A stretch of DNA of 64,000 bases, from positions 1 to 64,000 of the IMG/VR virus record IMGVR_UViG_3300035698_017726. One strand, given 5' to 3'. Positions 1-64,000 of the stretch are shown here, in pieces (the first letter of the stretch is position 1; every line of letters begins with the position of its first letter). This DNA comes from a virus. The notes beneath the pieces were generated by a model. The model saw only the letters and a program-made list of their open reading frames with translations. It ran no database searches and was not told the DNA's origin. Position numbers and translations under genes: made by a program.

Positions 1-1
1 C

Positions 2-2611
2 GAGGATGAGGGGGCTGCCGGTCAGAGCGGAGCCATGGATGTCTTCGGGTCAATCTACCAGTACCGAGCCATCAATGGCTTCTCTGGTGGAGGCCTCTAC
101 TCGGAGACCGCTATCGGGGCAGGTAAGTTCCTATACCCGATGTATCAGGGCAATACCGACCCAACGCTAGAGCCCTACTACGGCACGGGCACGTACACCA
201 GCTTCTTTGCTCCTACTCAGCTAGGCACCGCCGGTAAGGTCTACCCCGCAGATGAGGCGGACCCGGCCAATGCGATCAACCTTCGAGTTCCTGACTACGT
301 GAAGTTCAACTTCCAGCATACAGCGGTCTTCCAGACGTCGACGTCGCTGCTCCCGCTGGCTCAGTCTCTGGTGGGTCTGACGATTCACTGCGTCTCTGGT
401 TATGGCGCGCCCTACGATGACGAATACTTCCCCATCGTAGGGACATTCGTAGACGGTGGAGACATCTATCTGGCGGTAAACCGGCCAGGTATTGCTTCTC
501 CCGTAGGAGTTACCTCTACGCAGTCAGCCATCTACGGTCAGCGTTGGGTACGAAGCTATCTAGATATCGCGGACTGGTACCAGTTGGGAACTCGCTTCCA
601 TGGGGACGAGTTGTGGCTGGCTCCTGCTACTACCGTCGGGCCACTCATCTCGGATGAGTACCGTCGGGCCACTGGAATGTCTACGGCTACCTTAGATATC
701 GATACTGAAGGGATTCTGTCTTTCCTCGGACTTCAGGCAGTAGTAGACGGCGTAGGAGTTGGAGACTTCTTGCCATTGGCCTCTATGGGCAACGTGGATG
801 TAGAGTTAGGGGCATATACAGATGGATGGCAGCAGGACGCTAATGAACCTCGCTCTCCCTTCCCCAACGTAGGCTTGATCTCTGAAGACAATCCTGCTGC
901 TGCTCTGATGGGAGTAGAAGGAAACGTTCTATCAGATAGTGTTCCGGGTAACCTAATCTCTGATGAGTTTGCGTTGGAGCGGACAGTTTCGGTAACAGCT
1001 AATGGCGTAATAGCCGGGTACGAAGCAGCGTATGGAGGCTGTCTTCGTGTAGAGTCTCACTACTCGAACATCACACCCCTCCAGACAGATACTGCTCGTC
1101 TATGGACGCGTGGAGCCAATGGGTTCGTTACGTCCCTCTTCGCACTGAAGGCTACTGTCTTGGTGCAGTTCGCCAATAGTGTCAGGGATATCTACCTGAA
1201 GTTGGTCGACGATGCCGGGTTCGAGTGGGCTACCTCTGGAGCCATCTCCACGTCTATTGCTAATACCACTCCAGAGGAGATTTCCTACACATTCACAGAG
1301 CATGACCTGGCCGATGGTGCCTTCGACAAACTCGAGGAAGATAGGGTAACAGGCCGAGGCGTCCATTTGGTCATCGATTTCGATGTCGATGGCGGTCCGA
1401 CTGGGGCAAAGTTCTATAGGTTCCTGCGGATCGCACTGGAACAAGTCTCTCGTCCCAAGAGAATTCTTGGGCACCTAGAAGTCGCCGGAGCAGTTCGAGC
1501 GGCTAGCTTCCGTCACATCAGCCCCATCAGGGGATTCCAGCCAGTAGGTCCGGCCGAAGTGGACATGCTGAACTGTCATGAGTATTCCAGGTACCTCCGA
1601 GGCCCAGCAGGCTCTCCCTACGACACCTACGTACAAGAGGGGCACTCTGTAGGAAAAATCCTCCTGCCGTCAGATGGTAGGTGGTGGTCCCCCGTGTTCC
1701 ACGCTCCTTCCTTCTTCCTGAAGGGAATTCACTCTACGGCTCTTCGATTCTTCCATCCTTACTTCGACCCCCACTGGTATGCCTACGCGGCCAGTGGAGG
1801 AGCGGGCGGAACAATCCCCTCGCTTACTTTGGATCTTCCAGGAAGAACCGGAGTGATTGGTGCCCTTAGTCCTCCTCATGGAGCTAGTCTCTCTTCCTTC
1901 CATTGGAGCATGAGCTTCCAGCCCGCAATCTCTATATTTGCCGGTGGGTCTTCTTGGGGAGTCTGGCGAGACCGTCCAAGTGATACCGCCTACGATAATT
2001 GGGTGGTCGACTGGGCTGGGCGTGAAGGAGTGGTACTGAAGCTCTGGAGACAGAACATACTGGACTTCGGTACTGACATGGACGGTAGCGCCGGATTCCA
2101 GGCCGAAACTGGAGCGGCTACGGCAGCTGAGTTTGGTTATGCCGAGGAGATCTACGCTAGAGACATCGATCTCAGTGGAGACCCGATTCCTGTATGGTCG
2201 GACAATAATGCGTGGGGCACTGAGGCATTCAAGAATGGTGGAGTCGATCTGACTACCTCGGGCCTCGACGTAGACAAACTGATCGTTGATCGGCGACATT
2301 TTGCCTACTTCTTCACTATCGAGATGTTTGGTGGTCCTCGTCGCTGGGACGATAACTACGACCCGAACCTGTACTTCCACAGCGCGCCACTGGGCAATCG
2401 TTGGCTTCCGCAGAGAGCGGTGACTATGCCAGCGGCTCTGCATGAAGATATCTGGGCAGAGCTGGTGTCCCACAGGGATAGCGCTACGGGCTTGCCCCAG
2501 AACCCGATCCTTCCTGCTGTGGCCTTAGGCTGTCCATATCCCCCAGTGTTCAAGTTCCGTGGAGCGAGGCTAGGATGGGTAACCGACAGAAGCGGTCACG
2601 GCGGGTGGTAG
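2..2611 (+). CDS. Large virion structural protein (tail/baseplate/fibre-like), 5'-truncated
   Basis: Frame is open from position 2, upstream of the ATG at 35. At least 858 aa, G/T/S/aromatic-rich, beta-type composition. No diagnostic motif recognised. Confidence 0.5.
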   Translation, partial: EDEGAAGQSGAMDVFGSIYQYRAINGFSGGGLYSETAIGAGKFLYPMYQGNTDPTLEPYYGTGTYTSFFAPTQLGTAGKVYPADEADPANAINLRVPDYVKFNFQHTAVFQTSTSLLPLAQSLVGLTIHCVSGYGAPYDDEYFPIVGTFVDGGDIYLAVNRPGIASPVGVTSTQSAIYGQRWVRSYLDIADWYQLGTRFHGDELWLAPATTVGPLISDEYRRATGMSTATLDIDTEGILSFLGLQAVVDGVGVGDFLPLASMGNVDVELGAYTDGWQQDANEPRSPFPNVGLISEDNPAAALMGVEGNVLSDSVPGNLISDEFALERTVSVTANGVIAGYEAAYGGCLRVESHYSNITPLQTDTARLWTRGANGFVTSLFALKATVLVQFANSVRDIYLKLVDDAGFEWATSGAISTSIANTTPEEISYTFTEHDLADGAFDKLEEDRVTGRGVHLVIDFDVDGGPTGAKFYRFLRIALEQVSRPKRILGHLEVAGAVRAASFRHISPIRGFQPVGPAEVDMLNCHEYSRYLRGPAGSPYDTYVQEGHSVGKILLPSDGRWWSPVFHAPSFFLKGIHSTALRFFHPYFDPHWYAYAASGGAGGTIPSLTLDLPGRTGVIGALSPPHGASLSSFHWSMSFQPAISIFAGGSSWGVWRDRPSDTAYDNWVVDWAGREGVVLKLWRQNILDFGTDMDGSAGFQAETGAATAAEFGYAEEIYARDIDLSGDPIPVWSDNNAWGTEAFKNGGVDLTTSGLDVDKLIVDRRHFAYFFTIEMFGGPRRWDDNYDPNLYFHSAPLGNRWLPQRAVTMPAALHEDIWAELVSHRDSATGLPQNPILPAVALGCPYPPVFKFRGARLGWVTDRSGHGGW

Positions 2612-2668
2612 TTTCCGAGAGCACCCTTAGGGTGCTAGAGAACCGCTCCAAGCCTGTAGAAAAGAAGA

Positions 2669-2703
2669 AGCCGCAGACATCTCCGGAGAGGCTGTCTGCG
2701 GCT
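2669..2703 (-). terminator. Intrinsic terminator hairpin at the convergent junction
   Basis: Inverted repeat AGCCGCAGACA...TGTCTGCGGCT flanked by an A-rich run (U-tail on the minus strand). Confidence 0.65.
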
Positions 2704-2738
2704 ACTCGTAACCAGCTAAAAAAGCTAAAGAAGAAGCG

Positions 2739-2876
2739 CTAGGCTGAAGTACCCAGGCGGTACAGCTCTCCTAGCAGAGCTTCTTTCTCTGCGTTCGTAC
2801 TCAGATGGAGCCCGAGGCCTTCCGCAAAGGACAGTAGTTCTTTGCAGGTCATGGCCTCGAGCTCGTCGGAATCCAT
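2739..2876 (-). CDS. 45-aa HeH/Rho-N-like domain, possibly a readthrough extension of the upstream gene
   Basis: MDSDELEAMTCKELLSFAEGLGLHLSTNAEKEALLGELYRLGTSA. In frame with the upstream gene beyond its TGA, with no SD of its own. Confidence 0.5.
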   Translation of the reverse strand: MDSDELEAMTCKELLSFAEGLGLHLSTNAEKEALLGELYRLGTSA

Positions 2877-2918
2877 GAGGACACCAGGAGGGGCGCTCCC
2901 GGCGCCCTCAGGGACGCA

Positions 2919-3725
2919 TCACTCGCCGCTAAAGATCTCGGAGAAATCGGCTACGCTGCCGCACTCTTCCTCGTCTTCGGGAAGCTGCGCGTTGTAGTCG
3001 TACATGAGGTACTCGAGGATGGTAGCGATCTGGCCTTCCAGCTGGAAGACCTTGGGACCGATGTCATCCAGCCGTTCCACAGTGGTGGCCTGAAGGTCAG
3101 TGAGGCCGGCAAGCAGCTTGATCACTTCGTCCAGGGACACCAATCCCTCGGCCTTGGGCTCGACTTCTGGCTCGACCTTGGGCTTACGGGAAGCCCGCCG
3201 ACGGGTAGCTGGCTTCTTGGCCGCAGGCTTCTTGGGCTTCTCTTCGACCTCTTCGACCTCTTCCTCTTCGACCTCCGGTTCCGGGTCCTTCTTGGAGGCC
3301 CGACGACGCTTGGCCGCAGGCTTCTTGGGCTTCTCTTCTGCGGGCTCTTCGCCTGCGAGCATCTCTTCGATTTCCTGATCGCTCAGGTCCTTGATGCCCT
3401 CGATTTCCTCTTCGAGCTTGTTCTCGAGCGCTTCGGTTCCCAGTGCGAAGCTCTGGGGCTTCGGCTCGATGACGCCAAGCTTGATGGCGAGCTTACGCAG
3501 GTTGTGTCGACGACTTACTTCGGCCATGTTTTTCCCGTCCTTAGGTCTGTTCGGAGGTGATTGAATCGCAGCAGGGCCGAACTCCATGAGTACTCGAACC
3601 CGTGCTTCCGCTACACCTGGTTGGGAATGCTCCCAGAGGGCTCCGCACCCTCTTCCATCCAGGATCATCTGCTCGGTTGCCCTCTCGCAGTTGTTGAGCC
3701 GGCTGCAGGTAATGCACGCTCTCAC
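2919..3725 (-). CDS. Modular DNA-binding-like protein: Cys-rich N-terminus, histone-H1-like K/P/A/R repeats, acidic tracts, coiled coil
   Basis: GTG start overlaps the upstream TGA (GTGA). Contains CITC..C..C and KPKKPAAK twice. Alternative internal ATG at 3527. Confidence 0.6.
   Translation of the reverse strand: MRACITCSRLNNCERATEQMILDGRGCGALWEHSQPGVAEARVRVLMEFGPAAIQSPPNRPKDGKNMAEVSRRHNLRKLAIKLGVIEPKPQSFALGTEALENKLEEEIEGIKDLSDQEIEEMLAGEEPAEEKPKKPAAKRRRASKKDPEPEVEEEEVEEVEEKPKKPAAKKPATRRRASRKPKVEPEVEPKAEGLVSLDEVIKLLAGLTDLQATTVERLDDIGPKVFQLEGQIATILEYLMYDYNAQLPEDEEECGSVADFSEIFSGE
3216..3338. repeat. ~30-bp direct repeat encoding EEKPKKPAAK
   Basis: CTTGGCCGCAGGCTTCTTGGGCTTCTCTTC at about 3216 and 3309. 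Confidence 0.8.
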
Positions 3726-4021
3726 AGCATGTCGTCCTTGAAGCCAGCCCAGCACCGCTGAACGACAATTTCGGAACACCCATATTCAGTACATTTTCCC
3801 GTACACCCAGGGAGCTGCGTGCGTAGTCTCCGAAAGTGCTTGGCAATATGTTCCTCCATGAGGCGCCTTTTCTGTTCACTGAATCCTTCTGCAGGCGTTT
3901 TATCGTATTCCAGGGCCCTGTAAAGGACTCTTCTGTTTCTTTCCAGATTCCCGTGTCCAGCAAGACGCGCCATCTCTACAAGCTCGGTGAGATTCACGTT
4001 GTCCAGGAGGTGGTTACTCAT
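3722..4021 (-). CDS. Hypothetical protein with a C-terminal Cys cluster
   Basis: 99 aa, coupled to neighbours; CTGKCTEYGC...C. Confidence 0.65.
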   Translation of the reverse strand: MSNHLLDNVNLTELVEMARLAGHGNLERNRRVLYRALEYDKTPAEGFSEQKRRLMEEHIAKHFRRLRTQLPGCTGKCTEYGCSEIVVQRCWAGFKDDML

Positions 4022-4565
4022 CTAGATACTCCGACGGTATGCCGTACTGTGACGGACTTTCCTCGCGCACCACTATTTCGACTCCTCCAGGAGAATCAGG
4101 GCAGCAGGTCTTCACGAGGAATAGATCGAAGAAAAGCGAGTCATCAATTCCGATTGCGGCTGAAAGACAATCCTCCAGCAGCTTACGTCGATTACCCACG
4201 TCCATACGCTTGTAACAGGTTTTGGCTCCTCGTTTTCCTGCCTTCGTTTTCTTCAACCACCCGGCGTTGAGGACCTCGGCTGGGGGGAAGTTGAAGATAA
4301 ACGTGACAGAATAGACCGACGTATCCGTATGGCCTCTAGCAAACTTCTGAATATCCACGAAGTATTGCGTCCGCATATACTCCCTGAACGCCAGCTTGTA
4401 GCCGTCGGCCTCCTTGGTGTAGGTCATGCCAAGGGGCTTGGCTCTGCCGCCTCCGACACGACCCCAACGGATCTGACGAATCTTGTTTTCGGTAGGAGGA
4501 AGCTCCGGGTACTGAATCCGGAGCTCTCTACCTGCCTCGCTTGAGACGGTCGCGTCCGGTCCCAC
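4014..4565 (-). CDS. rusA: RusA-like Holliday junction resolvase
   Basis: PPTEN N-terminal motif and DxxNxxKxxxD...IDD catalytic pattern. GTG start with a GGAAGGAG SD. Confidence 0.75.
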   Translation of the reverse strand: MGPDATVSSEAGRELRIQYPELPPTENKIRQIRWGRVGGGRAKPLGMTYTKEADGYKLAFREYMRTQYFVDIQKFARGHTDTSVYSVTFIFNFPPAEVLNAGWLKKTKAGKRGAKTCYKRMDVGNRRKLLEDCLSAAIGIDDSLFFDLFLVKTCCPDSPGGVEIVVREESPSQYGIPSEYLDE

Positions 4566-5091
4566 GTTGACTCCTTCCCTGCGCTTGGCCCTGCTCGATC
4601 TCAATCTTCTTGGTCTCGATTAGGCGGCTCAGGACTCTGACACCTCTCTTGGATGACTCATGTAGTCCATTCATTAGGTCGAGGAACTCAGACGCTTCCA
4701 ACCATCTAGCCATTGCCTTGACGTATCTCTCGTCACAGACGGTGGAATCCTCCTTGCTCTTCTCCGACCCGGACTTGGACTTACGAATCTTGGCCTTGAC
4801 TAGTGCCAGCTGGGTGTCCGCGTTGGTCTTCTCTGCCTTCGACACAGTGACCAGCCCCGCTACGAAGTCAGCGTAGAGGGTCATCATATTGATGAGGTCA
4901 GCCAGGTCGTGCATGCTCAGCGAGTTCACATCAGCAGGAAGCCTGCCGTCGAAGTACTCTCCGTCACGCGTCTTCGGCTTCGGAGGAAACAGCTCCAGTC
5001 CTAGGTCGGCCATTCTGGTCGCCGCGTTGATTGAGGCCCGGTTGTAGTGGTCCAGACCCTCATCGATGTCAATGGTGTAGTCATGTCCCAT
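4528..5091 (-). CDS. Coiled-coil protein, possibly a UvsY-like recombination mediator
   Basis: Helical, with DERY..A and LSR near the C-terminus; located in the recombination cluster. Confidence 0.45.
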   Translation of the reverse strand: MGHDYTIDIDEGLDHYNRASINAATRMADLGLELFPPKPKTRDGEYFDGRLPADVNSLSMHDLADLINMMTLYADFVAGLVTVSKAEKTNADTQLALVKAKIRKSKSGSEKSKEDSTVCDERYVKAMARWLEASEFLDLMNGLHESSKRGVRVLSRLIETKKIEIEQGQAQGRSQRGTGRDRLKRGR

Positions 5092-5093
5092 TA

Positions 5094-5927
5094 TTACCTC
5101 GAGAACTTATCGCGGACCAAGGCCTGCGGGCAGTCGCGTTTGTAACAGCATTCTTTGCACTCGTACTTCGTAGCGTCAGGAATGGGAGGGACCCCATCCA
5201 TCAGTGCCTTTTCGATAGGCCGCCACTTTTCTCTAACCCATTGACTGAGAAGCCGTGGGTCGTACACTTCGACATACTGCTTAATGCTGTGGGGCCAGCC
5301 CTTCGAGACATATAGATAGCAGATAAACGGGCAGTCTAGGCCTGTGGCGTAGATACCGTTGGCCTGCAGCCTATGGTCCGGCTTCGGCTTGTTGAGCTTC
5401 TGAAACTCCTTCTCGCTCATGGTCTTGATTTCGAGAACGACTCGGGCCTTGGGCGCTTCCCAGAGACCGTCTGTTGAACTGCCGTAGATCAAGAAGTCAT
5501 CGATGTCGACCTTCACCTCGTCCCGGAACGTGTCTCCCAGAGCGGTGTTGAGGGCAGCTTGCACCACAGCATGGACTGCGTGGCCGATGGTGAACGTAAT
5601 CTGGAGCTCCGGGGGGATGTACTCCTCCGGTTGGAAGTCTCCGATGATGTCGTAGTACAGCCTCAGCTTGCAGCGAGCTGTCTGCGAAGCATGGATGGTT
5701 CCTACCGACCGTACAGTCGGCATGACCAGCCCTGTTCCGTCACAGGTTCCGCAAGGTAGCGGCTGGCGGGTCTTCAGGAAATTCTCCCACATGTCGTAGG
5801 AGAGTCCGATCTTCTTCCCGTCCTTCTCCATCTGCCGAGTCGCGATGAACTTCAGATTGATGGACTTACGAGCTTCCTCGATTTCCTCTTCAGTCGCGGA
5901 CTCGAGGTCAGCTATCGTTCTGATCAC
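5094..5927 (-). CDS. Cas4-like PD-(D/E)xK exonuclease with Fe-S Cys motif
   Basis: C..RLYY, GHAVH, DG, EIKT, Q...Y and terminal CKECCYKRDC. Confidence 0.8.
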   Translation of the reverse strand: MIRTIADLESATEEEIEEARKSINLKFIATRQMEKDGKKIGLSYDMWENFLKTRQPLPCGTCDGTGLVMPTVRSVGTIHASQTARCKLRLYYDIIGDFQPEEYIPPELQITFTIGHAVHAVVQAALNTALGDTFRDEVKVDIDDFLIYGSSTDGLWEAPKARVVLEIKTMSEKEFQKLNKPKPDHRLQANGIYATGLDCPFICYLYVSKGWPHSIKQYVEVYDPRLLSQWVREKWRPIEKALMDGVPPIPDATKYECKECCYKRDCPQALVRDKFSR

Positions 5928-6384
5928 GGTGAGTCTCCAGTAGTTGCCAGAACCACTCTGCCGGTATCACGGCGTATTGCCTGCGCTCAGGACCGAATCT
6001 ATCGAGCTCAACCATGAAGACAGGAATCTGATCCCCCCTACAGGTAGCCTCAATCTTCTTCAGTTCCTCTAGCTTCAGCGAATAAGAGCGGTGTTTTGTG
6101 TACTTGTCCTCTTCTCTAACGTCCGAGGACTTTACGTCTCCCTTGTCGATGGGAGTAGAGCCAGAAGCGATGGTGGTACGTCCGCCGATCATCTTGGCGT
6201 TGGCTGCTTCCTGTTTGCCCGAAATGCGGCGAGTCTGAGGACGACGTTTCTTGGGGACGTATTCTTTCTTTACGGCCTCATAAGTCCTACATGTCCTAAG
6301 GCACTCGCCACACTTATAGCGTCCAATCATCCAAGATTTCAGATTACGAGAACCACAGTGCGGGCAGGTAGGCTCTATTCCCAA
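5908..6384 (-). CDS. Zn-ribbon plus PD-(D/E)xK (Hjc-like) endonuclease
   Basis: CPHC...CGEC, then E...SGS...KGDV...E.K.T. Confidence 0.7.
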   Translation of the reverse strand: MGIEPTCPHCGSRNLKSWMIGRYKCGECLRTCRTYEAVKKEYVPKKRRPQTRRISGKQEAANAKMIGGRTTIASGSTPIDKGDVKSSDVREEDKYTKHRSYSLKLEELKKIEATCRGDQIPVFMVELDRFGPERRQYAVIPAEWFWQLLETHRDQNDS

Positions 6385-7595
6385 GGGGCCTTGAGTCTAC
6401 GGGCGATGCCGTGGTCCCGCATCACATCGTCTTCTAGGACAGGAAGCAGTCCCTCTCGACGGATGATCTTGGTTGCCGCAGTCTCTCCCTGTACTCGCTC
6501 TCCGGCGATGGTGTACCAGGAACCCGCTTTGTCGACAGTAGGTGACCCAGCTTCGGCCGCTGCGCGGAGCCATTCCTTCTCTTCGTCGATGCCACACAGG
6601 TCCCAGATGAAGTCGTACTGACCTGTGGCTCCTTCATGGCCGCCAGCCTTCTGCTTGGTGATACCCCAGTGGATGGTCTTACCGGTTACCAGCTTGCCGC
6701 TCTTCACCTTGCCGACAGGACGCAGCTCGATAGTGACAAACCGTCCATGCTTGAGGGCATGGCCGCCACCTTCTTGGGTCATCGGGCTGTACTTGTTGGC
6801 TCGGTTCATGTTGGCGCGAATCTGGTTGATGCCCAGGATGCTGGTCAGGTTGGGATATCCGGTCTCTGCGTTCTGGCCTAGGGCCGAGGTGATGCCGCGC
6901 ATGAACCGAGAGTTCACGAACGCCGCTCCACCGGGCTTCATGGAGTCCTCCATGGAGAGGTCACCTTCGAACGCGGTCAGCAGCGCGCCGAAAGAGTCGA
7001 CCATCACAACCTGGAACAGCCCTGACTTCACCATATCGATGGCAACATCGAAGACGCTTTCTGCGGTATCCGGAGGAACGGTCACGAAGGTGCCTACACT
7101 TCTCGTAGCCCGGTGCCTCATCTCTTCGGGGAGAGCCACACCCATGGTTTCCTTCCAGTCCTTCTCCAAAGCTTCGAGCTCGAGGTCGGACATGGGACAG
7201 GCTACGCCACAAGCATGTGCGAAGATCTTGTCGTACGGCATCTCGGTACAGATCACGCCGATGCAGGCCTCCTCTCCGTAGATTTCCTGCTGACGTCGAA
7301 TGGCCAGGTTGCAGAGGTAGTTCTTACCGACTCCTTCAGGTCCCGTAATCATGGACAGCCCTCCCGCAGGCAGGCCTCCATTCACAGCGATGTCGATTCC
7401 TGGGATACCGATAGGCAGGCGCTTCACCGCCCACGGCATGGTGTACTCCTCTCCCAGGAACACTCTGCCGGGGTAGCGGCTCTTCAGCTCAGCGACGAGA
7501 GCAGCAGTCTCCTCGACTCTGGTGAGGGGTGTGGCTCCTTTCTTCGGAGCCTTGGCGCCTTTCTTGGCTCTAGCGGCGGGTCTCTTTGCGGCCAT
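6375..7595 (-). CDS. recA: RecA/UvsX-like recombinase
   Basis: IDIAVNGGLPAG, Walker A GPEGVGKN, VMVDS, INQIR, GGHALKH, AGSWY. Start reassigned to MAAKR. Confidence 0.9.
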   Translation of the reverse strand: MAAKRPAARAKKGAKAPKKGATPLTRVEETAALVAELKSRYPGRVFLGEEYTMPWAVKRLPIGIPGIDIAVNGGLPAGGLSMITGPEGVGKNYLCNLAIRRQQEIYGEEACIGVICTEMPYDKIFAHACGVACPMSDLELEALEKDWKETMGVALPEEMRHRATRSVGTFVTVPPDTAESVFDVAIDMVKSGLFQVVMVDSFGALLTAFEGDLSMEDSMKPGGAAFVNSRFMRGITSALGQNAETGYPNLTSILGINQIRANMNRANKYSPMTQEGGGHALKHGRFVTIELRPVGKVKSGKLVTGKTIHWGITKQKAGGHEGATGQYDFIWDLCGIDEEKEWLRAAAEAGSPTVDKAGSWYTIAGERVQGETAATKIIRREGLLPVLEDDVMRDHGIARRLKAPWE

Positions 7596-7746
7596 CGGTC
7601 TCCCATGGTTGCGTCCCACAGCGGGGGCAGTGAGGAATTGTTCCTGTGTAGTCAACAAGGGCACCACCGCACTGGGGACAGGGGTCACCCTTCTTGGAAG
7701 CTACCTTCGTCGCGTGGTCGTCTGTTACGACACCGTACTTGTCCAT
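7570..7746 (-). CDS. 58-aa Zn-ribbon protein (absent from the ORF track)
   Basis: MDKYGVVTDDHATKVASKKGDPCPQCGG...CPRCGTQPW. GAGGAG SD; fills the gap between HU and RecA. Confidence 0.7.
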   Translation of the reverse strand: MDKYGVVTDDHATKVASKKGDPCPQCGGALVDYTGTIPHCPRCGTQPWETDGRKETRR

Positions 7747-8015
7747 CTGTTCATCTCCTCTCGGAAGGATCGCATTGGTCGAATGCCTAGAATGATCCTT
7801 ACCAGTTCTACTCTTATCCTGGTCTTGGGACTAATGACGGACCGTTTTTGGTCCCTGGGAGTAATCTTGAAGAGCCCAGAGAAGTGGACCTCTTCTCTGT
7901 GGATAATAGCCGCTTTTATTAGCTCTGATTGGTGATCGAGAATGTGGGCTACCACGCTGCGCGGGTAGCCCGTGTTCTTAACGATCCTCCGAATCATTTG
8001 AGAACGGTTTAGCAC
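7725..8015 (-). CDS. HU/IHF-family DNA-binding protein
   Basis: LNRSQMIRRI...EEVHFSGLFKI...ISPKT pattern. GTG start with a GGAGG SD. Confidence 0.75.
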   Translation of the reverse strand: MLNRSQMIRRIVKNTGYPRSVVAHILDHQSELIKAAIIHREEVHFSGLFKITPRDQKRSVISPKTRIRVELVRIILGIRPMRSFREEMNRWTSTVS

Positions 8016-8283
8016 TGTCCCTCCGAGACATTGCCAGCACGACACCAGGAGGATTCTCTCCGGCGTCATGTCGGCAAGGCTGAACATTGGGGCGCCCGAT
8101 AGGGCCCTGCTTCCACATCTTGACTTGAGTACCCTCTGGCAGAGTGGGCAGAACTATAGTGGACATGTCCGTCCCTCGGCTCTGTCCTGCCAGCTGAACG
8201 AAGTTCAGCTGGCACTCAATCAGGCCAGTGTAGACCTTCTTTTCGGGTCGGCACTTCTGTTCTTCTTCGTTCCTGTAGGTCAT
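7978..8283 (-). CDS. Hypothetical protein
   Basis: ATGA-coupled ORF filling a gap in the operon; no motif. Confidence 0.35.
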   Translation of the reverse strand: MTYRNEEEQKCRPEKKVYTGLIECQLNFVQLAGQSRGTDMSTIVLPTLPEGTQVKMWKQGPIGRPNVQPCRHDAGENPPGVVLAMSRRDSAKPFSNDSEDR

Positions 8284-8483
8284 CCAGTACGGAGAGACAT
8301 TTCCATGTCGTAGCCCTGGATTAGCGTGCCGGTGACGATGATGTCCTTGTACCAGCATCCTAGCTCTGGGCGGTACTCCCAGCCCTTCGGGAGCTGAGAG
8401 TTGTCCACCCCCATCTCCGCATCCAGCTGCATCTGGAGCCGGTCTGCTCTGCGCTCCTCAACCCATGCGTTTGGAGTGGGCAT
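8280..8483 (-). CDS. Small hypothetical protein
   Basis: 67 aa; starts immediately after the Tad1 stop. Confidence 0.55.
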   Translation of the reverse strand: MPTPNAWVEERRADRLQMQLDAEMGVDNSQLPKGWEYRPELGCWYKDIIVTGTLIQGYDMEMSLRTG

Positions 8484-8855
8484 CTACGCCTCGTTCAGGC
8501 CTTCGACGTTCCGGCGGATCCGGTCATCGGTACGGTGGTTGGACCAGTGCAAGGCCTCCTGCAGCTTGGTGAGCACGATGGCGTTCTCACGGCAGCTGAA
8601 GGGTCCAGCCTGGAAGCTCTCCATACGGTCGATGAGAACTGCGATGAGTTCGGCATGCTGGATGCCGTTGACTCCCACTTCCCCTACTGGGCCGTGCTGG
8701 AAGTTGATCTCCAGTAGGTTGGTATATTCGCAGACACCATCACCGTCTTGACCAATGTGGTACTTGTGACAGGCTCCGCCTCCGTTCTTGTGGTCGGGCT
8801 CGTCTGCTACTGTAACGCTCAGTGGGCTGTCATTGCGGGATTTGAATTGTCTCAT
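8484..8855 (-). CDS. tad1: Tad1-family anti-defence nucleotide sponge
   Basis: Recognised motifs FQHGP, GVNG, DRMESFQ, CRENA, KLQEA and RTxxRxxRxVEG; 123 aa; AGGAG SD. Confidence 0.85.
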   Translation of the reverse strand: MRQFKSRNDSPLSVTVADEPDHKNGGGACHKYHIGQDGDGVCEYTNLLEINFQHGPVGEVGVNGIQHAELIAVLIDRMESFQAGPFSCRENAIVLTKLQEALHWSNHRTDDRIRRNVEGLNEA

Positions 8856-8870
8856 TGTCGGCTCCTATGC

Positions 8871-11270
8871 CTATTTTGCGTCGCCCCATGACATCGCTAC
8901 CTCCATAGAGATGTTGATGGGAACTGCCATGTCGAAGGGGTCTTCCATGAGTTCGGGAATCAGCACCTTGGCTGCTTCGATGTACTCAGGAATGTTGGGG
9001 AACTCGAAGACGAGCTCATCGTGGATCTGGAGCAGCATTCTGCCGCCCAGAATCCTCAACTCTTCGCTGTGCTCGCAGATGAGCATGGCTTCGTTGCAGA
9101 TGTCTGCAGCAGAGCCCTGAATCTCACTGTTCACGGACTGACGTTCCGCCTGGCTACGCACTCCGCCATCCGAGGAAAGGATGTCTGGGAGCCTGCGCTT
9201 ACGGCCGAGGTAGGACCTAACGTAGAGGTTCTGCCGGCAGTATTCCCTCGTGTCTTCGATGTACTGCTTCACGTAGGGATAGACTTCGAAGTACTTGCGG
9301 ATGACTGCACCTGCCTCGGGGCACCGCTCTCTTCCGCGACGGTTGGTGATGATGGGGAGACCCAGCTGACGTCCTAGTTTGACCTCACCGATACCGTAGA
9401 TGATGCCGAAGCCTACAGCCTTGAAGTGGCTACGGATCCGGAGGAGCATCTTCTGGCGCTCTGTCGGGTTCTTAGCCTGCTTCGCAGCTAGAACTTCGTC
9501 GTAATCGTAGCCACCAGCGAGGGCACAGGTCATGCAGTGCAGGTCCTTGCCGTCGAGGATGGTATCGATCATCAGAGGGTCACCGCTCTTGTGAGCCATG
9601 ATCCGCATCTCTAGCTGCTCGTAGTCGGCAACCAGGAAGCTCATCGGAGTGTCTGGAGCCAGGTCAGGGACGGCTACCGTCCTCATGGACTCCATGCAGT
9701 GCATAGGGTCGCAGTCACTCCAGACTCCTGGGATGAACAGCTTACGAATCCGGGGGCCCCAGATCTTGTCCCTTACAGGGATGTTCTGGAGGTTAGGGTC
9801 CCCAGAAGCCAGTCTGTTGGTGACCGTACCGTGCTGCTTCAGGTCGGTGTGGATGCGGTCAAGGTGGTCCGCCCATTGTGGGAGGCCCATGATGTAGGTG
9901 TCGTGCATCTTTGTGAGTACACGGTATTCCTGCATGCTCTCCGACAGAGCGTGGCCCTTGTCCGCCCACTCTGTGATGGCTTCCTTGTTGGTAGAGGGCT
10001 TCTTGACGCCAGAGGCGCCACCCTTGGACCAGAACTTGGGCTCTTCTCCGAAGGGGTCCTTCCATCTACCCGCGCTGTCCTGTGAGTAGAAGAGCTCACG
10101 CATCTGCGTTGGGCTACGTAGGTTCACGTTCTGCCCAGCCAGAGCCACCATCTTGCGCTCCAGCTTGCCGATCTCCTTCTCCATGGGCTCGCAGTAGCTG
10201 ACAGCCTTCTCTACGTCAATTCGGATACCGCGACGCTCCATGTTCCAGAGGACTCTGGTGTAGGGGAGCATCCGCTGGTTGTAGTGGTCCAGCAGTGTCT
10301 CGTCCTCTTCATAGACCTCGCCCTCCAGATCCTCGCCCTCAAGGCTGTCCCTGAGGTAGTCGACCAGCATGTAGGAGCCCCACGCATCCAGAGACGCGTA
10401 GTCACTGACCAGGAGCTTCACCATGTCCAGTGGGTCCAGATCCACTTTGATGTGCTTTCTCAGCCCTGCGGACAGCCACTCATGAGCTTCCTTCAGGACC
10501 TCTTTATCTGTGAGCAGACACGTCCAGTCGGACCTGTCCGATAGGGCGACAGGTATCCCACCCATCATCACGGCGAAGTCGGACACGTAGGAGAGCTTTC
10601 CGGAGGAGCGAGGGGCTACTCCGTGCTTCCGGCCCATGGCCAGCAGCTTTCTAGCGTCCAGAACATAGCCGGCTCTCTTGGAGAGACTGAGCTTCTGCAG
10701 GTCCTTGAGGACGTCCGGGTCTCCCTCTGCCTTTCTGACGACTACTAGAAGGTCAGCGGCCTCTGCCTCATCGTTTGCCTCCAGGGCATCGTGCATGAGC
10801 CCGAGAGTGACGACCTCTTTGTCGATGGAGCCTACGTTACCGAAGACCTCCTTGAAGCTCGACATGCGCAGTCCGAGATAGTCCTTACAGGTGGGCTTGA
10901 GGCCGTGCTTGCCTCTTCGGTTCTCGTCTAAAGCCCAGTCCATAGGAACCGTATCGGGGGTGGCGCCACGGATGTGGATGTTGTGGCTGGCACACATATG
11001 CATATCGAACTTGGCGTTCGACATTCTCTTCTCGATGTTCGGGTCTTCCAGAATCGGGGTGAAGATCGAAAGCAGTCTGACGGGTCCGGCGATGCGGGTC
11101 TTTCCGTCACTGAACGAGAAGAACTTGATGCGGGCTCTGAACTTGTCCAGGCCTGTAGTTTCCGTATCGAAGCCGATTGCCTCGCATTCCATGTACCGTT
11201 CGGCCCACTTAATGGCCTCGCGTTCTGTCTCTACGTAGACCGGGTCCGGGGTACGAACGTACGAGTACAT
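8871..11270 (-). CDS. polA: Family A DNA polymerase with 3'-5' exonuclease and no 5'-3' exonuclease
   Basis: DTETTG, NAKFD, PNLQNIP, DYEQLEMR, KAVGFGIIYG, NSEIQGSAAD, QIHDEL. Confidence 0.95.
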   Translation of the reverse strand: MYSYVRTPDPVYVETEREAIKWAERYMECEAIGFDTETTGLDKFRARIKFFSFSDGKTRIAGPVRLLSIFTPILEDPNIEKRMSNAKFDMHMCASHNIHIRGATPDTVPMDWALDENRRGKHGLKPTCKDYLGLRMSSFKEVFGNVGSIDKEVVTLGLMHDALEANDEAEAADLLVVVRKAEGDPDVLKDLQKLSLSKRAGYVLDARKLLAMGRKHGVAPRSSGKLSYVSDFAVMMGGIPVALSDRSDWTCLLTDKEVLKEAHEWLSAGLRKHIKVDLDPLDMVKLLVSDYASLDAWGSYMLVDYLRDSLEGEDLEGEVYEEDETLLDHYNQRMLPYTRVLWNMERRGIRIDVEKAVSYCEPMEKEIGKLERKMVALAGQNVNLRSPTQMRELFYSQDSAGRWKDPFGEEPKFWSKGGASGVKKPSTNKEAITEWADKGHALSESMQEYRVLTKMHDTYIMGLPQWADHLDRIHTDLKQHGTVTNRLASGDPNLQNIPVRDKIWGPRIRKLFIPGVWSDCDPMHCMESMRTVAVPDLAPDTPMSFLVADYEQLEMRIMAHKSGDPLMIDTILDGKDLHCMTCALAGGYDYDEVLAAKQAKNPTERQKMLLRIRSHFKAVGFGIIYGIGEVKLGRQLGLPIITNRRGRERCPEAGAVIRKYFEVYPYVKQYIEDTREYCRQNLYVRSYLGRKRRLPDILSSDGGVRSQAERQSVNSEIQGSAADICNEAMLICEHSEELRILGGRMLLQIHDELVFEFPNIPEYIEAAKVLIPELMEDPFDMAVPINISMEVAMSWGDAK

Positions 11271-11289
11271 ACATAAATCCTAAGGAAGA

Positions 11290-11316
11290 GAGGGCGGGAC
11301 CGATGGTCCCGCCCTC
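11290..11316 (-). terminator. Perfect 12-bp hairpin between the SSB-like gene and polA (terminator/attenuator)
   Basis: GAGGGCGGGACC-gat-GGTCCCGCCCTC followed by TCTTCCTT on the minus strand. Confidence 0.7.
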
Positions 11317-11330
11317 AGTGTTGCTTCAGA

Positions 11331-12599
11331 CTATCTCTTGCGCCTCACTGGACGCCGGCGCTTGACTGGCGCCTCTTCTTCTTCCTCTTCCTTGGCCTTG
11401 GCCTTGTTCCCGTAGGTACGGGACTTCTTGGCCGGAGTCTTCTCATCCGAGCCCAGATCGTTGTCTACGTCGAGCAGGCGGCAGATGTAGTCGTTGGTCA
11501 TGGGAAGGTGGACCTGGTCGAAGTCGAACTGGTTGTCCGACAGCTTCTTGAGGTCCTCGACGAGGATGGGGTTTCCGTTGTCGTCTTCCTTGACGTAGTA
11601 CTCATCGTCTTCTTCTTCCATCTCTACGATGGGAGCACCGTTGAAGAGCTCGAACTCAGGCAGAGGGATGATCTTGTCGATCACGATGGTGGAGCTAGCT
11701 CCCTCACCGGACTTACGGACCTTGGCTACTACGTCGAAGCCAGTCAGAGGCTTGGCCTCACTGCATTCGTCGCACACCTTGACGATGTCCGTGAAGTCGA
11801 AGTGTCCGCAGTGAGGGCAGCGTTGCCGTTCTTCCGCGTACCTTGTGACATCCTCTGGGCCCATGTTGGCGTCCTCGACAGACACCAGCGAGGACTTGCA
11901 GGAAGCGCAGCTGAACTCCACCGGCTCCAGCTCGCCACCGCATGCGCAGTGGTTGCTGGCCATAGCGTCGATCTCCATCAGCGCCTGGAGGTGGCCCCAG
12001 CCTACCTCGACGTACTTCTTCCGGAAGAGACAGGCCATGCCCTCCTCGACCATGTCGTCCACTTCGTCACGCAGTTCCTTGATGTCGCGCGCCTTGGTGA
12101 CCTCTTCCCAAACCATGATGGGCTCGCCGCGCTTCTCACCCTTCTCGTACTTGACGATCTTGCCGTCACGCACGAGCTCCACTCTCTTGTAGGGGGCGAA
12201 GTGGATGGCGTTCAGACTGTAGACGTCCTTACGCTGGCTAGGGCGCTTGTCTCCGCCTTCACGGGAACGGCACGCCATGCAGAGCTCGCTGGGGTCCACA
12301 GTTTCCTGCTTCGAGAAGCAGACCCGGCAGCGTCCCTTACGGAACGAGTCCCGGCCCTTGATGATGACGCGGAAGCTGTGTGATGGGTGTACGTGATAGT
12401 GCTTCTCTGGGGGCTGTCCCTTGTTGTTCTCTACTTCTTCGGGTCTCAGGTCTGGGTACTCACCGGGGGTGAGCATCATGTATGCGGAAGTGGCCTTGGG
12501 AATGTCGAAACGGTCGGTCCAACCGCCTCTCCAGCCCTTACTTCCTCTCTGCTTTTTCTCGCCGAGCACGCTGCGTCGCAGCCCTAACGCTCTTGACAT
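11331..12599 (-). CDS. Probable ssDNA-binding protein with multiple Zn fingers
   Basis: Lies between primase and polymerase; several CxxC pairs, a gp32-like RKSGEG..ST segment and a charged tail. Confidence 0.55.
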   Translation of the reverse strand: MSRALGLRRSVLGEKKQRGSKGWRGGWTDRFDIPKATSAYMMLTPGEYPDLRPEEVENNKGQPPEKHYHVHPSHSFRVIIKGRDSFRKGRCRVCFSKQETVDPSELCMACRSREGGDKRPSQRKDVYSLNAIHFAPYKRVELVRDGKIVKYEKGEKRGEPIMVWEEVTKARDIKELRDEVDDMVEEGMACLFRKKYVEVGWGHLQALMEIDAMASNHCACGGELEPVEFSCASCKSSLVSVEDANMGPEDVTRYAEERQRCPHCGHFDFTDIVKVCDECSEAKPLTGFDVVAKVRKSGEGASSTIVIDKIIPLPEFELFNGAPIVEMEEEDDEYYVKEDDNGNPILVEDLKKLSDNQFDFDQVHLPMTNDYICRLLDVDNDLGSDEKTPAKKSRTYGNKAKAKEEEEEEAPVKRRRPVRRKR

Positions 12600-13563
12600 T
12601 TTGTCTTCTCCACTTGGAGTATGTTTGTGAGGTTTCTATCGCTCTGATCACGTCGTCATGAGACATGTCATCAGGCTGCAGGCCAATCTCTGGGTAATTC
12701 ATGACGAGGACGTTGCAGCCAGGTAGTTTATAACCGTTCTTCAGTGTTGCTTCACGTCCCCAGACGTCATTATCCAGACAGAAAATGACCGTCCCACCAA
12801 CTCGTTGGAAGAACCGCCTCTGCATGTCGCTGATGTTTGTGCCCATCGACGCTACAACATCTGGGAATCCGCTCTGCATCATCCACAGCCGTGCTTTGAA
12901 TCCCTCGGTAAGGAGCACCACGGCTGGATCTTCCGCCCCGTATACCTGCGGGTAGACTGTCTCCCAGCCCCACAGGTAGTTGTGATTATCGAAGGAGTAG
13001 TTCGGGTACCCTAGGTCCTGAATCTCCTTGCGATATACCTTGTACTTTCCTCCTGATTCATAGGACTCACATCTACCAGAGATGCCAGCCAATCGGCCTT
13101 TGATGTCTCGAACAGGGAAAGTTATTCTCTCGCGCTTCTGGTCGTACCCGACGTCCTGCTCCCATAGTAGGTACTCGTCGAACCCCGCATCTATCAGGGA
13201 TTCTGGACAGAACTCGAAGAGTCCTAGCAGTCTCTCTGGTAAAGGATTGGGTGTCTCGAACAGCCCTGTCCGGGTCAAGATGTTCTTCTTGCGTTCAGTC
13301 TTGACCAGCGATGGTCCGAGGCGGACCATGGCTTTGTCGACGTACTCTCTGCTTTTATTGAGCCTCTTCAGCAGCTGGGGCAGTCCACCTCCTCCGCAAC
13401 CGGAGAAGCAATACCACTGTCCCGTAGCAATGTTGAAGCTGAACGAGGGCTTCGACTTACCAGCCACTTCCCCATGAATGGGGCAGCAGCCGATGTAGTT
13501 GCTTCCTGCTGTGGGCTTCAGTCCATCGATGTACTTCTTGGCGAAGTCGAGAACTTGGCTCAC
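12538..13563 (-). CDS. dnaG: DnaG-type DNA primase
   Basis: CPIH...CFSGC Zn finger, RITFP, GR, TOPRIM LTEG and DND. Confidence 0.9.
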   Translation of the reverse strand: MSQVLDFAKKYIDGLKPTAGSNYIGCCPIHGEVAGKSKPSFSFNIATGQWYCFSGCGGGGLPQLLKRLNKSREYVDKAMVRLGPSLVKTERKKNILTRTGLFETPNPLPERLLGLFEFCPESLIDAGFDEYLLWEQDVGYDQKRERITFPVRDIKGRLAGISGRCESYESGGKYKVYRKEIQDLGYPNYSFDNHNYLWGWETVYPQVYGAEDPAVVLLTEGFKARLWMMQSGFPDVVASMGTNISDMQRRFFQRVGGTVIFCLDNDVWGREATLKNGYKLPGCNVLVMNYPEIGLQPDDMSHDDVIRAIETSQTYSKWRRQNVKSVRAATQRARREKAERK

Positions 13564-14963
13564 GAGTAGATTCGTTTCCTCTTGGCAGGTCTCTTCTTGG
13601 TGATGGCGCCCGGTCTCTTAGCTGGAGCAGCCGTCGGAGTCTGCTTCGGCTTTGATGCGGCCTTGGCGTCAAGGAAGGCGGTCACATCACACTCTTCTTG
13701 GACCACTTCGAAGGGCTCACCAGGGTTGGCGTTGATGAGCATGGGCTTCAGGTCGGCCTCTCTGGCGCCGGAGAAGTACATGCAGATCGCAGTCTTGTTC
13801 TCTCTGGTGGGATGGGGCCCCTTGAACACGCGTGCAGCAAAGTCGGCATCCTGGCCGATAGCATCAGCGTAGGACAGGTCGTCCATGTCGTCAGACGGAG
13901 CAGCGGCTTTGGCTCTGTTGGCCTGGGTGGTACCTAGAACAGGGACCTCCAGGAATTGGGCCATGCCCTTCAGGTCCTGACTAATATGAGCAATCTGTTT
14001 CCAGTCTGCTGTCCTGGTTCCAGACCTGCCGTCGGTCAGGAGGTAGAAGCCGTCTACCACCAGAAGCTCTGGCTCGAACTGCTCAGCTCTTGCCGTAATC
14101 TCGTCCACACTGGAGCTACGCCTACGTCCTTTATCGCTGTCGAAGGCGATAGACCGTTGGTGCGCTCCTACCCGAGTCATGTCCTCGAGATCCTTCAGGC
14201 TCTCCACGATGGCAAAGTACTTCTCCTTCTCCGTCAGAGGGAGGTTGGCGGCCTTCAGGAGGAAGTAGTCCACCTCTGCGATGAGCGCCGCGACTCGACG
14301 CCTCATATCCGATACACGCATCTCTTTGCTGAATGCGTATACCCTATGGTTACAGAGGTACGCGTGAGCGATGCAGGCGCAGGCTACCCAGGTCTTCATG
14401 TTCTTCGGTCGCCCGTAGAACACGATGAAGTCCTCGGGATGCATCCCTCCAGTCGCCTTGTTGACGTGAGGCCAAGGGAATGGGACTCCTGTGACTCCGC
14501 CAGCGATCTCTTTGGTGTCGTACTCCTGCCTCAAGTCGTCGTAACCGTCGGCCATCAGAGATACAGACGTCTCCGATGCGAGGAGGCTCACCTTACGCAG
14601 CCGAGGCATGTAGGCCTGAAGGACTAGCGCAGGGTCCTCTCCATCGTCCAAGTACTCGCCCATCTCTCCGATGAGCTTATCTGCCTCTCGTCGGCCTTTC
14701 TCCGTCATCATCTCGTCGATGAGAGCCGCTACGGAGTTTCTACTCGTCACCGACCGGAAGTTGGGGAAGTGCCTGCTGAACCTAGCTAGGTCGGGCACCT
14801 CACCGCGATGAGCTGGAGAGTGAAACTGGTCCCACAACCATTGGTAGTAGTCCCTAGCCTCTTCCGTCTCGAATGAAGAAGGCGTCAGCCCCCTCTTTCG
14901 AGCCGGACGAAGGTCACCAGTCTTGACAATATTGCTGATGATTTCCAGCTCGATGTTGGCCAT
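13560..14963 (-). CDS. dnaB: DnaB-like replicative helicase
   Basis: GVPFPW, GRPKNMKT, SKEM, VVDG, QANR, DAIGQDAD. Confidence 0.9.
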   Translation of the reverse strand: MANIELEIISNIVKTGDLRPARKRGLTPSSFETEEARDYYQWLWDQFHSPAHRGEVPDLARFSRHFPNFRSVTSRNSVAALIDEMMTEKGRREADKLIGEMGEYLDDGEDPALVLQAYMPRLRKVSLLASETSVSLMADGYDDLRQEYDTKEIAGGVTGVPFPWPHVNKATGGMHPEDFIVFYGRPKNMKTWVACACIAHAYLCNHRVYAFSKEMRVSDMRRRVAALIAEVDYFLLKAANLPLTEKEKYFAIVESLKDLEDMTRVGAHQRSIAFDSDKGRRRSSSVDEITARAEQFEPELLVVDGFYLLTDGRSGTRTADWKQIAHISQDLKGMAQFLEVPVLGTTQANRAKAAAPSDDMDDLSYADAIGQDADFAARVFKGPHPTRENKTAICMYFSGAREADLKPMLINANPGEPFEVVQEECDVTAFLDAKAASKPKQTPTAAPAKRPGAITKKRPAKRKRIYS

Positions 14964-15226
14964 TACAGTGGATCCTCGATATCTGCGTCAGGGTTATCGA
15001 GTACGCCTCCAATGTCCTCATCGTCAGGTACGTCCAGACCGTGGCCGATGTTGATTGCCTTCTCGATGGATGAGAAGACTCTCTGTACGGCGTCTCCGTC
15101 GATATCTTCGAGCGGGATGAACGTAGCTCCGGCAGCGATAGGTCCGTGCTCAATGACTACCGTGTAGTGAGCGCGAATCTTGTGCTCCATCAGCTCGACA
15201 GAGGTGACCTTGCAGTGAGCTCCCAT
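14963..15226 (-). CDS. Hypothetical protein
   Basis: TAATG-coupled on both sides. Confidence 0.65.
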   Translation of the reverse strand: MGAHCKVTSVELMEHKIRAHYTVVIEHGPIAAGATFIPLEDIDGDAVQRVFSSIEKAINIGHGLDVPDDEDIGGVLDNPDADIEDPL

Positions 15227-15564
15227 TAGTGGAGTCCCTCGAAGACTTGGTGGGCGCTCTTGAACGCCTGTTCAACGAACTCGTTGGAGAGCCCATCAGC
15301 AACTACGAATCCATCTCGTAGGCCATCTTCTGATTGGTCACAGGTCAGGGTGACGGTAACAAAGGCCCCAAAGCCTGTGCCGAAGTCGGAGTCCTTCATG
15401 TCCTTGGAAACAGTGACTCTGGCAGCCCTGTCCCCCATCAGATCTCTCACAATGTCTACTGGCATGTCTAGTTCCTCGGCGTAGATGGGGCGTTCTATCC
15501 GCTGTGATGGGCCAACCTTATCTCGGGTGGCCCATATGTTGCCGGATAGCTTTCCTACAATCAC
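15226..15564 (-). CDS. Hypothetical protein
   Basis: Coupled ORF within the operon. Confidence 0.65.
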   Translation of the reverse strand: MIVGKLSGNIWATRDKVGPSQRIERPIYAEELDMPVDIVRDLMGDRAARVTVSKDMKDSDFGTGFGAFVTVTLTCDQSEDGLRDGFVVADGLSNEFVEQAFKSAHQVFEGLH

Positions 15565-15989
15565 TGCAGAATCTTCGGGATAGACACGGCAGAGGTGGCA
15601 GCCTTCTTCTCTACGTACCCGGTGTAGATGGCCTTGAGGTCTCCAGGCAGCCTATCGAGCTGCTTGGCGATGACCGTGTGCTTTAGCACGCCGTACTCCA
15701 GGAGGACCTGCACGTCACCGCGCTCTTCGGCCTTGTCCAAGATACCAGCAGAGTCCACAACGGTGGTGGTACACTTACCTACATTGAAGTGGTGCCCGAA
15801 CAGGTCGGCAGACCCGGTCTTACGGAGAGCAGTCTTGGCCTGGTCTACGAGGTTGGGCTTGGCGGCCTTGAGCTCCAGGTAACGGTCCCAGGTCTCCTTG
15901 TGTTCATAGGCGAACCACTCTTCGATGATCTTGATCTCCTCTGCACATTCTACGAGAGAGGCTACTGCTTCTTTAGCGTCGCTTTTCAT
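15561..15989 (-). CDS. Hypothetical protein
   Basis: ATGA-coupled, 142 aa. Confidence 0.65.
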   Translation of the reverse strand: MKSDAKEAVASLVECAEEIKIIEEWFAYEHKETWDRYLELKAAKPNLVDQAKTALRKTGSADLFGHHFNVGKCTTTVVDSAGILDKAEERGDVQVLLEYGVLKHTVIAKQLDRLPGDLKAIYTGYVEKKAATSAVSIPKILQ

Positions 15990-16720
15990 TTTCGGCTCCT
16001 ATCAGGGAATGAATGCCCCTGATCGCTGTACTGTTTTGTCAGCAGAAGAATCGCGTACTTCAGCTGCTGAATGGTGTTGTAGGTGTCTCCCTGCTTTCTC
16101 TTGACCAGTTTCTGGTCTCCCCGCCTAAGGAGGTAAGCTGGACTGAGGATAGACATCACCGGATACCGAATATCCTGCCCCGTCACAGGGCTTGTAACCG
16201 TGATGTCCATAATGCTTCCCTGCTTGGCGGTGATCTGTACGCTCCGTCCGACTAGAGCTGTCGCGGCTACCTTTCCTGTGGTGATGATGAGCAACGGGTC
16301 TACAGCGTAAATCGTTTGGTGCAGACGATCACGACAGGTTTTGACCTCTACTGTAGATGGCGTACGGTCGTCCTCTGGACGGCAGAGAACCACGTTGGTC
16401 CAGAAGATGTACTGGTCCAGATACTCACGGAGCTGTTCGAAGAAGATCTCGTCATCCTCTACTGACCGGATGTTCGTGAGCTCATCCGTCTGAGGCCAGG
16501 CCGTAGCCAACAGGTCCATCAGCAGCTGACCCGCATCCCCCATGAAAGGAGACCCGTCTGTGTCCTCAATAGCCCCTGGGCTTTCTCCCACAATCATGAT
16601 GTCCGCACTGGCCGAGCCGCTCCCGAAGACCACCTGCAGCCTGCTCTCATAGAGGGCAGGGCACTTACCGCACTCATCGTACTCTTCCAGGAGCTCTACT
16701 AGGGAATCCAGTCCTGACAT
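15986..16720 (-). CDS. Uracil-DNA glycosylase family 4-like (Fe-S) protein
   Basis: CGKC, VFGSG, VGESPG, PFMG, NVVLCRP; motif B reads LSPAYLLR. Confidence 0.85.
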   Translation of the reverse strand: MSGLDSLVELLEEYDECGKCPALYESRLQVVFGSGSASADIMIVGESPGAIEDTDGSPFMGDAGQLLMDLLATAWPQTDELTNIRSVEDDEIFFEQLREYLDQYIFWTNVVLCRPEDDRTPSTVEVKTCRDRLHQTIYAVDPLLIITTGKVAATALVGRSVQITAKQGSIMDITVTSPVTGQDIRYPVMSILSPAYLLRRGDQKLVKRKQGDTYNTIQQLKYAILLLTKQYSDQGHSFPDRSRK

Positions 16721-16722
16721 AA

Positions 16723-17052
16723 CTACACTCCGATGAGAATACTGCTCGGAACAGTGGTGGCGATGCCTACAACGCCGGTGACTCCTGAGTAGAACTCACC
16801 CAGTTCTCGGTCCTTGGAGCAGTCGATGGCGATATCGGCTCGGATGTACAGATCGGTGGGGACCTGCAGTGGGAACACCGGTACTGGAATCGTCTCTGCG
16901 GCCATCTGGCCTCCCTGCATCTGCCTGTACCGTACGATGACCTCCACGCAGTCATGAACCAGTACGGTTCTACCTGCCTTCGCCGTCTCCTTTACCACTC
17001 CCAAATACATCTTCCCCCCGCTGTACACGGCGGTGAGGTTGCTGATTACCAT
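16723..17052 (-). CDS. Hypothetical small beta-rich protein
   Basis: Start reassigned to MVISN, which overlaps the helicase stop. Confidence 0.55.
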   Translation of the reverse strand: MVISNLTAVYSGGKMYLGVVKETAKAGRTVLVHDCVEVIVRYRQMQGGQMAAETIPVPVFPLQVPTDLYIRADIAIDCSKDRELGEFYSGVTGVVGIATTVPSSILIGV

Positions 17053-18461
17053 CCCTGTCGTTGGCGGCGGGGCTTGCTGTCTTTCCATGTGACATTCCAT
17101 CCTTGCGCTTTGGCATAGTTGACGAGCTTCCAGACCATGCCGGTACACTCGCCGATGTGTTCGTCCTTCCAGATTCTGACCAGAGGGGTCGGCTTTCCGT
17201 CTAGGTCACGCTGAATCCGTCCAGTCAGTTGTTGTAGTGCTGGGCCTACTTTCCGGTCCTTAGTAGAGAACGGAGTCAGAATGTGGAGCATGTCCAGGTC
17301 GGTTCTGTTGAGGGCTTCACGACCCACGCCGATGGTGATGAAGGTCAAAGAGTGCTCATGCAGTCTCCTCAACCTCTCTTTTGCCCCTATTACCTTCCCA
17401 TTTATGAATGTACTCACGCCTGGGAAGTACCACTCGCTCAGAAACTCCGCATGCTCTGGGTTATGGGTAGCTGCGTAGACGATCCTGCCGGCAGCTAAGT
17501 CCTCACGGATCTGGGCTACGATGAGCTCGTTACGGGGCATATTGTTGGCTAGAACTTTGCGGAGAAGACCGATGTGAGGCTCACCAGTAGTGGCCAGCGT
17601 CTCTTCGTACTCTTCTTCCGTGAGGACCGTACCTGTATCGTGAACGATGAACTCAGGGTCCATCTCCTGGGTAAGATCCTTGTAGAGGACTGGCCCGATG
17701 TTGTTCAGGAAGACGCCCTCTAGCCCATCGGTTCTCTCTACCGTAGCGGTCAGGCCCAGCCGTGGGCCTGCACTTACCGCCGCAGATCTGGCGAAGTGGT
17801 TGGCCGCCATGACGTGTGTCTCATCGTAGATGGTGAGCCCGAAGGTAGTGGAGAAGTCAGGCGGTAGGCCTCCGTCCCTAGCTCTGTTGGCTAAGGTACT
17901 AACGGTGGCCAACACGATGTCAGCCCCGTACTCCATCTTCTTGCCCCTCACCCAGCCAACGGTACCGTCGAAGTCGAAGTTTTCCCTCAGCTCATGCAGC
18001 CAGCTCTCCAGGTGAGCTGCCTGTGGTGCCACAATCAGAGCCGGGACCTTCTTCTGGGAGACGGCATACAGACCCAAGATGGTCTTGCCTGACCCACAGG
18101 CCAGGTTCAGGATGCCGCTCCCACTCTTCTTCAGCATCTCCCAAGCCGGGGCCTGCCTTTCTCGGAGGCTAAACCCAGGTTTGGGGGCTATACGAATGCT
18201 TCTGAACTCTGTCGGTCTTTGGTCTACTAGCTCTATGCCCAATTCAGCAAGCTGCTTAGCCGTCAGGAACGCCCTAGGGACTTCCAAGTGGTGCGGATGC
18301 TCCTTCACCAGGACACGAATGTCATCGGTCTCGTCGCCATCATCCAGCCCAAACGTGAGGGCGGAGAACACAGGCTCCTCCAGGATGTGGCGACGAGGAA
18401 GGAAGAGGGTAGTGCCGACGTAGGCCTTATCGGGGCCCAGCCGCCTAAACTTGAGCCTCAT
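17046..18461 (-). CDS. SF2 DExH helicase (UvsW/XPB-like)
   Basis: LRERQ, CGSGKT, DETH, TAT, QLTGRIQR. Confidence 0.9.
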   Translation of the reverse strand: MRLKFRRLGPDKAYVGTTLFLPRRHILEEPVFSALTFGLDDGDETDDIRVLVKEHPHHLEVPRAFLTAKQLAELGIELVDQRPTEFRSIRIAPKPGFSLRERQAPAWEMLKKSGSGILNLACGSGKTILGLYAVSQKKVPALIVAPQAAHLESWLHELRENFDFDGTVGWVRGKKMEYGADIVLATVSTLANRARDGGLPPDFSTTFGLTIYDETHVMAANHFARSAAVSAGPRLGLTATVERTDGLEGVFLNNIGPVLYKDLTQEMDPEFIVHDTGTVLTEEEYEETLATTGEPHIGLLRKVLANNMPRNELIVAQIREDLAAGRIVYAATHNPEHAEFLSEWYFPGVSTFINGKVIGAKERLRRLHEHSLTFITIGVGREALNRTDLDMLHILTPFSTKDRKVGPALQQLTGRIQRDLDGKPTPLVRIWKDEHIGECTGMVWKLVNYAKAQGWNVTWKDSKPRRQRQGW

Positions 18462-18853
18462 TCCGTATCTTCCTCAACATCTTCCCACTCTTCCAGGTCG
18501 AATGGGTCCGGGTATAGAATCTTGGGGATGCTCGCGATAGCGTAGACGAGCTCCCTAAAGATGGACTCTACCGATACCAACAAGGTATTGTGAACCAGAG
18601 CATGAAAGAACGAAGTAACCACCTGAGTCTCGACTCGCTCGCTCTCTTTCACGACCTTGCCTTTCTTCGTGGTAGTTACCTTGCCCTTGGACTTACGGCT
18701 GCCATCCTCATTGACTTTCTTTCGAACCACATGGCTACACAGGACCCGGAATTTGCACTTCTGACAGGCCTTGTCGTCAGTGTCATACTCGTCTACATCA
18801 CCAAAACATCCTGGCCTATTCTGCCCGTACTTACGGGTGTACGAATCAACCAC
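18458..18853 (-). CDS. Small Cys-rich protein, first gene of the replication operon
   Basis: GTG at 18853 with AGGAGG 8 nt upstream; CFG...CQKC...C. Confidence 0.65.
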   Translation of the reverse strand: MVDSYTRKYGQNRPGCFGDVDEYDTDDKACQKCKFRVLCSHVVRKKVNEDGSRKSKGKVTTTKKGKVVKESERVETQVVTSFFHALVHNTLLVSVESIFRELVYAIASIPKILYPDPFDLEEWEDVEEDTE

Positions 18854-18886
18854 AGGATAAACCTCCTGTTCTTTGGGGTCGTGGAA

Positions 18887-18892
18887 CTTATG
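18887..18892 (-). promoter_or_regulatory. Candidate phage-RNAP promoter element CATAAG
   Basis: Same hexamer is found ahead of five minus-strand units (see findings). Confidence 0.45.
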
Positions 18893-18900
18893 TCTGACTA

Positions 18901-18909
18901 TGTTAGGCT
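18901..18909 (+). promoter_or_regulatory. Candidate extended -10 sigma70 promoter
   Basis: TGtTAGGCT about 20 nt upstream of the AGGAG-preceded ATG at 18931. Confidence 0.4.
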
Positions 18910-18930
18910 TTATAGGCCCCAGGAGAAGTA

Positions 18931-19992
18931 ATGATTCCACTCGATTTCCATGACGACCTCGGTAAGTTCCTGCTGGATAGCGGGGTGAACCTAGACAACG
19001 AGAAGACCGCTTCTGCCTTGCAGGGAGCTCAGTTCAAGGAGAGAGCCGAACTTCAAGACCGAGACTTCGCGCTGATCATGGTGGACTATGCCGGAGAAGG
19101 TCATCCGAAGTTCGCGTGCTACGACTCGACCATGGCCGCTATCTCTGCCGAGTATCTGCTGAAGAGGGCATGCTCCCAGCTGCCCGCACCTGCAGTGAAG
19201 GTTGCTGCCGCCAATCTGGTAGCAGTTTTAGGAGAGGACTTCAGCCCAGAGCTGACAAAGATGGCCTCCGACGAGAACGAATACCGTACCGTCATCGATG
19301 AGCGTAGAGTCTACGTCTCAGAGAGTGAAATTGACGCCGGGACGAGTGAGTTCCTCAAGTCCGCCCAGGTTGACTTAGACAGCTCCGCGTACAACAAGGT
19401 GGCCAGCGCTGGGCGGCGCTGGGCGGACCTGGATGACTGGGCGCGTAGAGAACTGGCCCTGGACGTCGTGAAGATGGCTGACGCTGCTGGGGCGCCCTGT
19501 CCTTGGACGATTCGTCAGTACGCTGGAGAGGAGCTCAGTGAAAAGTTCTCTAGCCTCTGCCGCCATCGGATGCACTACACTGCTGACAAAGAGATTCTTG
19601 ACAACTACGACCGCCTGTCCAAGATGGCCGGAGTCATGAATACTGAGGACGTCTTGGAGGCGCTCTGCCTCATCGACGAGCAGGCACAGGTCATCCCCAA
19701 GTATGGAGCCGCCCTCCCTCACCCAGTCCTCTGTGTCTATGGCCAGGAGAAGCAGGCCGAATACTCCTGGATTGAAGGTGCGGACATGGTCAACGAGTCA
19801 CAGCTAAAGGCTCTCAGTGGGTCGGCCAAGCTCTATGACATTATGGGTGACGCGTTCACCAAGGATGTCTGTGACAAGTTCCGTAAGGATCCAATGGGTG
19901 TCTTCAAGAAGTCCCCCAAGGAACTGAAGATCATCTTGGCTCGCATGGCTACCCAGTCGGGTAAGCACAATGAGGGCGGAGGTCCTGCATGA
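18931..19992 (+). CDS. Putative internal head protein rich in K-x-A motifs
   Basis: EKTAS, VKVAA, TKMAS, LKSAQ, NKVAS, VKMAD, SKMAG, EKQAE. Confidence 0.6.
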   Translation: MIPLDFHDDLGKFLLDSGVNLDNEKTASALQGAQFKERAELQDRDFALIMVDYAGEGHPKFACYDSTMAAISAEYLLKRACSQLPAPAVKVAAANLVAVLGEDFSPELTKMASDENEYRTVIDERRVYVSESEIDAGTSEFLKSAQVDLDSSAYNKVASAGRRWADLDDWARRELALDVVKMADAAGAPCPWTIRQYAGEELSEKFSSLCRHRMHYTADKEILDNYDRLSKMAGVMNTEDVLEALCLIDEQAQVIPKYGAALPHPVLCVYGQEKQAEYSWIEGADMVNESQLKALSGSAKLYDIMGDAFTKDVCDKFRKDPMGVFKKSPKELKIILARMATQSGKHNEGGGPA

Positions 19993-20786
19993 GGCCGACG
20001 CTGACCGACGAACAGACTCACCCAATCATTCTACTCCGCATACTCACCAAGAAGTATGGAGTGGACTGGATGGAGTGGCCTCCGTCCGTCCTGAAGAAGA
20101 CGCTCAATGACGACTTCAAGGTCCCCATCGCTAGGATCAACGTAGCCAAGGCCATGGCTGTGGCTTCTATCGCTACCAGAGATGAGTTCTGGACCAAGTG
20201 GGAGACTTTCCACTACCTGACTCAGGCACTGAATAACAACATCCCGCATCTCACCGAGATGCAGGACCTCGGTGTGGGCCAGATGATGGTAGCTGTGGAC
20301 ATCGCTTCTACTATCCGTAAGGAACTGAAGGAGCTCAGCAGCGAGCCAGAGTTCGCTGAGGATGTAGCCAGGTTCATTGCGGCTCAAGCCAAACACGACG
20401 GCGTCTGGTACCTGCCGGAGCCTCTGGAATTCGCAGCGGCCTATGCGGCCGGAAAGTGGTTTAGTTGTCCAGACTGTGGGTCAGAGGGCGAGGTTATTCA
20501 CGACGATGGAGTCTGCGATATCTGCACTGACCGCCTCAGCACGGAGTCCTTGGGTAGTTGGGTAAGCCATCCAGAACTACTGAAGAAGAGCTGGGGCAAG
20601 AGCATCAAGACCTTTGAAAAGAATCCCACAGCCAAGGTAAAGTCTCGACTAGAGAAGGCCCTGGCCTCTCCTAATGTGACTCTGCACGAGAACTCTGCAG
20701 ATATTTGCGCTGTCAGGCTGATTGTAGCGCTCAACTACATGGGTAAGCGCAGAGAGCAGTTGAAGGAGCAAGAGAATGCCGACTGA
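19989..20786 (+). CDS. Hypothetical virion-module protein with Zn finger
   Basis: ATGA-coupled; CPDC...CDIC. Confidence 0.65.
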   Translation: MRPTLTDEQTHPIILLRILTKKYGVDWMEWPPSVLKKTLNDDFKVPIARINVAKAMAVASIATRDEFWTKWETFHYLTQALNNNIPHLTEMQDLGVGQMMVAVDIASTIRKELKELSSEPEFAEDVARFIAAQAKHDGVWYLPEPLEFAAAYAAGKWFSCPDCGSEGEVIHDDGVCDICTDRLSTESLGSWVSHPELLKKSWGKSIKTFEKNPTAKVKSRLEKALASPNVTLHENSADICAVRLIVALNYMGKRREQLKEQENAD

Positions 20787-21702
20787 TCCCACTGTCTATT
20801 ACTACTTCTCTGAAGAGATGCAGAAAGAAGCGCTCGAAGCTGGAGCCTTCAAGGACTTTGCTGGGAGCGTCGGTAGAGATGCCTTGAACGCGGCCAAGAA
20901 AGTCCCTGAGTTCTTGTCGAGTCAAGCGGGCAACCTTGCTGCCGCAGCTACTACTAACGACGCAGGCAAGTCTCTTCCCGTCGGCGAGCAGCTGAGGAAT
21001 GTGGGTGGCGCAGCTTGGAAAGGCATCAAGGCAATTCCAGGTGCTACACTCAACACCGCTGTGGATTCTGCCAAGAACGTGACCAAGCCGCTTCGAGACT
21101 TAGTTCGGCACCCAGTAGATACGGCGCAGGCGGGGTGGGGTAAGCTCAGCCCAGGGGTGATCAAGGCCCAAGCCGCTGCCCAAGCCGCAACGCAAAATAC
21201 AGGGCGAGCATATGGGTCCACGATAGGAGATACCAATAGTCTGTCGGATAGGTTGCGTAACAGCGGCTGGTTGGCCAATGTCGCTAAGTACCAGGGCGGC
21301 GCCGAGACTGAGATTGGGGATCACCTCTCTAGAGCGAGGAACACCATCGGACGTGCGCTGCCGGGTCAGAAGGCGATCTTTACAGGCACTACTGCCTTGA
21401 GCACCGCTAATGCTCTTCGGCAAAAGGAAGACAGTAGGACGGGTAGGCAGCTAGGACTAGGAGAACGCGTAGGACGCGCCGCCGGTAGTGTAGGTGGGGC
21501 CCTGGCCATGAATACTTTTGCCCCAGGAGGCAACTTCGCAGCCCGCATGATTGGAAAGAGGTATGCAGGTAGGATGATTGGAGGAGCTACCTCTAATGCA
21601 GGTCGCGTGGTAGATACTGCGGTGAACAAGGTACGCGGTAGACTACCCCAAGATGCCGCGCAGCGACGTCTGCAGTATCCTGCTGGGTACGGAGCCAGGT
21701 AA
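20776..21702 (+). CDS. Basic Gly/Ala-rich putative cargo protein with F-SEEMQKEA leader
   Basis: N-terminal YYYFSEEMQKEA and C-terminal GxxxG stretches. Confidence 0.55.
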   Translation: MPTDPTVYYYFSEEMQKEALEAGAFKDFAGSVGRDALNAAKKVPEFLSSQAGNLAAAATTNDAGKSLPVGEQLRNVGGAAWKGIKAIPGATLNTAVDSAKNVTKPLRDLVRHPVDTAQAGWGKLSPGVIKAQAAAQAATQNTGRAYGSTIGDTNSLSDRLRNSGWLANVAKYQGGAETEIGDHLSRARNTIGRALPGQKAIFTGTTALSTANALRQKEDSRTGRQLGLGERVGRAAGSVGGALAMNTFAPGGNFAARMIGKRYAGRMIGGATSNAGRVVDTAVNKVRGRLPQDAAQRRLQYPAGYGAR

Positions 21703-23672
21703 TGAACACTCTCTCTAGCGAATACAACAGGTTCAACCCCAGACCTACCTCTAGCGCAACAGGTGGTCGAGGGTTCGGTGTTCGCTACCCATCGCCCTTC
21801 TTCGACGTAGCTCAACAGTTCTTACCAGAAAACATACACCAGCTCCATGTCTGGTGTCGGTACTACTTCCTTACGAACCCCATCATCAACGTCGCCTGCC
21901 AGAAGATGGCGGAGTATCCAGTCACCAAGCTGGTGTATGAGACCGAAGATGAGAAGATCCAGAAGCTCTACTCCACGCTGGAGAGGAACCTACACCTCCG
22001 CCAGTTCCAAGTAGAGGTAGGCCTCGATTACTTCGTCTATGGCAATGCCTTCGTAAGCATCTGGTATCCGCTGGAGAAATACCTCCTCTGTACCAAGTGC
22101 AACAAGCGACACAGAGCCTCCAAGTCTCGTGAGTTCTATAAGTGGAAGGACTCCAAGTTTCAGCTGAAGTGCCCTGACTGTGGCCATGAAGGCTGGGCCA
22201 AGGAAATCGACCACTATCCCCGGAAGTTCAGAGAGATCCGTCTCATCAGATGGAACACCGAGAACATTTACCTCAAGCATAATGAGGTCACGGGTGCGAC
22301 CAAGTACTACTACAAGATCCCGAAGAGCATCATCAATGACGTGAAGATGGGAGACCGGGAGACCGTAGAGACAATGCCGTCGGCGTTCCTGGAAGCTATC
22401 CGTAAGGGCCGCTCTCTCCTCTTCAAGAACGACAACTTCTTTCACCTGAAGCGGCCGACTATCGCGCAGAAGGACCAGGGCTGGGGAGCTCCCCTCATCT
22501 TTCCTCTGCTCAAGGACGCGTTCTACCTGCAGGTGATGAAGAAGGCCCAAGAGACGCTGCTCATGGAGCACGTCGTACCTCTCAGGGTCATCTTCCCTGG
22601 AGCTTCTCAGGACGGAAACGCCGGCGCGTACAGTACGTACAACCTCCAGAACTGGAAGGAGAAGATCAATACTGAGCTCAGCCTCTGGAAGAGGGACAAC
22701 AACTACATCCCAATTCTTCCGGTCAACGTAGGCTTCCAGCAGTGGGGCGGTACAGCTAAGGCTCTGATTCTCCACCAGGAATTTAGGTTCACGGCGGAGC
22801 AGATGCTGGCCGGTGCCGGTATCCCGGTCGAGTTCGTATTCGGTGGCCTTCAGTGGAGCGGTACGAACACATCTCTTCGCGCACTGGAGAACATGTTCGT
22901 TGGGTACAACCTCCAGCGGCACGAGCTGATCAACGACTTTATTATCGGTAGCATCGCCGAGTGGATGGAATGGCCCAAGGTCAAGTCCAAGTTCGACCGC
23001 TTCAAGATGGCCGACGACCTGCAGAGGTCGATGTTCTACCTTCAGCTCAACCAAGCACAGAAGATCTCCGACCGTAGGCTTCTCGAAGAGATCGGTGAGG
23101 ACTTTGACGCTGAGAACGGAAGGATGGACGAAGAGCTCAAGCGTCAGCTCCAGACTCAGCGCAAGATGCAGGTGGCCTCCGCCGATATCCAGGGCGAGTC
23201 CATGCTTCGTCAGTCACGGTACCAGGCCAAGGCTACTGCTCTGCAGACCGAAGCACAGATGGAGGCCCAGTTCGCTACCCAGGCAAAGGCAGAAGCTCAG
23301 GCGCAGGGACAGCCTCCTGCGCCAGAACCTCCTACCACGGCTTTCGATCAACAGGGCCAGCCTGGAAGTGGGCCTCCTGGCACAGAACTTCCCCCCGGTA
23401 TGCAGGGCATGGGTTCCCCTCTTCAAGAAGGGCAAGGCGGCGTAGATCTGGCGTACATGGCCAAGAGGGCTGCTTCATATCTGAAGACCGTTCAGAAGGA
23501 GTCCGGTGACGACGCCATGTATCAGGAGCTCCAGAAGATGCAGATGGATAATCCTCCTCTGTACAAGCTAGTCATTCAGGTCCTGAACGACGGCGGCTCT
23601 AAGGATAACCCCATGAGCGCCCTAGAGAATCCGAACCCATCTGGTCAGGCTGCTCCTGCTAGAACCGTATAG
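21702..23672 (+). CDS. Portal protein with Zn-ribbon insertion
   Basis: W.RYY...NPII, DYFVYGNAF, FHLKRP...GWG.P, coiled-coil crown and Q/P-rich tail. Confidence 0.8.
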   Translation: MNTLSSEYNRFNPRPTSSATGGRGFGVRYPSPFFDVAQQFLPENIHQLHVWCRYYFLTNPIINVACQKMAEYPVTKLVYETEDEKIQKLYSTLERNLHLRQFQVEVGLDYFVYGNAFVSIWYPLEKYLLCTKCNKRHRASKSREFYKWKDSKFQLKCPDCGHEGWAKEIDHYPRKFREIRLIRWNTENIYLKHNEVTGATKYYYKIPKSIINDVKMGDRETVETMPSAFLEAIRKGRSLLFKNDNFFHLKRPTIAQKDQGWGAPLIFPLLKDAFYLQVMKKAQETLLMEHVVPLRVIFPGASQDGNAGAYSTYNLQNWKEKINTELSLWKRDNNYIPILPVNVGFQQWGGTAKALILHQEFRFTAEQMLAGAGIPVEFVFGGLQWSGTNTSLRALENMFVGYNLQRHELINDFIIGSIAEWMEWPKVKSKFDRFKMADDLQRSMFYLQLNQAQKISDRRLLEEIGEDFDAENGRMDEELKRQLQTQRKMQVASADIQGESMLRQSRYQAKATALQTEAQMEAQFATQAKAEAQAQGQPPAPEPPTTAFDQQGQPGSGPPGTELPPGMQGMGSPLQEGQGGVDLAYMAKRAASYLKTVQKESGDDAMYQELQKMQMDNPPLYKLVIQVLNDGGSKDNPMSALENPNPSGQAAPARTV

Positions 23673-23681
23673 GACGTCTCC

Positions 23682-24011
23682 ATGCACTACACTCTCGATA
23701 AGATCGGCTCCGCCTACTCACTAGCCGCAGAGAAGCTTGCTGCTGACATGCCGGGCAGTAAGCCCCAAGTGCCGCTAAAGGTACAGCATGGTCCTGCTTT
23801 CGGGGGAGTAGGGTCGAACATCCGAAGGATGGCTACTAGTGACGTCCCGAAAAGAGGGGTCACTGGCGCGCTAAAGAATGTGGCTAGCAAGGTCGCCCCC
23901 GCTACTAAGGCCTTGGGTCCTGTGACCCAGAGTGCCGCAGCTACGGGCACCAAGGTACTGCCGAACCTAATCGGCAAAGCCGTAAAGCCTTTGGTACGGG
24001 CAGCAGCCTAG
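23682..24011 (+). CDS. Small basic protein with EKLAA leader
   Basis: MHYTLDKIGSAY...EKLAA; the N-terminus resembles that of 36699. Confidence 0.55.
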   Translation: MHYTLDKIGSAYSLAAEKLAADMPGSKPQVPLKVQHGPAFGGVGSNIRRMATSDVPKRGVTGALKNVASKVAPATKALGPVTQSAAATGTKVLPNLIGKAVKPLVRAAA

Positions 24012-24030
24012 TGGCTAAAGAGACGGCCAC

Positions 24031-24351
24031 CTAAATGGCCAGCAGCAAACACGGGGATTCGTACCCGCACTGCTGGCAGCAGCCGTCAGCCCAGTATCCT
24101 AGTGACATCATGCCCTCGGAGCACCGAGAGCAGAGCCACTTCGCCTGAGCCGCTTCAATGAGTTCCTCTACGAGCGGACAGCTGCCGCAGTCAACCCTTC
24201 CACAGAATGCTTTCTCTTCATCCACTAGGAGTAGAGGACAGTAAACTGAGATGGACGGTTCTGTACTGCCGGGCATGCTGGTAGGGAGGTCTGCCGGTTC
24301 CAGTAAGTCCCTTGCCGCTTCTCTAAGTAGTTTTTGGTATGGACTCGACAT
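24031..24351 (-). CDS. Cys-rich hypothetical protein
   Basis: Multiple CxxC motifs; last gene of a small minus-strand unit. Confidence 0.55.
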   Translation of the reverse strand: MSSPYQKLLREAARDLLEPADLPTSMPGSTEPSISVYCPLLLVDEEKAFCGRVDCGSCPLVEELIEAAQAKWLCSRCSEGMMSLGYWADGCCQQCGYESPCLLLAI

Positions 24352-24433
24352 CTAGGCCATCTATCACATCTTTTAGGCCTAGAACGAATCCACACGCAAA
24401 CCCGAATACTATAATCCAGAGAGGGAAGTTCAC
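24323..24433 (-). CDS. Possible 36-aa single-TM membrane peptide
   Basis: MNFPLWIIVFGFACGFVLGLKD. GTGA-coupled to a 59-aa ORF starting at 24609. Confidence 0.35.
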   Translation of the reverse strand: MNFPLWIIVFGFACGFVLGLKDVIDGLDVESIPKTT

Positions 24434-24678
24434 TTCTTCCTTGTACTCGCCGTTCCTTGGCTGGGCTCTTGCCCGCTTTTCTCTGTCCTCTGTTCCCCGT
24501 ATACTGCAGAACGGACCAGGTCTGCGAACTTCGCGCATGTACTGGGCCTGCTACTGCCTCCACTGCCTGTAGAAACTCCTGGAGGAGCGATTGGCTGTAG
24601 TGGTTTCATGATAAAGACAGAAAGGGGTTAGAACCTCTCCTGCCACAGAACTTATGCCTAAAACCAGTGAGCTATTGA

Positions 24679-27600
24679 ATGGCCAACCTAAATCCAGAGG
24701 GCGCATTCGCCTCCCTCAAAGAAAGAACCAAGGATGCCATCAAAGCCCAGTTCCCCTACGTCGGAAAGAAGCATCGACTAGAGCTGGACAATCTCGAGGT
24801 AGTAGACTCCGGAGATAACCCTTCTTCGCTCTACCATGTCGACAACATTCAGTCTCAATATGATGCCAAGACCAAGGGTAGAACGTGGGCTGTCCCCATC
24901 AAGGCCGACCTTCGGCTAGTGAATGTGGATACCGGAAAGGTGATGGACAGATCCTCCATCACCCTCGGCAGACTTCCCAAGCTCACTCGTAGGTACACCT
25001 ACATCATCGATGGACAGGAGCGTCAGCACGACTCCGTCTTCCTTCTTCGAGCTCGGCCGTACCACATCAAGACCGATAGTGGCGCCATTCAGGCAAAATG
25101 GAACCTGGCCAAGGGCCATGGCTTTGACCTAACCATCGACCCATCGACGGGTGTGATGAAGATGAAGGTCGGCACCACCAATATCGCTCTGTACCCCGTA
25201 CTCAAGGCCATGGGGCTATCCGACTCGGATCTGGAGGCTAAGTGGGGACGCAGGGTCCTTGAGACCAATAAGGCCAAGGGTAAGCCAGAAGAGCTGCTGA
25301 AGTTCCACAGGTTCTTCAGCCGGCGCTACAAGGGGTACTCGACTCCGAACGTAGATGAAGCCGCAGCCTTCGTCCGAACCACCTTCGAGGCCACAGAGCT
25401 CCGCCCCGACGCCATGAAGACGGCCTTCGGAAAGGAGTTCACCAAGGTAGATGGAGAGAATCTTCTCCTGTCTTCAGCCAGAATCCTCAACATCAGTAGA
25501 GGTAAGGAAGAGGAAGACGATAGGCAGTCCCTAGCCTCCAAGGACCTGACCGGAACAGAGGACTTCATCGTCAAGTTCATTGCGCGCGGCACCAGAGACA
25601 TGAGCCGTAAGGTCAAGAACAACCTGGACCGGGCCGATAAGATCTCCGACATCATCTCGCCGAATATGTACACGCGCACCATCCTGAGCACCTTCCAGGA
25701 AGCGCAGCGCCCAGACCAGACAAATCCGCTCAACTTCATCTCTGGCTACCAGAGAACCACTATCCGTGGCGCCTCCTACGGCGGCATCAAGGGAGAGCGC
25801 GTCAACCTGGACAGGGACAAGCAGATCAACCCATCCCACCTAGGCTTCTTGGATCCTGTGCAGACGCCTGAGTCTCAGGACACTGGCGTAGTCCTTCATC
25901 TGCCCCTGGGTGTACGGAAAGAAGGAACCCAGCTCAAGATTGACGTCTACGATGTCAAGAAGAAGGCCTGGGTGGCTGTCACTCCGGGAGACCTAGAGTT
26001 CGAGGTTGTTGCCTACCCGGACCAGGTCAAGTGGGTAGATGGAAAGCCTAAGCCCATCGCCAAGAACGTAGCTGTCTACGATAAGGACCGCCAGACGGCT
26101 AAGCGTCCTTGGACCTCAGTCAGGTACATCTTGGCCTCCACCAAGGGACTCTTCTCCTTCGGCGCCAACCTGATTCCCTTCCTAGGAAACAACAACGGAA
26201 ACCGCGCCATGATGGGCGTGAAGCAGATGGAGCAGGCTGTCTCACTGGTGAACCGGGAGCAGCCCTTGGTCCAGACCAAGGCCAGCAAGAACATGTCCTT
26301 CGAGGAAGCGGTCGGCTCGTTCAGTGCCCACTTCTCTCCCATAGACGGGACAGTTACCTCTGTCACCAAGGATGAGATCGTCATTCAGGGCGCCAACAGG
26401 AAGGTCTCACGCGTCCAGATCTACAACAACTTCCCCCTCAACGGAGGAAAGGGTGTCCTCAACGCTATCGCCAAGGTGAAGCGCGGAGAGAAGGTAAAGA
26501 AGGGACAGCTCATAGCGGACACCAACTTCACTGAGAACGGGCATCTTGCTCTTGGGGCTAACATCAGAGTGGCGTACATCCCCTACAAGGGGCTGAACTT
26601 CGAGGACGGTATCGTTGTCGCTGAGTCGGCAGCGAAGAAGCTGTCCTCTATGCACATGCACCAGAACTCGGTCACTATCTTCCCCGGCATGGTGGTCAAC
26701 AAGCAGAGATGGGCTGACTACGCTCTCCCAGAACTGGCCACCCAAGAGCGGATGGCCAAGCTGGACAATGATGGTGTGGTCAAGGAAGGAGAAAAGGTCA
26801 AGGAAGGGGACATCCTCGTTGCGCTACTAGCTCCCAGTGAGAGAACCAAAGACGACGAAGACGTAGCGTCTATCCGTAAGTCTCTGGTCAAGGACTACAA
26901 AGATCGGTCATTGTCATGGGACCACTCGTACCCAGGTGAGGTCGTCAAGGTCATCAGAAGCGGCAAGAAGATCATGGTCCATGTGAAGACCGAGGAGTCT
27001 CTAGCCGTAGGAGACAAGCTCACTGCTCGTCACGGCAACAAGGGCATCGTCAGCCGCATTCTTCCTGACCATGAGATGCCTCACACCAAGGACGGCAACG
27101 CTGTCCAGGTTCTGTTGAACCCAGCAGGTGTGCCTTCTCGTATGAACGCTGGGCAGATCCTAGAGACCGCTGCCTCCAAGATTGCCAAGAAGACCGGCAA
27201 GCCCTATGTCGTGGAGAACTTTGAGCACGGTAAGGACTACACGCAACAGGTCAAGGACGACCTGAAGAAGCACGGGCTGACCGACACCGAGGAGCTAATC
27301 GATGCCAAGACCGGTAGGTCACTAGGACAGGTCCTAGTAGGTGACCAGTATCTGCTGAAGCTTCACCATATGGTAGAGAAGAAGATGACGGCTAGGTCCT
27401 TTGGTGGATCCTACAACGTCCACGGGACTCCTCCAGGTGGGGCCGGTATCCCTGGTGGAGGCCAGCGTTTTGATCAGCTGTTGACCTACGCCATGCTAGC
27501 TCATGGCGCCAAGCACAACCTACGTGAGGCCTACACCTTCAAGAGCGACGCGGACCAAGACGAGGTCTGGTACGCCGTGATGACAGGCAGACCCCTACCC

Positions 27601-30600
27601 GACCCACAGCCCACTAGAGGTATGAAGAACTTCACTACCTATCTGAAGGCGATGGGCATCAATACAGAGAAGGAGGGAGACAAGTACGTCCTATCTCCCA
27701 TGACCGATAAGCAGACCACTGCCATCTCCAATGGCTCGTTGGAGTTCCCAGAGAAGGCACTGAAGGCAAAGGGCCTACGAACCATGGAGGAGGCCGGAGG
27801 TCTCTTCGACCCACGTAAGACCGGCGGCCTAAGTGGTCAGTTCTGGACACACATGGAGCTCGAGGAGAGGATCCCCAATCCCATCTTCGAAACGGCTATT
27901 CAGTCTCTACTCGGCATGAAGAAGAAAGAGTTCGAGCATATGGTTTCCGCCAGTGGTGGAGACGGAAAGCGCTCTGGCTTCGAGATCCTAGCAGAGCAGC
28001 TGCGAGTCATTGACGTTCCCTCTGAGCTGAAGAAGACGGAAGAGTCTCTTCCCAAGCTCAAGGGTCCGCAGCTAGCCAAGGCGTACAGAAAGGTACGGTA
28101 TCTCCGCGCGCTGAAGAGCAACAACGTCTCTCCTGTGGACGCGTACACCAACAAGGTGCTGCCGGTAGTTCCGCCATCGGTGCGCAGAGTAAGCATCGGC
28201 TTGGATGGGAGTCAGATCTTCGATAGCCTCAACGGGCTGTACAGGTCCGTAGGTCAGATCAATGGACAGCTAAAGAATGCTGACCCATCTACCCCATATA
28301 GTGAGATGCAGGCCCAGCGAGCTCACCTGTACGATGCTGTTAGGGCTCTTCGCATGACCGGCATGGATATGGGCGAGGGTACCAAGTCGCGACACCACTT
28401 CGGCCTGATGGAGAAGATGAAGGGCCAGGCGCCCAAGCATTCTTTCTTCCAGGACGGAGTACTGAAGCGTCGGCAGGACCTGTCAGGTAGGTCAACCATC
28501 ATTCCCGAGCCCGACATGGGACTGGATGAGGTGGGCATTCCTCTGCCAATGGCCTTGGAGCTGTATCGTCCCTTCGTACGTAGAGAGCTCTTCCTCAACC
28601 GAGGCTACGCGCCCAACCAAACTGGGCAGCTCGTTGATAAGAAGGACCCTGCAGCTATTGAGGCGCTCCACAGAGTCATCAATGAGCGTCCGGTTCTGCT
28701 GAAGAGAGACCCAGTACTCCACAAGTTCGGAGTCATGGCCTTCAAGCCGAAGATCATCTCCGGTAAGGCCATCGCCATTCACCCGCTGGTGACTGGCGGG
28801 TTCAACGCTGACTTCGATGGGGATGCCATGAGCATCTTCGTTCCGGTCTCTCAGGAAGCCGTTGATGAGGCCAAGACTAAGCTACTGCCGTCCAAGAACC
28901 TGTTCTCCCCTACCCACGGCGGCATCATGCCGGTGCCGGGTCAGGGGTCTCTACTTGGGCTGTACCAGGCTACCAAGTGGGGAACAGTCACTGCTGTCCC
29001 TACTGGCATCACTCCAACGAAGGCTATCTCGATGCTCCGAGGAGGGAAGCTCAAGCCCTCTGACGTCATCACCATTGGCGGAAAGACGACTACTCCCGGA
29101 CGACTACTCCTGGATTCGGAGCTCCCCAAGGACATGCGAGGGAACAAGACTCTTCTGTACGACCAGACCTTCCGTCTGGACAAGAGAGGACTGAAGAGAC
29201 TGCTGACCGAGGTCGGAAAGAAGCATCCTAAGAGCTTCCCAAGGGTAGTGGATGCATGGAAGGACCACGGCAACACGCTCGCCTACATGAACGGCAGCTC
29301 CATCACGCTGAACGACATCCATGACGGCAAGGAGATTAGGGACCAGGTCCTAAAGAAGTACAAGCTCGAAGAGGACTCCATCCGGTCCAGTACATTGGAC
29401 CGGAAAACCAAAGACAAGAAGGTAGTGGCCCTGTATAGCAAGGCTATGGGTGAGCTGGAGACAGTAGGCAACGTTGCGTATACTCGTAGAGGGGACAACA
29501 ACCTTCATGAGTGGGCCGCATCCGGAGCTCGTGGAGGCTGGTCCCAGTTCAGTCAGCTAGTCATGGGGCCAATGCTGGTTCAGGATTCCAAGGGTAAGCC
29601 TGTTCCTGTTCCCATCACCAAGTCCTTCGGCGAGGGACTATCCGTTCCTGAGTACTGGGCCTCTCTACACGGTGCCAGAAAGGGGACCCTCGATAGGGCT
29701 ACTGAGACTGAGAAGCCTGGCTCGCTGACCAAGGACATTATCAACACCGTCATCAATCACCACGTCACTGCGGATGACTGCGGTACCGATAAGGGCGCCG
29801 CCATGAACCCCATGGACGCGGATTGTACGGACAGGTACTTGGCCAAGGATGTGAAGCTCAAGGGTGGAGACATCATCGCGGCCCGAACCTTGCTGACTCC
29901 TCCGTCTCTTACCCGGATTCGGAACTCCAACATCCAGAAGATCGTAGTGCGGTCTCCTCTTCACTGCCGTCAGGCCTCCGGTATCTGCGCAAAGTGCTAC
30001 GGACTCAACGAGAACGGTAAGCTCTACTCGGTAGGCACCAACGTTGGTGTCATCTCAGGGAACGCCTTGGGAGAGCCTGTCACTCAGCTCACCATGAAGA
30101 CCTTCCACACCGGAGGTACCGTCACTGGGGGCGGTGAGGATGGCGATGTAATCGATAAGTTCAAGAGGGTTCAGCAGCTTTTCTTCGTACCAAAGAAGCT
30201 TCCAGGAGCCGCAACGTTGGCCACAAAGAGCGGTACCATCACTAAGGTGGTGGCCAACAGGTCACTTGGCGGCATGGATGTCTATATCGACGCTAAGCGT
30301 CACTATGTTCCTGCTGGCCTGACGCTACTGCCTAGCGTCTCCAAGGGACTGACAGTCAAGAGAGGAGATCCCCTGTCTTCTGGTCCAATCAATCCCCATT
30401 CTCTGCTGAAAGAGACCGGGAACGTCAACGCGGTACGCGCGTACATGACCGATGAACTACAGAAGACCTACCCTTCCGGGATTAGAAGGCGTAATATTGA
30501 GACCGTCGTTCAGGCAATGACCAACCTGACACAGATTGAGGCGGCAACTGACCACCCAGAATACGATAGAGGCCAGATGCTTCCGCTGTCTCAAGTAGAG

Positions 30601-30852
30601 GCGGCCAACAGACAGGCAAAGATGACTGGAGCCACTCCGATTCTACACAAGCCTATGCTCAAGCCAATGACAGAGATGCCGTTGGCGGGGCAGGAAGACT
30701 GGTTGGCCCGTCTTAACTACCGTCGCCTAGAGAACACGTATACTGAGGGGGCCGCCCAAGGCTGGTCCTCAGACATCCATGGGCACCCAATCGCTGGCCT
30801 CGCTCACGGCGCCGAGTTTGGGACGAAGCCATTTAAGGAGATCAAGTCATGA
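24679..30852 (+). CDS. rpoBC: Single-chain beta-beta' fused DNA-directed RNA polymerase
   Basis: Beta motifs DQTNPL, QTPE, NFEDG, GDKLTARHGNKG, GVPSRMN, KLHHMV, GGQRF. Beta' motifs SGRSTI, NADFDGD, GARKG, RSPLHC..C..CYG, GEPVTQLTMKTFHTGG. Confidence 0.97.
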   Translation: MANLNPEGAFASLKERTKDAIKAQFPYVGKKHRLELDNLEVVDSGDNPSSLYHVDNIQSQYDAKTKGRTWAVPIKADLRLVNVDTGKVMDRSSITLGRLPKLTRRYTYIIDGQERQHDSVFLLRARPYHIKTDSGAIQAKWNLAKGHGFDLTIDPSTGVMKMKVGTTNIALYPVLKAMGLSDSDLEAKWGRRVLETNKAKGKPEELLKFHRFFSRRYKGYSTPNVDEAAAFVRTTFEATELRPDAMKTAFGKEFTKVDGENLLLSSARILNISRGKEEEDDRQSLASKDLTGTEDFIVKFIARGTRDMSRKVKNNLDRADKISDIISPNMYTRTILSTFQEAQRPDQTNPLNFISGYQRTTIRGASYGGIKGERVNLDRDKQINPSHLGFLDPVQTPESQDTGVVLHLPLGVRKEGTQLKIDVYDVKKKAWVAVTPGDLEFEVVAYPDQVKWVDGKPKPIAKNVAVYDKDRQTAKRPWTSVRYILASTKGLFSFGANLIPFLGNNNGNRAMMGVKQMEQAVSLVNREQPLVQTKASKNMSFEEAVGSFSAHFSPIDGTVTSVTKDEIVIQGANRKVSRVQIYNNFPLNGGKGVLNAIAKVKRGEKVKKGQLIADTNFTENGHLALGANIRVAYIPYKGLNFEDGIVVAESAAKKLSSMHMHQNSVTIFPGMVVNKQRWADYALPELATQERMAKLDNDGVVKEGEKVKEGDILVALLAPSERTKDDEDVASIRKSLVKDYKDRSLSWDHSYPGEVVKVIRSGKKIMVHVKTEESLAVGDKLTARHGNKGIVSRILPDHEMPHTKDGNAVQVLLNPAGVPSRMNAGQILETAASKIAKKTGKPYVVENFEHGKDYTQQVKDDLKKHGLTDTEELIDAKTGRSLGQVLVGDQYLLKLHHMVEKKMTARSFGGSYNVHGTPPGGAGIPGGGQRFDQLLTYAMLAHGAKHNLREAYTFKSDADQDEVWYAVMTGRPLPDPQPTRGMKNFTTYLKAMGINTEKEGDKYVLSPMTDKQTTAISNGSLEFPEKALKAKGLRTMEEAGGLFDPRKTGGLSGQFWTHMELEERIPNPIFETAIQSLLGMKKKEFEHMVSASGGDGKRSGFEILAEQLRVIDVPSELKKTEESLPKLKGPQLAKAYRKVRYLRALKSNNVSPVDAYTNKVLPVVPPSVRRVSIGLDGSQIFDSLNGLYRSVGQINGQLKNADPSTPYSEMQAQRAHLYDAVRALRMTGMDMGEGTKSRHHFGLMEKMKGQAPKHSFFQDGVLKRRQDLSGRSTIIPEPDMGLDEVGIPLPMALELYRPFVRRELFLNRGYAPNQTGQLVDKKDPAAIEALHRVINERPVLLKRDPVLHKFGVMAFKPKIISGKAIAIHPLVTGGFNADFDGDAMSIFVPVSQEAVDEAKTKLLPSKNLFSPTHGGIMPVPGQGSLLGLYQATKWGTVTAVPTGITPTKAISMLRGGKLKPSDVITIGGKTTTPGRLLLDSELPKDMRGNKTLLYDQTFRLDKRGLKRLLTEVGKKHPKSFPRVVDAWKDHGNTLAYMNGSSITLNDIHDGKEIRDQVLKKYKLEEDSIRSSTLDRKTKDKKVVALYSKAMGELETVGNVAYTRRGDNNLHEWAASGARGGWSQFSQLVMGPMLVQDSKGKPVPVPITKSFGEGLSVPEYWASLHGARKGTLDRATETEKPGSLTKDIINTVINHHVTADDCGTDKGAAMNPMDADCTDRYLAKDVKLKGGDIIAARTLLTPPSLTRIRNSNIQKIVVRSPLHCRQASGICAKCYGLNENGKLYSVGTNVGVISGNALGEPVTQLTMKTFHTGGTVTGGGEDGDVIDKFKRVQQLFFVPKKLPGAATLATKSGTITKVVANRSLGGMDVYIDAKRHYVPAGLTLLPSVSKGLTVKRGDPLSSGPINPHSLLKETGNVNAVRAYMTDELQKTYPSGIRRRNIETVVQAMTNLTQIEAATDHPEYDRGQMLPLSQVEAANRQAKMTGATPILHKPMLKPMTEMPLAGQEDWLARLNYRRLENTYTEGAAQGWSSDIHGHPIAGLAHGAEFGTKPFKEIKS

Positions 30853-31517
30853 AGGCAGAGAAAGTAGCCTCCGCATACGCCATTGCGCTCCGAGTCAGAT
30901 CTGAGCTCGACTTCGAGAAGGCAGCGTCGTACCGCGCCAACGGACTCTCCGCCTATCAGGCGCTCTTCACTTCGATGGAGAAGGGCGCTAGCCTAGAGAA
31001 GGCGGCCATGGGGGGCATGGGCATCGGTATGGGAGGGCAGGACTGGGTAGAGCGCTTCATGGATACACCCTTCTACCAGGACGCCCTGGCGTTCGAAGCG
31101 CAGCAGGCAGAGCAGGGCGTTCAGCGTGCTCAGCGACGCGCAGAAGATCGGCAGGCCTGGGCCGAAGAGTCCCATATGGACGTCCAGCGTGCTCAGCTCG
31201 AGTCCCAGCTTGCTGGGTGGAAGCTGCAGGAAGCACAGCAGCAGGCCGCAGAGCCCGTGCCTGTAGCGTCCGGCGGTCCTCCTCCTCCAGGAGCCGAAGG
31301 TGAGCTACCTCCCGTAGAGCCCCCGGCCCCAGAAATGAACGCTCCTGCTCCTGCTGCAGCTATGCAGCAGGCACCTCCCGAAGCAGGTCCTCCTGCAGGA
31401 GGGCCACCCAAGATGGCCGGAGTCCTCGGTATTTTGGACAAAGAGCGGGAGAAGAAGGCTAAGAAGGCTAAAGGTAAAGACGGTAAGCTCAGCGAGTTCC
31501 TGAACTCCAGGAAGTAA
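30849..31517 (+). CDS. K-x-A-rich, Pro/Gln-rich putative internal protein
   Basis: ATGA-coupled to the RNAP gene; EKVAS, EKAAS, EKGAS, EKAAM, PKMAG. Confidence 0.6.
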   Translation: MKAEKVASAYAIALRVRSELDFEKAASYRANGLSAYQALFTSMEKGASLEKAAMGGMGIGMGGQDWVERFMDTPFYQDALAFEAQQAEQGVQRAQRRAEDRQAWAEESHMDVQRAQLESQLAGWKLQEAQQQAAEPVPVASGGPPPPGAEGELPPVEPPAPEMNAPAPAAAMQQAPPEAGPPAGGPPKMAGVLGILDKEREKKAKKAKGKDGKLSEFLNSRK

Positions 31518-32507
31518 ATGCGTCGATTTGGATCAAGAGGTTCCGCACGTCGGAACCTTACTCCTGCGTCCGTGACGGAGGCCCAGATTCTGGATGTCAA
31601 TCCGGACGCCTGGACTATGACGTTACGGACTGTAGCTAACGATGAGATCTTTACCCACGTTCCCATCGTCTCGACATACCTGCATCATTTCGCCGGTGAG
31701 GGCATTCATTACATGCCTGAGGCCGGCACTATGTGCTGGATATGTAAGCCTAGTGAGGGCGATACCAAGCCCTTCATCGTGGCCTTCAGGCCTCCCGCTG
31801 ACGAGAAAGGAACCTTCAGAGCCAACAGACCTGTTCTGAACCCAGGGGACGTCCACATCTCTACTAGAGACGGCAACGCTATCAAGATTCGTAGAGGCGG
31901 CGTCATCGAGATTGAGGCTAGCCCCCTGGCTAGGACCTTCTGGCTTCCAGTGGCGAACAAGATCATGTCCTTTGCGGCCAACCACGAGATTGTAACTCTT
32001 GGTGGGTCACAGAAGTGGAGGACCGCTCGTCCAGAAGAAGACGAGGACGGGAATCACGCCACCAAGTACACGCTCAAGGCCAAAGAGTTCTCCGAGCACA
32101 AGCAGCAGGTGGTTCAGCTGGACGCCGGCGGGCAAATAGATGGTGGAGTCTTCAAGCTCCAAGTCTTTGCCGATGGAAACATTGGCAGCGAAGACGCCCT
32201 AGATGCTCAGTTCTCTGCGACTATCGATAAAGAAGGTAAGGTCGCCATAGAAGCTGACGATGTGGACATCCACCTACATGAAGGAAAGACTGTCAGAATC
32301 TTCGACTCAGATGGCTCTGCGACAGAGGGAGTTGTCCTCGGGAAGACTTTTCTCACCGACCTTCTGACGTTCTTTACGGGTCTTCAGACTATACTTGGTA
32401 CGATAGGGCTCACTGTTCCGGGCCTCTCCGATATGATCACGAAAACTACCACTACTCTCGGTGTCGAGGGTGCCCCCTACCTCTCTACCAGAACGAAGAC
32501 AGAATAG
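31518..32507 (+). CDS. Probable baseplate spike (gp5/gpV-like OB fold)
   Basis: OB-fold-like N-terminus (YMPEAGT, LNPGD...RDGN), beta-repeat body, VVLG..F near the C-terminus. Confidence 0.6.
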   Translation: MRRFGSRGSARRNLTPASVTEAQILDVNPDAWTMTLRTVANDEIFTHVPIVSTYLHHFAGEGIHYMPEAGTMCWICKPSEGDTKPFIVAFRPPADEKGTFRANRPVLNPGDVHISTRDGNAIKIRRGGVIEIEASPLARTFWLPVANKIMSFAANHEIVTLGGSQKWRTARPEEDEDGNHATKYTLKAKEFSEHKQQVVQLDAGGQIDGGVFKLQVFADGNIGSEDALDAQFSATIDKEGKVAIEADDVDIHLHEGKTVRIFDSDGSATEGVVLGKTFLTDLLTFFTGLQTILGTIGLTVPGLSDMITKTTTTLGVEGAPYLSTRTKTE

Positions 32508-32729
32508 ATGCCGATGTCCGCTACGATATGCAGTCCCTTGGCCGTAGAACAGGTCAAGCTCAAGCTCCGTGAGAAGAATCCGGAGCTAGCTACGCTGATT
32601 GACTCGGACAACGTCGACTTTGACTACTTGGTAGAGGCCATCGTAGAAGGCGTGGTAGAACAACTCATACTGCACATCGTTTCGTTCGGAGTACCCACAG
32701 TAGGCGGTACTCCGGGAACTATTCTATAG
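32508..32729 (+). CDS. Small spike-associated protein
   Basis: 73 aa directly after the spike gene; ends in GTIL. Confidence 0.5.
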   Translation: MPMSATICSPLAVEQVKLKLREKNPELATLIDSDNVDFDYLVEAIVEGVVEQLILHIVSFGVPTVGGTPGTIL

Positions 32730-32737
32730 AGGAATCC

Positions 32738-35149
32738 ATGTTCCACACAGCCACCAATGAGTCCCTCTTCGTAGAGCCCGTGGATACCGACAACCTGTTG
32801 GAGAAGCAAGCAGACTCTATCGCCAGGATGCCTGACGATGAAGAGAAGTGGCCTGCCCACGCTCTCTCGGAAGTCCACAAGCAGATGCCATATCTGAGCG
32901 ACTTCGATGTGGACATCAATCTCGATAGGGTTGAGCCCGAATCAGGCTACGCGCTGGGCTCTGCGTCTCTGCGGAACAAGACTCGTGCGGACGTCCCTCC
33001 TGGGGATACCAAGCCCACGAACCTCATCAGGATCCCACTCATCATCAAGGACCGGCACCTGCAGCCGTTCCATGTCTTCGAGCTTGGGGGTAGCACATAT
33101 CCGCTCAACCAAGAGCGCGTGCGCCAGGCAATGCTGGACCCCGAAGTCTTCGAGGCCCAGCCCACTAAGCTTCCAGGAAGCAGCTCTCTCACTGACCAGC
33201 TTTTCCCTCCATACCAGCAGCGTCAGGGCTTCGGCCGCGTGTCCGAGCCTTCTGCCATGGGCATCAGCAAGATCTCCTCGTCTCCTGAGAAGATCGCTAA
33301 CATCTTCCTCAACTTCTCCATGGGGAACATGATTCCGGCGATGACTATTCTCGACAAGATCGAGGGTATGAAGCTGCGACCAGGTGTAGTCCCGCAGAAC
33401 CTGGTCTTCCACAAGATCCAAGGCACCAGCTACGTAGTCGGCTTCCCCAAGACCTTCGCCAAGAAGCTCTACGGCGTACAGGATCAGGCTCAACTTCGTA
33501 AGCTGCTGTCGACTCCTATGTACGACGAGGCCATGACGGCTCGCTCAGGTCGTCCTAGCCCCGGTAAGTTCGTTCTCCTGGAGAAGAAGGGCGACAAGTA
33601 TATCTACCAGAAGCCCAAGATGACCCCATCTCTGATGAACAAGGGACAGGGCGGCGGAGATGCTGTCCGTGAGTCCACCATGAAGATGGGCGGAGCCCGA
33701 GGCGCGGCCTTGGGTGCGGCGCTAGGACAGCTTCCGGGCCACATCTTGGAGACTCAGCAGCTCTATGGACCTGGAAACGTCGAAGGCCTTCGGGATGTCG
33801 GTGCCTTTGCGCAACCTGTAGGAGCCGCCATCGGTGCAGCCCTAGGTGCCGACTCGGGACACAGGCTGAGCTCTGCCGCTGGCGCCACTATTGGTGGCGG
33901 TCTGGGAGCTCTTGGAGGAGCTCTTGGAGGAGCGGTTCCAAGTGTCCTGGCCAACCCGGAACAGGAGGGATGGGACAATCCGATTCCTACGAAACTTACC
34001 CACGGAGGAGCTCTAGGCGGCTCCCTGCTCGGTGCAAGCCTAGGCGCCAGCCTCGCCCACGGGAAGCCTCAGCTTCCTCCAGTAGAGAAAGCAGCATCTG
34101 TACGGATGCGTGACTTCCTGAAGCTCGGCTTCGACGGCGCCTTCAACAACGTAGGCTATCAGGAAGGAGTAGCTCCTGGTGGAGACGACCTCGGTGATCC
34201 GCAAGGCGACATGCCGCAGCAGAACCCACAGGATCAAGCGCCCCCACAGGTGGGTCCTGAGGCACAGCAACGGCCTCCAGTCCCAGGACAGGACCCAGCC
34301 ATGCAGCAGGCTGCTGCAGCTCCCCAGCATCCTCCTGCTGAGCCTGCGCAACAGATGGATGAGGAGCAGGCAGCTTACCAAGAGAAGATGCAGGCAGTAA
34401 GTGACGCTCTTCAGACCCATCCTCAGGCAGCAGGACTTATTGAACTGCAGGCGCAGCTGATGTCGACCACTGACCCAGAGCAGGGCCAGAAGATGCTGAT
34501 GACCCATCCTATTGTGAAGGGTCTCGAGCAGGCGTACGGCGTCAAGTTCACCCACGTCGGCCCAGATGAGTCTGGCCAGTCTCTCACCTTCGACATCGAG
34601 AAGCCGTGGGAGAAGCGTGAGCAGGAAGGGCTCAAAGAGCAGCTCCAGCAGTCCCAGCAGGGTGGTGCCCCACAGCCAGGCAGTGAAGAGCCTAAGATGG
34701 CGAGCTTGCGGGATTTTTTCTCAAGGGCTGACCGAGGCGTCCCACAGGGCACGCACGCACGCTATACGCCCGGTCTCCTTGGCGAGGCTCAAGGAAAGAA
34801 GGGCAAGGTTTGGAAGCTGGGCAAGAAAGAGCCTGTCAAAGCAGAAGAGCCTAAGGCTGAGCCCAAGAAGGAAGAGCCCAAAGAGGCCAACGTGGCCGCA
34901 GCTCTTGCTCCTATCGCCAAAGCCATAGGTGGTCGTGCTCTCGGTGGGGCAGTAATTGGTGGAGGCCTCGGGGCCGCTACTGGGGCCGCTACTGCAGGTG
35001 AGGGCAACAGATTGAAGGGCGCACTGAAGGGTGGAGTAGTAGGTGGAGCGGCTGGTGGAGCTGTAGGCGCGGGCAGCGGTGCCTACAAAGGTATCGGGCA
35101 ACATATGGCCGGCGGCAGTATCTGGGATTCCGTAAAAGGGAACAACTAA
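32738..35149 (+). CDS. Modular virion polyprotein-like protein with glycine zippers
   Basis: Globular N-domain, then modules bounded by EKIA, EKAAS, PKMAS and PKEAN; two Gly-zipper clusters. Confidence 0.65.
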   Translation: MFHTATNESLFVEPVDTDNLLEKQADSIARMPDDEEKWPAHALSEVHKQMPYLSDFDVDINLDRVEPESGYALGSASLRNKTRADVPPGDTKPTNLIRIPLIIKDRHLQPFHVFELGGSTYPLNQERVRQAMLDPEVFEAQPTKLPGSSSLTDQLFPPYQQRQGFGRVSEPSAMGISKISSSPEKIANIFLNFSMGNMIPAMTILDKIEGMKLRPGVVPQNLVFHKIQGTSYVVGFPKTFAKKLYGVQDQAQLRKLLSTPMYDEAMTARSGRPSPGKFVLLEKKGDKYIYQKPKMTPSLMNKGQGGGDAVRESTMKMGGARGAALGAALGQLPGHILETQQLYGPGNVEGLRDVGAFAQPVGAAIGAALGADSGHRLSSAAGATIGGGLGALGGALGGAVPSVLANPEQEGWDNPIPTKLTHGGALGGSLLGASLGASLAHGKPQLPPVEKAASVRMRDFLKLGFDGAFNNVGYQEGVAPGGDDLGDPQGDMPQQNPQDQAPPQVGPEAQQRPPVPGQDPAMQQAAAAPQHPPAEPAQQMDEEQAAYQEKMQAVSDALQTHPQAAGLIELQAQLMSTTDPEQGQKMLMTHPIVKGLEQAYGVKFTHVGPDESGQSLTFDIEKPWEKREQEGLKEQLQQSQQGGAPQPGSEEPKMASLRDFFSRADRGVPQGTHARYTPGLLGEAQGKKGKVWKLGKKEPVKAEEPKAEPKKEEPKEANVAAALAPIAKAIGGRALGGAVIGGGLGAATGAATAGEGNRLKGALKGGVVGGAAGGAVGAGSGAYKGIGQHMAGGSIWDSVKGNN

Positions 35150-35209
35150 CCTTTCCAGTGGCTTGACCGGTAAAGGTAGCCTAGCTGGCGATATGCTTGG
35201 GAGAACGAA

Positions 35210-36697
35210 ATGAGCTTGTGTGAAAAGATTGCTGGGACCGTTAACCGCGATGACTTCGCTAGGTTTGACGATGTCTTTGAGGATCGGAATTTCCGACCTC
35301 TCCTCCACAATAACGAGGCGGTTTGGGGCTGCTTGAATAAGCTGGCCTCCAAGCCTATCTTGACGGGGAAGGAGCTACTCAAGGTGGCGATGGGCTCAGC
35401 ACCTACACGTACAGACGTTGTACAGATCCGTCCACACGGCTACGGCTATCGAGTCAAGGTCTCTGCTGCTCCTGACATGGTCGCTCCCCAAGAGACCGAC
35501 ATGAGCCAGCAGCAGGCTCAGCAGACCATGCCACAGGAGGCCCTTGATGCGGCCGATCATCAGGGTGTGGCCACAATGACTGGCGTCGACGCCCAGCCTG
35601 ACCCTCTGGTAGAGAAGTCGCAGCCCATTACCGGCTTTGGTGTCTACAAGGTCTACCAAGCCGACACAGGTAAGCAGATTCTTGGCTATGTCATTCCTGG
35701 ACTGTTCGACCCCACTACGGGCGCGGCCAGCCAGATGACCCTGTTCACCAACGGTGGGCAGTACGCTATGATTCCAGGTCAGGTCTCCGGTGTGCTAGCA
35801 GGAATCAACTTCAACCTGCCTGAGAGTAACAACGTCAGGGGCATGGGTATCTTCTGGAAGACCAACGGTAAGGCGCTTCTAGCTACGGTTCCCTACACCA
35901 TCGTCTCTCAGATCACTACACCGGCCGGCGAGTACTTCGCGGCGCAGGACATGAACGGTCAGGAGATTCAGGTACGCCTCTCCCCAGGCCTGGTCCGTCC
36001 CATCGCTTCCCGACCAGGTGAGGTCATCATCCCCGATGACTTTAGCTTCCTACCTCTCGACAACCCCATTGAGATTGAGCAGGGCGACCCCATGGGCGGA
36101 GAGAAGGCAGCTTCCCTTCCCACCATGATGGAGATCCGTGCCTGGTCCACCGGCTGCCGGCTGGACGGCCCCGTGCTGGAGAAGGTCGGTTCCGGTGAAC
36201 ACTCTCTGTCCGATGGTCTCTTCTGGATGGCAGCCACAGGTATCCCACAGAATCTCGGCATGGCTCTGCTAGAGAAGGCTGCTGCCGCCAATGAAGCTAT
36301 CCGTGTCTACGGACTGCAGCCCCTCTCCACCATCGACGATGCTGTCGCCGAAGCCAGAGAGGACGCCAAAGAGGCGATGGTCAACAGCCAGTGCCCACAG
36401 AGAGTCAACCTCCTTAGGGAGATGGCTATCATCACTAGCGACAAGATGGCTTCGGCCATGGTCGATGTGAGTTCCGTGGATTCTGTGTTGGCCCTCAACT
36501 TCCTGAACCCAGAGAACCTCGAGTCCTTCGTAGACGAGATTCCCGCTCTGGAAGAGGCTGCGTCCAAGATTGCTGAGTTGGTCCTGGCGTCACAGATTGG
36601 TCTCCAGTCCGTGTCCAAGACCGCAGCAGTTAGTGCTATGAAGGGACTGGAGCAGGTCATTCAGGGCCTCAAGGCGCTGAAGAACTACGAGGTCTAG
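35210..36697 (+). CDS. K-x-A-rich internal head/core protein
   Basis: EKIAG, NKLAS, LKVAM, EKAAS, EKAAA, DKMAS, SKIAE, SKTAA. Confidence 0.65.
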   Translation: MSLCEKIAGTVNRDDFARFDDVFEDRNFRPLLHNNEAVWGCLNKLASKPILTGKELLKVAMGSAPTRTDVVQIRPHGYGYRVKVSAAPDMVAPQETDMSQQQAQQTMPQEALDAADHQGVATMTGVDAQPDPLVEKSQPITGFGVYKVYQADTGKQILGYVIPGLFDPTTGAASQMTLFTNGGQYAMIPGQVSGVLAGINFNLPESNNVRGMGIFWKTNGKALLATVPYTIVSQITTPAGEYFAAQDMNGQEIQVRLSPGLVRPIASRPGEVIIPDDFSFLPLDNPIEIEQGDPMGGEKAASLPTMMEIRAWSTGCRLDGPVLEKVGSGEHSLSDGLFWMAATGIPQNLGMALLEKAAAANEAIRVYGLQPLSTIDDAVAEAREDAKEAMVNSQCPQRVNLLREMAIITSDKMASAMVDVSSVDSVLALNFLNPENLESFVDEIPALEEAASKIAELVLASQIGLQSVSKTAAVSAMKGLEQVIQGLKALKNYEV

Positions 36698-36698
36698 C

Positions 36699-37013
36699 AT
36701 GGAATATACTCTGGCCAAAGTGGCCGACGCGTATAAGCGTGCTGGCGGTGGGTCAGATGGCGCCGGCGGTATCGGTGAGGGTCAGACCGACCCAGTTACT
36801 GAGCTCGGTGACGCTGCGGCCCGTGGCATCGGCCAAGAGGGCAAAGAGAAGCAGCATGCCTTGGGTGAAGCTCTCCATGAGCGGCACGGCCTCAAGAAAC
36901 GCGAAAAGCCTACGCTAATCGATGCATTCAAGAAGGTGTGGGAACAGCCAGACGAAGAAAAGAACGAGAAAGGCAACAAGAACATGCCCGTCGGCGGAGG
37001 AGAAGACCGCTAA
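36699..37013 (+). CDS. Small charged protein with AKVAD/YKRAG leader
   Basis: 104 aa, tightly packed with its neighbours. Confidence 0.6.
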   Translation: MEYTLAKVADAYKRAGGGSDGAGGIGEGQTDPVTELGDAAARGIGQEGKEKQHALGEALHERHGLKKREKPTLIDAFKKVWEQPDEEKNEKGNKNMPVGGGEDR

Positions 37014-37892
37014 GTGAGCCAGCATCCCGCCAGATTCTTCATCAAGTATCTGCTAGTCACGCAGGACAGGATCGGTTTAGCCAACATCAACAGTACTCTC
37101 CGTCTCTATGGGCTCTGCTCTACAGATGCGGAGCTACTGACTGAGCTGAGGGGCGAGGTCGACGAGGTCCCAGACGACTTCAGGCCTTGGTCCAAGTCCC
37201 ATACTCCTAGTTCTAGATGGCTAAGAAAGCATCGGGTATTTGGTCTGGTCCACGCAGACGACTCGGTGAAGGGGATGAAGGAGAGGATCCTAGAGGACCC
37301 TCGTCTTCGTGCCGACATCGATACGCTGCTCTTAGGTAATGTCTCCTGTAGGGAGGCCGCCTATCGCCTACAGAAGATGCGCTGTCCGGTAGATGAAGCA
37401 GAAGTAGCTGCGTACATGCATTACTTCTGGAATACCGAGCTGATGGGGCTCTCTGACTGGACTACCTACTTCGCAGAGGACGCTAAGACGCTGAAGGGGT
37501 CCGGCAGAACTACATCTGACCATCGGATGTTGGCTGCTCTGAGCGCTGGACCGGACGTAGCGCTACACAAGGTGGGAGTACGCAAGGAGATCGACACCAA
37601 GATCATCTTGGACAAGATCCAACGGGAGCTCTACCATTCCTTTCTAGAAGTCAGCGCCCTACCTATCAGCTCCAAGAAGGTAGAGATGATGCTCGGCCTT
37701 ACAGCAGGGCTATTGAAGGTGGACGAGCGCCTAGCTGCTGGAGATGCCGCACTACATGAGGTACTCAAGCGCTTCGAGAAGTTCCGCGTACTGAACGATC
37801 AAACTATGGTCCCTTCGTTAGTGGACCTTGCGCCCACAGGAACAGTGAGTGATAGAGATCGTGCGGACATTCTCGCTATGAAGGAGTCTTGA
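37014..37892 (+). CDS. Helical hypothetical protein (possible terminase small subunit)
   Basis: 292 aa; no diagnostic motif, function is a guess. Confidence 0.4.
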   Translation: MSQHPARFFIKYLLVTQDRIGLANINSTLRLYGLCSTDAELLTELRGEVDEVPDDFRPWSKSHTPSSRWLRKHRVFGLVHADDSVKGMKERILEDPRLRADIDTLLLGNVSCREAAYRLQKMRCPVDEAEVAAYMHYFWNTELMGLSDWTTYFAEDAKTLKGSGRTTSDHRMLAALSAGPDVALHKVGVRKEIDTKIILDKIQRELYHSFLEVSALPISSKKVEMMLGLTAGLLKVDERLAAGDAALHEVLKRFEKFRVLNDQTMVPSLVDLAPTGTVSDRDRADILAMKES

Positions 37893-38341
37893 TGAGCATC
37901 CCGCAGGATCAGGTTCAAACTGTAGACGGTAGTGTATCCCCTCGCCCAGACTGGGCATACGATGAGCGCTTGGTGATGTCCAAGGCTGACGTAGAGAAGT
38001 TCGGGAACACCGACCTAGCGGGCTGGCCAAGACTGGAGTTCGAGCCGGAGCACTTCAAGGGTGCCGCCGTTATCCTCCGTCCCCCTGGCGACATCATCTA
38101 CCAGTTCTTCGGAGTCTCTCTCCCAAAGGGGCACGAGTTTCAAGAGCTTCTGGCAGAGGCAGTGGACTCTCACTTCGGCAGCACGGATGACTTCCGTGTA
38201 GACTACGTCGAAGAAGTTGGCGCCTGGGGCCTTCTAGCCAAGGCCGTGAGAGACCGACCGTTGTACAATGAGGACCACTACATCCTCCAATTCCTCCGTC
38301 TGGTCGACGCGGCCATAGAAGGGGTAAAGAATGCCAGTTAG
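37889..38341 (+). CDS. Hypothetical protein
   Basis: Coupled ORF. Confidence 0.6.
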   Translation: MMSIPQDQVQTVDGSVSPRPDWAYDERLVMSKADVEKFGNTDLAGWPRLEFEPEHFKGAAVILRPPGDIIYQFFGVSLPKGHEFQELLAEAVDSHFGSTDDFRVDYVEEVGAWGLLAKAVRDRPLYNEDHYILQFLRLVDAAIEGVKNAS

Positions 38342-39167
38342 AGTTCGTACCTTCCCTACAGCCAGAGAAGCCGCCTCCTTCATGAACCAGAAGGGGCTGG
38401 CCCTGGATGAGATCGAGGGGCTGCATCCCAACGGCTCAAACCACATTATGGTCTTCTACGAAGAGGATGATGCGGTCATTACCGACACGACTAGAGGTAT
38501 GGCTGGAGTTTCCTACGGGGTCTCTACCAACATTCCTACGCCTGCTGGGTTCTACATTCCTCTGGGTGATGGTCGTACTACGATAGCTGGCGAGAACATC
38601 GGGCCTGTAGCTGCCGACGGCACAGCGACCGGTGTTCTGGCTCAGACAGAGACCATCCCCGGCACTGTAGAGATCACAGATGCTGGTGGTGCCGGAGAAG
38701 ATCTGGTCGATGATGGCTACGGCTTCTTGGTATTGAAGGCCCGTCCAGACCAGAAGCGCGGAACTATCGTCTACTCGACGAGTACGTTCACCGTACAGTT
38801 CCACAGAGACGAGCGGCCCACAGGTAACATGCTCTGTGACTATGACTGGTCCCTGTTCCCTGACATTACCGATGTGCCCACCAAGGCCCGACTCTCTCTT
38901 ATCTTGCTCCGCTGTGTGTCTGGAGCGGCCGTCACGGTAGTAGATTGGGAGCTCCATGAGACCAGTGCGGGCGGTACTCCTCCCCTCCACTTGGGAAGCG
39001 CCGTTCCTATCGTTGCGGGAGAGACTGTCCGTATCGAGCTGGACCTGGTGAGCATCATTATGGACCGTACAGTACGGAATGCTCGTTGGCTGTACGTGGT
39101 CCCTGACCACGCAACCAACCAGTTTGACTGCTACCTGTACTGGGAAGCCCTAGACAGAGCAGACTAG
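38331..39167 (+). CDS. Beta-rich structural protein
   Basis: IPGTVEIT..LVDDGYG...GTIVYST pattern typical of sheath/baseplate insertion domains. Confidence 0.55.
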   Translation: MPVRVRTFPTAREAASFMNQKGLALDEIEGLHPNGSNHIMVFYEEDDAVITDTTRGMAGVSYGVSTNIPTPAGFYIPLGDGRTTIAGENIGPVAADGTATGVLAQTETIPGTVEITDAGGAGEDLVDDGYGFLVLKARPDQKRGTIVYSTSTFTVQFHRDERPTGNMLCDYDWSLFPDITDVPTKARLSLILLRCVSGAAVTVVDWELHETSAGGTPPLHLGSAVPIVAGETVRIELDLVSIIMDRTVRNARWLYVVPDHATNQFDCYLYWEALDRAD

Positions 39168-39824
39168 TCACCAGCCGCTGGGCTTTCTGACCCCGCCTCT
39201 CTTCTTGAGTGCGGTCTTACATGGCAGGGATCTATGGGCCTCGGTGAGGCCCAGTCTTTCCAGTGCCTCCATGTGTTCTCTGGTTCCGTACCCAGAGTTC
39301 CTCTCCCAGCCGTAACCTGGGTACTCCAGCGCCAATTTATTCATGATGTCATCACGAATCTGCTTGGCAACTATGGACGCAGCGGCGACGACGAAGTAAT
39401 CGTTGTCCGCCTTTGGCACAATCTTCTGCGGGTATGCGTACCCGGAGATGCCTTTGTTGCCGTCGACGATGGTGAGGTTGGGCACTAAGCCTGCATCTCT
39501 CGTTGCGTCCCTAGCCGCTCTCCGCATCGCCAGACTGAGAGCCTCGGAATACCCTTGCTCATCGATGTCGCCAACGGACACAAGTCCGACGCCGATTGCG
39601 CCCGTCGCCTGCGCGAGCTCTACGATCTGTTCTTCGAGGGCTCGGCGGGAGTTCCTAGTCATCTTCTTGGAGTCCTTGACCCCAGTGATGGGCCACCATC
39701 TCCGAAGAGCTGTAGTAAGCGATCTACTAGGTGGGACGTTTGCCTCGAGAGTAATAGCCACGGCCACCAGGGGTCCTGCTAGGGCCCCCAAGCCTACCTC
39801 GTCTACGCCTGTAATCAGCAACAT
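39168..39824 (-). CDS. rnhB: Ribonuclease HII
   Basis: GVDEVGLGALAGP, DSKK, VDG, KAD, AAASIVAK, GYGT, HR. Start at MLLITG with a GAGGA SD. Confidence 0.92.
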   Translation of the reverse strand: MLLITGVDEVGLGALAGPLVAVAITLEANVPPSRSLTTALRRWWPITGVKDSKKMTRNSRRALEEQIVELAQATGAIGVGLVSVGDIDEQGYSEALSLAMRRAARDATRDAGLVPNLTIVDGNKGISGYAYPQKIVPKADNDYFVVAAASIVAKQIRDDIMNKLALEYPGYGWERNSGYGTREHMEALERLGLTEAHRSLPCKTALKKRGGVRKPSGW

Positions 39825-40131
39825 GATCCTCGTTATAGGGATTGAAGTCCATCTCTGGACCGAGTCCTCTAAGGTAAATAGTTGCCCAGAAATCGATGCC
39901 TTTCCATTCTGATTTCTTGTAGGCACTATCGTTTATGTCGGCCCACTGGATAAGAAGAGCTCGCACGAATGGCAGCTCTTTCCCCATGAAGGGACGGTGT
40001 AGTTGAAGGTGGAGGACCCGCTTCAGCGGGTCCCCCGTCTCCAGCAACTCCCAGCCGTAGACGTCACCATCGAGAGCCCGATTTACGGACTCCGCGAAGG
40101 ATTTCGCCCACTTTAAGGCTGGTGTTTCCAT
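39727..40131 (-). CDS. Hypothetical protein
   Basis: Within the minus-strand unit; 3' end overlaps rnhB. Confidence 0.55.
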   Translation of the reverse strand: METPALKWAKSFAESVNRALDGDVYGWELLETGDPLKRVLHLQLHRPFMGKELPFVRALLIQWADINDSAYKKSEWKGIDFWATIYLRGLGPEMDFNPYNEDHVADYRRRRGRLGGPSRTPGGRGYYSRGKRPT

Positions 40132-40142
40132 GTACTCACACT

Positions 40143-40973
40143 CTAGCGGGCAGCGAACTTTTGTGCCAGATCTTCGAGAGAATCCGGCGAGGCAGCTACC
40201 ACGGGGCGATTCTTGGGTACCTCTACCTTGTAGAATCCCATGCGTGGCTGCAAAAGTACGTTATCTCCTAGAGAGAACAGGTGAGTCATATCTGCTACTT
40301 CGCTGAAGATGGCCTCATGAACGTTGGCCTCTTTCGGAAGGAGCTTTTCCCCTGGTGGTCGAATTCTGGCGTGGACTACTCTAGGCCCCTTGACCCCTTG
40401 AATCCTCACCCCGATGAGTGGCACTATCTGGGGCCCGAATACGGCTACTGGATTCCTGTAGTTTCCTACTGTCTCCCTAGGAATATACAGGGCACAGAAT
40501 CCGCACACGAACCCAGGTTTGTCCTTTTCGTGCCGTCCTGGGGTCCAAATACGGTCCTTCCGCAGCTTGAGTGGATCATTTCTGTGCTCCATTGGCTCCC
40601 CGCAGCAGGGAACCCCCTTCCGGGATCTTCTGCCGTCCTCGAAGTCGATCTTGGTCGGCCTCGGTGCTACCAGTTTCTCCAAGGTCTTGTCGCAGTCGCG
40701 ACAGTGGAGGAGCGGTATCTCCACGCGTGCCGTTGCCCCCGGCGGGCTCTGGTCTAACGAGTCCTCCAGTGCGTCGAAGGCGGCTTCTCCCGGATCCAAG
40801 AGATGCCCCAGGACAGATCCGGTGATCAGTCCCCAAGTTCCCTCCACGAATCCCTGAAAGTGAGCCTCCAGCAGCTCCTTTTCGGGATAACTAACCACTT
40901 CTCCACTGCTCGTTCTGTCTGTCTTCTCCGGAATGTGCTTGAGCACAAAGCCGGTAATCGTCAGTTCCAGCAT
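40143..40973 (-). CDS. Hypothetical protein with Zn-ribbon insert
   Basis: GGAGG SD; CRDC...CCG.PM. Confidence 0.65.
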   Translation of the reverse strand: MLELTITGFVLKHIPEKTDRTSSGEVVSYPEKELLEAHFQGFVEGTWGLITGSVLGHLLDPGEAAFDALEDSLDQSPPGATARVEIPLLHCRDCDKTLEKLVAPRPTKIDFEDGRRSRKGVPCCGEPMEHRNDPLKLRKDRIWTPGRHEKDKPGFVCGFCALYIPRETVGNYRNPVAVFGPQIVPLIGVRIQGVKGPRVVHARIRPPGEKLLPKEANVHEAIFSEVADMTHLFSLGDNVLLQPRMGFYKVEVPKNRPVVAASPDSLEDLAQKFAAR

Positions 40974-41042
40974 GACACCTCCCTATTTTAGCGTAAAATT
41001 GAGGTTCAGTCTTTCGACCATCCTTCTTATGTCGGAGAAATC

Positions 41043-42839
41043 ATGTCTGTTGTTTCGAAAGAGTGGCACGGAGAGACCATCAGTAGATGGGTCACTCCTG
41101 GCTACGTATACGAAGATTACGACGAACAATGGGACTATGAGGACCCCGCACCAGAGATTGAGGACTGGGAAAGAGAGGCCGCATTAGAAGAAGTAGCGGA
41201 CAAAATCAACATGACGTGTTCTCAGTTCGTAGAGAACACCATCAAGGTGCCCAACGCAGACACGCGCACCATGGAGTACTTCTCCTACGCAGAGCGCGGC
41301 TATTTGAGGCGGGTCTACGACACCTCGTCGCGAAGAACTCTGCTCATGTGTGGCCGTCAGGTCGAGAAGAGTACGTCCCTAGGGAACAGAGCTCTAGCCG
41401 TCTCGTGCCTGATCCCTCACTTCAAGGTGCTGTATGTCTCTCCCTCCAGTACGCAGACCAAGGAGTTCTCGAAGACACGGCTAAAGGAGGTCTCTGAGAC
41501 GTCCCCGGACATCAAGGTGTGGTTCCCTTCCCACCTCACGGACAACGTCTTCGAAAAGAAGGCAATCAACAGAAGCCAGATTACTCTGCGCTACGCATTC
41601 CTCAATGCTGACCGTTGTCGAGGCCTGAGCTCCGACCTGATCTGTCTAGACGAGTTCCAGGACATCCTCCTGGACAACATTCCCGTTATCGAAGAGTCCG
41701 CCTCTCACTCTCCCTTCAAATGGTTTACCTATTCCGGTACTCCAAAGTCGCTGGACAACCCCATTGAGGTGTTCTGGCAGACTCGGTCCACGCAGAATGA
41801 GTGGGCAGTTCCTTGTGAGCGTCACGGCCACCCCAAGCAGCCCGGTACGTGGCACTGGAACATCCTCAGTGAGAAAAACATCGGTATTCAGGGCCTCATC
41901 TGCGATAAGTGCGGAAAGAGGATTTACCCCGACCACCCGATGTCTCAGTGGGTGCGTACAGCTACTCCTGACCCCAAGTTCGAAACCTTCGAAGGGTTCA
42001 GAATTCCTCAGCTTATGGTCCCCTGGATTGAGTGGACCAACATCCTCACGAAGTACAACGACTACTCCAGAGCTCGGTTCTTCAACGAGGTTCTGGGCCA
42101 GTCATTCGATTCCGGCCAGAGACCACTGACTCAGAAGGACGTCCAGGACAACTGCGACGTGAACTTCAAGATTTCGCCTGAATTCATCAAGGAGCTACAG
42201 GCGACCAGAATGTCCGGCAACAAGATCTATGCTGGCATCGACTGGGGACAGGACTCCAGCAATTCCTATACGGTCCTTTCTCTCGGCACCTACATTGAGG
42301 GACGGTTCACGATCTTCTTCATCCATAAGTTCATTGGCGCTGAGTCCGGGGCCAAAGAGCAGATGATCAAAATTAAGAAGATCATCAATGGCTTCGGAGT
42401 AGATAGAATCGGCGTTGACTACGGTGGAGGCTTCTGGCCAAACGATGAGCTCCTGCGCGCCTACGGCTCTAGTCGTGTCTTTAGGTACCAGTATTCGTCT
42501 CCGAAGCACCACCTGCAATGGGACACCAAGCTAGGCAGATACCTCGTCCATCGCTCAGAAGTAATGAGTGCGGTCTTCAACTCGATTAAGCGTCGTACCG
42601 TATTCAGGTTCCCCATGTGGACCGACTTCCAGCCCTTCGCCAAGGATATGTTGGCTATCTTCTCTGAGTACAATGAGCGCACCAGAATGACTGAGTATAA
42701 GAAGTCGCCGAACACCACGGATGACTCCTTCCACTCCATCCTGTTCTGCTTCCTTGCCTCGATGATTGACTATCCCCGTCCAGAGATCCTGGTCCCCAGT
42801 GTCCAGACAGACATGGAGATAAATAGACGACACAGCTAA
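41043..42839 (+). CDS. terL: Terminase large subunit (GpA-like)
   Basis: GRQVEKST, DEFQD, SGTP, FFNEVLG, GIDWG, DDSFHS. Confidence 0.92.
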   Translation: MSVVSKEWHGETISRWVTPGYVYEDYDEQWDYEDPAPEIEDWEREAALEEVADKINMTCSQFVENTIKVPNADTRTMEYFSYAERGYLRRVYDTSSRRTLLMCGRQVEKSTSLGNRALAVSCLIPHFKVLYVSPSSTQTKEFSKTRLKEVSETSPDIKVWFPSHLTDNVFEKKAINRSQITLRYAFLNADRCRGLSSDLICLDEFQDILLDNIPVIEESASHSPFKWFTYSGTPKSLDNPIEVFWQTRSTQNEWAVPCERHGHPKQPGTWHWNILSEKNIGIQGLICDKCGKRIYPDHPMSQWVRTATPDPKFETFEGFRIPQLMVPWIEWTNILTKYNDYSRARFFNEVLGQSFDSGQRPLTQKDVQDNCDVNFKISPEFIKELQATRMSGNKIYAGIDWGQDSSNSYTVLSLGTYIEGRFTIFFIHKFIGAESGAKEQMIKIKKIINGFGVDRIGVDYGGGFWPNDELLRAYGSSRVFRYQYSSPKHHLQWDTKLGRYLVHRSEVMSAVFNSIKRRTVFRFPMWTDFQPFAKDMLAIFSEYNERTRMTEYKKSPNTTDDSFHSILFCFLASMIDYPRPEILVPSVQTDMEINRRHS

Positions 42840-42847
42840 AAGGGGAT

Positions 42848-42884
42848 TCTCCGAGGACCGCCCAATGGCGGCGGTCCTCGGAGA
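42848..42884. terminator. 14-bp stem terminator at the convergent junction
   Basis: TCTCCGAGGACCGC...GCGGTCCTCGGAGA; minus-strand tail CCCCTTTTAGC. Confidence 0.75.
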
Positions 42885-42899
42885 TGCTGTCTGGAAGTT

Positions 42900-43343
42900 C
42901 TAGGCCTCGGCAGCCACGACTTTCGGCTTGGCTGCCGAGGCCTTGGCGGCGGCGCTGTCCTTGGCGATGCCCTTGTTGATCGCTGCCTCGAGCACGGGCT
43001 CGAGCACGATTTCACGCTCGGCGGCGCTGTCCACGAACGCCTGCTGGGCAGCGGCGCCCTTGCTGGCCCAGCGCCGGTGGGCGCGGGCCTGCAGGTTCGT
43101 GCTGCGGACTGCATCCGCCTTCGGCGTCACCGCCAAGATGCGGAAGCCGATGCCGGTGATGGCGCCGATGGCGCCGCTGGTGATGACCGCCCAGAGGGGG
43201 ATCGTGCGCCCAGCGAGCCGGGCGATACCGAAGCTGGTGCCGATTGCGGCGCCGGCGCCAGTGGCGGGGGCGACGAGTTCAGCCGCCACGACTTGCATGG
43301 GTCGCAAGACCCAGAGAGCGAGGAGGGTACGGATGGTGAGCAT
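42900..43343 (-). CDS. Putative membrane protein (early-type, GC-rich)
   Basis: Hydrophobic Gly/Ala segments; GGGAG SD. Confidence 0.6.
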   Translation of the reverse strand: MLTIRTLLALWVLRPMQVVAAELVAPATGAGAAIGTSFGIARLAGRTIPLWAVITSGAIGAITGIGFRILAVTPKADAVRSTNLQARAHRRWASKGAAAQQAFVDSAAEREIVLEPVLEAAINKGIAKDSAAAKASAAKPKVVAAEA

Positions 43344-43493
43344 AGTAGACAGTCTCCCTAGGGGGTGAATGCATCTAGAGAAAGAGGTTCATCAACTCTG
43401 GATACATAGATCTTATGCAGGAAACTGCAGGTTTTTTATCCATTTATGGGGCTATTTGGACGCCCCTCAGAGAGGGGGTCCATGGCCAAAGGC

Positions 43494-44060
43494 CTAGTTG
43501 TGCATGGTCGGCCGAGGCGGCCGAAGTCTGCGACTCTTCGGCTTCGGCGCGGGCTCGTCGGCTTGTTCCACCTCGGCAGCGGCCGTCTCGATGGTAACCA
43601 CACGGCGGCTGATGCGCCCGATGGCCTCGCTGTTGCTCTCTGCGGCGTCCTCGATCCCTTGGACACGGACGGACAACTCCGAGATGGCTCCAATAGCGGT
43701 GGCTACGTCCGCCAACTCGCCGGTGAGGCGGGCCACATCCTTACCGAGAGCGGCGACCTTGGCCTTGGCCTTGGCCTTGTCCTTGCTCTGGACTTTGAGC
43801 TCCTCGGTCTGGCCGGTGAGCTGGTCCTTGAGTCCCTGGACCTGGACGGCGAGATCGGCACGGGCCTTCTCACTCGCAGCCAGCGCGGCGGTGGTGACGT
43901 TGGGCTTCGGCACGGGCTTGCGCGCGGGCTTGGCCTTCGGCTTCGTTGCCTCGACGGCAGCGTCAGAGGCTTGCTCGTGCAGCTCCTGCACGGCTGCCTC
44001 GTGGCCGTCTCCGATGGGCTCTGGCGTAGGGACGTCCTTCTTGCTTTCTGGGGTAGGCAC
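43494..44060 (-). CDS. Coiled-coil protein (early-type, GC-rich)
   Basis: Heptad region flanked by K/P-rich ends. Confidence 0.6.
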   Translation of the reverse strand: MPTPESKKDVPTPEPIGDGHEAAVQELHEQASDAAVEATKPKAKPARKPVPKPNVTTAALAASEKARADLAVQVQGLKDQLTGQTEELKVQSKDKAKAKAKVAALGKDVARLTGELADVATAIGAISELSVRVQGIEDAAESNSEAIGRISRRVVTIETAAAEVEQADEPAPKPKSRRLRPPRPTMHN

Positions 44061-44091
44061 AGATCACTCTCTCTGTTGGGGTTCACTATGC

Positions 44092-44799
44092 TTATGACCT
44101 CCTACGGAGAGCCTTTGTAACTGCGTCTTGGATAGAGCCAGGAACTTGGTCTATGGCTAGACGGGTTACTTCTGGGTCCAGAGAGGTGTAGCCCTCGGCG
44201 TAGATGACTGCGGAGACCCTGAGACGTCTACGCCCTTCGGCAAGTTGCTTATGTAGTGCTTGCAGTTCCAGAGACTGGGCGTACTCTTTCATGTCCACTA
44301 CGTGCAAGGTCATCTGCCTACATAGCAGCAGAAAAGGCTTCCATGGTTTCCTATCCTCAGTTGCCTTGGAGATTGTCCGGAAATCGTCTTCATCCATCCT
44401 GAAGAAGACCTCTACCCAAGGCTGAATCTCGTCTACGACCCAATCTCCTCTCCCTAGCTGCTGGATACATACTGTATGGAGCTGCTTGGCGTATTCTGGA
44501 GCCATACTCAAAGGATTGGACTTAGTGTCCAGTACCCGCAGAACAGTCTCCATTTGCGCCTCTAGCCGACGCATCCGCATCTTCATCTGGAGTACCTCTT
44601 TACGGGAGACTAGAGATTGCTTACCCAATTCCTCCTTCTCTCTCCGGAACTCTTCCAGTTCTGTGGCATCCAGCCACTTTCTGTTGTCGCCCTTACGTTT
44701 ACGGCCGTATAGGAGGCCCTGACTCAGGTAGCCACGGATAGTTCTGGTAGAAACCCCTAGTCTTTTGGCTGCATCTTCTATGGTAAGGTCGTTTTTCAA
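44092..44799 (-). CDS. MerR/HTH_17-type DNA-binding regulator
   Basis: LTIEDAAKRLGVSTRTIRGYLSQGLL followed by a coiled coil. Confidence 0.8.
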   Translation of the reverse strand: MKNDLTIEDAAKRLGVSTRTIRGYLSQGLLYGRKRKGDNRKWLDATELEEFRREKEELGKQSLVSRKEVLQMKMRMRRLEAQMETVLRVLDTKSNPLSMAPEYAKQLHTVCIQQLGRGDWVVDEIQPWVEVFFRMDEDDFRTISKATEDRKPWKPFLLLCRQMTLHVVDMKEYAQSLELQALHKQLAEGRRRLRVSAVIYAEGYTSLDPEVTRLAIDQVPGSIQDAVTKALRRRS

Positions 44800-44861
44800 G
44801 GTGATTCTCCTTTGATTCTAGTAAAAGCCTTGCTACCCTTCAGATAGGATAGAGGTAAGTA

Positions 44862-45740
44862 ATGAGCTGGAACAGGTCCATCACAGAGAGTGACCTCAGA
44901 AGCATGGCTTCCGAGGCTACCTCCCTACACCTAAACGATGGCATCCCACTCACTGATTCAGTGGTAAAGGTCGCCAGTGATAAGAACAATCTCACGTCTG
45001 AGCACCTGCGCAGAGTTTGTGAAATGACCTATCACGATACGTATGAGCGCATGTTCCGAGACGGAGAAGGCAGCGATAGATACGTGAGCTTCGACCCTCC
45101 TGATGCTGATGCGGTGATCCAGTCCGTAAATGGTGATGAAGCCAAAACAGCATCCGTTCCTTGGAGAGCTACCGGTATGACTCCTACTCCTTATGCAGAA
45201 AAGACCGCCTCAGTTGGTGTCCGCCGCTTTGTTCCAACTAACGCCTTCGACGCGTTGGTAAAGTCTGCTGAGGCTCCCGAGTCCAGCTGGGCTGACCCGA
45301 CTGGCGAATTACGTAGGCTTCGGAACCACATGAAGGAGGCCATGCTCGAGCTAGACTCGCGGGTAGGTAGAACTACCGCTGCGGTCAAGATTGCCGAGTA
45401 CGAGCTCTTCTCCCATGCGGACCAGGCCTGTAAGCAGGGCCATCCAGTGGACCGAGTTCTGTCTGTCTGCCTTGGTGGGCTAGAGAAGGAAGGTCACGCT
45501 ACCTCTCCCTCGGGCCAAGACGTACTTCACACTCTGGCAGAGAACCTACTCCAGAGCGGTTGGTCGCATGAAAAGACTGCTGCTGTTGAAGGAGAGGTGA
45601 ACACTTCTCACCCCATCGCGGTGACCAGTGTTAAACTGGCGGAGTTGAAGAGCCAGAGAGAGCACCTCGAGCTTTCTCTCGGTTTCATCCGTGAAGACTT
45701 CGACCGTGCCAACGAGGAACTCCTTGCCCTGCTCACATGA
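44862..45740 (+). CDS. K-x-A-rich head core protein
   Basis: VKVAS, AKTAS, EKTAS, VKSAE, VKIAE, EKTAA, VKLAE. Confidence 0.65.
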   Translation: MSWNRSITESDLRSMASEATSLHLNDGIPLTDSVVKVASDKNNLTSEHLRRVCEMTYHDTYERMFRDGEGSDRYVSFDPPDADAVIQSVNGDEAKTASVPWRATGMTPTPYAEKTASVGVRRFVPTNAFDALVKSAEAPESSWADPTGELRRLRNHMKEAMLELDSRVGRTTAAVKIAEYELFSHADQACKQGHPVDRVLSVCLGGLEKEGHATSPSGQDVLHTLAENLLQSGWSHEKTAAVEGEVNTSHPIAVTSVKLAELKSQREHLELSLGFIREDFDRANEELLALLT

Positions 45741-45756
45741 GACAGAACGTGAGAGA

Positions 45757-45954
45757 ATGGCCCGTCTCAGGAAGGTGGCCAACGTCGCTAAACTGACTGA
45801 TGCGGTCGCTGGCGCGGCTAAAACTGTCGGCGGCGCCGTAATGAAGAATCCCCTTACTACTGGCGTCGCCCTAGCATTAGGGCCTGCGTCCATAGCTTCC
45901 GGGATCGGGCAGACTCTAGGCACCGCCAAGAGAAACTACAACGCTCTCAGGTAA
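45757..45954 (+). CDS. Small Gly/Ala-rich putative cargo peptide
   Basis: MARLRKVA leader and a hydrophobic C-terminal half. Confidence 0.5.
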   Translation: MARLRKVANVAKLTDAVAGAAKTVGGAVMKNPLTTGVALALGPASIASGIGQTLGTAKRNYNALR

Positions 45955-45960
45955 TGAACT

Positions 45961-46986
45961 ATGATTTCTGCTGATGTATACCAGGACCAAGCGAAAGGGA
46001 TTCTGACCGAGGACGATGTTAGTGAGGTGGAGCAGTTCTCCGCCATGCTCAAGTCTGCGGGAGTTCCTCCTCCGATCCCCACTCCAATCGAGGCCGCTCC
46101 TCCGGCGGCCTTCCACGGAGGCGAGGCCCAGCAGCAGGGGAACAACGCGCAGACAGCCATGATGACCGGACTGCTGCAAGGAGTTGGAGCGGCTGGAGCT
46201 GGCCTCATCGGTCATGGCGCCACTAAGGGTATTCGCGCTGCTGGAGAGAAGCTGACCAGGGGCCGGGACCTGAAGAAGGCCCTCGACGTCTATCCGCACC
46301 TCAACGACCAGTACTCTCCTGAAGATGTGAAGCTAGTCTGGAACTCTCTACGACATCTGAATCCTTGGCTGACCAAGGACCCTCTGACTGCTGGGACTCT
46401 TCTAGGACAAACTCTTCGCAATAGAGACGTTCAGAACCCATCTGCTGCTCCTCGTATGGACCTAGGTATCGCTAAGGAACTTGTCCGTACCGAGCCCGCT
46501 AGGCAGGACCCAATGTCCCAGGCCGTGGTCGGCGGACTCCAGACCGGAGTCTCCGAAGGTGTACGTACTTACGGCAACCTCCAAGCAGGGAAGGCTCAGG
46601 CACAGCAGCGCGTTGAAGACCATTTCAACCGTCAAAGCATCTCGGATAGGGACCTTGACCTTAGAGGTCAGCAGCAGATGGAGATGGAGGGCTTCAAGGA
46701 TCGGCTCGGAGCTTACGGAGATAGAGCCACCCAGGGACAGAAAGACCAGATGGCTATGGAGGCGGAGAAGTCGCGCCTCAAGCGCCAAGGTGTTGAGACA
46801 GGGCTCGACGATCCTATGTCCAGAAGCGATACGGACTCCGTTCTTCTCCAAGCAGCTCTACGGGGGGATGCTCCTCTTGTTGAGCCTACTGCCAATGCTG
46901 GGGGAGAGGTTACTGGACAGCGTCGAGCCTGGCCGCCCCCTCCAAGAGTTCAAATGCCTCCTCCAGGAGGCAGAGGAACTTCGTAA
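45961..46986 (+). CDS. Putative internal virion protein with GxxxG helix
   Basis: FSAMLKSA leader; GLLQGVGAAGAGLIG. Confidence 0.6.
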   Translation: MISADVYQDQAKGILTEDDVSEVEQFSAMLKSAGVPPPIPTPIEAAPPAAFHGGEAQQQGNNAQTAMMTGLLQGVGAAGAGLIGHGATKGIRAAGEKLTRGRDLKKALDVYPHLNDQYSPEDVKLVWNSLRHLNPWLTKDPLTAGTLLGQTLRNRDVQNPSAAPRMDLGIAKELVRTEPARQDPMSQAVVGGLQTGVSEGVRTYGNLQAGKAQAQQRVEDHFNRQSISDRDLDLRGQQQMEMEGFKDRLGAYGDRATQGQKDQMAMEAEKSRLKRQGVETGLDDPMSRSDTDSVLLQAALRGDAPLVEPTANAGGEVTGQRRAWPPPPRVQMPPPGGRGTS

Positions 46987-48867
46987 ATGGAAAAGTACTT
47001 CACCTGTCCAGGCTCGGTAGCCGGTGGGTTTCCACTCATCCATAGGATTGAGCCGGGAACCCGCTACGGGATGGGTGAAACTAATGGCCTGTGCAAGACC
47101 GCTTCCGAAGAGCATCTCCCTGAGGTGATGGAGCTGGTCGAGTCCATCAAAGCCAAGCCCGATAGGCTGTACCTTCTCAACAGTGCCCTCGGTGCAGGTG
47201 AGAAGGTTGGCTTCAACCTCCGGGGTGACTGGTTCACAGAAGAGGGACTGACCCACGAGCCTGAGGGCTGGAAAGAAACCCCTGTTTGGGATATCGACGG
47301 CCGTAGACAGCTGGCCAACTCTGCCGAGAAAACAGCTAGTGGGGGGAAGTTGGCCTGGGGATATCCCACTTTCTACAACGCACATAAGTTCCGCCATCAT
47401 GTAAACAAAGACCCAGACAGAGCTTACGGTTTTGTCCTAGGTGCCTTCTGGGACCCCAGAATGCGTCGGGTTATCTTGGTGTCCGAGCTCATCAAGGGAA
47501 TGTGTGACCGTCTTGGCGCTAGCGATCTATACAGTCGCATCGCTGACGGTGAGTTCCCGGATACATCCATGGGGGCCAAGGTACCCTGTGACCGCTGTGC
47601 GATTTGTGGCCACACCGCTAAGACCCCAGCTCAATACTGTAAGCATGTAAAGAAGAACGCCGAGCATCCTTATGGAATGGGAAACCTTCTGGACGATGGC
47701 CGTCGGTGTGGCGTCTACAACGACCATCCTCGCTTCTTTGACGATTCTTACGTGTTTATTGGAGCTGAGCGCTCGGCCAAGAACATGACGAACCTTACGG
47801 ACAAGGTGAAGGGAGAGAAGCCTTACAGCCGCAAGGTCTACAAGTACACCTCCTCCAAGAGCAAGAAGGCATCGGCCGAAGAAGAGCACGGTCTTCCCGA
47901 GACCAAGAGGCCTGACCTCAACCTCGAGACGAAACTCAATGAGGTCATCAAACAGCTCCCAGTTACTTCCCCCAGAGAGCGGGCCATCCTCAACTACCTA
48001 GTTGAGATGCGCCTAGCAGACAATGCAGTGGCTAAGGGAGTGATGAGTCAGGGAGAACGCACTCTCATGGAGCTCATCAGTAGCCGTAGAATCGAGCGGG
48101 AGCATGGAGCACCCAAGCAGTCGATGGAGCATCTAGAGAAGATCCTAGATACCAAATTCAACGCTATCTACGGTGACCACCATAAGCGGGCCTCGGCTAA
48201 ATGGGCCGAAATGATGAAAGAGATCCCCGCTCCGGCTATTGGGGTGGCCACTGACATAGAGTCCCTGGGTAAGCAGCTTCCTTCTCTGACAGAGGAACAG
48301 CTGGATTACATGTCTCAGAACCCTATCGGAACGCTAAAGGCCGCCGCTGCACTGGGAGTAGTGCTGCGTCCGGAAGAGTTCCAGCACGTTGTACTGAAGC
48401 AAGCCAACGCCGAACTTCTCCAAGGAATGGAAGATAAGGGCGAGGTCTTTGCACCCGAACGACTGGATCCCGACAAGGATTCAAGTTTTGACTACCGCGA
48501 CGGCATCACCAAACAGATGGTATCTGGTATGCAGGAGATGCTCGAAGACGTCACAACCAACGGCCTTCCATTCCTCCTAGAGCGGTCATTTTCCCCGCAG
48601 GCTTGCCGAATCCGCATGGTGAAGACCATAGATGTGGATGAGAAGCCAAAGTGTGCGGAGGTCAGGACCCCAGCTCTAGATAAGGTCGCTCATCTTTACA
48701 ACGAATATCGTTGTGGGTTAGTCGCAAACAAGCCAGATTGGAGGGCAATAGATGCGCCCCATTCCGGCGGCGACCTACTATATGAGGAGAAGCTGGCTGT
48801 GGCTGCTCACGAGACTTCAGATCTTCTTCTTTGCCTTGCCTATTGGCCGGCCATGCGCGTAGGATAA
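46987..48867 (+). CDS. Prohead (capsid maturation) protease, assemblin-like, with Zn finger
   Basis: N.RGD.F, F.HH, SMG, CAICG..YC.H, N..P.FFD.S.V..GA; lies upstream of the scaffold and MCP genes. Confidence 0.75.
   Translation: MEKYFTCPGSVAGGFPLIHRIEPGTRYGMGETNGLCKTASEEHLPEVMELVESIKAKPDRLYLLNSALGAGEKVGFNLRGDWFTEEGLTHEPEGWKETPVWDIDGRRQLANSAEKTASGGKLAWGYPTFYNAHKFRHHVNKDPDRAYGFVLGAFWDPRMRRVILVSELIKGMCDRLGASDLYSRIADGEFPDTSMGAKVPCDRCAICGHTAKTPAQYCKHVKKNAEHPYGMGNLLDDGRRCGVYNDHPRFFDDSYVFIGAERSAKNMTNLTDKVKGEKPYSRKVYKYTSSKSKKASAEEEHGLPETKRPDLNLETKLNEVIKQLPVTSPRERAILNYLVEMRLADNAVAKGVMSQGERTLMELISSRRIEREHGAPKQSMEHLEKILDTKFNAIYGDHHKRASAKWAEMMKEIPAPAIGVATDIESLGKQLPSLTEEQLDYMSQNPIGTLKAAAALGVVLRPEEFQHVVLKQANAELLQGMEDKGEVFAPERLDPDKDSSFDYRDGITKQMVSGMQEMLEDVTTNGLPFLLERSFSPQACRIRMVKTIDVDEKPKCAEVRTPALDKVAHLYNEYRCGLVANKPDWRAIDAPHSGGDLLYEEKLAVAAHETSDLLLCLAYWPAMRVG
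48836..48865 (+). promoter_or_regulatory. Candidate sigma70 promoter
   Basis: TTGCCT-N18-TAGGAT ahead of the scaffold-like gene. Confidence 0.4.
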
Positions 48868-48949
48868 ACACTGACTCGCTGTGGCCGAGGGGCCTGCCTG
48901 TCCCTGTAGACGCCCTGACTACAAATCATCCATTCCCCGAGAGACCAAA

Positions 48950-49924
48950 ATGTCCCTGATGGAAACCCTAAGAGAGCAAGGCGTCACTGCTGAAGATCTC
49001 GAGAAGGCCGCCTCTGTGCGCCTGTTCGAGAAGGTAGCTGCGTCGGAAAGCGTAGACCTCAACTCCCTCAACGAAGCCCAAGTGAACGAGCTGTACGCTC
49101 ACTTCACAGAGAACGTCCTTCCCGGTATGGGCGGAGACGAAGCCCCAGCTGCCGCAGCCGAAGAGGCTCCCGCTGCTGATGCAAAGACCGCAGCGTATCA
49201 GACAGCTGCTACCACAGTTCTGTTCCTCAAGCAGGCTAGTGACGAAAAGATCGATGTCGCTAAGATGGACCAAAGCGAGCTGGACGGCCTCTACGCTCAC
49301 TTCACAGAGAACGTTCTCCCTGGCATGCTCCAGGAAGATGCGCCTACTGGCGAGAAGGATGCAGGAATGCGTCCCCCCACCGTCTACCTCTTCGAGAAGA
49401 TGGCAGCCGCCGAAAAGATCGATTTGGGAGCAATGTCCGATGACGACCTTGGTGGTCTCTACGGTCACTTCCTGAACGACGTTCTTCCTGGAATGCTTCC
49501 TTCTGAAGAAGCTGCTGCTCCAGAAGCTGCTGCTCCAGAGAGCAAGACTGCTTCTGCTGAAGACGTAGAAGAGGCCGCAGCCAAGCTGGCCGAAGCCGAT
49601 ATCCTTGGACGTCAGATGGCCGGTAGCTTCATGGCCGAGCTCAACAAGCAGGCCTCCGGCCTTCCTCCCTTCATGAAGAAGGATGAGGACAAGGATGAGG
49701 ACAAGGACGAGAAGGACAGCAAGGACAAGAAGGAAGACAAGGACGAGAAATGCGCGTCCTCTCCTCTCTTCGAGAAGCTGGCCGACGACCGCGCTGCTGA
49801 GATTCTTCAGGCCAATGGCGTAGACGCTGCAGCTGCTCCGGCAGATGAGCCCCAGTTCGACGACCTAGTCACTGCTCGAGCAGTAGAGAAGCTCAAGGGC
49901 CTCGGCTACCAGTTTGAGGAGTAG
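48950..49924 (+). CDS. Acidic scaffold-like protein with three internal repeats
   Basis: Three copies of LF.K.A..E.[VI]D...LY.HF...VLPGM; 11 K-x-A sites. Confidence 0.65.
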   Translation: MSLMETLREQGVTAEDLEKAASVRLFEKVAASESVDLNSLNEAQVNELYAHFTENVLPGMGGDEAPAAAAEEAPAADAKTAAYQTAATTVLFLKQASDEKIDVAKMDQSELDGLYAHFTENVLPGMLQEDAPTGEKDAGMRPPTVYLFEKMAAAEKIDLGAMSDDDLGGLYGHFLNDVLPGMLPSEEAAAPEAAAPESKTASAEDVEEAAAKLAEADILGRQMAGSFMAELNKQASGLPPFMKKDEDKDEDKDEKDSKDKKEDKDEKCASSPLFEKLADDRAAEILQANGVDAAAAPADEPQFDDLVTARAVEKLKGLGYQFEE

Positions 49925-50167
49925 GTGATGGTTAGGAGCAGCCCTCTTTGGTCTGCCTTCTTCGAGGAAACCTCGAAGCTGGCAGCTACGCCTGGAATGG
50001 CTGCTCCTGGCTCAGCCGTAGCTACGCCCAACGTAGCTACTACTGGTCAAGGTGGAACGAGCTTTATGGGTACTGGACGGACCGGTTCTGGACCTAACGC
50101 CCTGGCGCTTCCCTCCCCTTCTGTGACGACTATCTCTCCTACCCCTTTTCCACGATTCAGACCGTAA
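49925..50167 (+). CDS. Small protein with FFEETSKLA leader
   Basis: 80 aa, with a low-complexity tail after the leader. Confidence 0.55.
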   Translation: MMVRSSPLWSAFFEETSKLAATPGMAAPGSAVATPNVATTGQGGTSFMGTGRTGSGPNALALPSPSVTTISPTPFPRFRP

Positions 50168-50178
50168 GGATCCCAATC

Positions 50179-51039
50179 ATGAGCCGGAATCAATCAATGA
50201 TCGACGAAGCTCTGGAGCACGCCAAGCAGAGACTAGGCGCCGCCGGCTCCAGGGACTCCGAAAAGACCGCTTCTTCTACCCCGGACTTCGTTAAAGAAGC
50301 CACAGAAGTAGCCAATGCTCTAGAGTTCGTAGCCCGTAGCACCGTCGACGACGGTACTCCGCAAGCTCCCCACAACCAGAGCATCCTAGACGACTTCTTC
50401 AAGGGCGCCGCAGGCAAGAAGGGGCCCGCAGCTGGGTCCACTGATGCCGGTGGCACTCAGCAGCAGCCTCCAGTAGCCGGTAAGACCAAGATGCCCATTG
50501 GCAACACCGGAGCTACCAATCCAGAGAACAGTGAGTCTCCCGAAGGCGTGATGGGCCGCGATAAGTTCAAGCAGGAGCCCCCTGCCGTCAAGAAGCCTCC
50601 CCTGGATGGCGGCGGTAAGCAGGCCGGTCTCTCCATGTTCGACATTCTGATGTCGCAGCAAACAGAGAAGGAAGCTGCTGGTGGCGGACCCAAGGAGTTC
50701 TCATCTACTGATGCGGCTCCAGGCATTCCAAGCAAGAACGAGAACTCCAATCGTGATGCTCTCCTAGGCAGCAATGAAGCTCCGGTCAGCGCAACCAAGC
50801 GCGAAGCCAAGAAGCCCACCCGTGCTCGCCTTGCCGAAGTCTTTGCGCACACCCACGACACCGTTGGTGACGCTACGGCCAAGGCTGTGTGGCCCAATGC
50901 CGCTCAGAAGGGCGACATGAAGATCGCCGGTGCCAAGGAAGGATCCCTCTACGAGTTCAGTGAGCTCTTCGACCTCGCCTCAAAGGGTGAGCTTGGTAAG
51001 GAAGCTCAGGTCTGGGCCGCGCAAGTAGAGAGTATGTAA
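50179..51039 (+). CDS. K-x-A-rich disordered internal protein
   Basis: EKTAS, VKEAT, GKQAG, EKEAA, MKIAG; AAGGA SD. Confidence 0.65.
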   Translation: MSRNQSMIDEALEHAKQRLGAAGSRDSEKTASSTPDFVKEATEVANALEFVARSTVDDGTPQAPHNQSILDDFFKGAAGKKGPAAGSTDAGGTQQQPPVAGKTKMPIGNTGATNPENSESPEGVMGRDKFKQEPPAVKKPPLDGGGKQAGLSMFDILMSQQTEKEAAGGGPKEFSSTDAAPGIPSKNENSNRDALLGSNEAPVSATKREAKKPTRARLAEVFAHTHDTVGDATAKAVWPNAAQKGDMKIAGAKEGSLYEFSELFDLASKGELGKEAQVWAAQVESM

Positions 51040-51042
51040 GAG

Positions 51043-52797
51043 ATGGCTGCTCCAACCCTTTCAGTTGCCCTACAGCGGGGGAAGAAGACTTTGTTCAAGA
51101 AGCCTTCTCCTCAGCAGGGTGAGGTACCTGGAAAGGTTGCGGACATGGCCAATCCGACTACGTCCCAGTTGGACCTGCTGAACACCGTTCCGTCCGCAAG
51201 GATGGATCGGTATAAGCAGTACCTTCAGGGACACGCAGAGGCTCCGCCTATCGATGTTGTAGAGAAGGCTAGTCCAATTGCCCAAGCCGGAAGAGGCATA
51301 GGCACGGTAGCCGGGTCGGTGATTGGGGCCCCCGTCTCTGCCGTTGCTCGTTTGGGTGGTAGAGAGAGAGCACTCAGCGCGTTTAAGTCCACTCAAGGCC
51401 TAGGCGCGGATATAGGTGGTCGTCTTGGTGGGTTCGTAGGAACTGAGGCGCTAAAGGCCCAGGAAGCGAAGAGATCTCTTCGTGCCCAAGAAGCTGAGAG
51501 AGCTCTAGGGTCAGACGACCTACAAGCGAATATGGAAAACGCGGTCTGGAGTCAGCAGCTAGGCCAGAACAACACTCGTGGTGCGGCGCAAGACAAGGCT
51601 GACCTCGAAAAGGCCCGGATGAGGACCAAGCTTCTCAGCCAGGGGATGAACCTGTATGGTAAGTCTGTAGCCGGCGGTGGCCTACCTTCAGCACCTATAG
51701 ATTCCGGCCCAGGGATCGGAGAGCAGCTTAAAGACGCATTCAACTCCGTGAGGGGCTCCGTGACTGGAAAAACTGCTGGAATCGGCGAACCTAGTCAAGA
51801 TCAGTTGGATCTTCTGAATACGCATCCATCCATGCGCGCAGATAAGTACAAGCAGCATCTGCAGGGATACGTAGACCGCCCTCAGATTGACCCGGAGTCA
51901 GGGGTTGGAACGGGTAGAGTGACCGGCGGTGTTACCGGTGGGCTACTCGGAGCAGGACTTGGAAGTATTGTTGCTAGCGGCAACCCTTTGGCTGGCGCAG
52001 CTGTTGGTGGCGTCGCCGGTGCGGGTCTTGGTGCTTGGGGCGGCGGGTCTCTGGCGCGCAGTAATGCCCAGAGCACCAATGAAGATAACGCCATGTGGTC
52101 CGAGCACGCCAAGGAGCTCCTTGGTAACGAGGACCTCACTCCTCACATGGAGAACGCCGTCTGGAGACAACAGCAGCACCAAACCCAGATGCGAGAAGAG
52201 CAGGAAGCTGAAGAGCGGCAACGTCGCCAGGAGATGACGGCTAAGCTAGTCGGCCAGGCCATCGATGCCTATAAGGACCGGGGAACCCCACAGCCCGCTC
52301 TGCTACAAGAAGCTGCTCCTGCGCAAGAGCCAATGCACGTTGACCCTAGGTCGAGCTTTGGTTCTCCTCCCCCTGATGAACGTGCTCCCAAACTCAAAGA
52401 ACGAGCACCTAAGCTCAAGGCTAAGGACTCAAATCGCCCACTAGGCGATGAGGACATTCCTTCCTGGGCAGAAGACAAAGACGCGTTCCGCGCCGCACAG
52501 AAAGAAGTAGAGGGGTACAAGGCTGCGTCTCTACGTGACTACGCACAACTTTATGAATTTGCATCTACCGGTGAGCTAGGTAAAGAAGCTCAAGCGTATA
52601 TCACTGGCTTCGCCCAGCTAGTTGATGGTAAGCTTGGCAAACCATATCTCACTAAAGTCGCCGATGAAGCTTCAGTCCAAGAGTCTGCAGAGGATGCGAA
52701 AAAGCGTAGGCTTTCTTCGCTTCTGAAGAAGCAGGCACCTTCTGGGACTGTGACAGGATCGGCATCCCCGAACCCACCAATGGGATACCTACAATGA
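51043..52797 (+). CDS. Tandem glycine-zipper polyprotein-like protein
   Basis: Two homologous modules (QLDLLNT...MENAVW) separated by GKTAG. Confidence 0.65.
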   Translation: MAAPTLSVALQRGKKTLFKKPSPQQGEVPGKVADMANPTTSQLDLLNTVPSARMDRYKQYLQGHAEAPPIDVVEKASPIAQAGRGIGTVAGSVIGAPVSAVARLGGRERALSAFKSTQGLGADIGGRLGGFVGTEALKAQEAKRSLRAQEAERALGSDDLQANMENAVWSQQLGQNNTRGAAQDKADLEKARMRTKLLSQGMNLYGKSVAGGGLPSAPIDSGPGIGEQLKDAFNSVRGSVTGKTAGIGEPSQDQLDLLNTHPSMRADKYKQHLQGYVDRPQIDPESGVGTGRVTGGVTGGLLGAGLGSIVASGNPLAGAAVGGVAGAGLGAWGGGSLARSNAQSTNEDNAMWSEHAKELLGNEDLTPHMENAVWRQQQHQTQMREEQEAEERQRRQEMTAKLVGQAIDAYKDRGTPQPALLQEAAPAQEPMHVDPRSSFGSPPPDERAPKLKERAPKLKAKDSNRPLGDEDIPSWAEDKDAFRAAQKEVEGYKAASLRDYAQLYEFASTGELGKEAQAYITGFAQLVDGKLGKPYLTKVADEASVQESAEDAKKRRLSSLLKKQAPSGTVTGSASPNPPMGYLQ

Positions 52798-53162
52798 CTG
52801 TAAAGCTAGGATCGACACAGATCTCTGCAGTAGCTGCTCGGGGTGCCCAGACTATTCGCTCTCTGACAGAGAAGGCAGCTTCTTTGGATTCTGAGAACGA
52901 CGGTCTGCGTCAGGAACTGGCCGATCTGAGGCGTGATGCTCGCATCAGCAAGATCGCGTCGGAGATGGACGACAAGGGCCTTCAAGCAGACATGACCTTC
53001 GAAGAGAAGGTTGCAGCTCTCCGTGAACATGACAATCTCGACCTTGCAGAAGAGGCCGTGAAGTTTGCTTCTTTCGCCGTTCCGCTGGCTACCGTCTCTG
53101 AAGATGGGCCTACGGAGAATCAGGGCGGAAGTCTTCATGGCTATCTTGTGACAGGCGGATAG
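52794..53162 (+). CDS. Small coiled-coil scaffold-like protein
   Basis: EKAAS, SKIAS, EKVAA, VKFAS; precedes the capsid genes. Confidence 0.6.
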   Translation: MTVKLGSTQISAVAARGAQTIRSLTEKAASLDSENDGLRQELADLRRDARISKIASEMDDKGLQADMTFEEKVAALREHDNLDLAEEAVKFASFAVPLATVSEDGPTENQGGSLHGYLVTGG

Positions 53163-53172
53163 CAATCCGGCC

Positions 53173-53201
53173 TTGCATACATGCATCATAGGCCATACCA
53201 T
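53173..53201 (+). promoter_or_regulatory. Sigma70-type promoter of the capsid operon
   Basis: TTGCAT-N17-TACCAT followed by a TAAGGAGG SD. Confidence 0.6.
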
Positions 53202-53228
53202 TCAGGAAGTTAAGGAGGCCCACTTACC

Positions 53229-53792
53229 ATGGCCGGAACCTATATCTCAATCCTGCAGCCAGGTTACTCCACTCTGTGGACGCGTGACCTGCTGTACACG
53301 CCAGGCACCAATGAAAGTGCCTCCATCAACCCCTTCGATCCCAACGATGATCGACCCCTCGTAGAGGGTGAGTGGCTAGAGCATTCGTCTACGGTACAAA
53401 ACCGCGTCTCACGCGGCGGCGCCAATGGTGCCGGTGCTGGAGCATGTACTGCTCCAGGTATCAAAGAAAACGAAGGCATGAACCCCTCGTATATGTACTT
53501 CATGGAACAGGGACGGTACGACGCGCAAGCAACTAAGCGCGTTCACATGATCTTGGGCCCCTACGGATACGAGTTCCGTACCAAGCTCTGTGACGATACC
53601 GTGGCTATTCCGGTGAACACCGCTCTTACCGTCTGGGACTGGGATGGCCCGGCAGGCGCATGGGGCTTGGTACGTCGTGTTCTTGGAGCTCGCGTAGATG
53701 CGGCTTCTTGGACCGTTGGTCGCGTTGTTCGTGTCTTTGGCACAAACGACGTTAGCGTCATCTTCATGCCTGGTTCCGGCCACGCGGCCTAA
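53229..53792 (+). CDS. Probable head decoration/cement protein
   Basis: Immediately upstream of the MCP gene with a perfect SD; beta-rich. Confidence 0.55.
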   Translation: MAGTYISILQPGYSTLWTRDLLYTPGTNESASINPFDPNDDRPLVEGEWLEHSSTVQNRVSRGGANGAGAGACTAPGIKENEGMNPSYMYFMEQGRYDAQATKRVHMILGPYGYEFRTKLCDDTVAIPVNTALTVWDWDGPAGAWGLVRRVLGARVDAASWTVGRVVRVFGTNDVSVIFMPGSGHAA

Positions 53793-53802
53793 GGAGTACA
53801 CC

Positions 53803-54960
53803 ATGGATTACACTGCTGAAATGGTCAACTCCGGCTTCCTAGAGAGACTGGACACCGATGGCCCCACTAAGGTGGCCGCCAACACCCTCAACTACATCAA
53901 GGACAGGTTGCGTGAAGCGAGCTTCGCCGACATGATCGTCCCCGCTCAACGTGTTGTGCGTGGCGATCTACAGCGTAGTACCGAGCACGACACCATGGTC
54001 AAGATCGTGGACATCGAGCCCGGCTCACGCGCCATGAGCTTGAACTTCCGTGGCCAGCCCGAGGCCGTGTACATCACCGGTAAGCGCTATGCGATCACCT
54101 TCTGGACCATCTCGTCCATGAAGTTCGAGATCGTCGAGCAGGAGCTGATGGCGTACGAGATGCCTGTGACCAAGATCATTGAGGAGAACAGCCTCAAGGA
54201 TATGGTTGAGGTAAAGGACCGCGAGTTCCTGTACCACGTCGAGGCCTGCATCGAAGCTATGCAGAGTGAGGGTAATGCTGGCGCCACCGCGTTCAACACC
54301 ACGAACGTGAACCTCGGTCCCGCGACCGTGGTTGGTGTTTCCAAGCTGAAGGGCGAGCTCGCTCTCCAGCAGGTGACTGACGACTTCGTGTCGTACGCCA
54401 TCTCCCGTCCTGACATCGTCAAGATCAAGAAGCTGCTCAAGCGTCAGATTCTGGATGCCGCCGGTAACGTCGTGCGCCAGGGACGTCTCAAGCCAGCTCT
54501 GATGCTGATGACTGAGTCGGACACCGATGACTTCGACCAGTGGACCCATGAGGACTTTGGTGACAGGCTCCAGTCTGACACCACTACCGACGGGTACACC
54601 TACAACAAGGTCCTAGGTCTGCGCATCATCCGCACGATCAAGAACGACATCCTTCGTGAAGGCAACGTCTACATCTTCACCAGCCCTGAGTTCTTCGGTA
54701 GGAACTACATCCTCAACGATGTGAAGTTCTATATCGACAAGATCGCTAACCGGATCTTCTGGCAGGCCTGGATGGACATTGGTATGGGCTTCGGAAACAT
54801 CGCTTCCGTAGTCAAGCTTGAGCTCTACTCTGGCTCCACCATCACTGGTGCTACCGATACCGGCTTTGCGGCTGCCATCCCGGTTGAGGAAGAGGAAATC
54901 GGAGCTCAGAACAACAAGGCTGCAGACGGTCTGACCTTCCCCAGCATCACCGTCTACTAG
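53803..54960 (+). CDS. Major capsid protein (HK97 fold)
   Basis: 385 aa, AAGGAG SD, strongly C-ending codons and a downstream terminator; position after protease and scaffold; DRLRE.SF...E.KDREFL. Confidence 0.8.
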   Translation: MDYTAEMVNSGFLERLDTDGPTKVAANTLNYIKDRLREASFADMIVPAQRVVRGDLQRSTEHDTMVKIVDIEPGSRAMSLNFRGQPEAVYITGKRYAITFWTISSMKFEIVEQELMAYEMPVTKIIEENSLKDMVEVKDREFLYHVEACIEAMQSEGNAGATAFNTTNVNLGPATVVGVSKLKGELALQQVTDDFVSYAISRPDIVKIKKLLKRQILDAAGNVVRQGRLKPALMLMTESDTDDFDQWTHEDFGDRLQSDTTTDGYTYNKVLGLRIIRTIKNDILREGNVYIFTSPEFFGRNYILNDVKFYIDKIANRIFWQAWMDIGMGFGNIASVVKLELYSGSTITGATDTGFAAAIPVEEEEIGAQNNKAADGLTFPSITVY

Positions 54961-55020
54961 TAGCCGCAAGGCTACCAGAGGCAAAAGCGGCCTCGGTCCC
55001 TGTGGGGCCGGGGCCGTTTC
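54961..55020 (+). terminator. Tandem hairpins after the MCP gene
   Basis: TAGCC-GCAA-GGCTA, then GCGGCCTCGGTCCC-tgt-GGGGCCGGGGCCGT-TTC. Confidence 0.7.
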
Positions 55021-55034
55021 GCCATGGAGCTCCG

Positions 55035-55757
55035 ATGAGATACCTACTCAGAAACACCATTCGAGACACGCAGTACAAGACGAAGCGTGCTGCGCACCCA
55101 GGAAAGGCGAATAGACGGCCGATTATCGGCGGAAAGCCTCTTCCACCCAGCTCTACCAGAATTCTCCGTCTCCCGCAATTCACCAAGAAGATGCTGGATG
55201 AGATCGAGTACCATCAGGAGGTAGGTAACGTCGTCCTGCTCAGCGTAGGAAAGGCGGGACCCTGTGTAGACATCAACGCACTTAGGAAGCGTCTGGGATT
55301 CCCGATTCCAGTGACGCCCGGCCCAGTAGTGAAGACCGTCAGTGAGCCCGCTCCTGCAGTCTCCATCTCTGAGCCTGTAGAAGAGATTCAGATTCCAGAA
55401 GTAGCCCCGGTAGAAGAGGCACCTCTTCCAGTTCCTGAGCCAGAACCCGAGCCAGAACCCGAGCCCCAGATCGAAGTTCAAGTAGGCGTCGTTACGGCTG
55501 TGGTCACCCCCGGAGAAGATGGGGAGTTCGGAACTGAGGACGATGTAGTACAGCTAGGCGGCAGCATCATAGATGAGATCACCGAGCCTGATACTCCTGT
55601 AGAGGAAGAAGACGCCAAGCCGGTCTATACTGAGTCTGAGCTCAAGAAGATGAAGAACGACAAGCTCAGAGCAATTCTGTTGATGGAGCACGGAGTGAAG
55701 CTCCACGCCAAGAAGGCTGAGCTCGTTTCCACGATCCTCGAACTTCAGGAGGACTAA
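55035..55757 (+). CDS. Protein with Pro/Glu linker and C-terminal HeH/Rho-N-like domain
   Basis: (PE)n tract; YTESELKKM...KKAELVSTIL. Confidence 0.65.
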   Translation: MRYLLRNTIRDTQYKTKRAAHPGKANRRPIIGGKPLPPSSTRILRLPQFTKKMLDEIEYHQEVGNVVLLSVGKAGPCVDINALRKRLGFPIPVTPGPVVKTVSEPAPAVSISEPVEEIQIPEVAPVEEAPLPVPEPEPEPEPEPQIEVQVGVVTAVVTPGEDGEFGTEDDVVQLGGSIIDEITEPDTPVEEEDAKPVYTESELKKMKNDKLRAILLMEHGVKLHAKKAELVSTILELQED

Positions 55758-55762
55758 AGAGC

Positions 55763-56245
55763 ATGGCTCTCGTCCAAGTCCACAACATCTCAGACCGGAA
55801 TAGCACTAAGTCTCTACCAAAGGCGTTTCGCGTAGGCGGCATCAAAATCCGTCCTGGCAGCGCCGAGCTGGTAGATGACACTAACATCAACTCAAAGGTT
55901 CGTAGACTTCACGGCACACACCTGTGGATCGGTGCCCTTCCTCCTGCTCTCCTGAAGACCGCCAAGTCGCTCGTCAGAGAAAAGGAAGCTGCCCTCTCCT
56001 TGAAGACAGATCCCATGACCATTCAGGAAGCCAGAGAGTATCTCGGCAGTCTGACGGCCAAGGACATCAGGGTATTGGCAGACGGAATGGTTCCCCCACT
56101 GACGTTCAAGCGTGAGCCTCCTGTCCGTCAACTAGTCGCCAGAGTAAGCAGAGCCATGTTCAGTGGTACTCGTATCCTGGACCCGTCTGTTTTCTTCTGG
56201 TCTCGTAGATGGACTAAGTCAGGATCCGAATACGTAGAGAAGTAG
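55763..56245 (+). CDS. Hypothetical basic protein
   Basis: 160 aa in the head-neck region. Confidence 0.6.
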   Translation: MALVQVHNISDRNSTKSLPKAFRVGGIKIRPGSAELVDDTNINSKVRRLHGTHLWIGALPPALLKTAKSLVREKEAALSLKTDPMTIQEAREYLGSLTAKDIRVLADGMVPPLTFKREPPVRQLVARVSRAMFSGTRILDPSVFFWSRRWTKSGSEYVEK

Positions 56246-56246
56246 A

Positions 56247-56753
56247 ATGCTAGGCTTAGGTCCCACTATTGCGGTTCCTACGGCAAGCGCCCGCATGAAC
56301 GAGCTGATTGCACGCATTCGGCTCTTCACGCGGGACTTCCCCGAACTGAACCGACTCATCAAGGGTGAAGAGTCCAGCGACCGTATGATCGCTTGGGCGA
56401 TCATCGACACCCTTGATGATTGGAACTCCACCCCTCCATTTCTAAGCATGGCCGCATCCATTTCCAACTTCCCCTCGGAGCACTTGTTGGTCCGAGGGGC
56501 AGTCTGCTGTCTCCTAGAGAGTGTCGGTCTTCTTCAGACCCGGAACCACCTTCAGTTCTCTGATGGTGGCCTGTCTGTGTCGATCTCCGACAAGGCTCCG
56601 CTCATCATGAACTGGATTCAGCTCTTCAGAACGCAGTACGAGCAGAAGAAGCTCCGCATGAAGACGGCTATCAACATTGAGATGGCCTTCGATGGATCAG
56701 GAACCTTCTCAGAGTACTTCGCCGTCAACGGAATCTATATGGGAGCGTTCTAA
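56247..56753 (+). CDS. Head-tail adaptor (neck protein 1)
   Basis: IRLFTRD...FSDGGLSVS...W helical pattern; synteny. Confidence 0.65.
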   Translation: MLGLGPTIAVPTASARMNELIARIRLFTRDFPELNRLIKGEESSDRMIAWAIIDTLDDWNSTPPFLSMAASISNFPSEHLLVRGAVCCLLESVGLLQTRNHLQFSDGGLSVSISDKAPLIMNWIQLFRTQYEQKKLRMKTAINIEMAFDGSGTFSEYFAVNGIYMGAF

Positions 56754-57322
56754 TGCCCAAAGACATCCCGAACACCATCTGGAAGGCTGATGACCCTCTA
56801 GAGCGTAAAGTCCATGCTGCCGAGTATTGGTCCGAGCTCACAGGTAGAGATGAGTCCGCTAAGCGTGAAGCTGAGAGAGTTCCCTCTCCGCACGATGACG
56901 CTGAGGTGGAGTACGAGGATGGAGGGCACACCTTCGAAGATGAGAAGGATGCCTCTGTCCCTGAGGACCTGAAGGCACCGCTAGTTGGTGGAGCTATTGG
57001 GGGCACACTCGGTGCTGCTTCTGGGGCTGCTCTCGGCTACCACAATAGCCGTCCCGGTGCCGACGGTAAGAGCCGCTCCGAGATAGGAAGAGAGCGGAAG
57101 CTCAGGGATCATCTCGAAGACAAAGAGCGGGCCGGTAAGGCTCCAGGGCTTCGGGCCAAGTATCACCAGATGATGCTGAACGAGGCCGTCAAGAACAGGA
57201 AGTCTCCTCTTCGCGGAGCTCTAGGCACTGCCGTAGGAGTAGGAACTGTAGGAGCACTCAGCGGAGCTGGAGTCGGCGCTGAGTATCAAGGGGCTAAGAG
57301 TGATCACGCTTCGGAACTGTAG
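56753..57322 (+). CDS. Glycine-zipper protein with EKDAS site
   Basis: Acidic N-terminal part, EKDAS, then two Gly zippers. Confidence 0.6.
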   Translation: MPKDIPNTIWKADDPLERKVHAAEYWSELTGRDESAKREAERVPSPHDDAEVEYEDGGHTFEDEKDASVPEDLKAPLVGGAIGGTLGAASGAALGYHNSRPGADGKSRSEIGRERKLRDHLEDKERAGKAPGLRAKYHQMMLNEAVKNRKSPLRGALGTAVGVGTVGALSGAGVGAEYQGAKSDHASEL

Positions 57323-58169
57323 GGTCGTCTCCTTTAGCAGGGAGTACATGGATATCTTCTGGGAGGTTGAACCTACCAACGAGGATATCCAGGCCTTCGA
57401 GTTTTACGTGGAGCGGTCAGAAGCGGAAGCCGGACCTTGGCAGCAGATTGCGGGTCCCCTTATCGACAGGTACTACGTCAGAGACGACAGCGCGCCACAG
57501 CTCTACGTCGCTAGAAGGATGTTCTACCGAGTAAAGGTACGGAATACGCTACAGGGTTGGGAGTCTTACTCCGACGTCCTCATTCGTGAGGGAGAACGTG
57601 ACCTTATCTCTGAAGAGATTGTGCGCGCTGAAGCCGTCCTCTTCAGAGAGTTCGTAGGCCGCAAGTGTTGGATGTTCCCCGTACGCACCTTCGGCCAGAG
57701 ATGCCCTCAGTGCTACGACAAGGTGATGCAGAAGGCTACTGACGACAGATGCCCCACATGTTGGGGTACTGGCTACTCCGGAGGCTATCACTACCCTATC
57801 GCCTTCTGGGCGCAGCTGGATGAGGGAGAGGAGTCCATCTCGGCTGCCTCCGACCATCACAGCATGATACTGAACTTTACCATCAGAACTGGACCGTCTC
57901 CTGGGATGAAGCCAGGGGACCTGATCATCGATAATCTCAATAGACGGTCTAGAGTGCTTTCTTACTCCAGTACTCGCCGTTTAGGAGTACCTGTTAGGCA
58001 GGAATGCCGTATGGTTATGGTTCAGCCCAACAGCGTAGAAGACGCCATTCCTCTGCGCGTAGACCACGAAGACGAGGTGTTGGTGCCGCCTAGGAACTTT
58101 ACGAATCCCCAGTGTCTAGAAAGCGCTGACTCAAGCGTAGACGATATACTCGATAAGTATGGGTACTGA
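57300..58169 (+). CDS. Head closure/neck protein 2 with Ig-like N-domain and Zn finger
   Basis: W...FYVERS..YRVK, CPQC..CPTCWGTG, KPGDLII. Confidence 0.65.
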   Translation: MITLRNCRVVSFSREYMDIFWEVEPTNEDIQAFEFYVERSEAEAGPWQQIAGPLIDRYYVRDDSAPQLYVARRMFYRVKVRNTLQGWESYSDVLIREGERDLISEEIVRAEAVLFREFVGRKCWMFPVRTFGQRCPQCYDKVMQKATDDRCPTCWGTGYSGGYHYPIAFWAQLDEGEESISAASDHHSMILNFTIRTGPSPGMKPGDLIIDNLNRRSRVLSYSSTRRLGVPVRQECRMVMVQPNSVEDAIPLRVDHEDEVLVPPRNFTNPQCLESADSSVDDILDKYGY

Positions 58170-58887
58170 GATGTCTGAAGAGCCTAAGACCAAGATTCAG
58201 ATTCCATGGAAGACTCATCTGACCAACGCCGGTTTGGTGGGCCTCAGCATGGGTGGTGGCTATGCTGCCGGATCCTTGGCTGGGTACGGACTGGCTAAGA
58301 TTCCTGCGGTTCGTGACCAGTGGCACAGCATGACGCCCAAGGAAAGAGCGACGTTCAAGGGAGTAGCTCTAGCGGGTCTTTCTACTGCAGCAGGTACCGC
58401 TGCAGGTTTAAGGCGTATGGGCACCAATGCTCGCATCAAGAAGTCCATGCTGGAGATGGAGAAGGCTGACAGGGAAAAGGATAGCCTCCAGAAGGAAGCT
58501 GGGGCCGTCTTCACTCAGGCATTCATCTCTGAAGTAGAGAAGATCGCAGAGCGCGAGCTCTCTGAGATGGAGAAAGAGGCCATTGTCCAGGCCGTCAAAG
58601 ACATAGCAAGTAGGGGCAAGCCCCTCTTAGCGGCAGGCATGAAGGCTGTAACAAAGGCCGCTCCAAACCTAGTCCAAGGAAGCGCCTCCAGTCCTGCCGA
58701 GGCCATATCAGGCGGGATAAAGGACGTAGCCTCTCGACTTACCCATACTGCTCCCCGTCCTCATGGAGGAGTAACCCAGTTAGCCTCTCGTCAGCTAGCT
58801 AAGAAGGGCCCAGTAGCTGGAATCGGCAAGGCCCTGAATTGGAGTGCTCCCGCATTCGGGCGCTTTGCGATGGAAGCCGCTACATGA
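58159..58887 (+). CDS. Two-module Gly/Ala-rich cargo-like protein
   Basis: Internal QKEAG-AFISEVEKIA-EKEA junction. Confidence 0.6.
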   Translation: MGTEMSEEPKTKIQIPWKTHLTNAGLVGLSMGGGYAAGSLAGYGLAKIPAVRDQWHSMTPKERATFKGVALAGLSTAAGTAAGLRRMGTNARIKKSMLEMEKADREKDSLQKEAGAVFTQAFISEVEKIAERELSEMEKEAIVQAVKDIASRGKPLLAAGMKAVTKAAPNLVQGSASSPAEAISGGIKDVASRLTHTAPRPHGGVTQLASRQLAKKGPVAGIGKALNWSAPAFGRFAMEAAT

Positions 58888-59696
58888 CTCAAGTTCCCGC
58901 CAGACACTCGAGTATTGATCAAGGAGTAGGAGAGGACCCCTCATTCTATATCCTTAGGCTCTACACTCAGTTTCTGCAGGGACTCTTCAACTTCATGCCC
59001 ACTGGGCACTTCCACTGGGAGCCTAGTCAGGAGCACAGTGAGATCCTTATTCGTGCAGAGGCTCCCACAGACCCAGAAGTTCTAGGTAAGCTCCCAGCCA
59101 TCGCAGTGACTATGGGTCCGTACCAGTCCTCGGGTTTGGGCATCGACAACATGCTCAGTTTCAATATGTGGACCAATGAGCGCACGAGATCTGATCTGAT
59201 GAATGGGCATCTGGTGGTATACTGCCTCGCGTCTAACGACAGAGTAGCAATGCGCCTGGCCCACATAGTTTCCCATTACACCCGAGTGCATCAGAGATTG
59301 CTGGAGTCCCCAGGGGGATTCCATGCTATTGCTCGACCCTCTCCAATGGTGAACTCTCCTAGTCCTCCAGGGGCCTTGGTTCCTGGTGACCAGAGAGGCA
59401 CAGTAATGGTACAAGTAAATGTCCCATTCGCCTTTCAGTGGACGTGGTCTACAATTCCATTGCGGCAGTCCCCACAAGACCGTTCTTTGGATATGATTAC
59501 GCAAGAAGATAGAGCATCAGACTACCCTTACACTTCCCCTTCCAGGCTTGAAAAGGTAAGGTTAGCTATGTCGACTTCTGACGTCACCGTTAGAAGAATC
59601 CGAGGTAGCTACGCTGTCCGCCCTGAGTTCGTAGAAATCGCCGTAGGACAGGATCCATTCCAGGAGTCCTGGGTGAGTTCCAGCGAGGAGTCATAA
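58884..59696 (+). CDS. Tail completion/terminator-like protein
   Basis: Directly upstream of the sheath gene; LPAIAV and YCLA...A pattern. Confidence 0.55.
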   Translation: MTQVPARHSSIDQGVGEDPSFYILRLYTQFLQGLFNFMPTGHFHWEPSQEHSEILIRAEAPTDPEVLGKLPAIAVTMGPYQSSGLGIDNMLSFNMWTNERTRSDLMNGHLVVYCLASNDRVAMRLAHIVSHYTRVHQRLLESPGGFHAIARPSPMVNSPSPPGALVPGDQRGTVMVQVNVPFAFQWTWSTIPLRQSPQDRSLDMITQEDRASDYPYTSPSRLEKVRLAMSTSDVTVRRIRGSYAVRPEFVEIAVGQDPFQESWVSSSEES

Positions 59697-59699
59697 TCA

Positions 59700-62600
59700 A
59701 TGTCCGATACCCGCCCCGGCGTAACCGTCGTCCAAGCACTTACCGAAACTCCGGTAGTTGCCTCGTCTCCTACGCTCGTTCCTTGCATCGTCGGCGTATG
59801 CCGTCAGATCATTGAAGAGACCGAGGATGATGGGACCCCCAATTCGGACGCTCTCTACTCAGAGGACTCGTACCAGCAGTCCGAGATGTACATCCCACAG
59901 GCGTCCTTCCCGGACCCACGGGACAACATCGACGAGTTGGACATCGAAGAAGCAGAAATCGAAGTATTCCTGCGTCCAGTAGGCGGTTCGCAGGTGGAGC
60001 TTCCCCGAGGCTCTGGCGGCTCCTACGGAACCAGCTTCCTGAAGCTGATGAACCGAAGCCGTGCGACGGCTATCCGGTCCACCATTGGCGCGAACGGTAT
60101 CGCAGCCACTCTGACGTTCAGTAATGACGTCCTGCTCATCGCCTTCGACCTGATCAACTCGGCGATCACCACTAGCGATATCACTGTGTCCCTAGACGGG
60201 GCCCTGACCATCACCGAAATCGCCACTGCGATCAACACGGCTGCGGGCACCACTGTCGCCACCGCATGGCTGGATGCAGACGACGAGATGGGCGCCGGCG
60301 CTACGTTCTACTACCTGCAGATTCAGTCCACTGCTTATGGGGCTACTTCCAGCCTCACTCTCAGAAGCTGCAGCGCCATCCCTGTCCTCTGGGGTACGCT
60401 GACTGAGACCAGTGAGTACCGGGTAGATGGTTCTGGGTTCTGGGGCCAGGACGATGTAGACAGTGACCTCGTCACCCCATGGATCGAATTCTCCAGGGGC
60501 TCCGCGACCGTTACCACCGTTCTTGGGGTAACTACGGACATCACACTGGCGCCACATGTTGTCAATGAGTTGTGGGTAGGTTGGCTAGATGTCGATGACA
60601 CCTGGATTGAGTCTGTAGCCGCCGCCGTTACTTTCACCGGAACCAGTCCAACTATCCCTCTGGTGGCCGCAACTTCTACGGTGCCTGGTGACCAGTTCTG
60701 GGCCACTGGCGTACAGGTAGGTAGCGGAGAAATCACTAAGGTCGAGACCTCCCGCTTCAAGATTGGAGTTCTCAGTACATCCCTCTCTACCTACGATGAT
60801 GACGGTGAGCCCACTACACGCGTATACACCACCTACGAAGTCAACACTCCAAGCCACCAGACTCCTTTTGCTCCTAAGTATGCTTACTTTGTCGCTGACG
60901 GCCTGGTGTACGGCGAGGTCATTCCGGCTGGTGAGCAGGCCACTATTACCGGTACTACGGCGGGCCTCCCGGCTAGGCCTGCGTACGTACAGGCACCTAT
61001 CGACGTAGTCTTCCCGGCTGCTCCAGGACTGAACCTGGCGGGTATGACGCTCATCTACCAGATCACCACTGATGGTGTTGCTGCTGCGGAAGTGACCTAC
61101 ACCTTCCCCGGTGGGTCCACCGCTGTGGATATCGCAGCGCTGCTCGTACTGATGACTGCTGTCGGTATCACTGGAGTCACCGTCACCAATACCGGTGACC
61201 GGCTGCTTCTCACTACCACAGCTACTGGCGCAGACCAGACCATCAGCATCAAGAGCACCGGTACGGTAAACGCTGAGCTCGGCTTCTCCGCTGTTGCAGC
61301 CACCACTGGCAGCGGCAAGGACGTCGAGTTTGCTACCCAGGCCGCATTCGAGACTCAAGCGTTCACTCTGCCTCTGACCTACCTAAATCCCGTCACGCTA
61401 GACATGACGGTCGTCGACTCCATGGGTACCCATGACCTGTCAGCTACAGGTATTGACCTTTCCGCAGACGCTACTCTCACCGACCTAATCGCGGCTATCT
61501 CCACCGCATTCGATGGCGACGGTGTCTCTACCATCAACGACGTCGGGATCCCGGTAGCTACGTTGAGCGCGACTGCTTTCGACGCCAATGACATCTCCGG
61601 TACGATTACCTTCACCACCGTTGAAGGCGGATCTGCGGTCTCTGTTGCGCTCCAGGCTATCGATGAAACGGACGGTTTCAGATACTTCGGTACTTACGAT
61701 GACCAGGTAGGCGCGTACGCTTTCGTGCCAGCCATCAACATCATGGCGGACTTCATCTGGCTACGCGGTAGGCTAGCTGTTGATGCTGGTCCAGATGGTT
61801 TCGACATTACCATCACCAACTTTGCCAATGCGCTAGCGGTCACCAACCTCATTCTGACGGTATCTGCTGGGGCCAGTGTAGACGAACTGGCTATAGATAT
61901 TGCTGCAGCAATCAACACCGCTATCGGTGGACCACCTGCAAATCCGGTCACCTGTGTCTTCAACAGAACCACCGGCGTCTTTGACCTCGTAGACCCTGAG
62001 GGCGGTACCATCCTCATTGCGGCACGTACGGGCGGTACCGACCTATCTACTGAGCTGTTTGGCATTGCTTTCACTGCCTCTCAGATTGGCGCATGGTCCG
62101 GTAACGCTCCCGACCTCGCCAATGGCGGAATTGGCGGATCTGGTTGGGACACCATCACCCTTACCGTGGATGACGGCACCGGTCCTCTGGCTGTCTCCAA
62201 GGATGCGGATCTCACCTTCTTGCTGACTGACCCCGAAGAGCTGGTGCAGCTCTTGAACGCAGACACCGAGTTCAATGGGTTTACTGACTTCGGCTACGAA
62301 GCAGTGCAGTGGTACATGGTGGATGCGGCCGGACATATCGGCGTGCGTACCGTTCCTGGCGGAGTTGTCGCGGCCATCACCATCGGTGCGGCGCAGCAGG
62401 GCATGGTAGATATTGGCTTCGACCCAGCAGGAAACGCGGTTATCGGAACCATTGTGGGCCGTTACGACGATGACGGAGCCAACTTGCTGCTAGGTACCGC
62501 CCTTCAGTTCATGTTGGACGACAACCCTTACGTCTACACCGTCACGGCTTCCGAGAACTCTCTGGCTACCTTCATCGCGGAAATCAACACCGAGGTGGAC

Positions 62601-64000
62601 GGTTCCTCTGATGTAGCGTCCGAGACCGCAGCCAAGATGACCTTGACGTCCATGCTGTATGGCGCGGCCTCCAAGGTCGAAATCGACGACACCGGTACCG
62701 CTGACGACATCCTAGGCCTGACGGGTCTGTCGGATGAGGGCGCTGGTCGCCCCAACCCTGACTTCTACCTCGATGCCGTCGGTGCCATCACCATTGGCCC
62801 CAGCGTTCTGCGTAACGGCAGCTCCGGAATCCCTTACACGATTTCATCTGCCTATGCCGAGGTCTACATCGCCTACACGGCTATCCGTGAGGACGTGACC
62901 GCTTCCGCTGAAGAGCCGGCTCTGCTCACCTTCGACAATGTCACGGACATGGAAGCGGCTATCGGCCCCATCAGTACCAACAACCCGTTGGCGCTCGGAG
63001 TCTACCTGGCTCTCCTCAACAGCCCGACACAGAGTGTCTCCGCCCTAGGTGTTGATGAGGTCAATGCGGCTGCCCCCGAAGGTACGTTGGACGGCTGGGC
63101 CAGAGCTATCGAGTATCTCGAGGCCAAGGAAGTCTACGCCATCGCGCCTATGACCGAGGACGAGTACGTACAGCAAGTACTGTCCACTCACGTCCAGGCC
63201 ATGAGTGAGCCCGCAGAGCGTGGAGAGCGTATCGCCGTCATGTGGCGTTCTCTCCCCGATAGGGCATCGGCCATTACGGTCGGCTCCGGCGAAGACGCAG
63301 AGAGCACGGGTACTGATGACACTATCGACCTGGGTACCAACCTCGAGCCCAACCTCATTGCCTACGGCATCGATCCTACAGATCCAATCGACTACGACGA
63401 GGAGCTCTACGTCGAGGTCCTCATCACCGAAGTCGGTTCTTCTACGCTCCGCAAGTACAGTGTCTCTGAGGTCAACGGAGTCATCCTGACCTTCAGGACC
63501 ACTTTCTTGGCCACTGAGAACACCGATGGGTTCTACACCACATCTACTCTGGATGAGGACGTCACCGGACAGAGCTGGGCGCTGAAGATCCGTGGCGCCG
63601 AGTTGGTCATCACCGGTACTACCCGGCCGGACCTAGGCTCCATCGCTGACGCGGCTGCTGATGCTGGCGAAGGCTTTGCCCATCGTCGTGTCTTCCTTCT
63701 TGCCTGCAACAACGTGAATACTTCTATCGATGGCCTCACCGCCAATGTAGAGGGCTTCTACGCTGCTGCTGCTGTTGCCGGAATGGTAGGCGAGCAGCTT
63801 CCCCAGCAGTCCTTCACCAATGTAGGCATCACTGGCTTCAGCAAGGTCTACGGAACCGATGACACCTTCAGCGAGGACCAGCTCGATACGGTAGCTGACG
63901 GTGGACGTTACCTCCTGATCAATAACGGAAGTCTGGTCATGTCCAGGCATTCGAGATCCACAGCCGTTCTTACCATCGAAAGCCGCGAGCTCTCGATCAC
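59700..64000 (+). CDS. Contractile tail sheath protein, more than 1430 aa, 3'-truncated (absent from the ORF track)
   Basis: MSDTRPGVTVVQ...PCIVG start with a GAGGAG SD. Sheath core near the end (AAAAVAG...PQQSFTN...FSEDQLD...RELSI). No stop reported in this frame. Confidence 0.85.
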   Translation, partial: MSDTRPGVTVVQALTETPVVASSPTLVPCIVGVCRQIIEETEDDGTPNSDALYSEDSYQQSEMYIPQASFPDPRDNIDELDIEEAEIEVFLRPVGGSQVELPRGSGGSYGTSFLKLMNRSRATAIRSTIGANGIAATLTFSNDVLLIAFDLINSAITTSDITVSLDGALTITEIATAINTAAGTTVATAWLDADDEMGAGATFYYLQIQSTAYGATSSLTLRSCSAIPVLWGTLTETSEYRVDGSGFWGQDDVDSDLVTPWIEFSRGSATVTTVLGVTTDITLAPHVVNELWVGWLDVDDTWIESVAAAVTFTGTSPTIPLVAATSTVPGDQFWATGVQVGSGEITKVETSRFKIGVLSTSLSTYDDDGEPTTRVYTTYEVNTPSHQTPFAPKYAYFVADGLVYGEVIPAGEQATITGTTAGLPARPAYVQAPIDVVFPAAPGLNLAGMTLIYQITTDGVAAAEVTYTFPGGSTAVDIAALLVLMTAVGITGVTVTNTGDRLLLTTTATGADQTISIKSTGTVNAELGFSAVAATTGSGKDVEFATQAAFETQAFTLPLTYLNPVTLDMTVVDSMGTHDLSATGIDLSADATLTDLIAAISTAFDGDGVSTINDVGIPVATLSATAFDANDISGTITFTTVEGGSAVSVALQAIDETDGFRYFGTYDDQVGAYAFVPAINIMADFIWLRGRLAVDAGPDGFDITITNFANALAVTNLILTVSAGASVDELAIDIAAAINTAIGGPPANPVTCVFNRTTGVFDLVDPEGGTILIAARTGGTDLSTELFGIAFTASQIGAWSGNAPDLANGGIGGSGWDTITLTVDDGTGPLAVSKDADLTFLLTDPEELVQLLNADTEFNGFTDFGYEAVQWYMVDAAGHIGVRTVPGGVVAAITIGAAQQGMVDIGFDPAGNAVIGTIVGRYDDDGANLLLGTALQFMLDDNPYVYTVTASENSLATFIAEINTEVDGSSDVASETAAKMTLTSMLYGAASKVEIDDTGTADDILGLTGLSDEGAGRPNPDFYLDAVGAITIGPSVLRNGSSGIPYTISSAYAEVYIAYTAIREDVTASAEEPALLTFDNVTDMEAAIGPISTNNPLALGVYLALLNSPTQSVSALGVDEVNAAAPEGTLDGWARAIEYLEAKEVYAIAPMTEDEYVQQVLSTHVQAMSEPAERGERIAVMWRSLPDRASAITVGSGEDAESTGTDDTIDLGTNLEPNLIAYGIDPTDPIDYDEELYVEVLITEVGSSTLRKYSVSEVNGVILTFRTTFLATENTDGFYTTSTLDEDVTGQSWALKIRGAELVITGTTRPDLGSIADAAADAGEGFAHRRVFLLACNNVNTSIDGLTANVEGFYAAAAVAGMVGEQLPQQSFTNVGITGFSKVYGTDDTFSEDQLDTVADGGRYLLINNGSLVMSRHSRSTAVLTIESRELSI

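What the first reader, a model, noticed from the sequence alone, without database searches (positions are those of the whole stretch)
26700..28350. RNAP has lost its sigma-docking surfaces and the beta' zinc-binding domain
Seen, by eye alignment to E. coli: the flap-tip helix TPEEKLLRAIF is replaced by TKDDEDVASIR. GGLFDPRKTGGLSGQFWTHMEL bridges the site of the N-terminal beta' Zn ribbon with no Cys. The clamp helix reads LYRSVGQIN instead of LYRRVINRN, placing Ile at the R275-equivalent position. Known: these elements bind sigma4 and sigma2. Inference: promoter recognition uses a non-sigma70 mechanism.
Basis: partly seen in the sequence, partly recalled or inferred. Interest (0 to 1): 0.7.

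Follow-up and report, generated by a model that had tools for sequence, protein, structure and literature searches.

The report
Phage RNA polymerase with remodelled sigma-docking sites
A large phage encodes a single-chain, bacterial-type RNA polymerase that has deleted one zinc domain and rewritten the residues that normally hold the host sigma factor. The docking helices themselves remain, and the phage lineage carries its own sigma-like genes, so the enzyme has probably changed partner rather than given up sigma factors.

Summary
The three sequence observations are correct. ORF 24679-30852 (+) is a 2057-aa head-to-tail beta-beta' fusion.

- **Flap tip:** TKDDEDVASIR aligns with E. coli TPEEKLLRAIF.
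- **Zinc ribbon:** a Cys-free stretch replaces the beta' N-terminal Zn ribbon. The protein has five Cys, and four of them form the second, retained Zn site.
- **Clamp helix:** Ile sits at the R275 position. None of eight published sigma2-contact residues is conserved.

All three traits recur in more than 100 fused homologues and in Salmonella phage Arash.

Host sigma70 docking looks disabled. However, an AlphaFold model keeps the flap-tip helix and the clamp coiled coil.

This genome encodes a complete sigma70-family protein 55 kb downstream, outside the window. A second, divergent sigma-like family occurs in 17 of 26 long related records. Among 50,697 phage records, that family is found full-length only in the four isolates that carry this polymerase. 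In Arash both proteins were detected in virions.

The 30849 gene is low-complexity and not conserved. The 44092 protein has a MerR/excisionase-type HTH.

Most likely this is a virion-associated polymerase retuned to phage sigma factors. That pairing is inferred, not shown. This scan had already noted the fused polymerase itself.

The parts
24679..30852 (+). Single ORF of 2057 aa: bacterial-type RNA polymerase beta fused head-to-tail to beta' (P0001)
   Evidence: Pfam Rpb2_6 (E 5e-68), Rpb1_2 and Rpb1_5, all above cut-off. PDB beta' chains at E 1e-108. VIA-align on the AF2 model of residues 560-1460: beta chains Z 26-27, beta' chains Z 23-24.
26845..26877 (+). Flap-tip helix equivalent, TKDDEDVASIR (residues 723-733)
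   Evidence: Aligns with beta 896-906. Predicted as a helix at model residues 165-173, pLDDT about 67. Family motif: T[KR][DE]D..[LVM]..I[HRS][KR]SLV[KR]D[YF][KR]D.
27673..27690 (+). beta/beta' junction (residues about 999-1004), with no linker
   Evidence: In VIA-align, beta chains end at model residue about 445 and beta' chains (E. coli residue 16 onward) start at model residue about 440. MAFFT places ...MGINTEKEGD|KYVLSPMTDKQ at the join.
27796..27861 (+). Cys-free stretch at the site of the beta' N-terminal zinc-binding domain (residues 1040-1061)
   Evidence: The model shows a compact loop plus strand with pLDDT about 92.
28225..28359 (+). Clamp helices (coiled coil), residues 1183-1199 and 1207-1227. 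I1194 occupies the R275 position.
   Evidence: BLASTP and MAFFT. Two helices at model residues 624-640 and 648-668, pLDDT 87-94. Contact positions R275, R278, R281, L282, L285, I291, E295, M298 read I, Q, N, A, P, E, Q, H.
28804..28824 (+). Catalytic NADFDGD motif (residues 1376-1382)
   Evidence: Seen directly in the sequence. A1377, D1378, D1380, G1381 and D1382 are invariant over 29 family members; N1376 is at least 90% conserved.
29779..29997 (+). Second beta' zinc site, retained: C1701, C1763, C1770, C1773 (= E. coli C814, C888, C895, C898)
   Evidence: Aligned in BLASTP. The four Cys are invariant in family alignment A1.
21702..23672 (+). Probable portal protein, upstream of the polymerase
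   Evidence: Weak phrog_2833 match. 57% identical to the corresponding G005 gene. Arash has the same order, portal gp204 then RNAP gp206.
30849..31517 (+). Downstream ORF of 222 aa overlapping the RNAP stop (ATGA). Ala/Pro/Gln-rich and low-complexity.
   Evidence: No Pfam or PHROG family. No tblastn match in the 80 related loci.
31518..32507 (+). Baseplate central spike (gp5/gpV-like). Conserved just downstream of the polymerase in relatives.
   Evidence: tblastn matches in 71 related loci. ESM Atlas features and structure point to Phage_base_V/VgrG.
44092..44799 (-).
   Evidence: Pfam MerR 29.3 bits and HTH_17. Sigma70_r4_2 only 19 bits, below cut-off. PHROG excisionase and small-terminase matches are weak.

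Best explanation
The ORF is the catalytic core of a phage-encoded RNA polymerase: a single chain made of bacterial-type beta and beta'. It sits in the virion structural module, between the portal and baseplate-spike genes, of a phage of about 180 kb.

In this whole phage lineage the enzyme keeps the active centre, the second zinc site, the flap and the clamp coiled coil. It has lost the beta' N-terminal zinc-binding domain. It has also replaced the basic clamp-helix residues and about half of the flap-tip hydrophobic patch, which in bacteria grip sigma region 2.2 and region 4.

The most likely consequence is that host sigma70 can no longer dock. Host factors that use the same sites, such as NusA and NusG, may be excluded too. 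The retained helices would then serve as re-tuned docking sites for phage-encoded, divergent sigma70-family proteins. That would give the phage a private sigma-dependent transcription system, probably delivered with the virion for early transcription.

Shown here: the fusion, the deletion, the substitutions, their spread across the family, the retained helices, and the presence of sigma genes. Inferred: that the phage sigma proteins bind this polymerase, that host sigma does not, and that the polymerase of this particular phage is packaged.
For: - **Alignments.** Formal alignments confirm the three changes.
- **Contact residues.** Against the contact lists of the sigma32 open-complex structure (PMC10216364), 0 of 8 clamp-helix contacts and 1 of 5 flap-tip contacts are identical.
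- **Zinc sites.** The protein has only five Cys, four of them at the retained Zn2 site.
- **Structure.** The AF2 model (pLDDT 81) keeps the flap-tip helix and both clamp helices. It superposes on beta at Z 26-27 and on beta' from residue 3-16 onward at Z 23-24.
- **Family spread.** The traits recur in the more than 100 listed fused homologues, out of 998 proteins at E<=1e-20, with 452 related IMG/VR stretches; Arash shares them too.
- **Own sigma gene.** At G000:C1:85380-86180 (-) lies P0124, 266 aa. It matches phrog_351 at 5e-22 and Sigma70_r4 above cut-off, aligns to SigA 180-377, gives an AF2 pLDDT of 85, and hits sigmaS/sigmaA by Foldseek at 1e-8.
- **Possible matched change.** P0124 and its four nearest relatives carry V/I/L where E407 sits. 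That position is E in 45 of the 61 aligned sigmas (P0124 included). Its sigma32 equivalent, E81, lies in the interface with the clamp-helix residues R275/R278/R281, which this polymerase has lost.
- **Second sigma family.** phrog_351 matched 19 of 26 long related records. In 17 of them, including Arash, the match is a gp10-like sigma. Among 50,697 phage records this family is full-length only in the four isolates that carry this polymerase.
- **Virion data.** In Arash, mass spectrometry found the polymerase as the most abundant virion protein and also found the sigma-like Gp10 (PMC10585845).
- **Synteny.** By gene order, the gp10-like gene would lie about 18 kb beyond the left end of this incomplete contig.
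Against: - No binding test or complex prediction was possible, so the sigma-polymerase pairing rests on co-occurrence and on one suggestive matched substitution.
- The gp10-like sigma family mostly keeps Glu at the E407 position, so the charge-loss argument does not apply to it.
- The sigma-facing clamp-helix positions vary within the family. That could mean relaxed constraint rather than a co-evolving interface.
- P0124 is lineage-specific. It is absent from 25 related records and from Arash. Like many phage sigma factors, it might redirect the host polymerase instead.
- The gp10-like gene is not on the 114.8-kb record held for this genome.
- The Arash virion proteome listed 116 proteins, including metabolic enzymes. 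Its authors warn of carry-over.
- All core genes of a lineage share one phyletic pattern, so co-occurrence alone is weak evidence.
Confidence: 0.58

Rival explanations
1. The polymerase no longer uses any sigma70-family protein. Promoter specificity comes from an unrelated phage factor, as gp226 does for the AR9 non-virion polymerase. The phage sigma-like proteins act on the host polymerase instead.
For: 0 of 8 clamp-helix contact residues are kept, and the zinc-binding domain is gone. The sigma-facing clamp-helix positions vary within the family. Jumbo-phage multisubunit polymerases offer a precedent for sigma-unrelated specificity subunits (PMC7598289). Phage sigma factors that redirect host polymerase are common (PMC7824862).
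Against: The docking helices are retained, and the flap tip carries a conserved family motif. Sigma-family genes travel with this polymerase and were detected in Arash virions. According to PMC7824862, phiKZ-type phages with sigma-independent polymerases encode no sigma factor, whereas this lineage does. The two proposed candidates are poor.
Confidence: 0.22
2. The changes mainly insulate the enzyme from host elongation and termination control, not from initiation factors. From general knowledge, not tested here: NusA binds the flap tip, NusG binds the clamp-helix tip, and the zinc domain lines the RNA exit channel. On this reading the effect on sigma binding is a by-product. This can hold together with the main explanation.
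For: The same three elements are shared binding sites for host elongation factors (textbook knowledge; recalled). All three are altered together across the family.
Against: Nothing in the sequence separates this from sigma retuning. No phage NusA or NusG homologue was looked for.
Confidence: 0.12
3. The polymerase still works with the host's sigma70 or another host sigma factor, and the substitutions are tolerated drift.
For: The overall fold of the docking elements is kept.
Against: R275Q, E295K or A302D alone is reported to impair holoenzyme formation (PMC8321222); here positions 275 and 295 are changed and A302 is kept. In addition, all 8 listed clamp-helix contacts differ, the flap-tip changes L901->D and F906->R remove half the hydrophobic patch, and the zinc domain is absent.
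Confidence: 0.05

Closest known systems
Bacterial RNA polymerase core beta/beta' (E. coli, Thermus, Mycobacterium)
   Same: About 30% identity. Shares the NADFDGD centre, the second Zn site, the flap, the clamp coiled coil and the beta' N-terminal module. Structural Z 23-27.
   Different: One polypeptide with no linker. The N-terminal zinc-binding domain is deleted. Sigma-contact residues are replaced. No alpha or omega gene was found in the 114.8 kb held. E. coli lineage-specific insertions are absent.
Salmonella phage Arash gp206/gp216 with Gp10 (PMC10585845), and Vibrio phages D69/D148/D181
   Same: The Arash polymerase shares the flap-tip motif, the Cys-free zinc-domain deletion and a non-Arg residue at position 275, and has the same gene order with the portal gene upstream. 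The Vibrio phage polymerases match at 29% identity over 95% of the length; their three sites were not inspected. All four isolates carry the gp10-like sigma.
   Different: Only 29-32% identical to this one. The Arash enzyme is split after the beta' N-terminal part, with other genes in between. The Vibrio copies carry homing-endonuclease insertions. The paper annotates the subunits but does not analyse the docking surfaces.
phiKZ / AR9 jumbo-phage multisubunit RNA polymerases (PMC7598289, PMC9209446)
   Same: Phage-encoded relatives of cellular beta/beta', with no alpha or omega. One form is packaged in virions.
   Different: Those enzymes are split into 4-5 polypeptides and are far more divergent. 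They use a non-sigma specificity subunit (gp68/gp226), and those phages encode no sigma factor. This enzyme is fused, close to bacterial sequences, and travels with sigma-family genes.
mReC: multisubunit-RNAP-encoding Caudovirales from metagenomes (PMC7481178)
   Same: Tailed-phage contigs that encode alignable beta and beta' homologues.
   Different: The mReC capsid proteins all match T4-type PF07068 and the terminases match PF03237. Here the capsid protein matches no Pfam family and the terminase is gpA-type. Identity of the two groups was not established, and that paper does not discuss sigma docking.
Natural rpoB-rpoC fusions in cellular bacteria (Helicobacter, Wolbachia; recalled, not looked up)
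   Same: Beta and beta' in one chain.
   Different: Those are ordinary cellular enzymes. As far as I recall they keep the zinc domain and work with host sigma and alpha.

Membership tests
Cellular-type (two double-psi beta-barrel) multisubunit RNA polymerase, bacterial branch | Beta and beta' catalytic domains with the NADFDGD Mg-binding motif | tested here: met
   Pfam Rpb2_6, Rpb1_2 and Rpb1_5 above cut-off. NADFDGD at residues 1376-1382; five of its seven residues are invariant in the family and N1376 is at least 90% conserved.
Cellular-type (two double-psi beta-barrel) multisubunit RNA polymerase, bacterial branch | Fold matches solved bacterial beta and beta' chains | tested here: met
   VIA-align Z 26-27 for beta and 23-24 for beta', about 400 residues aligned, rmsd 3-4.8 A. 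Foldseek E 1e-34.
Cellular-type (two double-psi beta-barrel) multisubunit RNA polymerase, bacterial branch | Beta' N-terminal Cys4 zinc-binding domain (E. coli C70, C72, C85, C88) | tested here: not met
   A 12-19 aa Cys-free stretch replaces it in 101 of 101 matched family members. The protein has no Cys before residue 1701.
Cellular-type (two double-psi beta-barrel) multisubunit RNA polymerase, bacterial branch | Second beta' zinc site (C814, C888, C895, C898) | tested here: met
   C1701, C1763, C1770 and C1773 align to it and are invariant.
Cellular-type (two double-psi beta-barrel) multisubunit RNA polymerase, bacterial branch | Alpha dimer and omega as assembly partners | tested here: inconclusive
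   No PF01000 or PF01192 match in the record, but the record is only about 62% complete.
Core enzyme that docks host sigma70 | Clamp-helix contact residues R275, R278, R281, L282, L285, I291, E295, M298 | tested here: not met
   They read I, Q, N, A, P, E, Q, H (contact list from PMC10216364).
Core enzyme that docks host sigma70 | Flap-tip helix contacts E898, K900, L901, I905, F906 | tested here: not met
   They read D, E, D, I, R. Only I905 is identical. The helix itself is retained.
Core enzyme that docks host sigma70 | Physical binding of sigma70 | not testable with these tools
   Needs a pull-down or a complex prediction. Only single-chain folding was available.
Sigma70 family (for the phage protein P0124, outside the window) | Region 2 and region 4 domains | tested here: met
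   Sigma70_r4 at 29.4 bits against a cut-off of 24.1. Sigma70_r2 at only 17.8 bits, below the 24 cut-off. Also phrog_351 at 5e-22 over the full length, alignment to SigA 180-377, an AF2 model with a sigma2-sigma3-sigma4 helix pattern, and Foldseek hits to sigmaS/sigmaA.
phiKZ/AR9-type sigma-independent phage polymerase | Beta and beta' each split into separate polypeptides, with a gp68/gp226-type fifth subunit | tested here: not met
   The ORF is a single 2057-aa chain. A gp68/gp226 homologue was not searched for.
Virion-packaged phage RNA polymerase | Protein present in purified particles | not testable with these tools
   For this genome only the gene position in the structural module supports it. 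Proteomic detection exists for the relative Arash.

The most novel reading that the evidence does not exclude
This lineage encodes a complete, self-contained sigma-type transcription machine. It would be a single-chain beta-beta' core that needs no alpha, no omega and no N-terminal zinc domain. It would pair only with the phage's own highly divergent sigma70-family factors through a rewritten interface. It would be injected from the virion, making it a viral sigma holoenzyme orthogonal to the host's.
Probability: 0.4. Interest if true: 0.8.

Novelty: new variant of a known kind. Interest (0 to 1): 0.55.

Why it matters
Phage multisubunit RNA polymerases studied so far (phiKZ, AR9) are split, very divergent and sigma-independent. 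This family is close enough to bacterial enzymes to align residue by residue. Yet it is one chain, lacks a domain regarded as universal in bacterial beta' (from general knowledge; not surveyed here), and has the sigma-contact residues replaced while sigma-like genes travel with it.

If the pairing is real, it is a natural experiment in re-coding the core-sigma interface. It would also be a compact orthogonal transcription system, and a way to ask what the zinc domain and alpha/omega are needed for.

The family is widespread. There are 452 related stretches in IMG/VR and about 1000 proteins in the metagenome collection. It has cultured members (Arash and Vibrio phages D69/D148/D181), so the questions can be tested directly.

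Tried and rejected
- **Pattern searches in IMG/VR.** P0001 alone found nothing; an alignment was needed. The P0124 alignment and P0126 found nothing in IMG/VR or in metagenome contigs. The gp10-like alignment was too variable to use as a pattern.
- **Homologues of P0124.** It is nearly an orphan in the word-indexed search, with one hit.
- **gp10-like sigma in this genome.** A profile of that family finds nothing in the 114.8 kb held. Synteny with G005 places the expected site off the contig's left end, so this absence is uninformative.
- **Covariation.** A table pairing clamp-helix and sigma 2.2 sequences across genomes recovered too few pairs to analyse.
- **Charge-swap idea.** I first misread the MAFFT alignment and thought gp10-like sigmas had also lost E407. 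On recount most keep Glu, so the argument applies only to P0124-type sigmas.
- **Promoter hunt.** k-mer enrichment upstream of 59 genes gave no convincing shared motif. Near-consensus sigma70 promoters number 3, against about 12 in local shuffles. Coding sequence disfavours TATAAT, so I draw nothing from this.
- **Neighbouring gene as a subunit.** The conserved downstream gene 31518-32507 is a gp5/gpV-type baseplate spike, not a polymerase subunit.
- **Full-length alignment.** MAFFT on about 100 sequences timed out, so segment alignments were used instead.

Full report
**What is there.** The finding's coordinates lie inside one ORF, 24679-30852 (+), of 2057 aa (P0001). Pfam finds RNA polymerase Rpb2 domain 6 (E 5e-68) and Rpb1 domains 2 and 5, all above cut-off. 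Solved bacterial beta' chains match at E about 1e-108. So this is a bacterial-type beta fused to beta' in a single chain.

The window is the first 64 kb of an IMG/VR virus record of 114,832 b, estimated 62% complete. The neighbours are phage structural and replication genes:
- family-A DNA polymerase, 8871-11270 (-)
- probable portal, 21702-23672
- gp5/gpV-type baseplate spike, 31518-32507
- large terminase, 41043-42839
- prohead protease, 46987-48867
- major capsid protein, 53698-54960
- sheath-like protein from 59700

**Checking the three observations.** I took Salmonella RpoB and RpoC from a public record as stand-ins for E. coli, with the same numbering.

- *Flap tip.* BLASTP aligns P0001 718-748 with beta 887-920, so TKDDEDVASIR (723-733) lies on TPEEKLLRAIF (896-906).
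- *Clamp helix.* BLASTP aligns P0001 from residue 1098 with beta' from residue 179. LYRSVGQIN lies on L268-N276, so I1194 is the R275 position.
- *Junction and zinc ribbon.* A MAFFT alignment of the junction region with 60 family members and the Salmonella beta C-terminus plus beta' N-terminus gives three results. The beta C-terminus runs straight into beta'. GGLF matches DGLF (beta' 54-57). W-x-H-[IM]-x-L matches MGHIEL. Between those last two blocks, the 44 residues that hold C70, C72, C85 and C88 are replaced by 12-19 residues without Cys.
- *Cysteine count.* The whole protein has five Cys. Four of them (1701, 1763, 1770, 1773) align with the second beta' zinc site and are invariant in the family.

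**Published contact residues.** The sigma32 open-complex structure lists the clamp-helix interface as R275, R278, R281, L282, L285, I291, E295 and M298. It lists the flap-tip interface as E898, K900, L901, I905 and F906 (PMC10216364). In P0001 the clamp-helix positions read I, Q, N, A, P, E, Q, H (0 of 8 kept). The flap-tip positions read D, E, D, I, R (1 of 5 kept). R275Q, E295K and A302D are each reported to impair holoenzyme formation (PMC8321222); P0001 keeps A302. Docking of a host sigma70-type factor in the usual way is therefore unlikely.

**The elements themselves are not lost.** I folded residues 560-1460 with an alignment of 25 relatives. The mean pLDDT is 81.3.
- The flap tip is still a helix (model 165-173 = residues 724-732).
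- The clamp coiled coil is intact (residues 1183-1199 and 1207-1227, pLDDT 87-94).
- The former zinc-domain site is a short, confident loop and strand.
- Against solved structures, model residues 1-445 superpose on beta (Z 26-27). Residues 440-870 superpose on beta' from residue 3-16 onward (Z 23-24, rmsd about 3.1-3.5 A).

So the beta' N-terminal module is present, minus the zinc domain.

**A family trait, not a quirk of this genome.** The protein search found 998 relatives at E<=1e-20. More than 100 of them are fused chains of 2040-2130 aa at 41-65% identity, several with inteins. IMG/VR holds 452 related stretches, on contigs up to 199 kb, some complete with terminal repeats.

Across the family:
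- The flap tip carries a conserved motif. The L902 and I905 positions stay hydrophobic. L901 is usually acidic or polar. F906 is His, Arg or Ser.
- Position 275 is never Arg among 91 sequences: Ala 27, Ser 19, Leu 18, Ile 14, Val 5, Thr 4, others 4.
- The structural clamp-helix positions (D264, N266, L268, Y269, V272, L279) are kept, while the sigma-facing positions vary.

Salmonella phage Arash, at 32% identity and with the polymerase split into gp206 and gp216, shares all three traits.

**Sigma-family genes.** The same virus record encodes a 266-aa protein, P0124, at G000:C1:85380-86180 (-), 55 kb downstream of the polymerase and outside the window. The evidence that it is a sigma factor:
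- It matches phrog_351 (RNA polymerase sigma factor) at E 5e-22 over its full length. It matches Sigma70_r4 above cut-off and Sigma70_r2 below cut-off.
- It aligns with C. difficile SigA residues 180-377, from region 2.2 to region 4.2.
- It folds with pLDDT 85 into a sigma2-sigma3-sigma4 helix pattern whose best structural matches are sigmaS and sigmaA.
- In region 2.2 it keeps D403 and Q406 but has Val for E407, Met for N409 and Tyr for M413.

E407 corresponds to E81 of sigma32, one of the sigma-side residues of the interface with the clamp-helix residues listed above. Among the 61 aligned sigmas (P0124 included), this position is Glu in 45. All five P0124-type proteins have Val, Ile or Leu there. 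Loss of the acidic residue in the sigma, together with loss of the basic residues on the polymerase, is what a re-coded interface would look like. It is one correlated pair, so it is suggestive and not a proof.

P0124 is lineage-specific. It is missing from 25 long related records and from Arash.

**A second sigma-like family.** phrog_351 matched 19 of 26 long related records. In 17 of them, Arash among them, the match is one divergent sigma-like protein of about 230-300 aa with recognisable regions 2 to 4. In Arash it is Gp10, annotated as a sigma factor.

Among 50,697 phage records, full-length members occur only in Arash and in Vibrio phages D69, D148 and D181. Those are the isolates that carry this polymerase.

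In Arash, virion mass spectrometry found the polymerase as the most abundant protein and also found Gp10. The authors caution that abundant intracellular proteins may be carried over (PMC10585845).

A profile of this family finds nothing in the present record. However, gene order is collinear with relative G005: G005 42-70 kb corresponds to 1-23.7 kb here. That places the expected position about 18 kb beyond the left end of this contig. The absence therefore says nothing.

- The ORF at 30849-31517 overlaps the polymerase stop codon. It is an Ala/Pro/Gln-rich low-complexity protein with no family match and no counterpart in 80 related loci. In many relatives the conserved spike gene follows the polymerase directly.
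- The protein at 44092-44799 (-) has only an N-terminal MerR/excisionase-type HTH, with weak small-terminase similarity.

**Reading.** The best-supported picture is a virion-associated, single-chain polymerase that is blind to host sigma70. It may also be blind to host factors that use the same sites. It keeps sigma-type docking helices for the phage's own sigma-family proteins (confidence about 0.58).

No binding evidence exists, and the sigma-facing clamp-helix residues are variable. Continued use of host sigma is unlikely (about 0.05).

No alpha or omega gene was found in the sequence held. That fits a self-sufficient fused core but is inconclusive for an incomplete genome.

**Novelty.** Phage-encoded beta/beta' homologues are known (PMC7481178, PMC7598289), and the Arash paper annotates its subunits. 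In the literature I could search, nobody has described three things for this family: the deletion of the zinc domain, the rewritten sigma contacts, or the link with a lineage-specific sigma family. I class it as a new variant of a known kind.

Noticed in passing
homologues P0008, P0011, P0016, P0017, P0024, P0026, P0041 and others; Vibrio phage D181 144152-152029: Many family members are 2400-2830 aa and carry intein or homing-endonuclease domains (PF14528, PF14890, PF03161, PF05204) inside the polymerase. The copy in this window has none. Arash instead has the gene split, with other genes in between.
   Followed up: no
window 31518-32507 (+): A gp5/gpV-type baseplate spike gene lies just downstream of the polymerase in 71 related loci. 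The polymerase is thus embedded between the portal and baseplate genes across the family.
   Followed up: partly
window 30849-31517 (+): An Ala/Pro/Gln-rich low-complexity ORF is coupled to the polymerase stop codon (ATGA overlap). It is not conserved in relatives and looks like a variable insert between the polymerase and the spike gene.
   Followed up: partly
window 2-2611 (+), at the contig's left end: The contig starts inside a very large gene. Its homologue in relative G005 is an open frame spanning 41978-47842 (about 1950 aa), at 25% identity over 725 aa. Function unknown.
   Followed up: no
G000:C1:86251-86853 (-), outside the window (L003:1859-2461): A 200-aa ORF next to the sigma gene P0124 has Cys/His motifs resembling an HNH-type nuclease. 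This suggests the sigma gene may sit near a mobile insertion.
   Followed up: no
whole record G000:C1: Only 3 sites match the sigma70 -35/-10 consensus at 10 of 12 positions or better, against about 12 in local shuffles. One lies just upstream of the terminase gene (40972). Coding bias may explain the shortfall.
   Followed up: partly
Arash record, 120947-121615 (L086): Arash encodes a second, more canonical sigma-like protein (open frame 380 aa, phrog_351 E 1e-25) besides Gp10. More than one sigma per genome may therefore be usual in this lineage.
   Followed up: no
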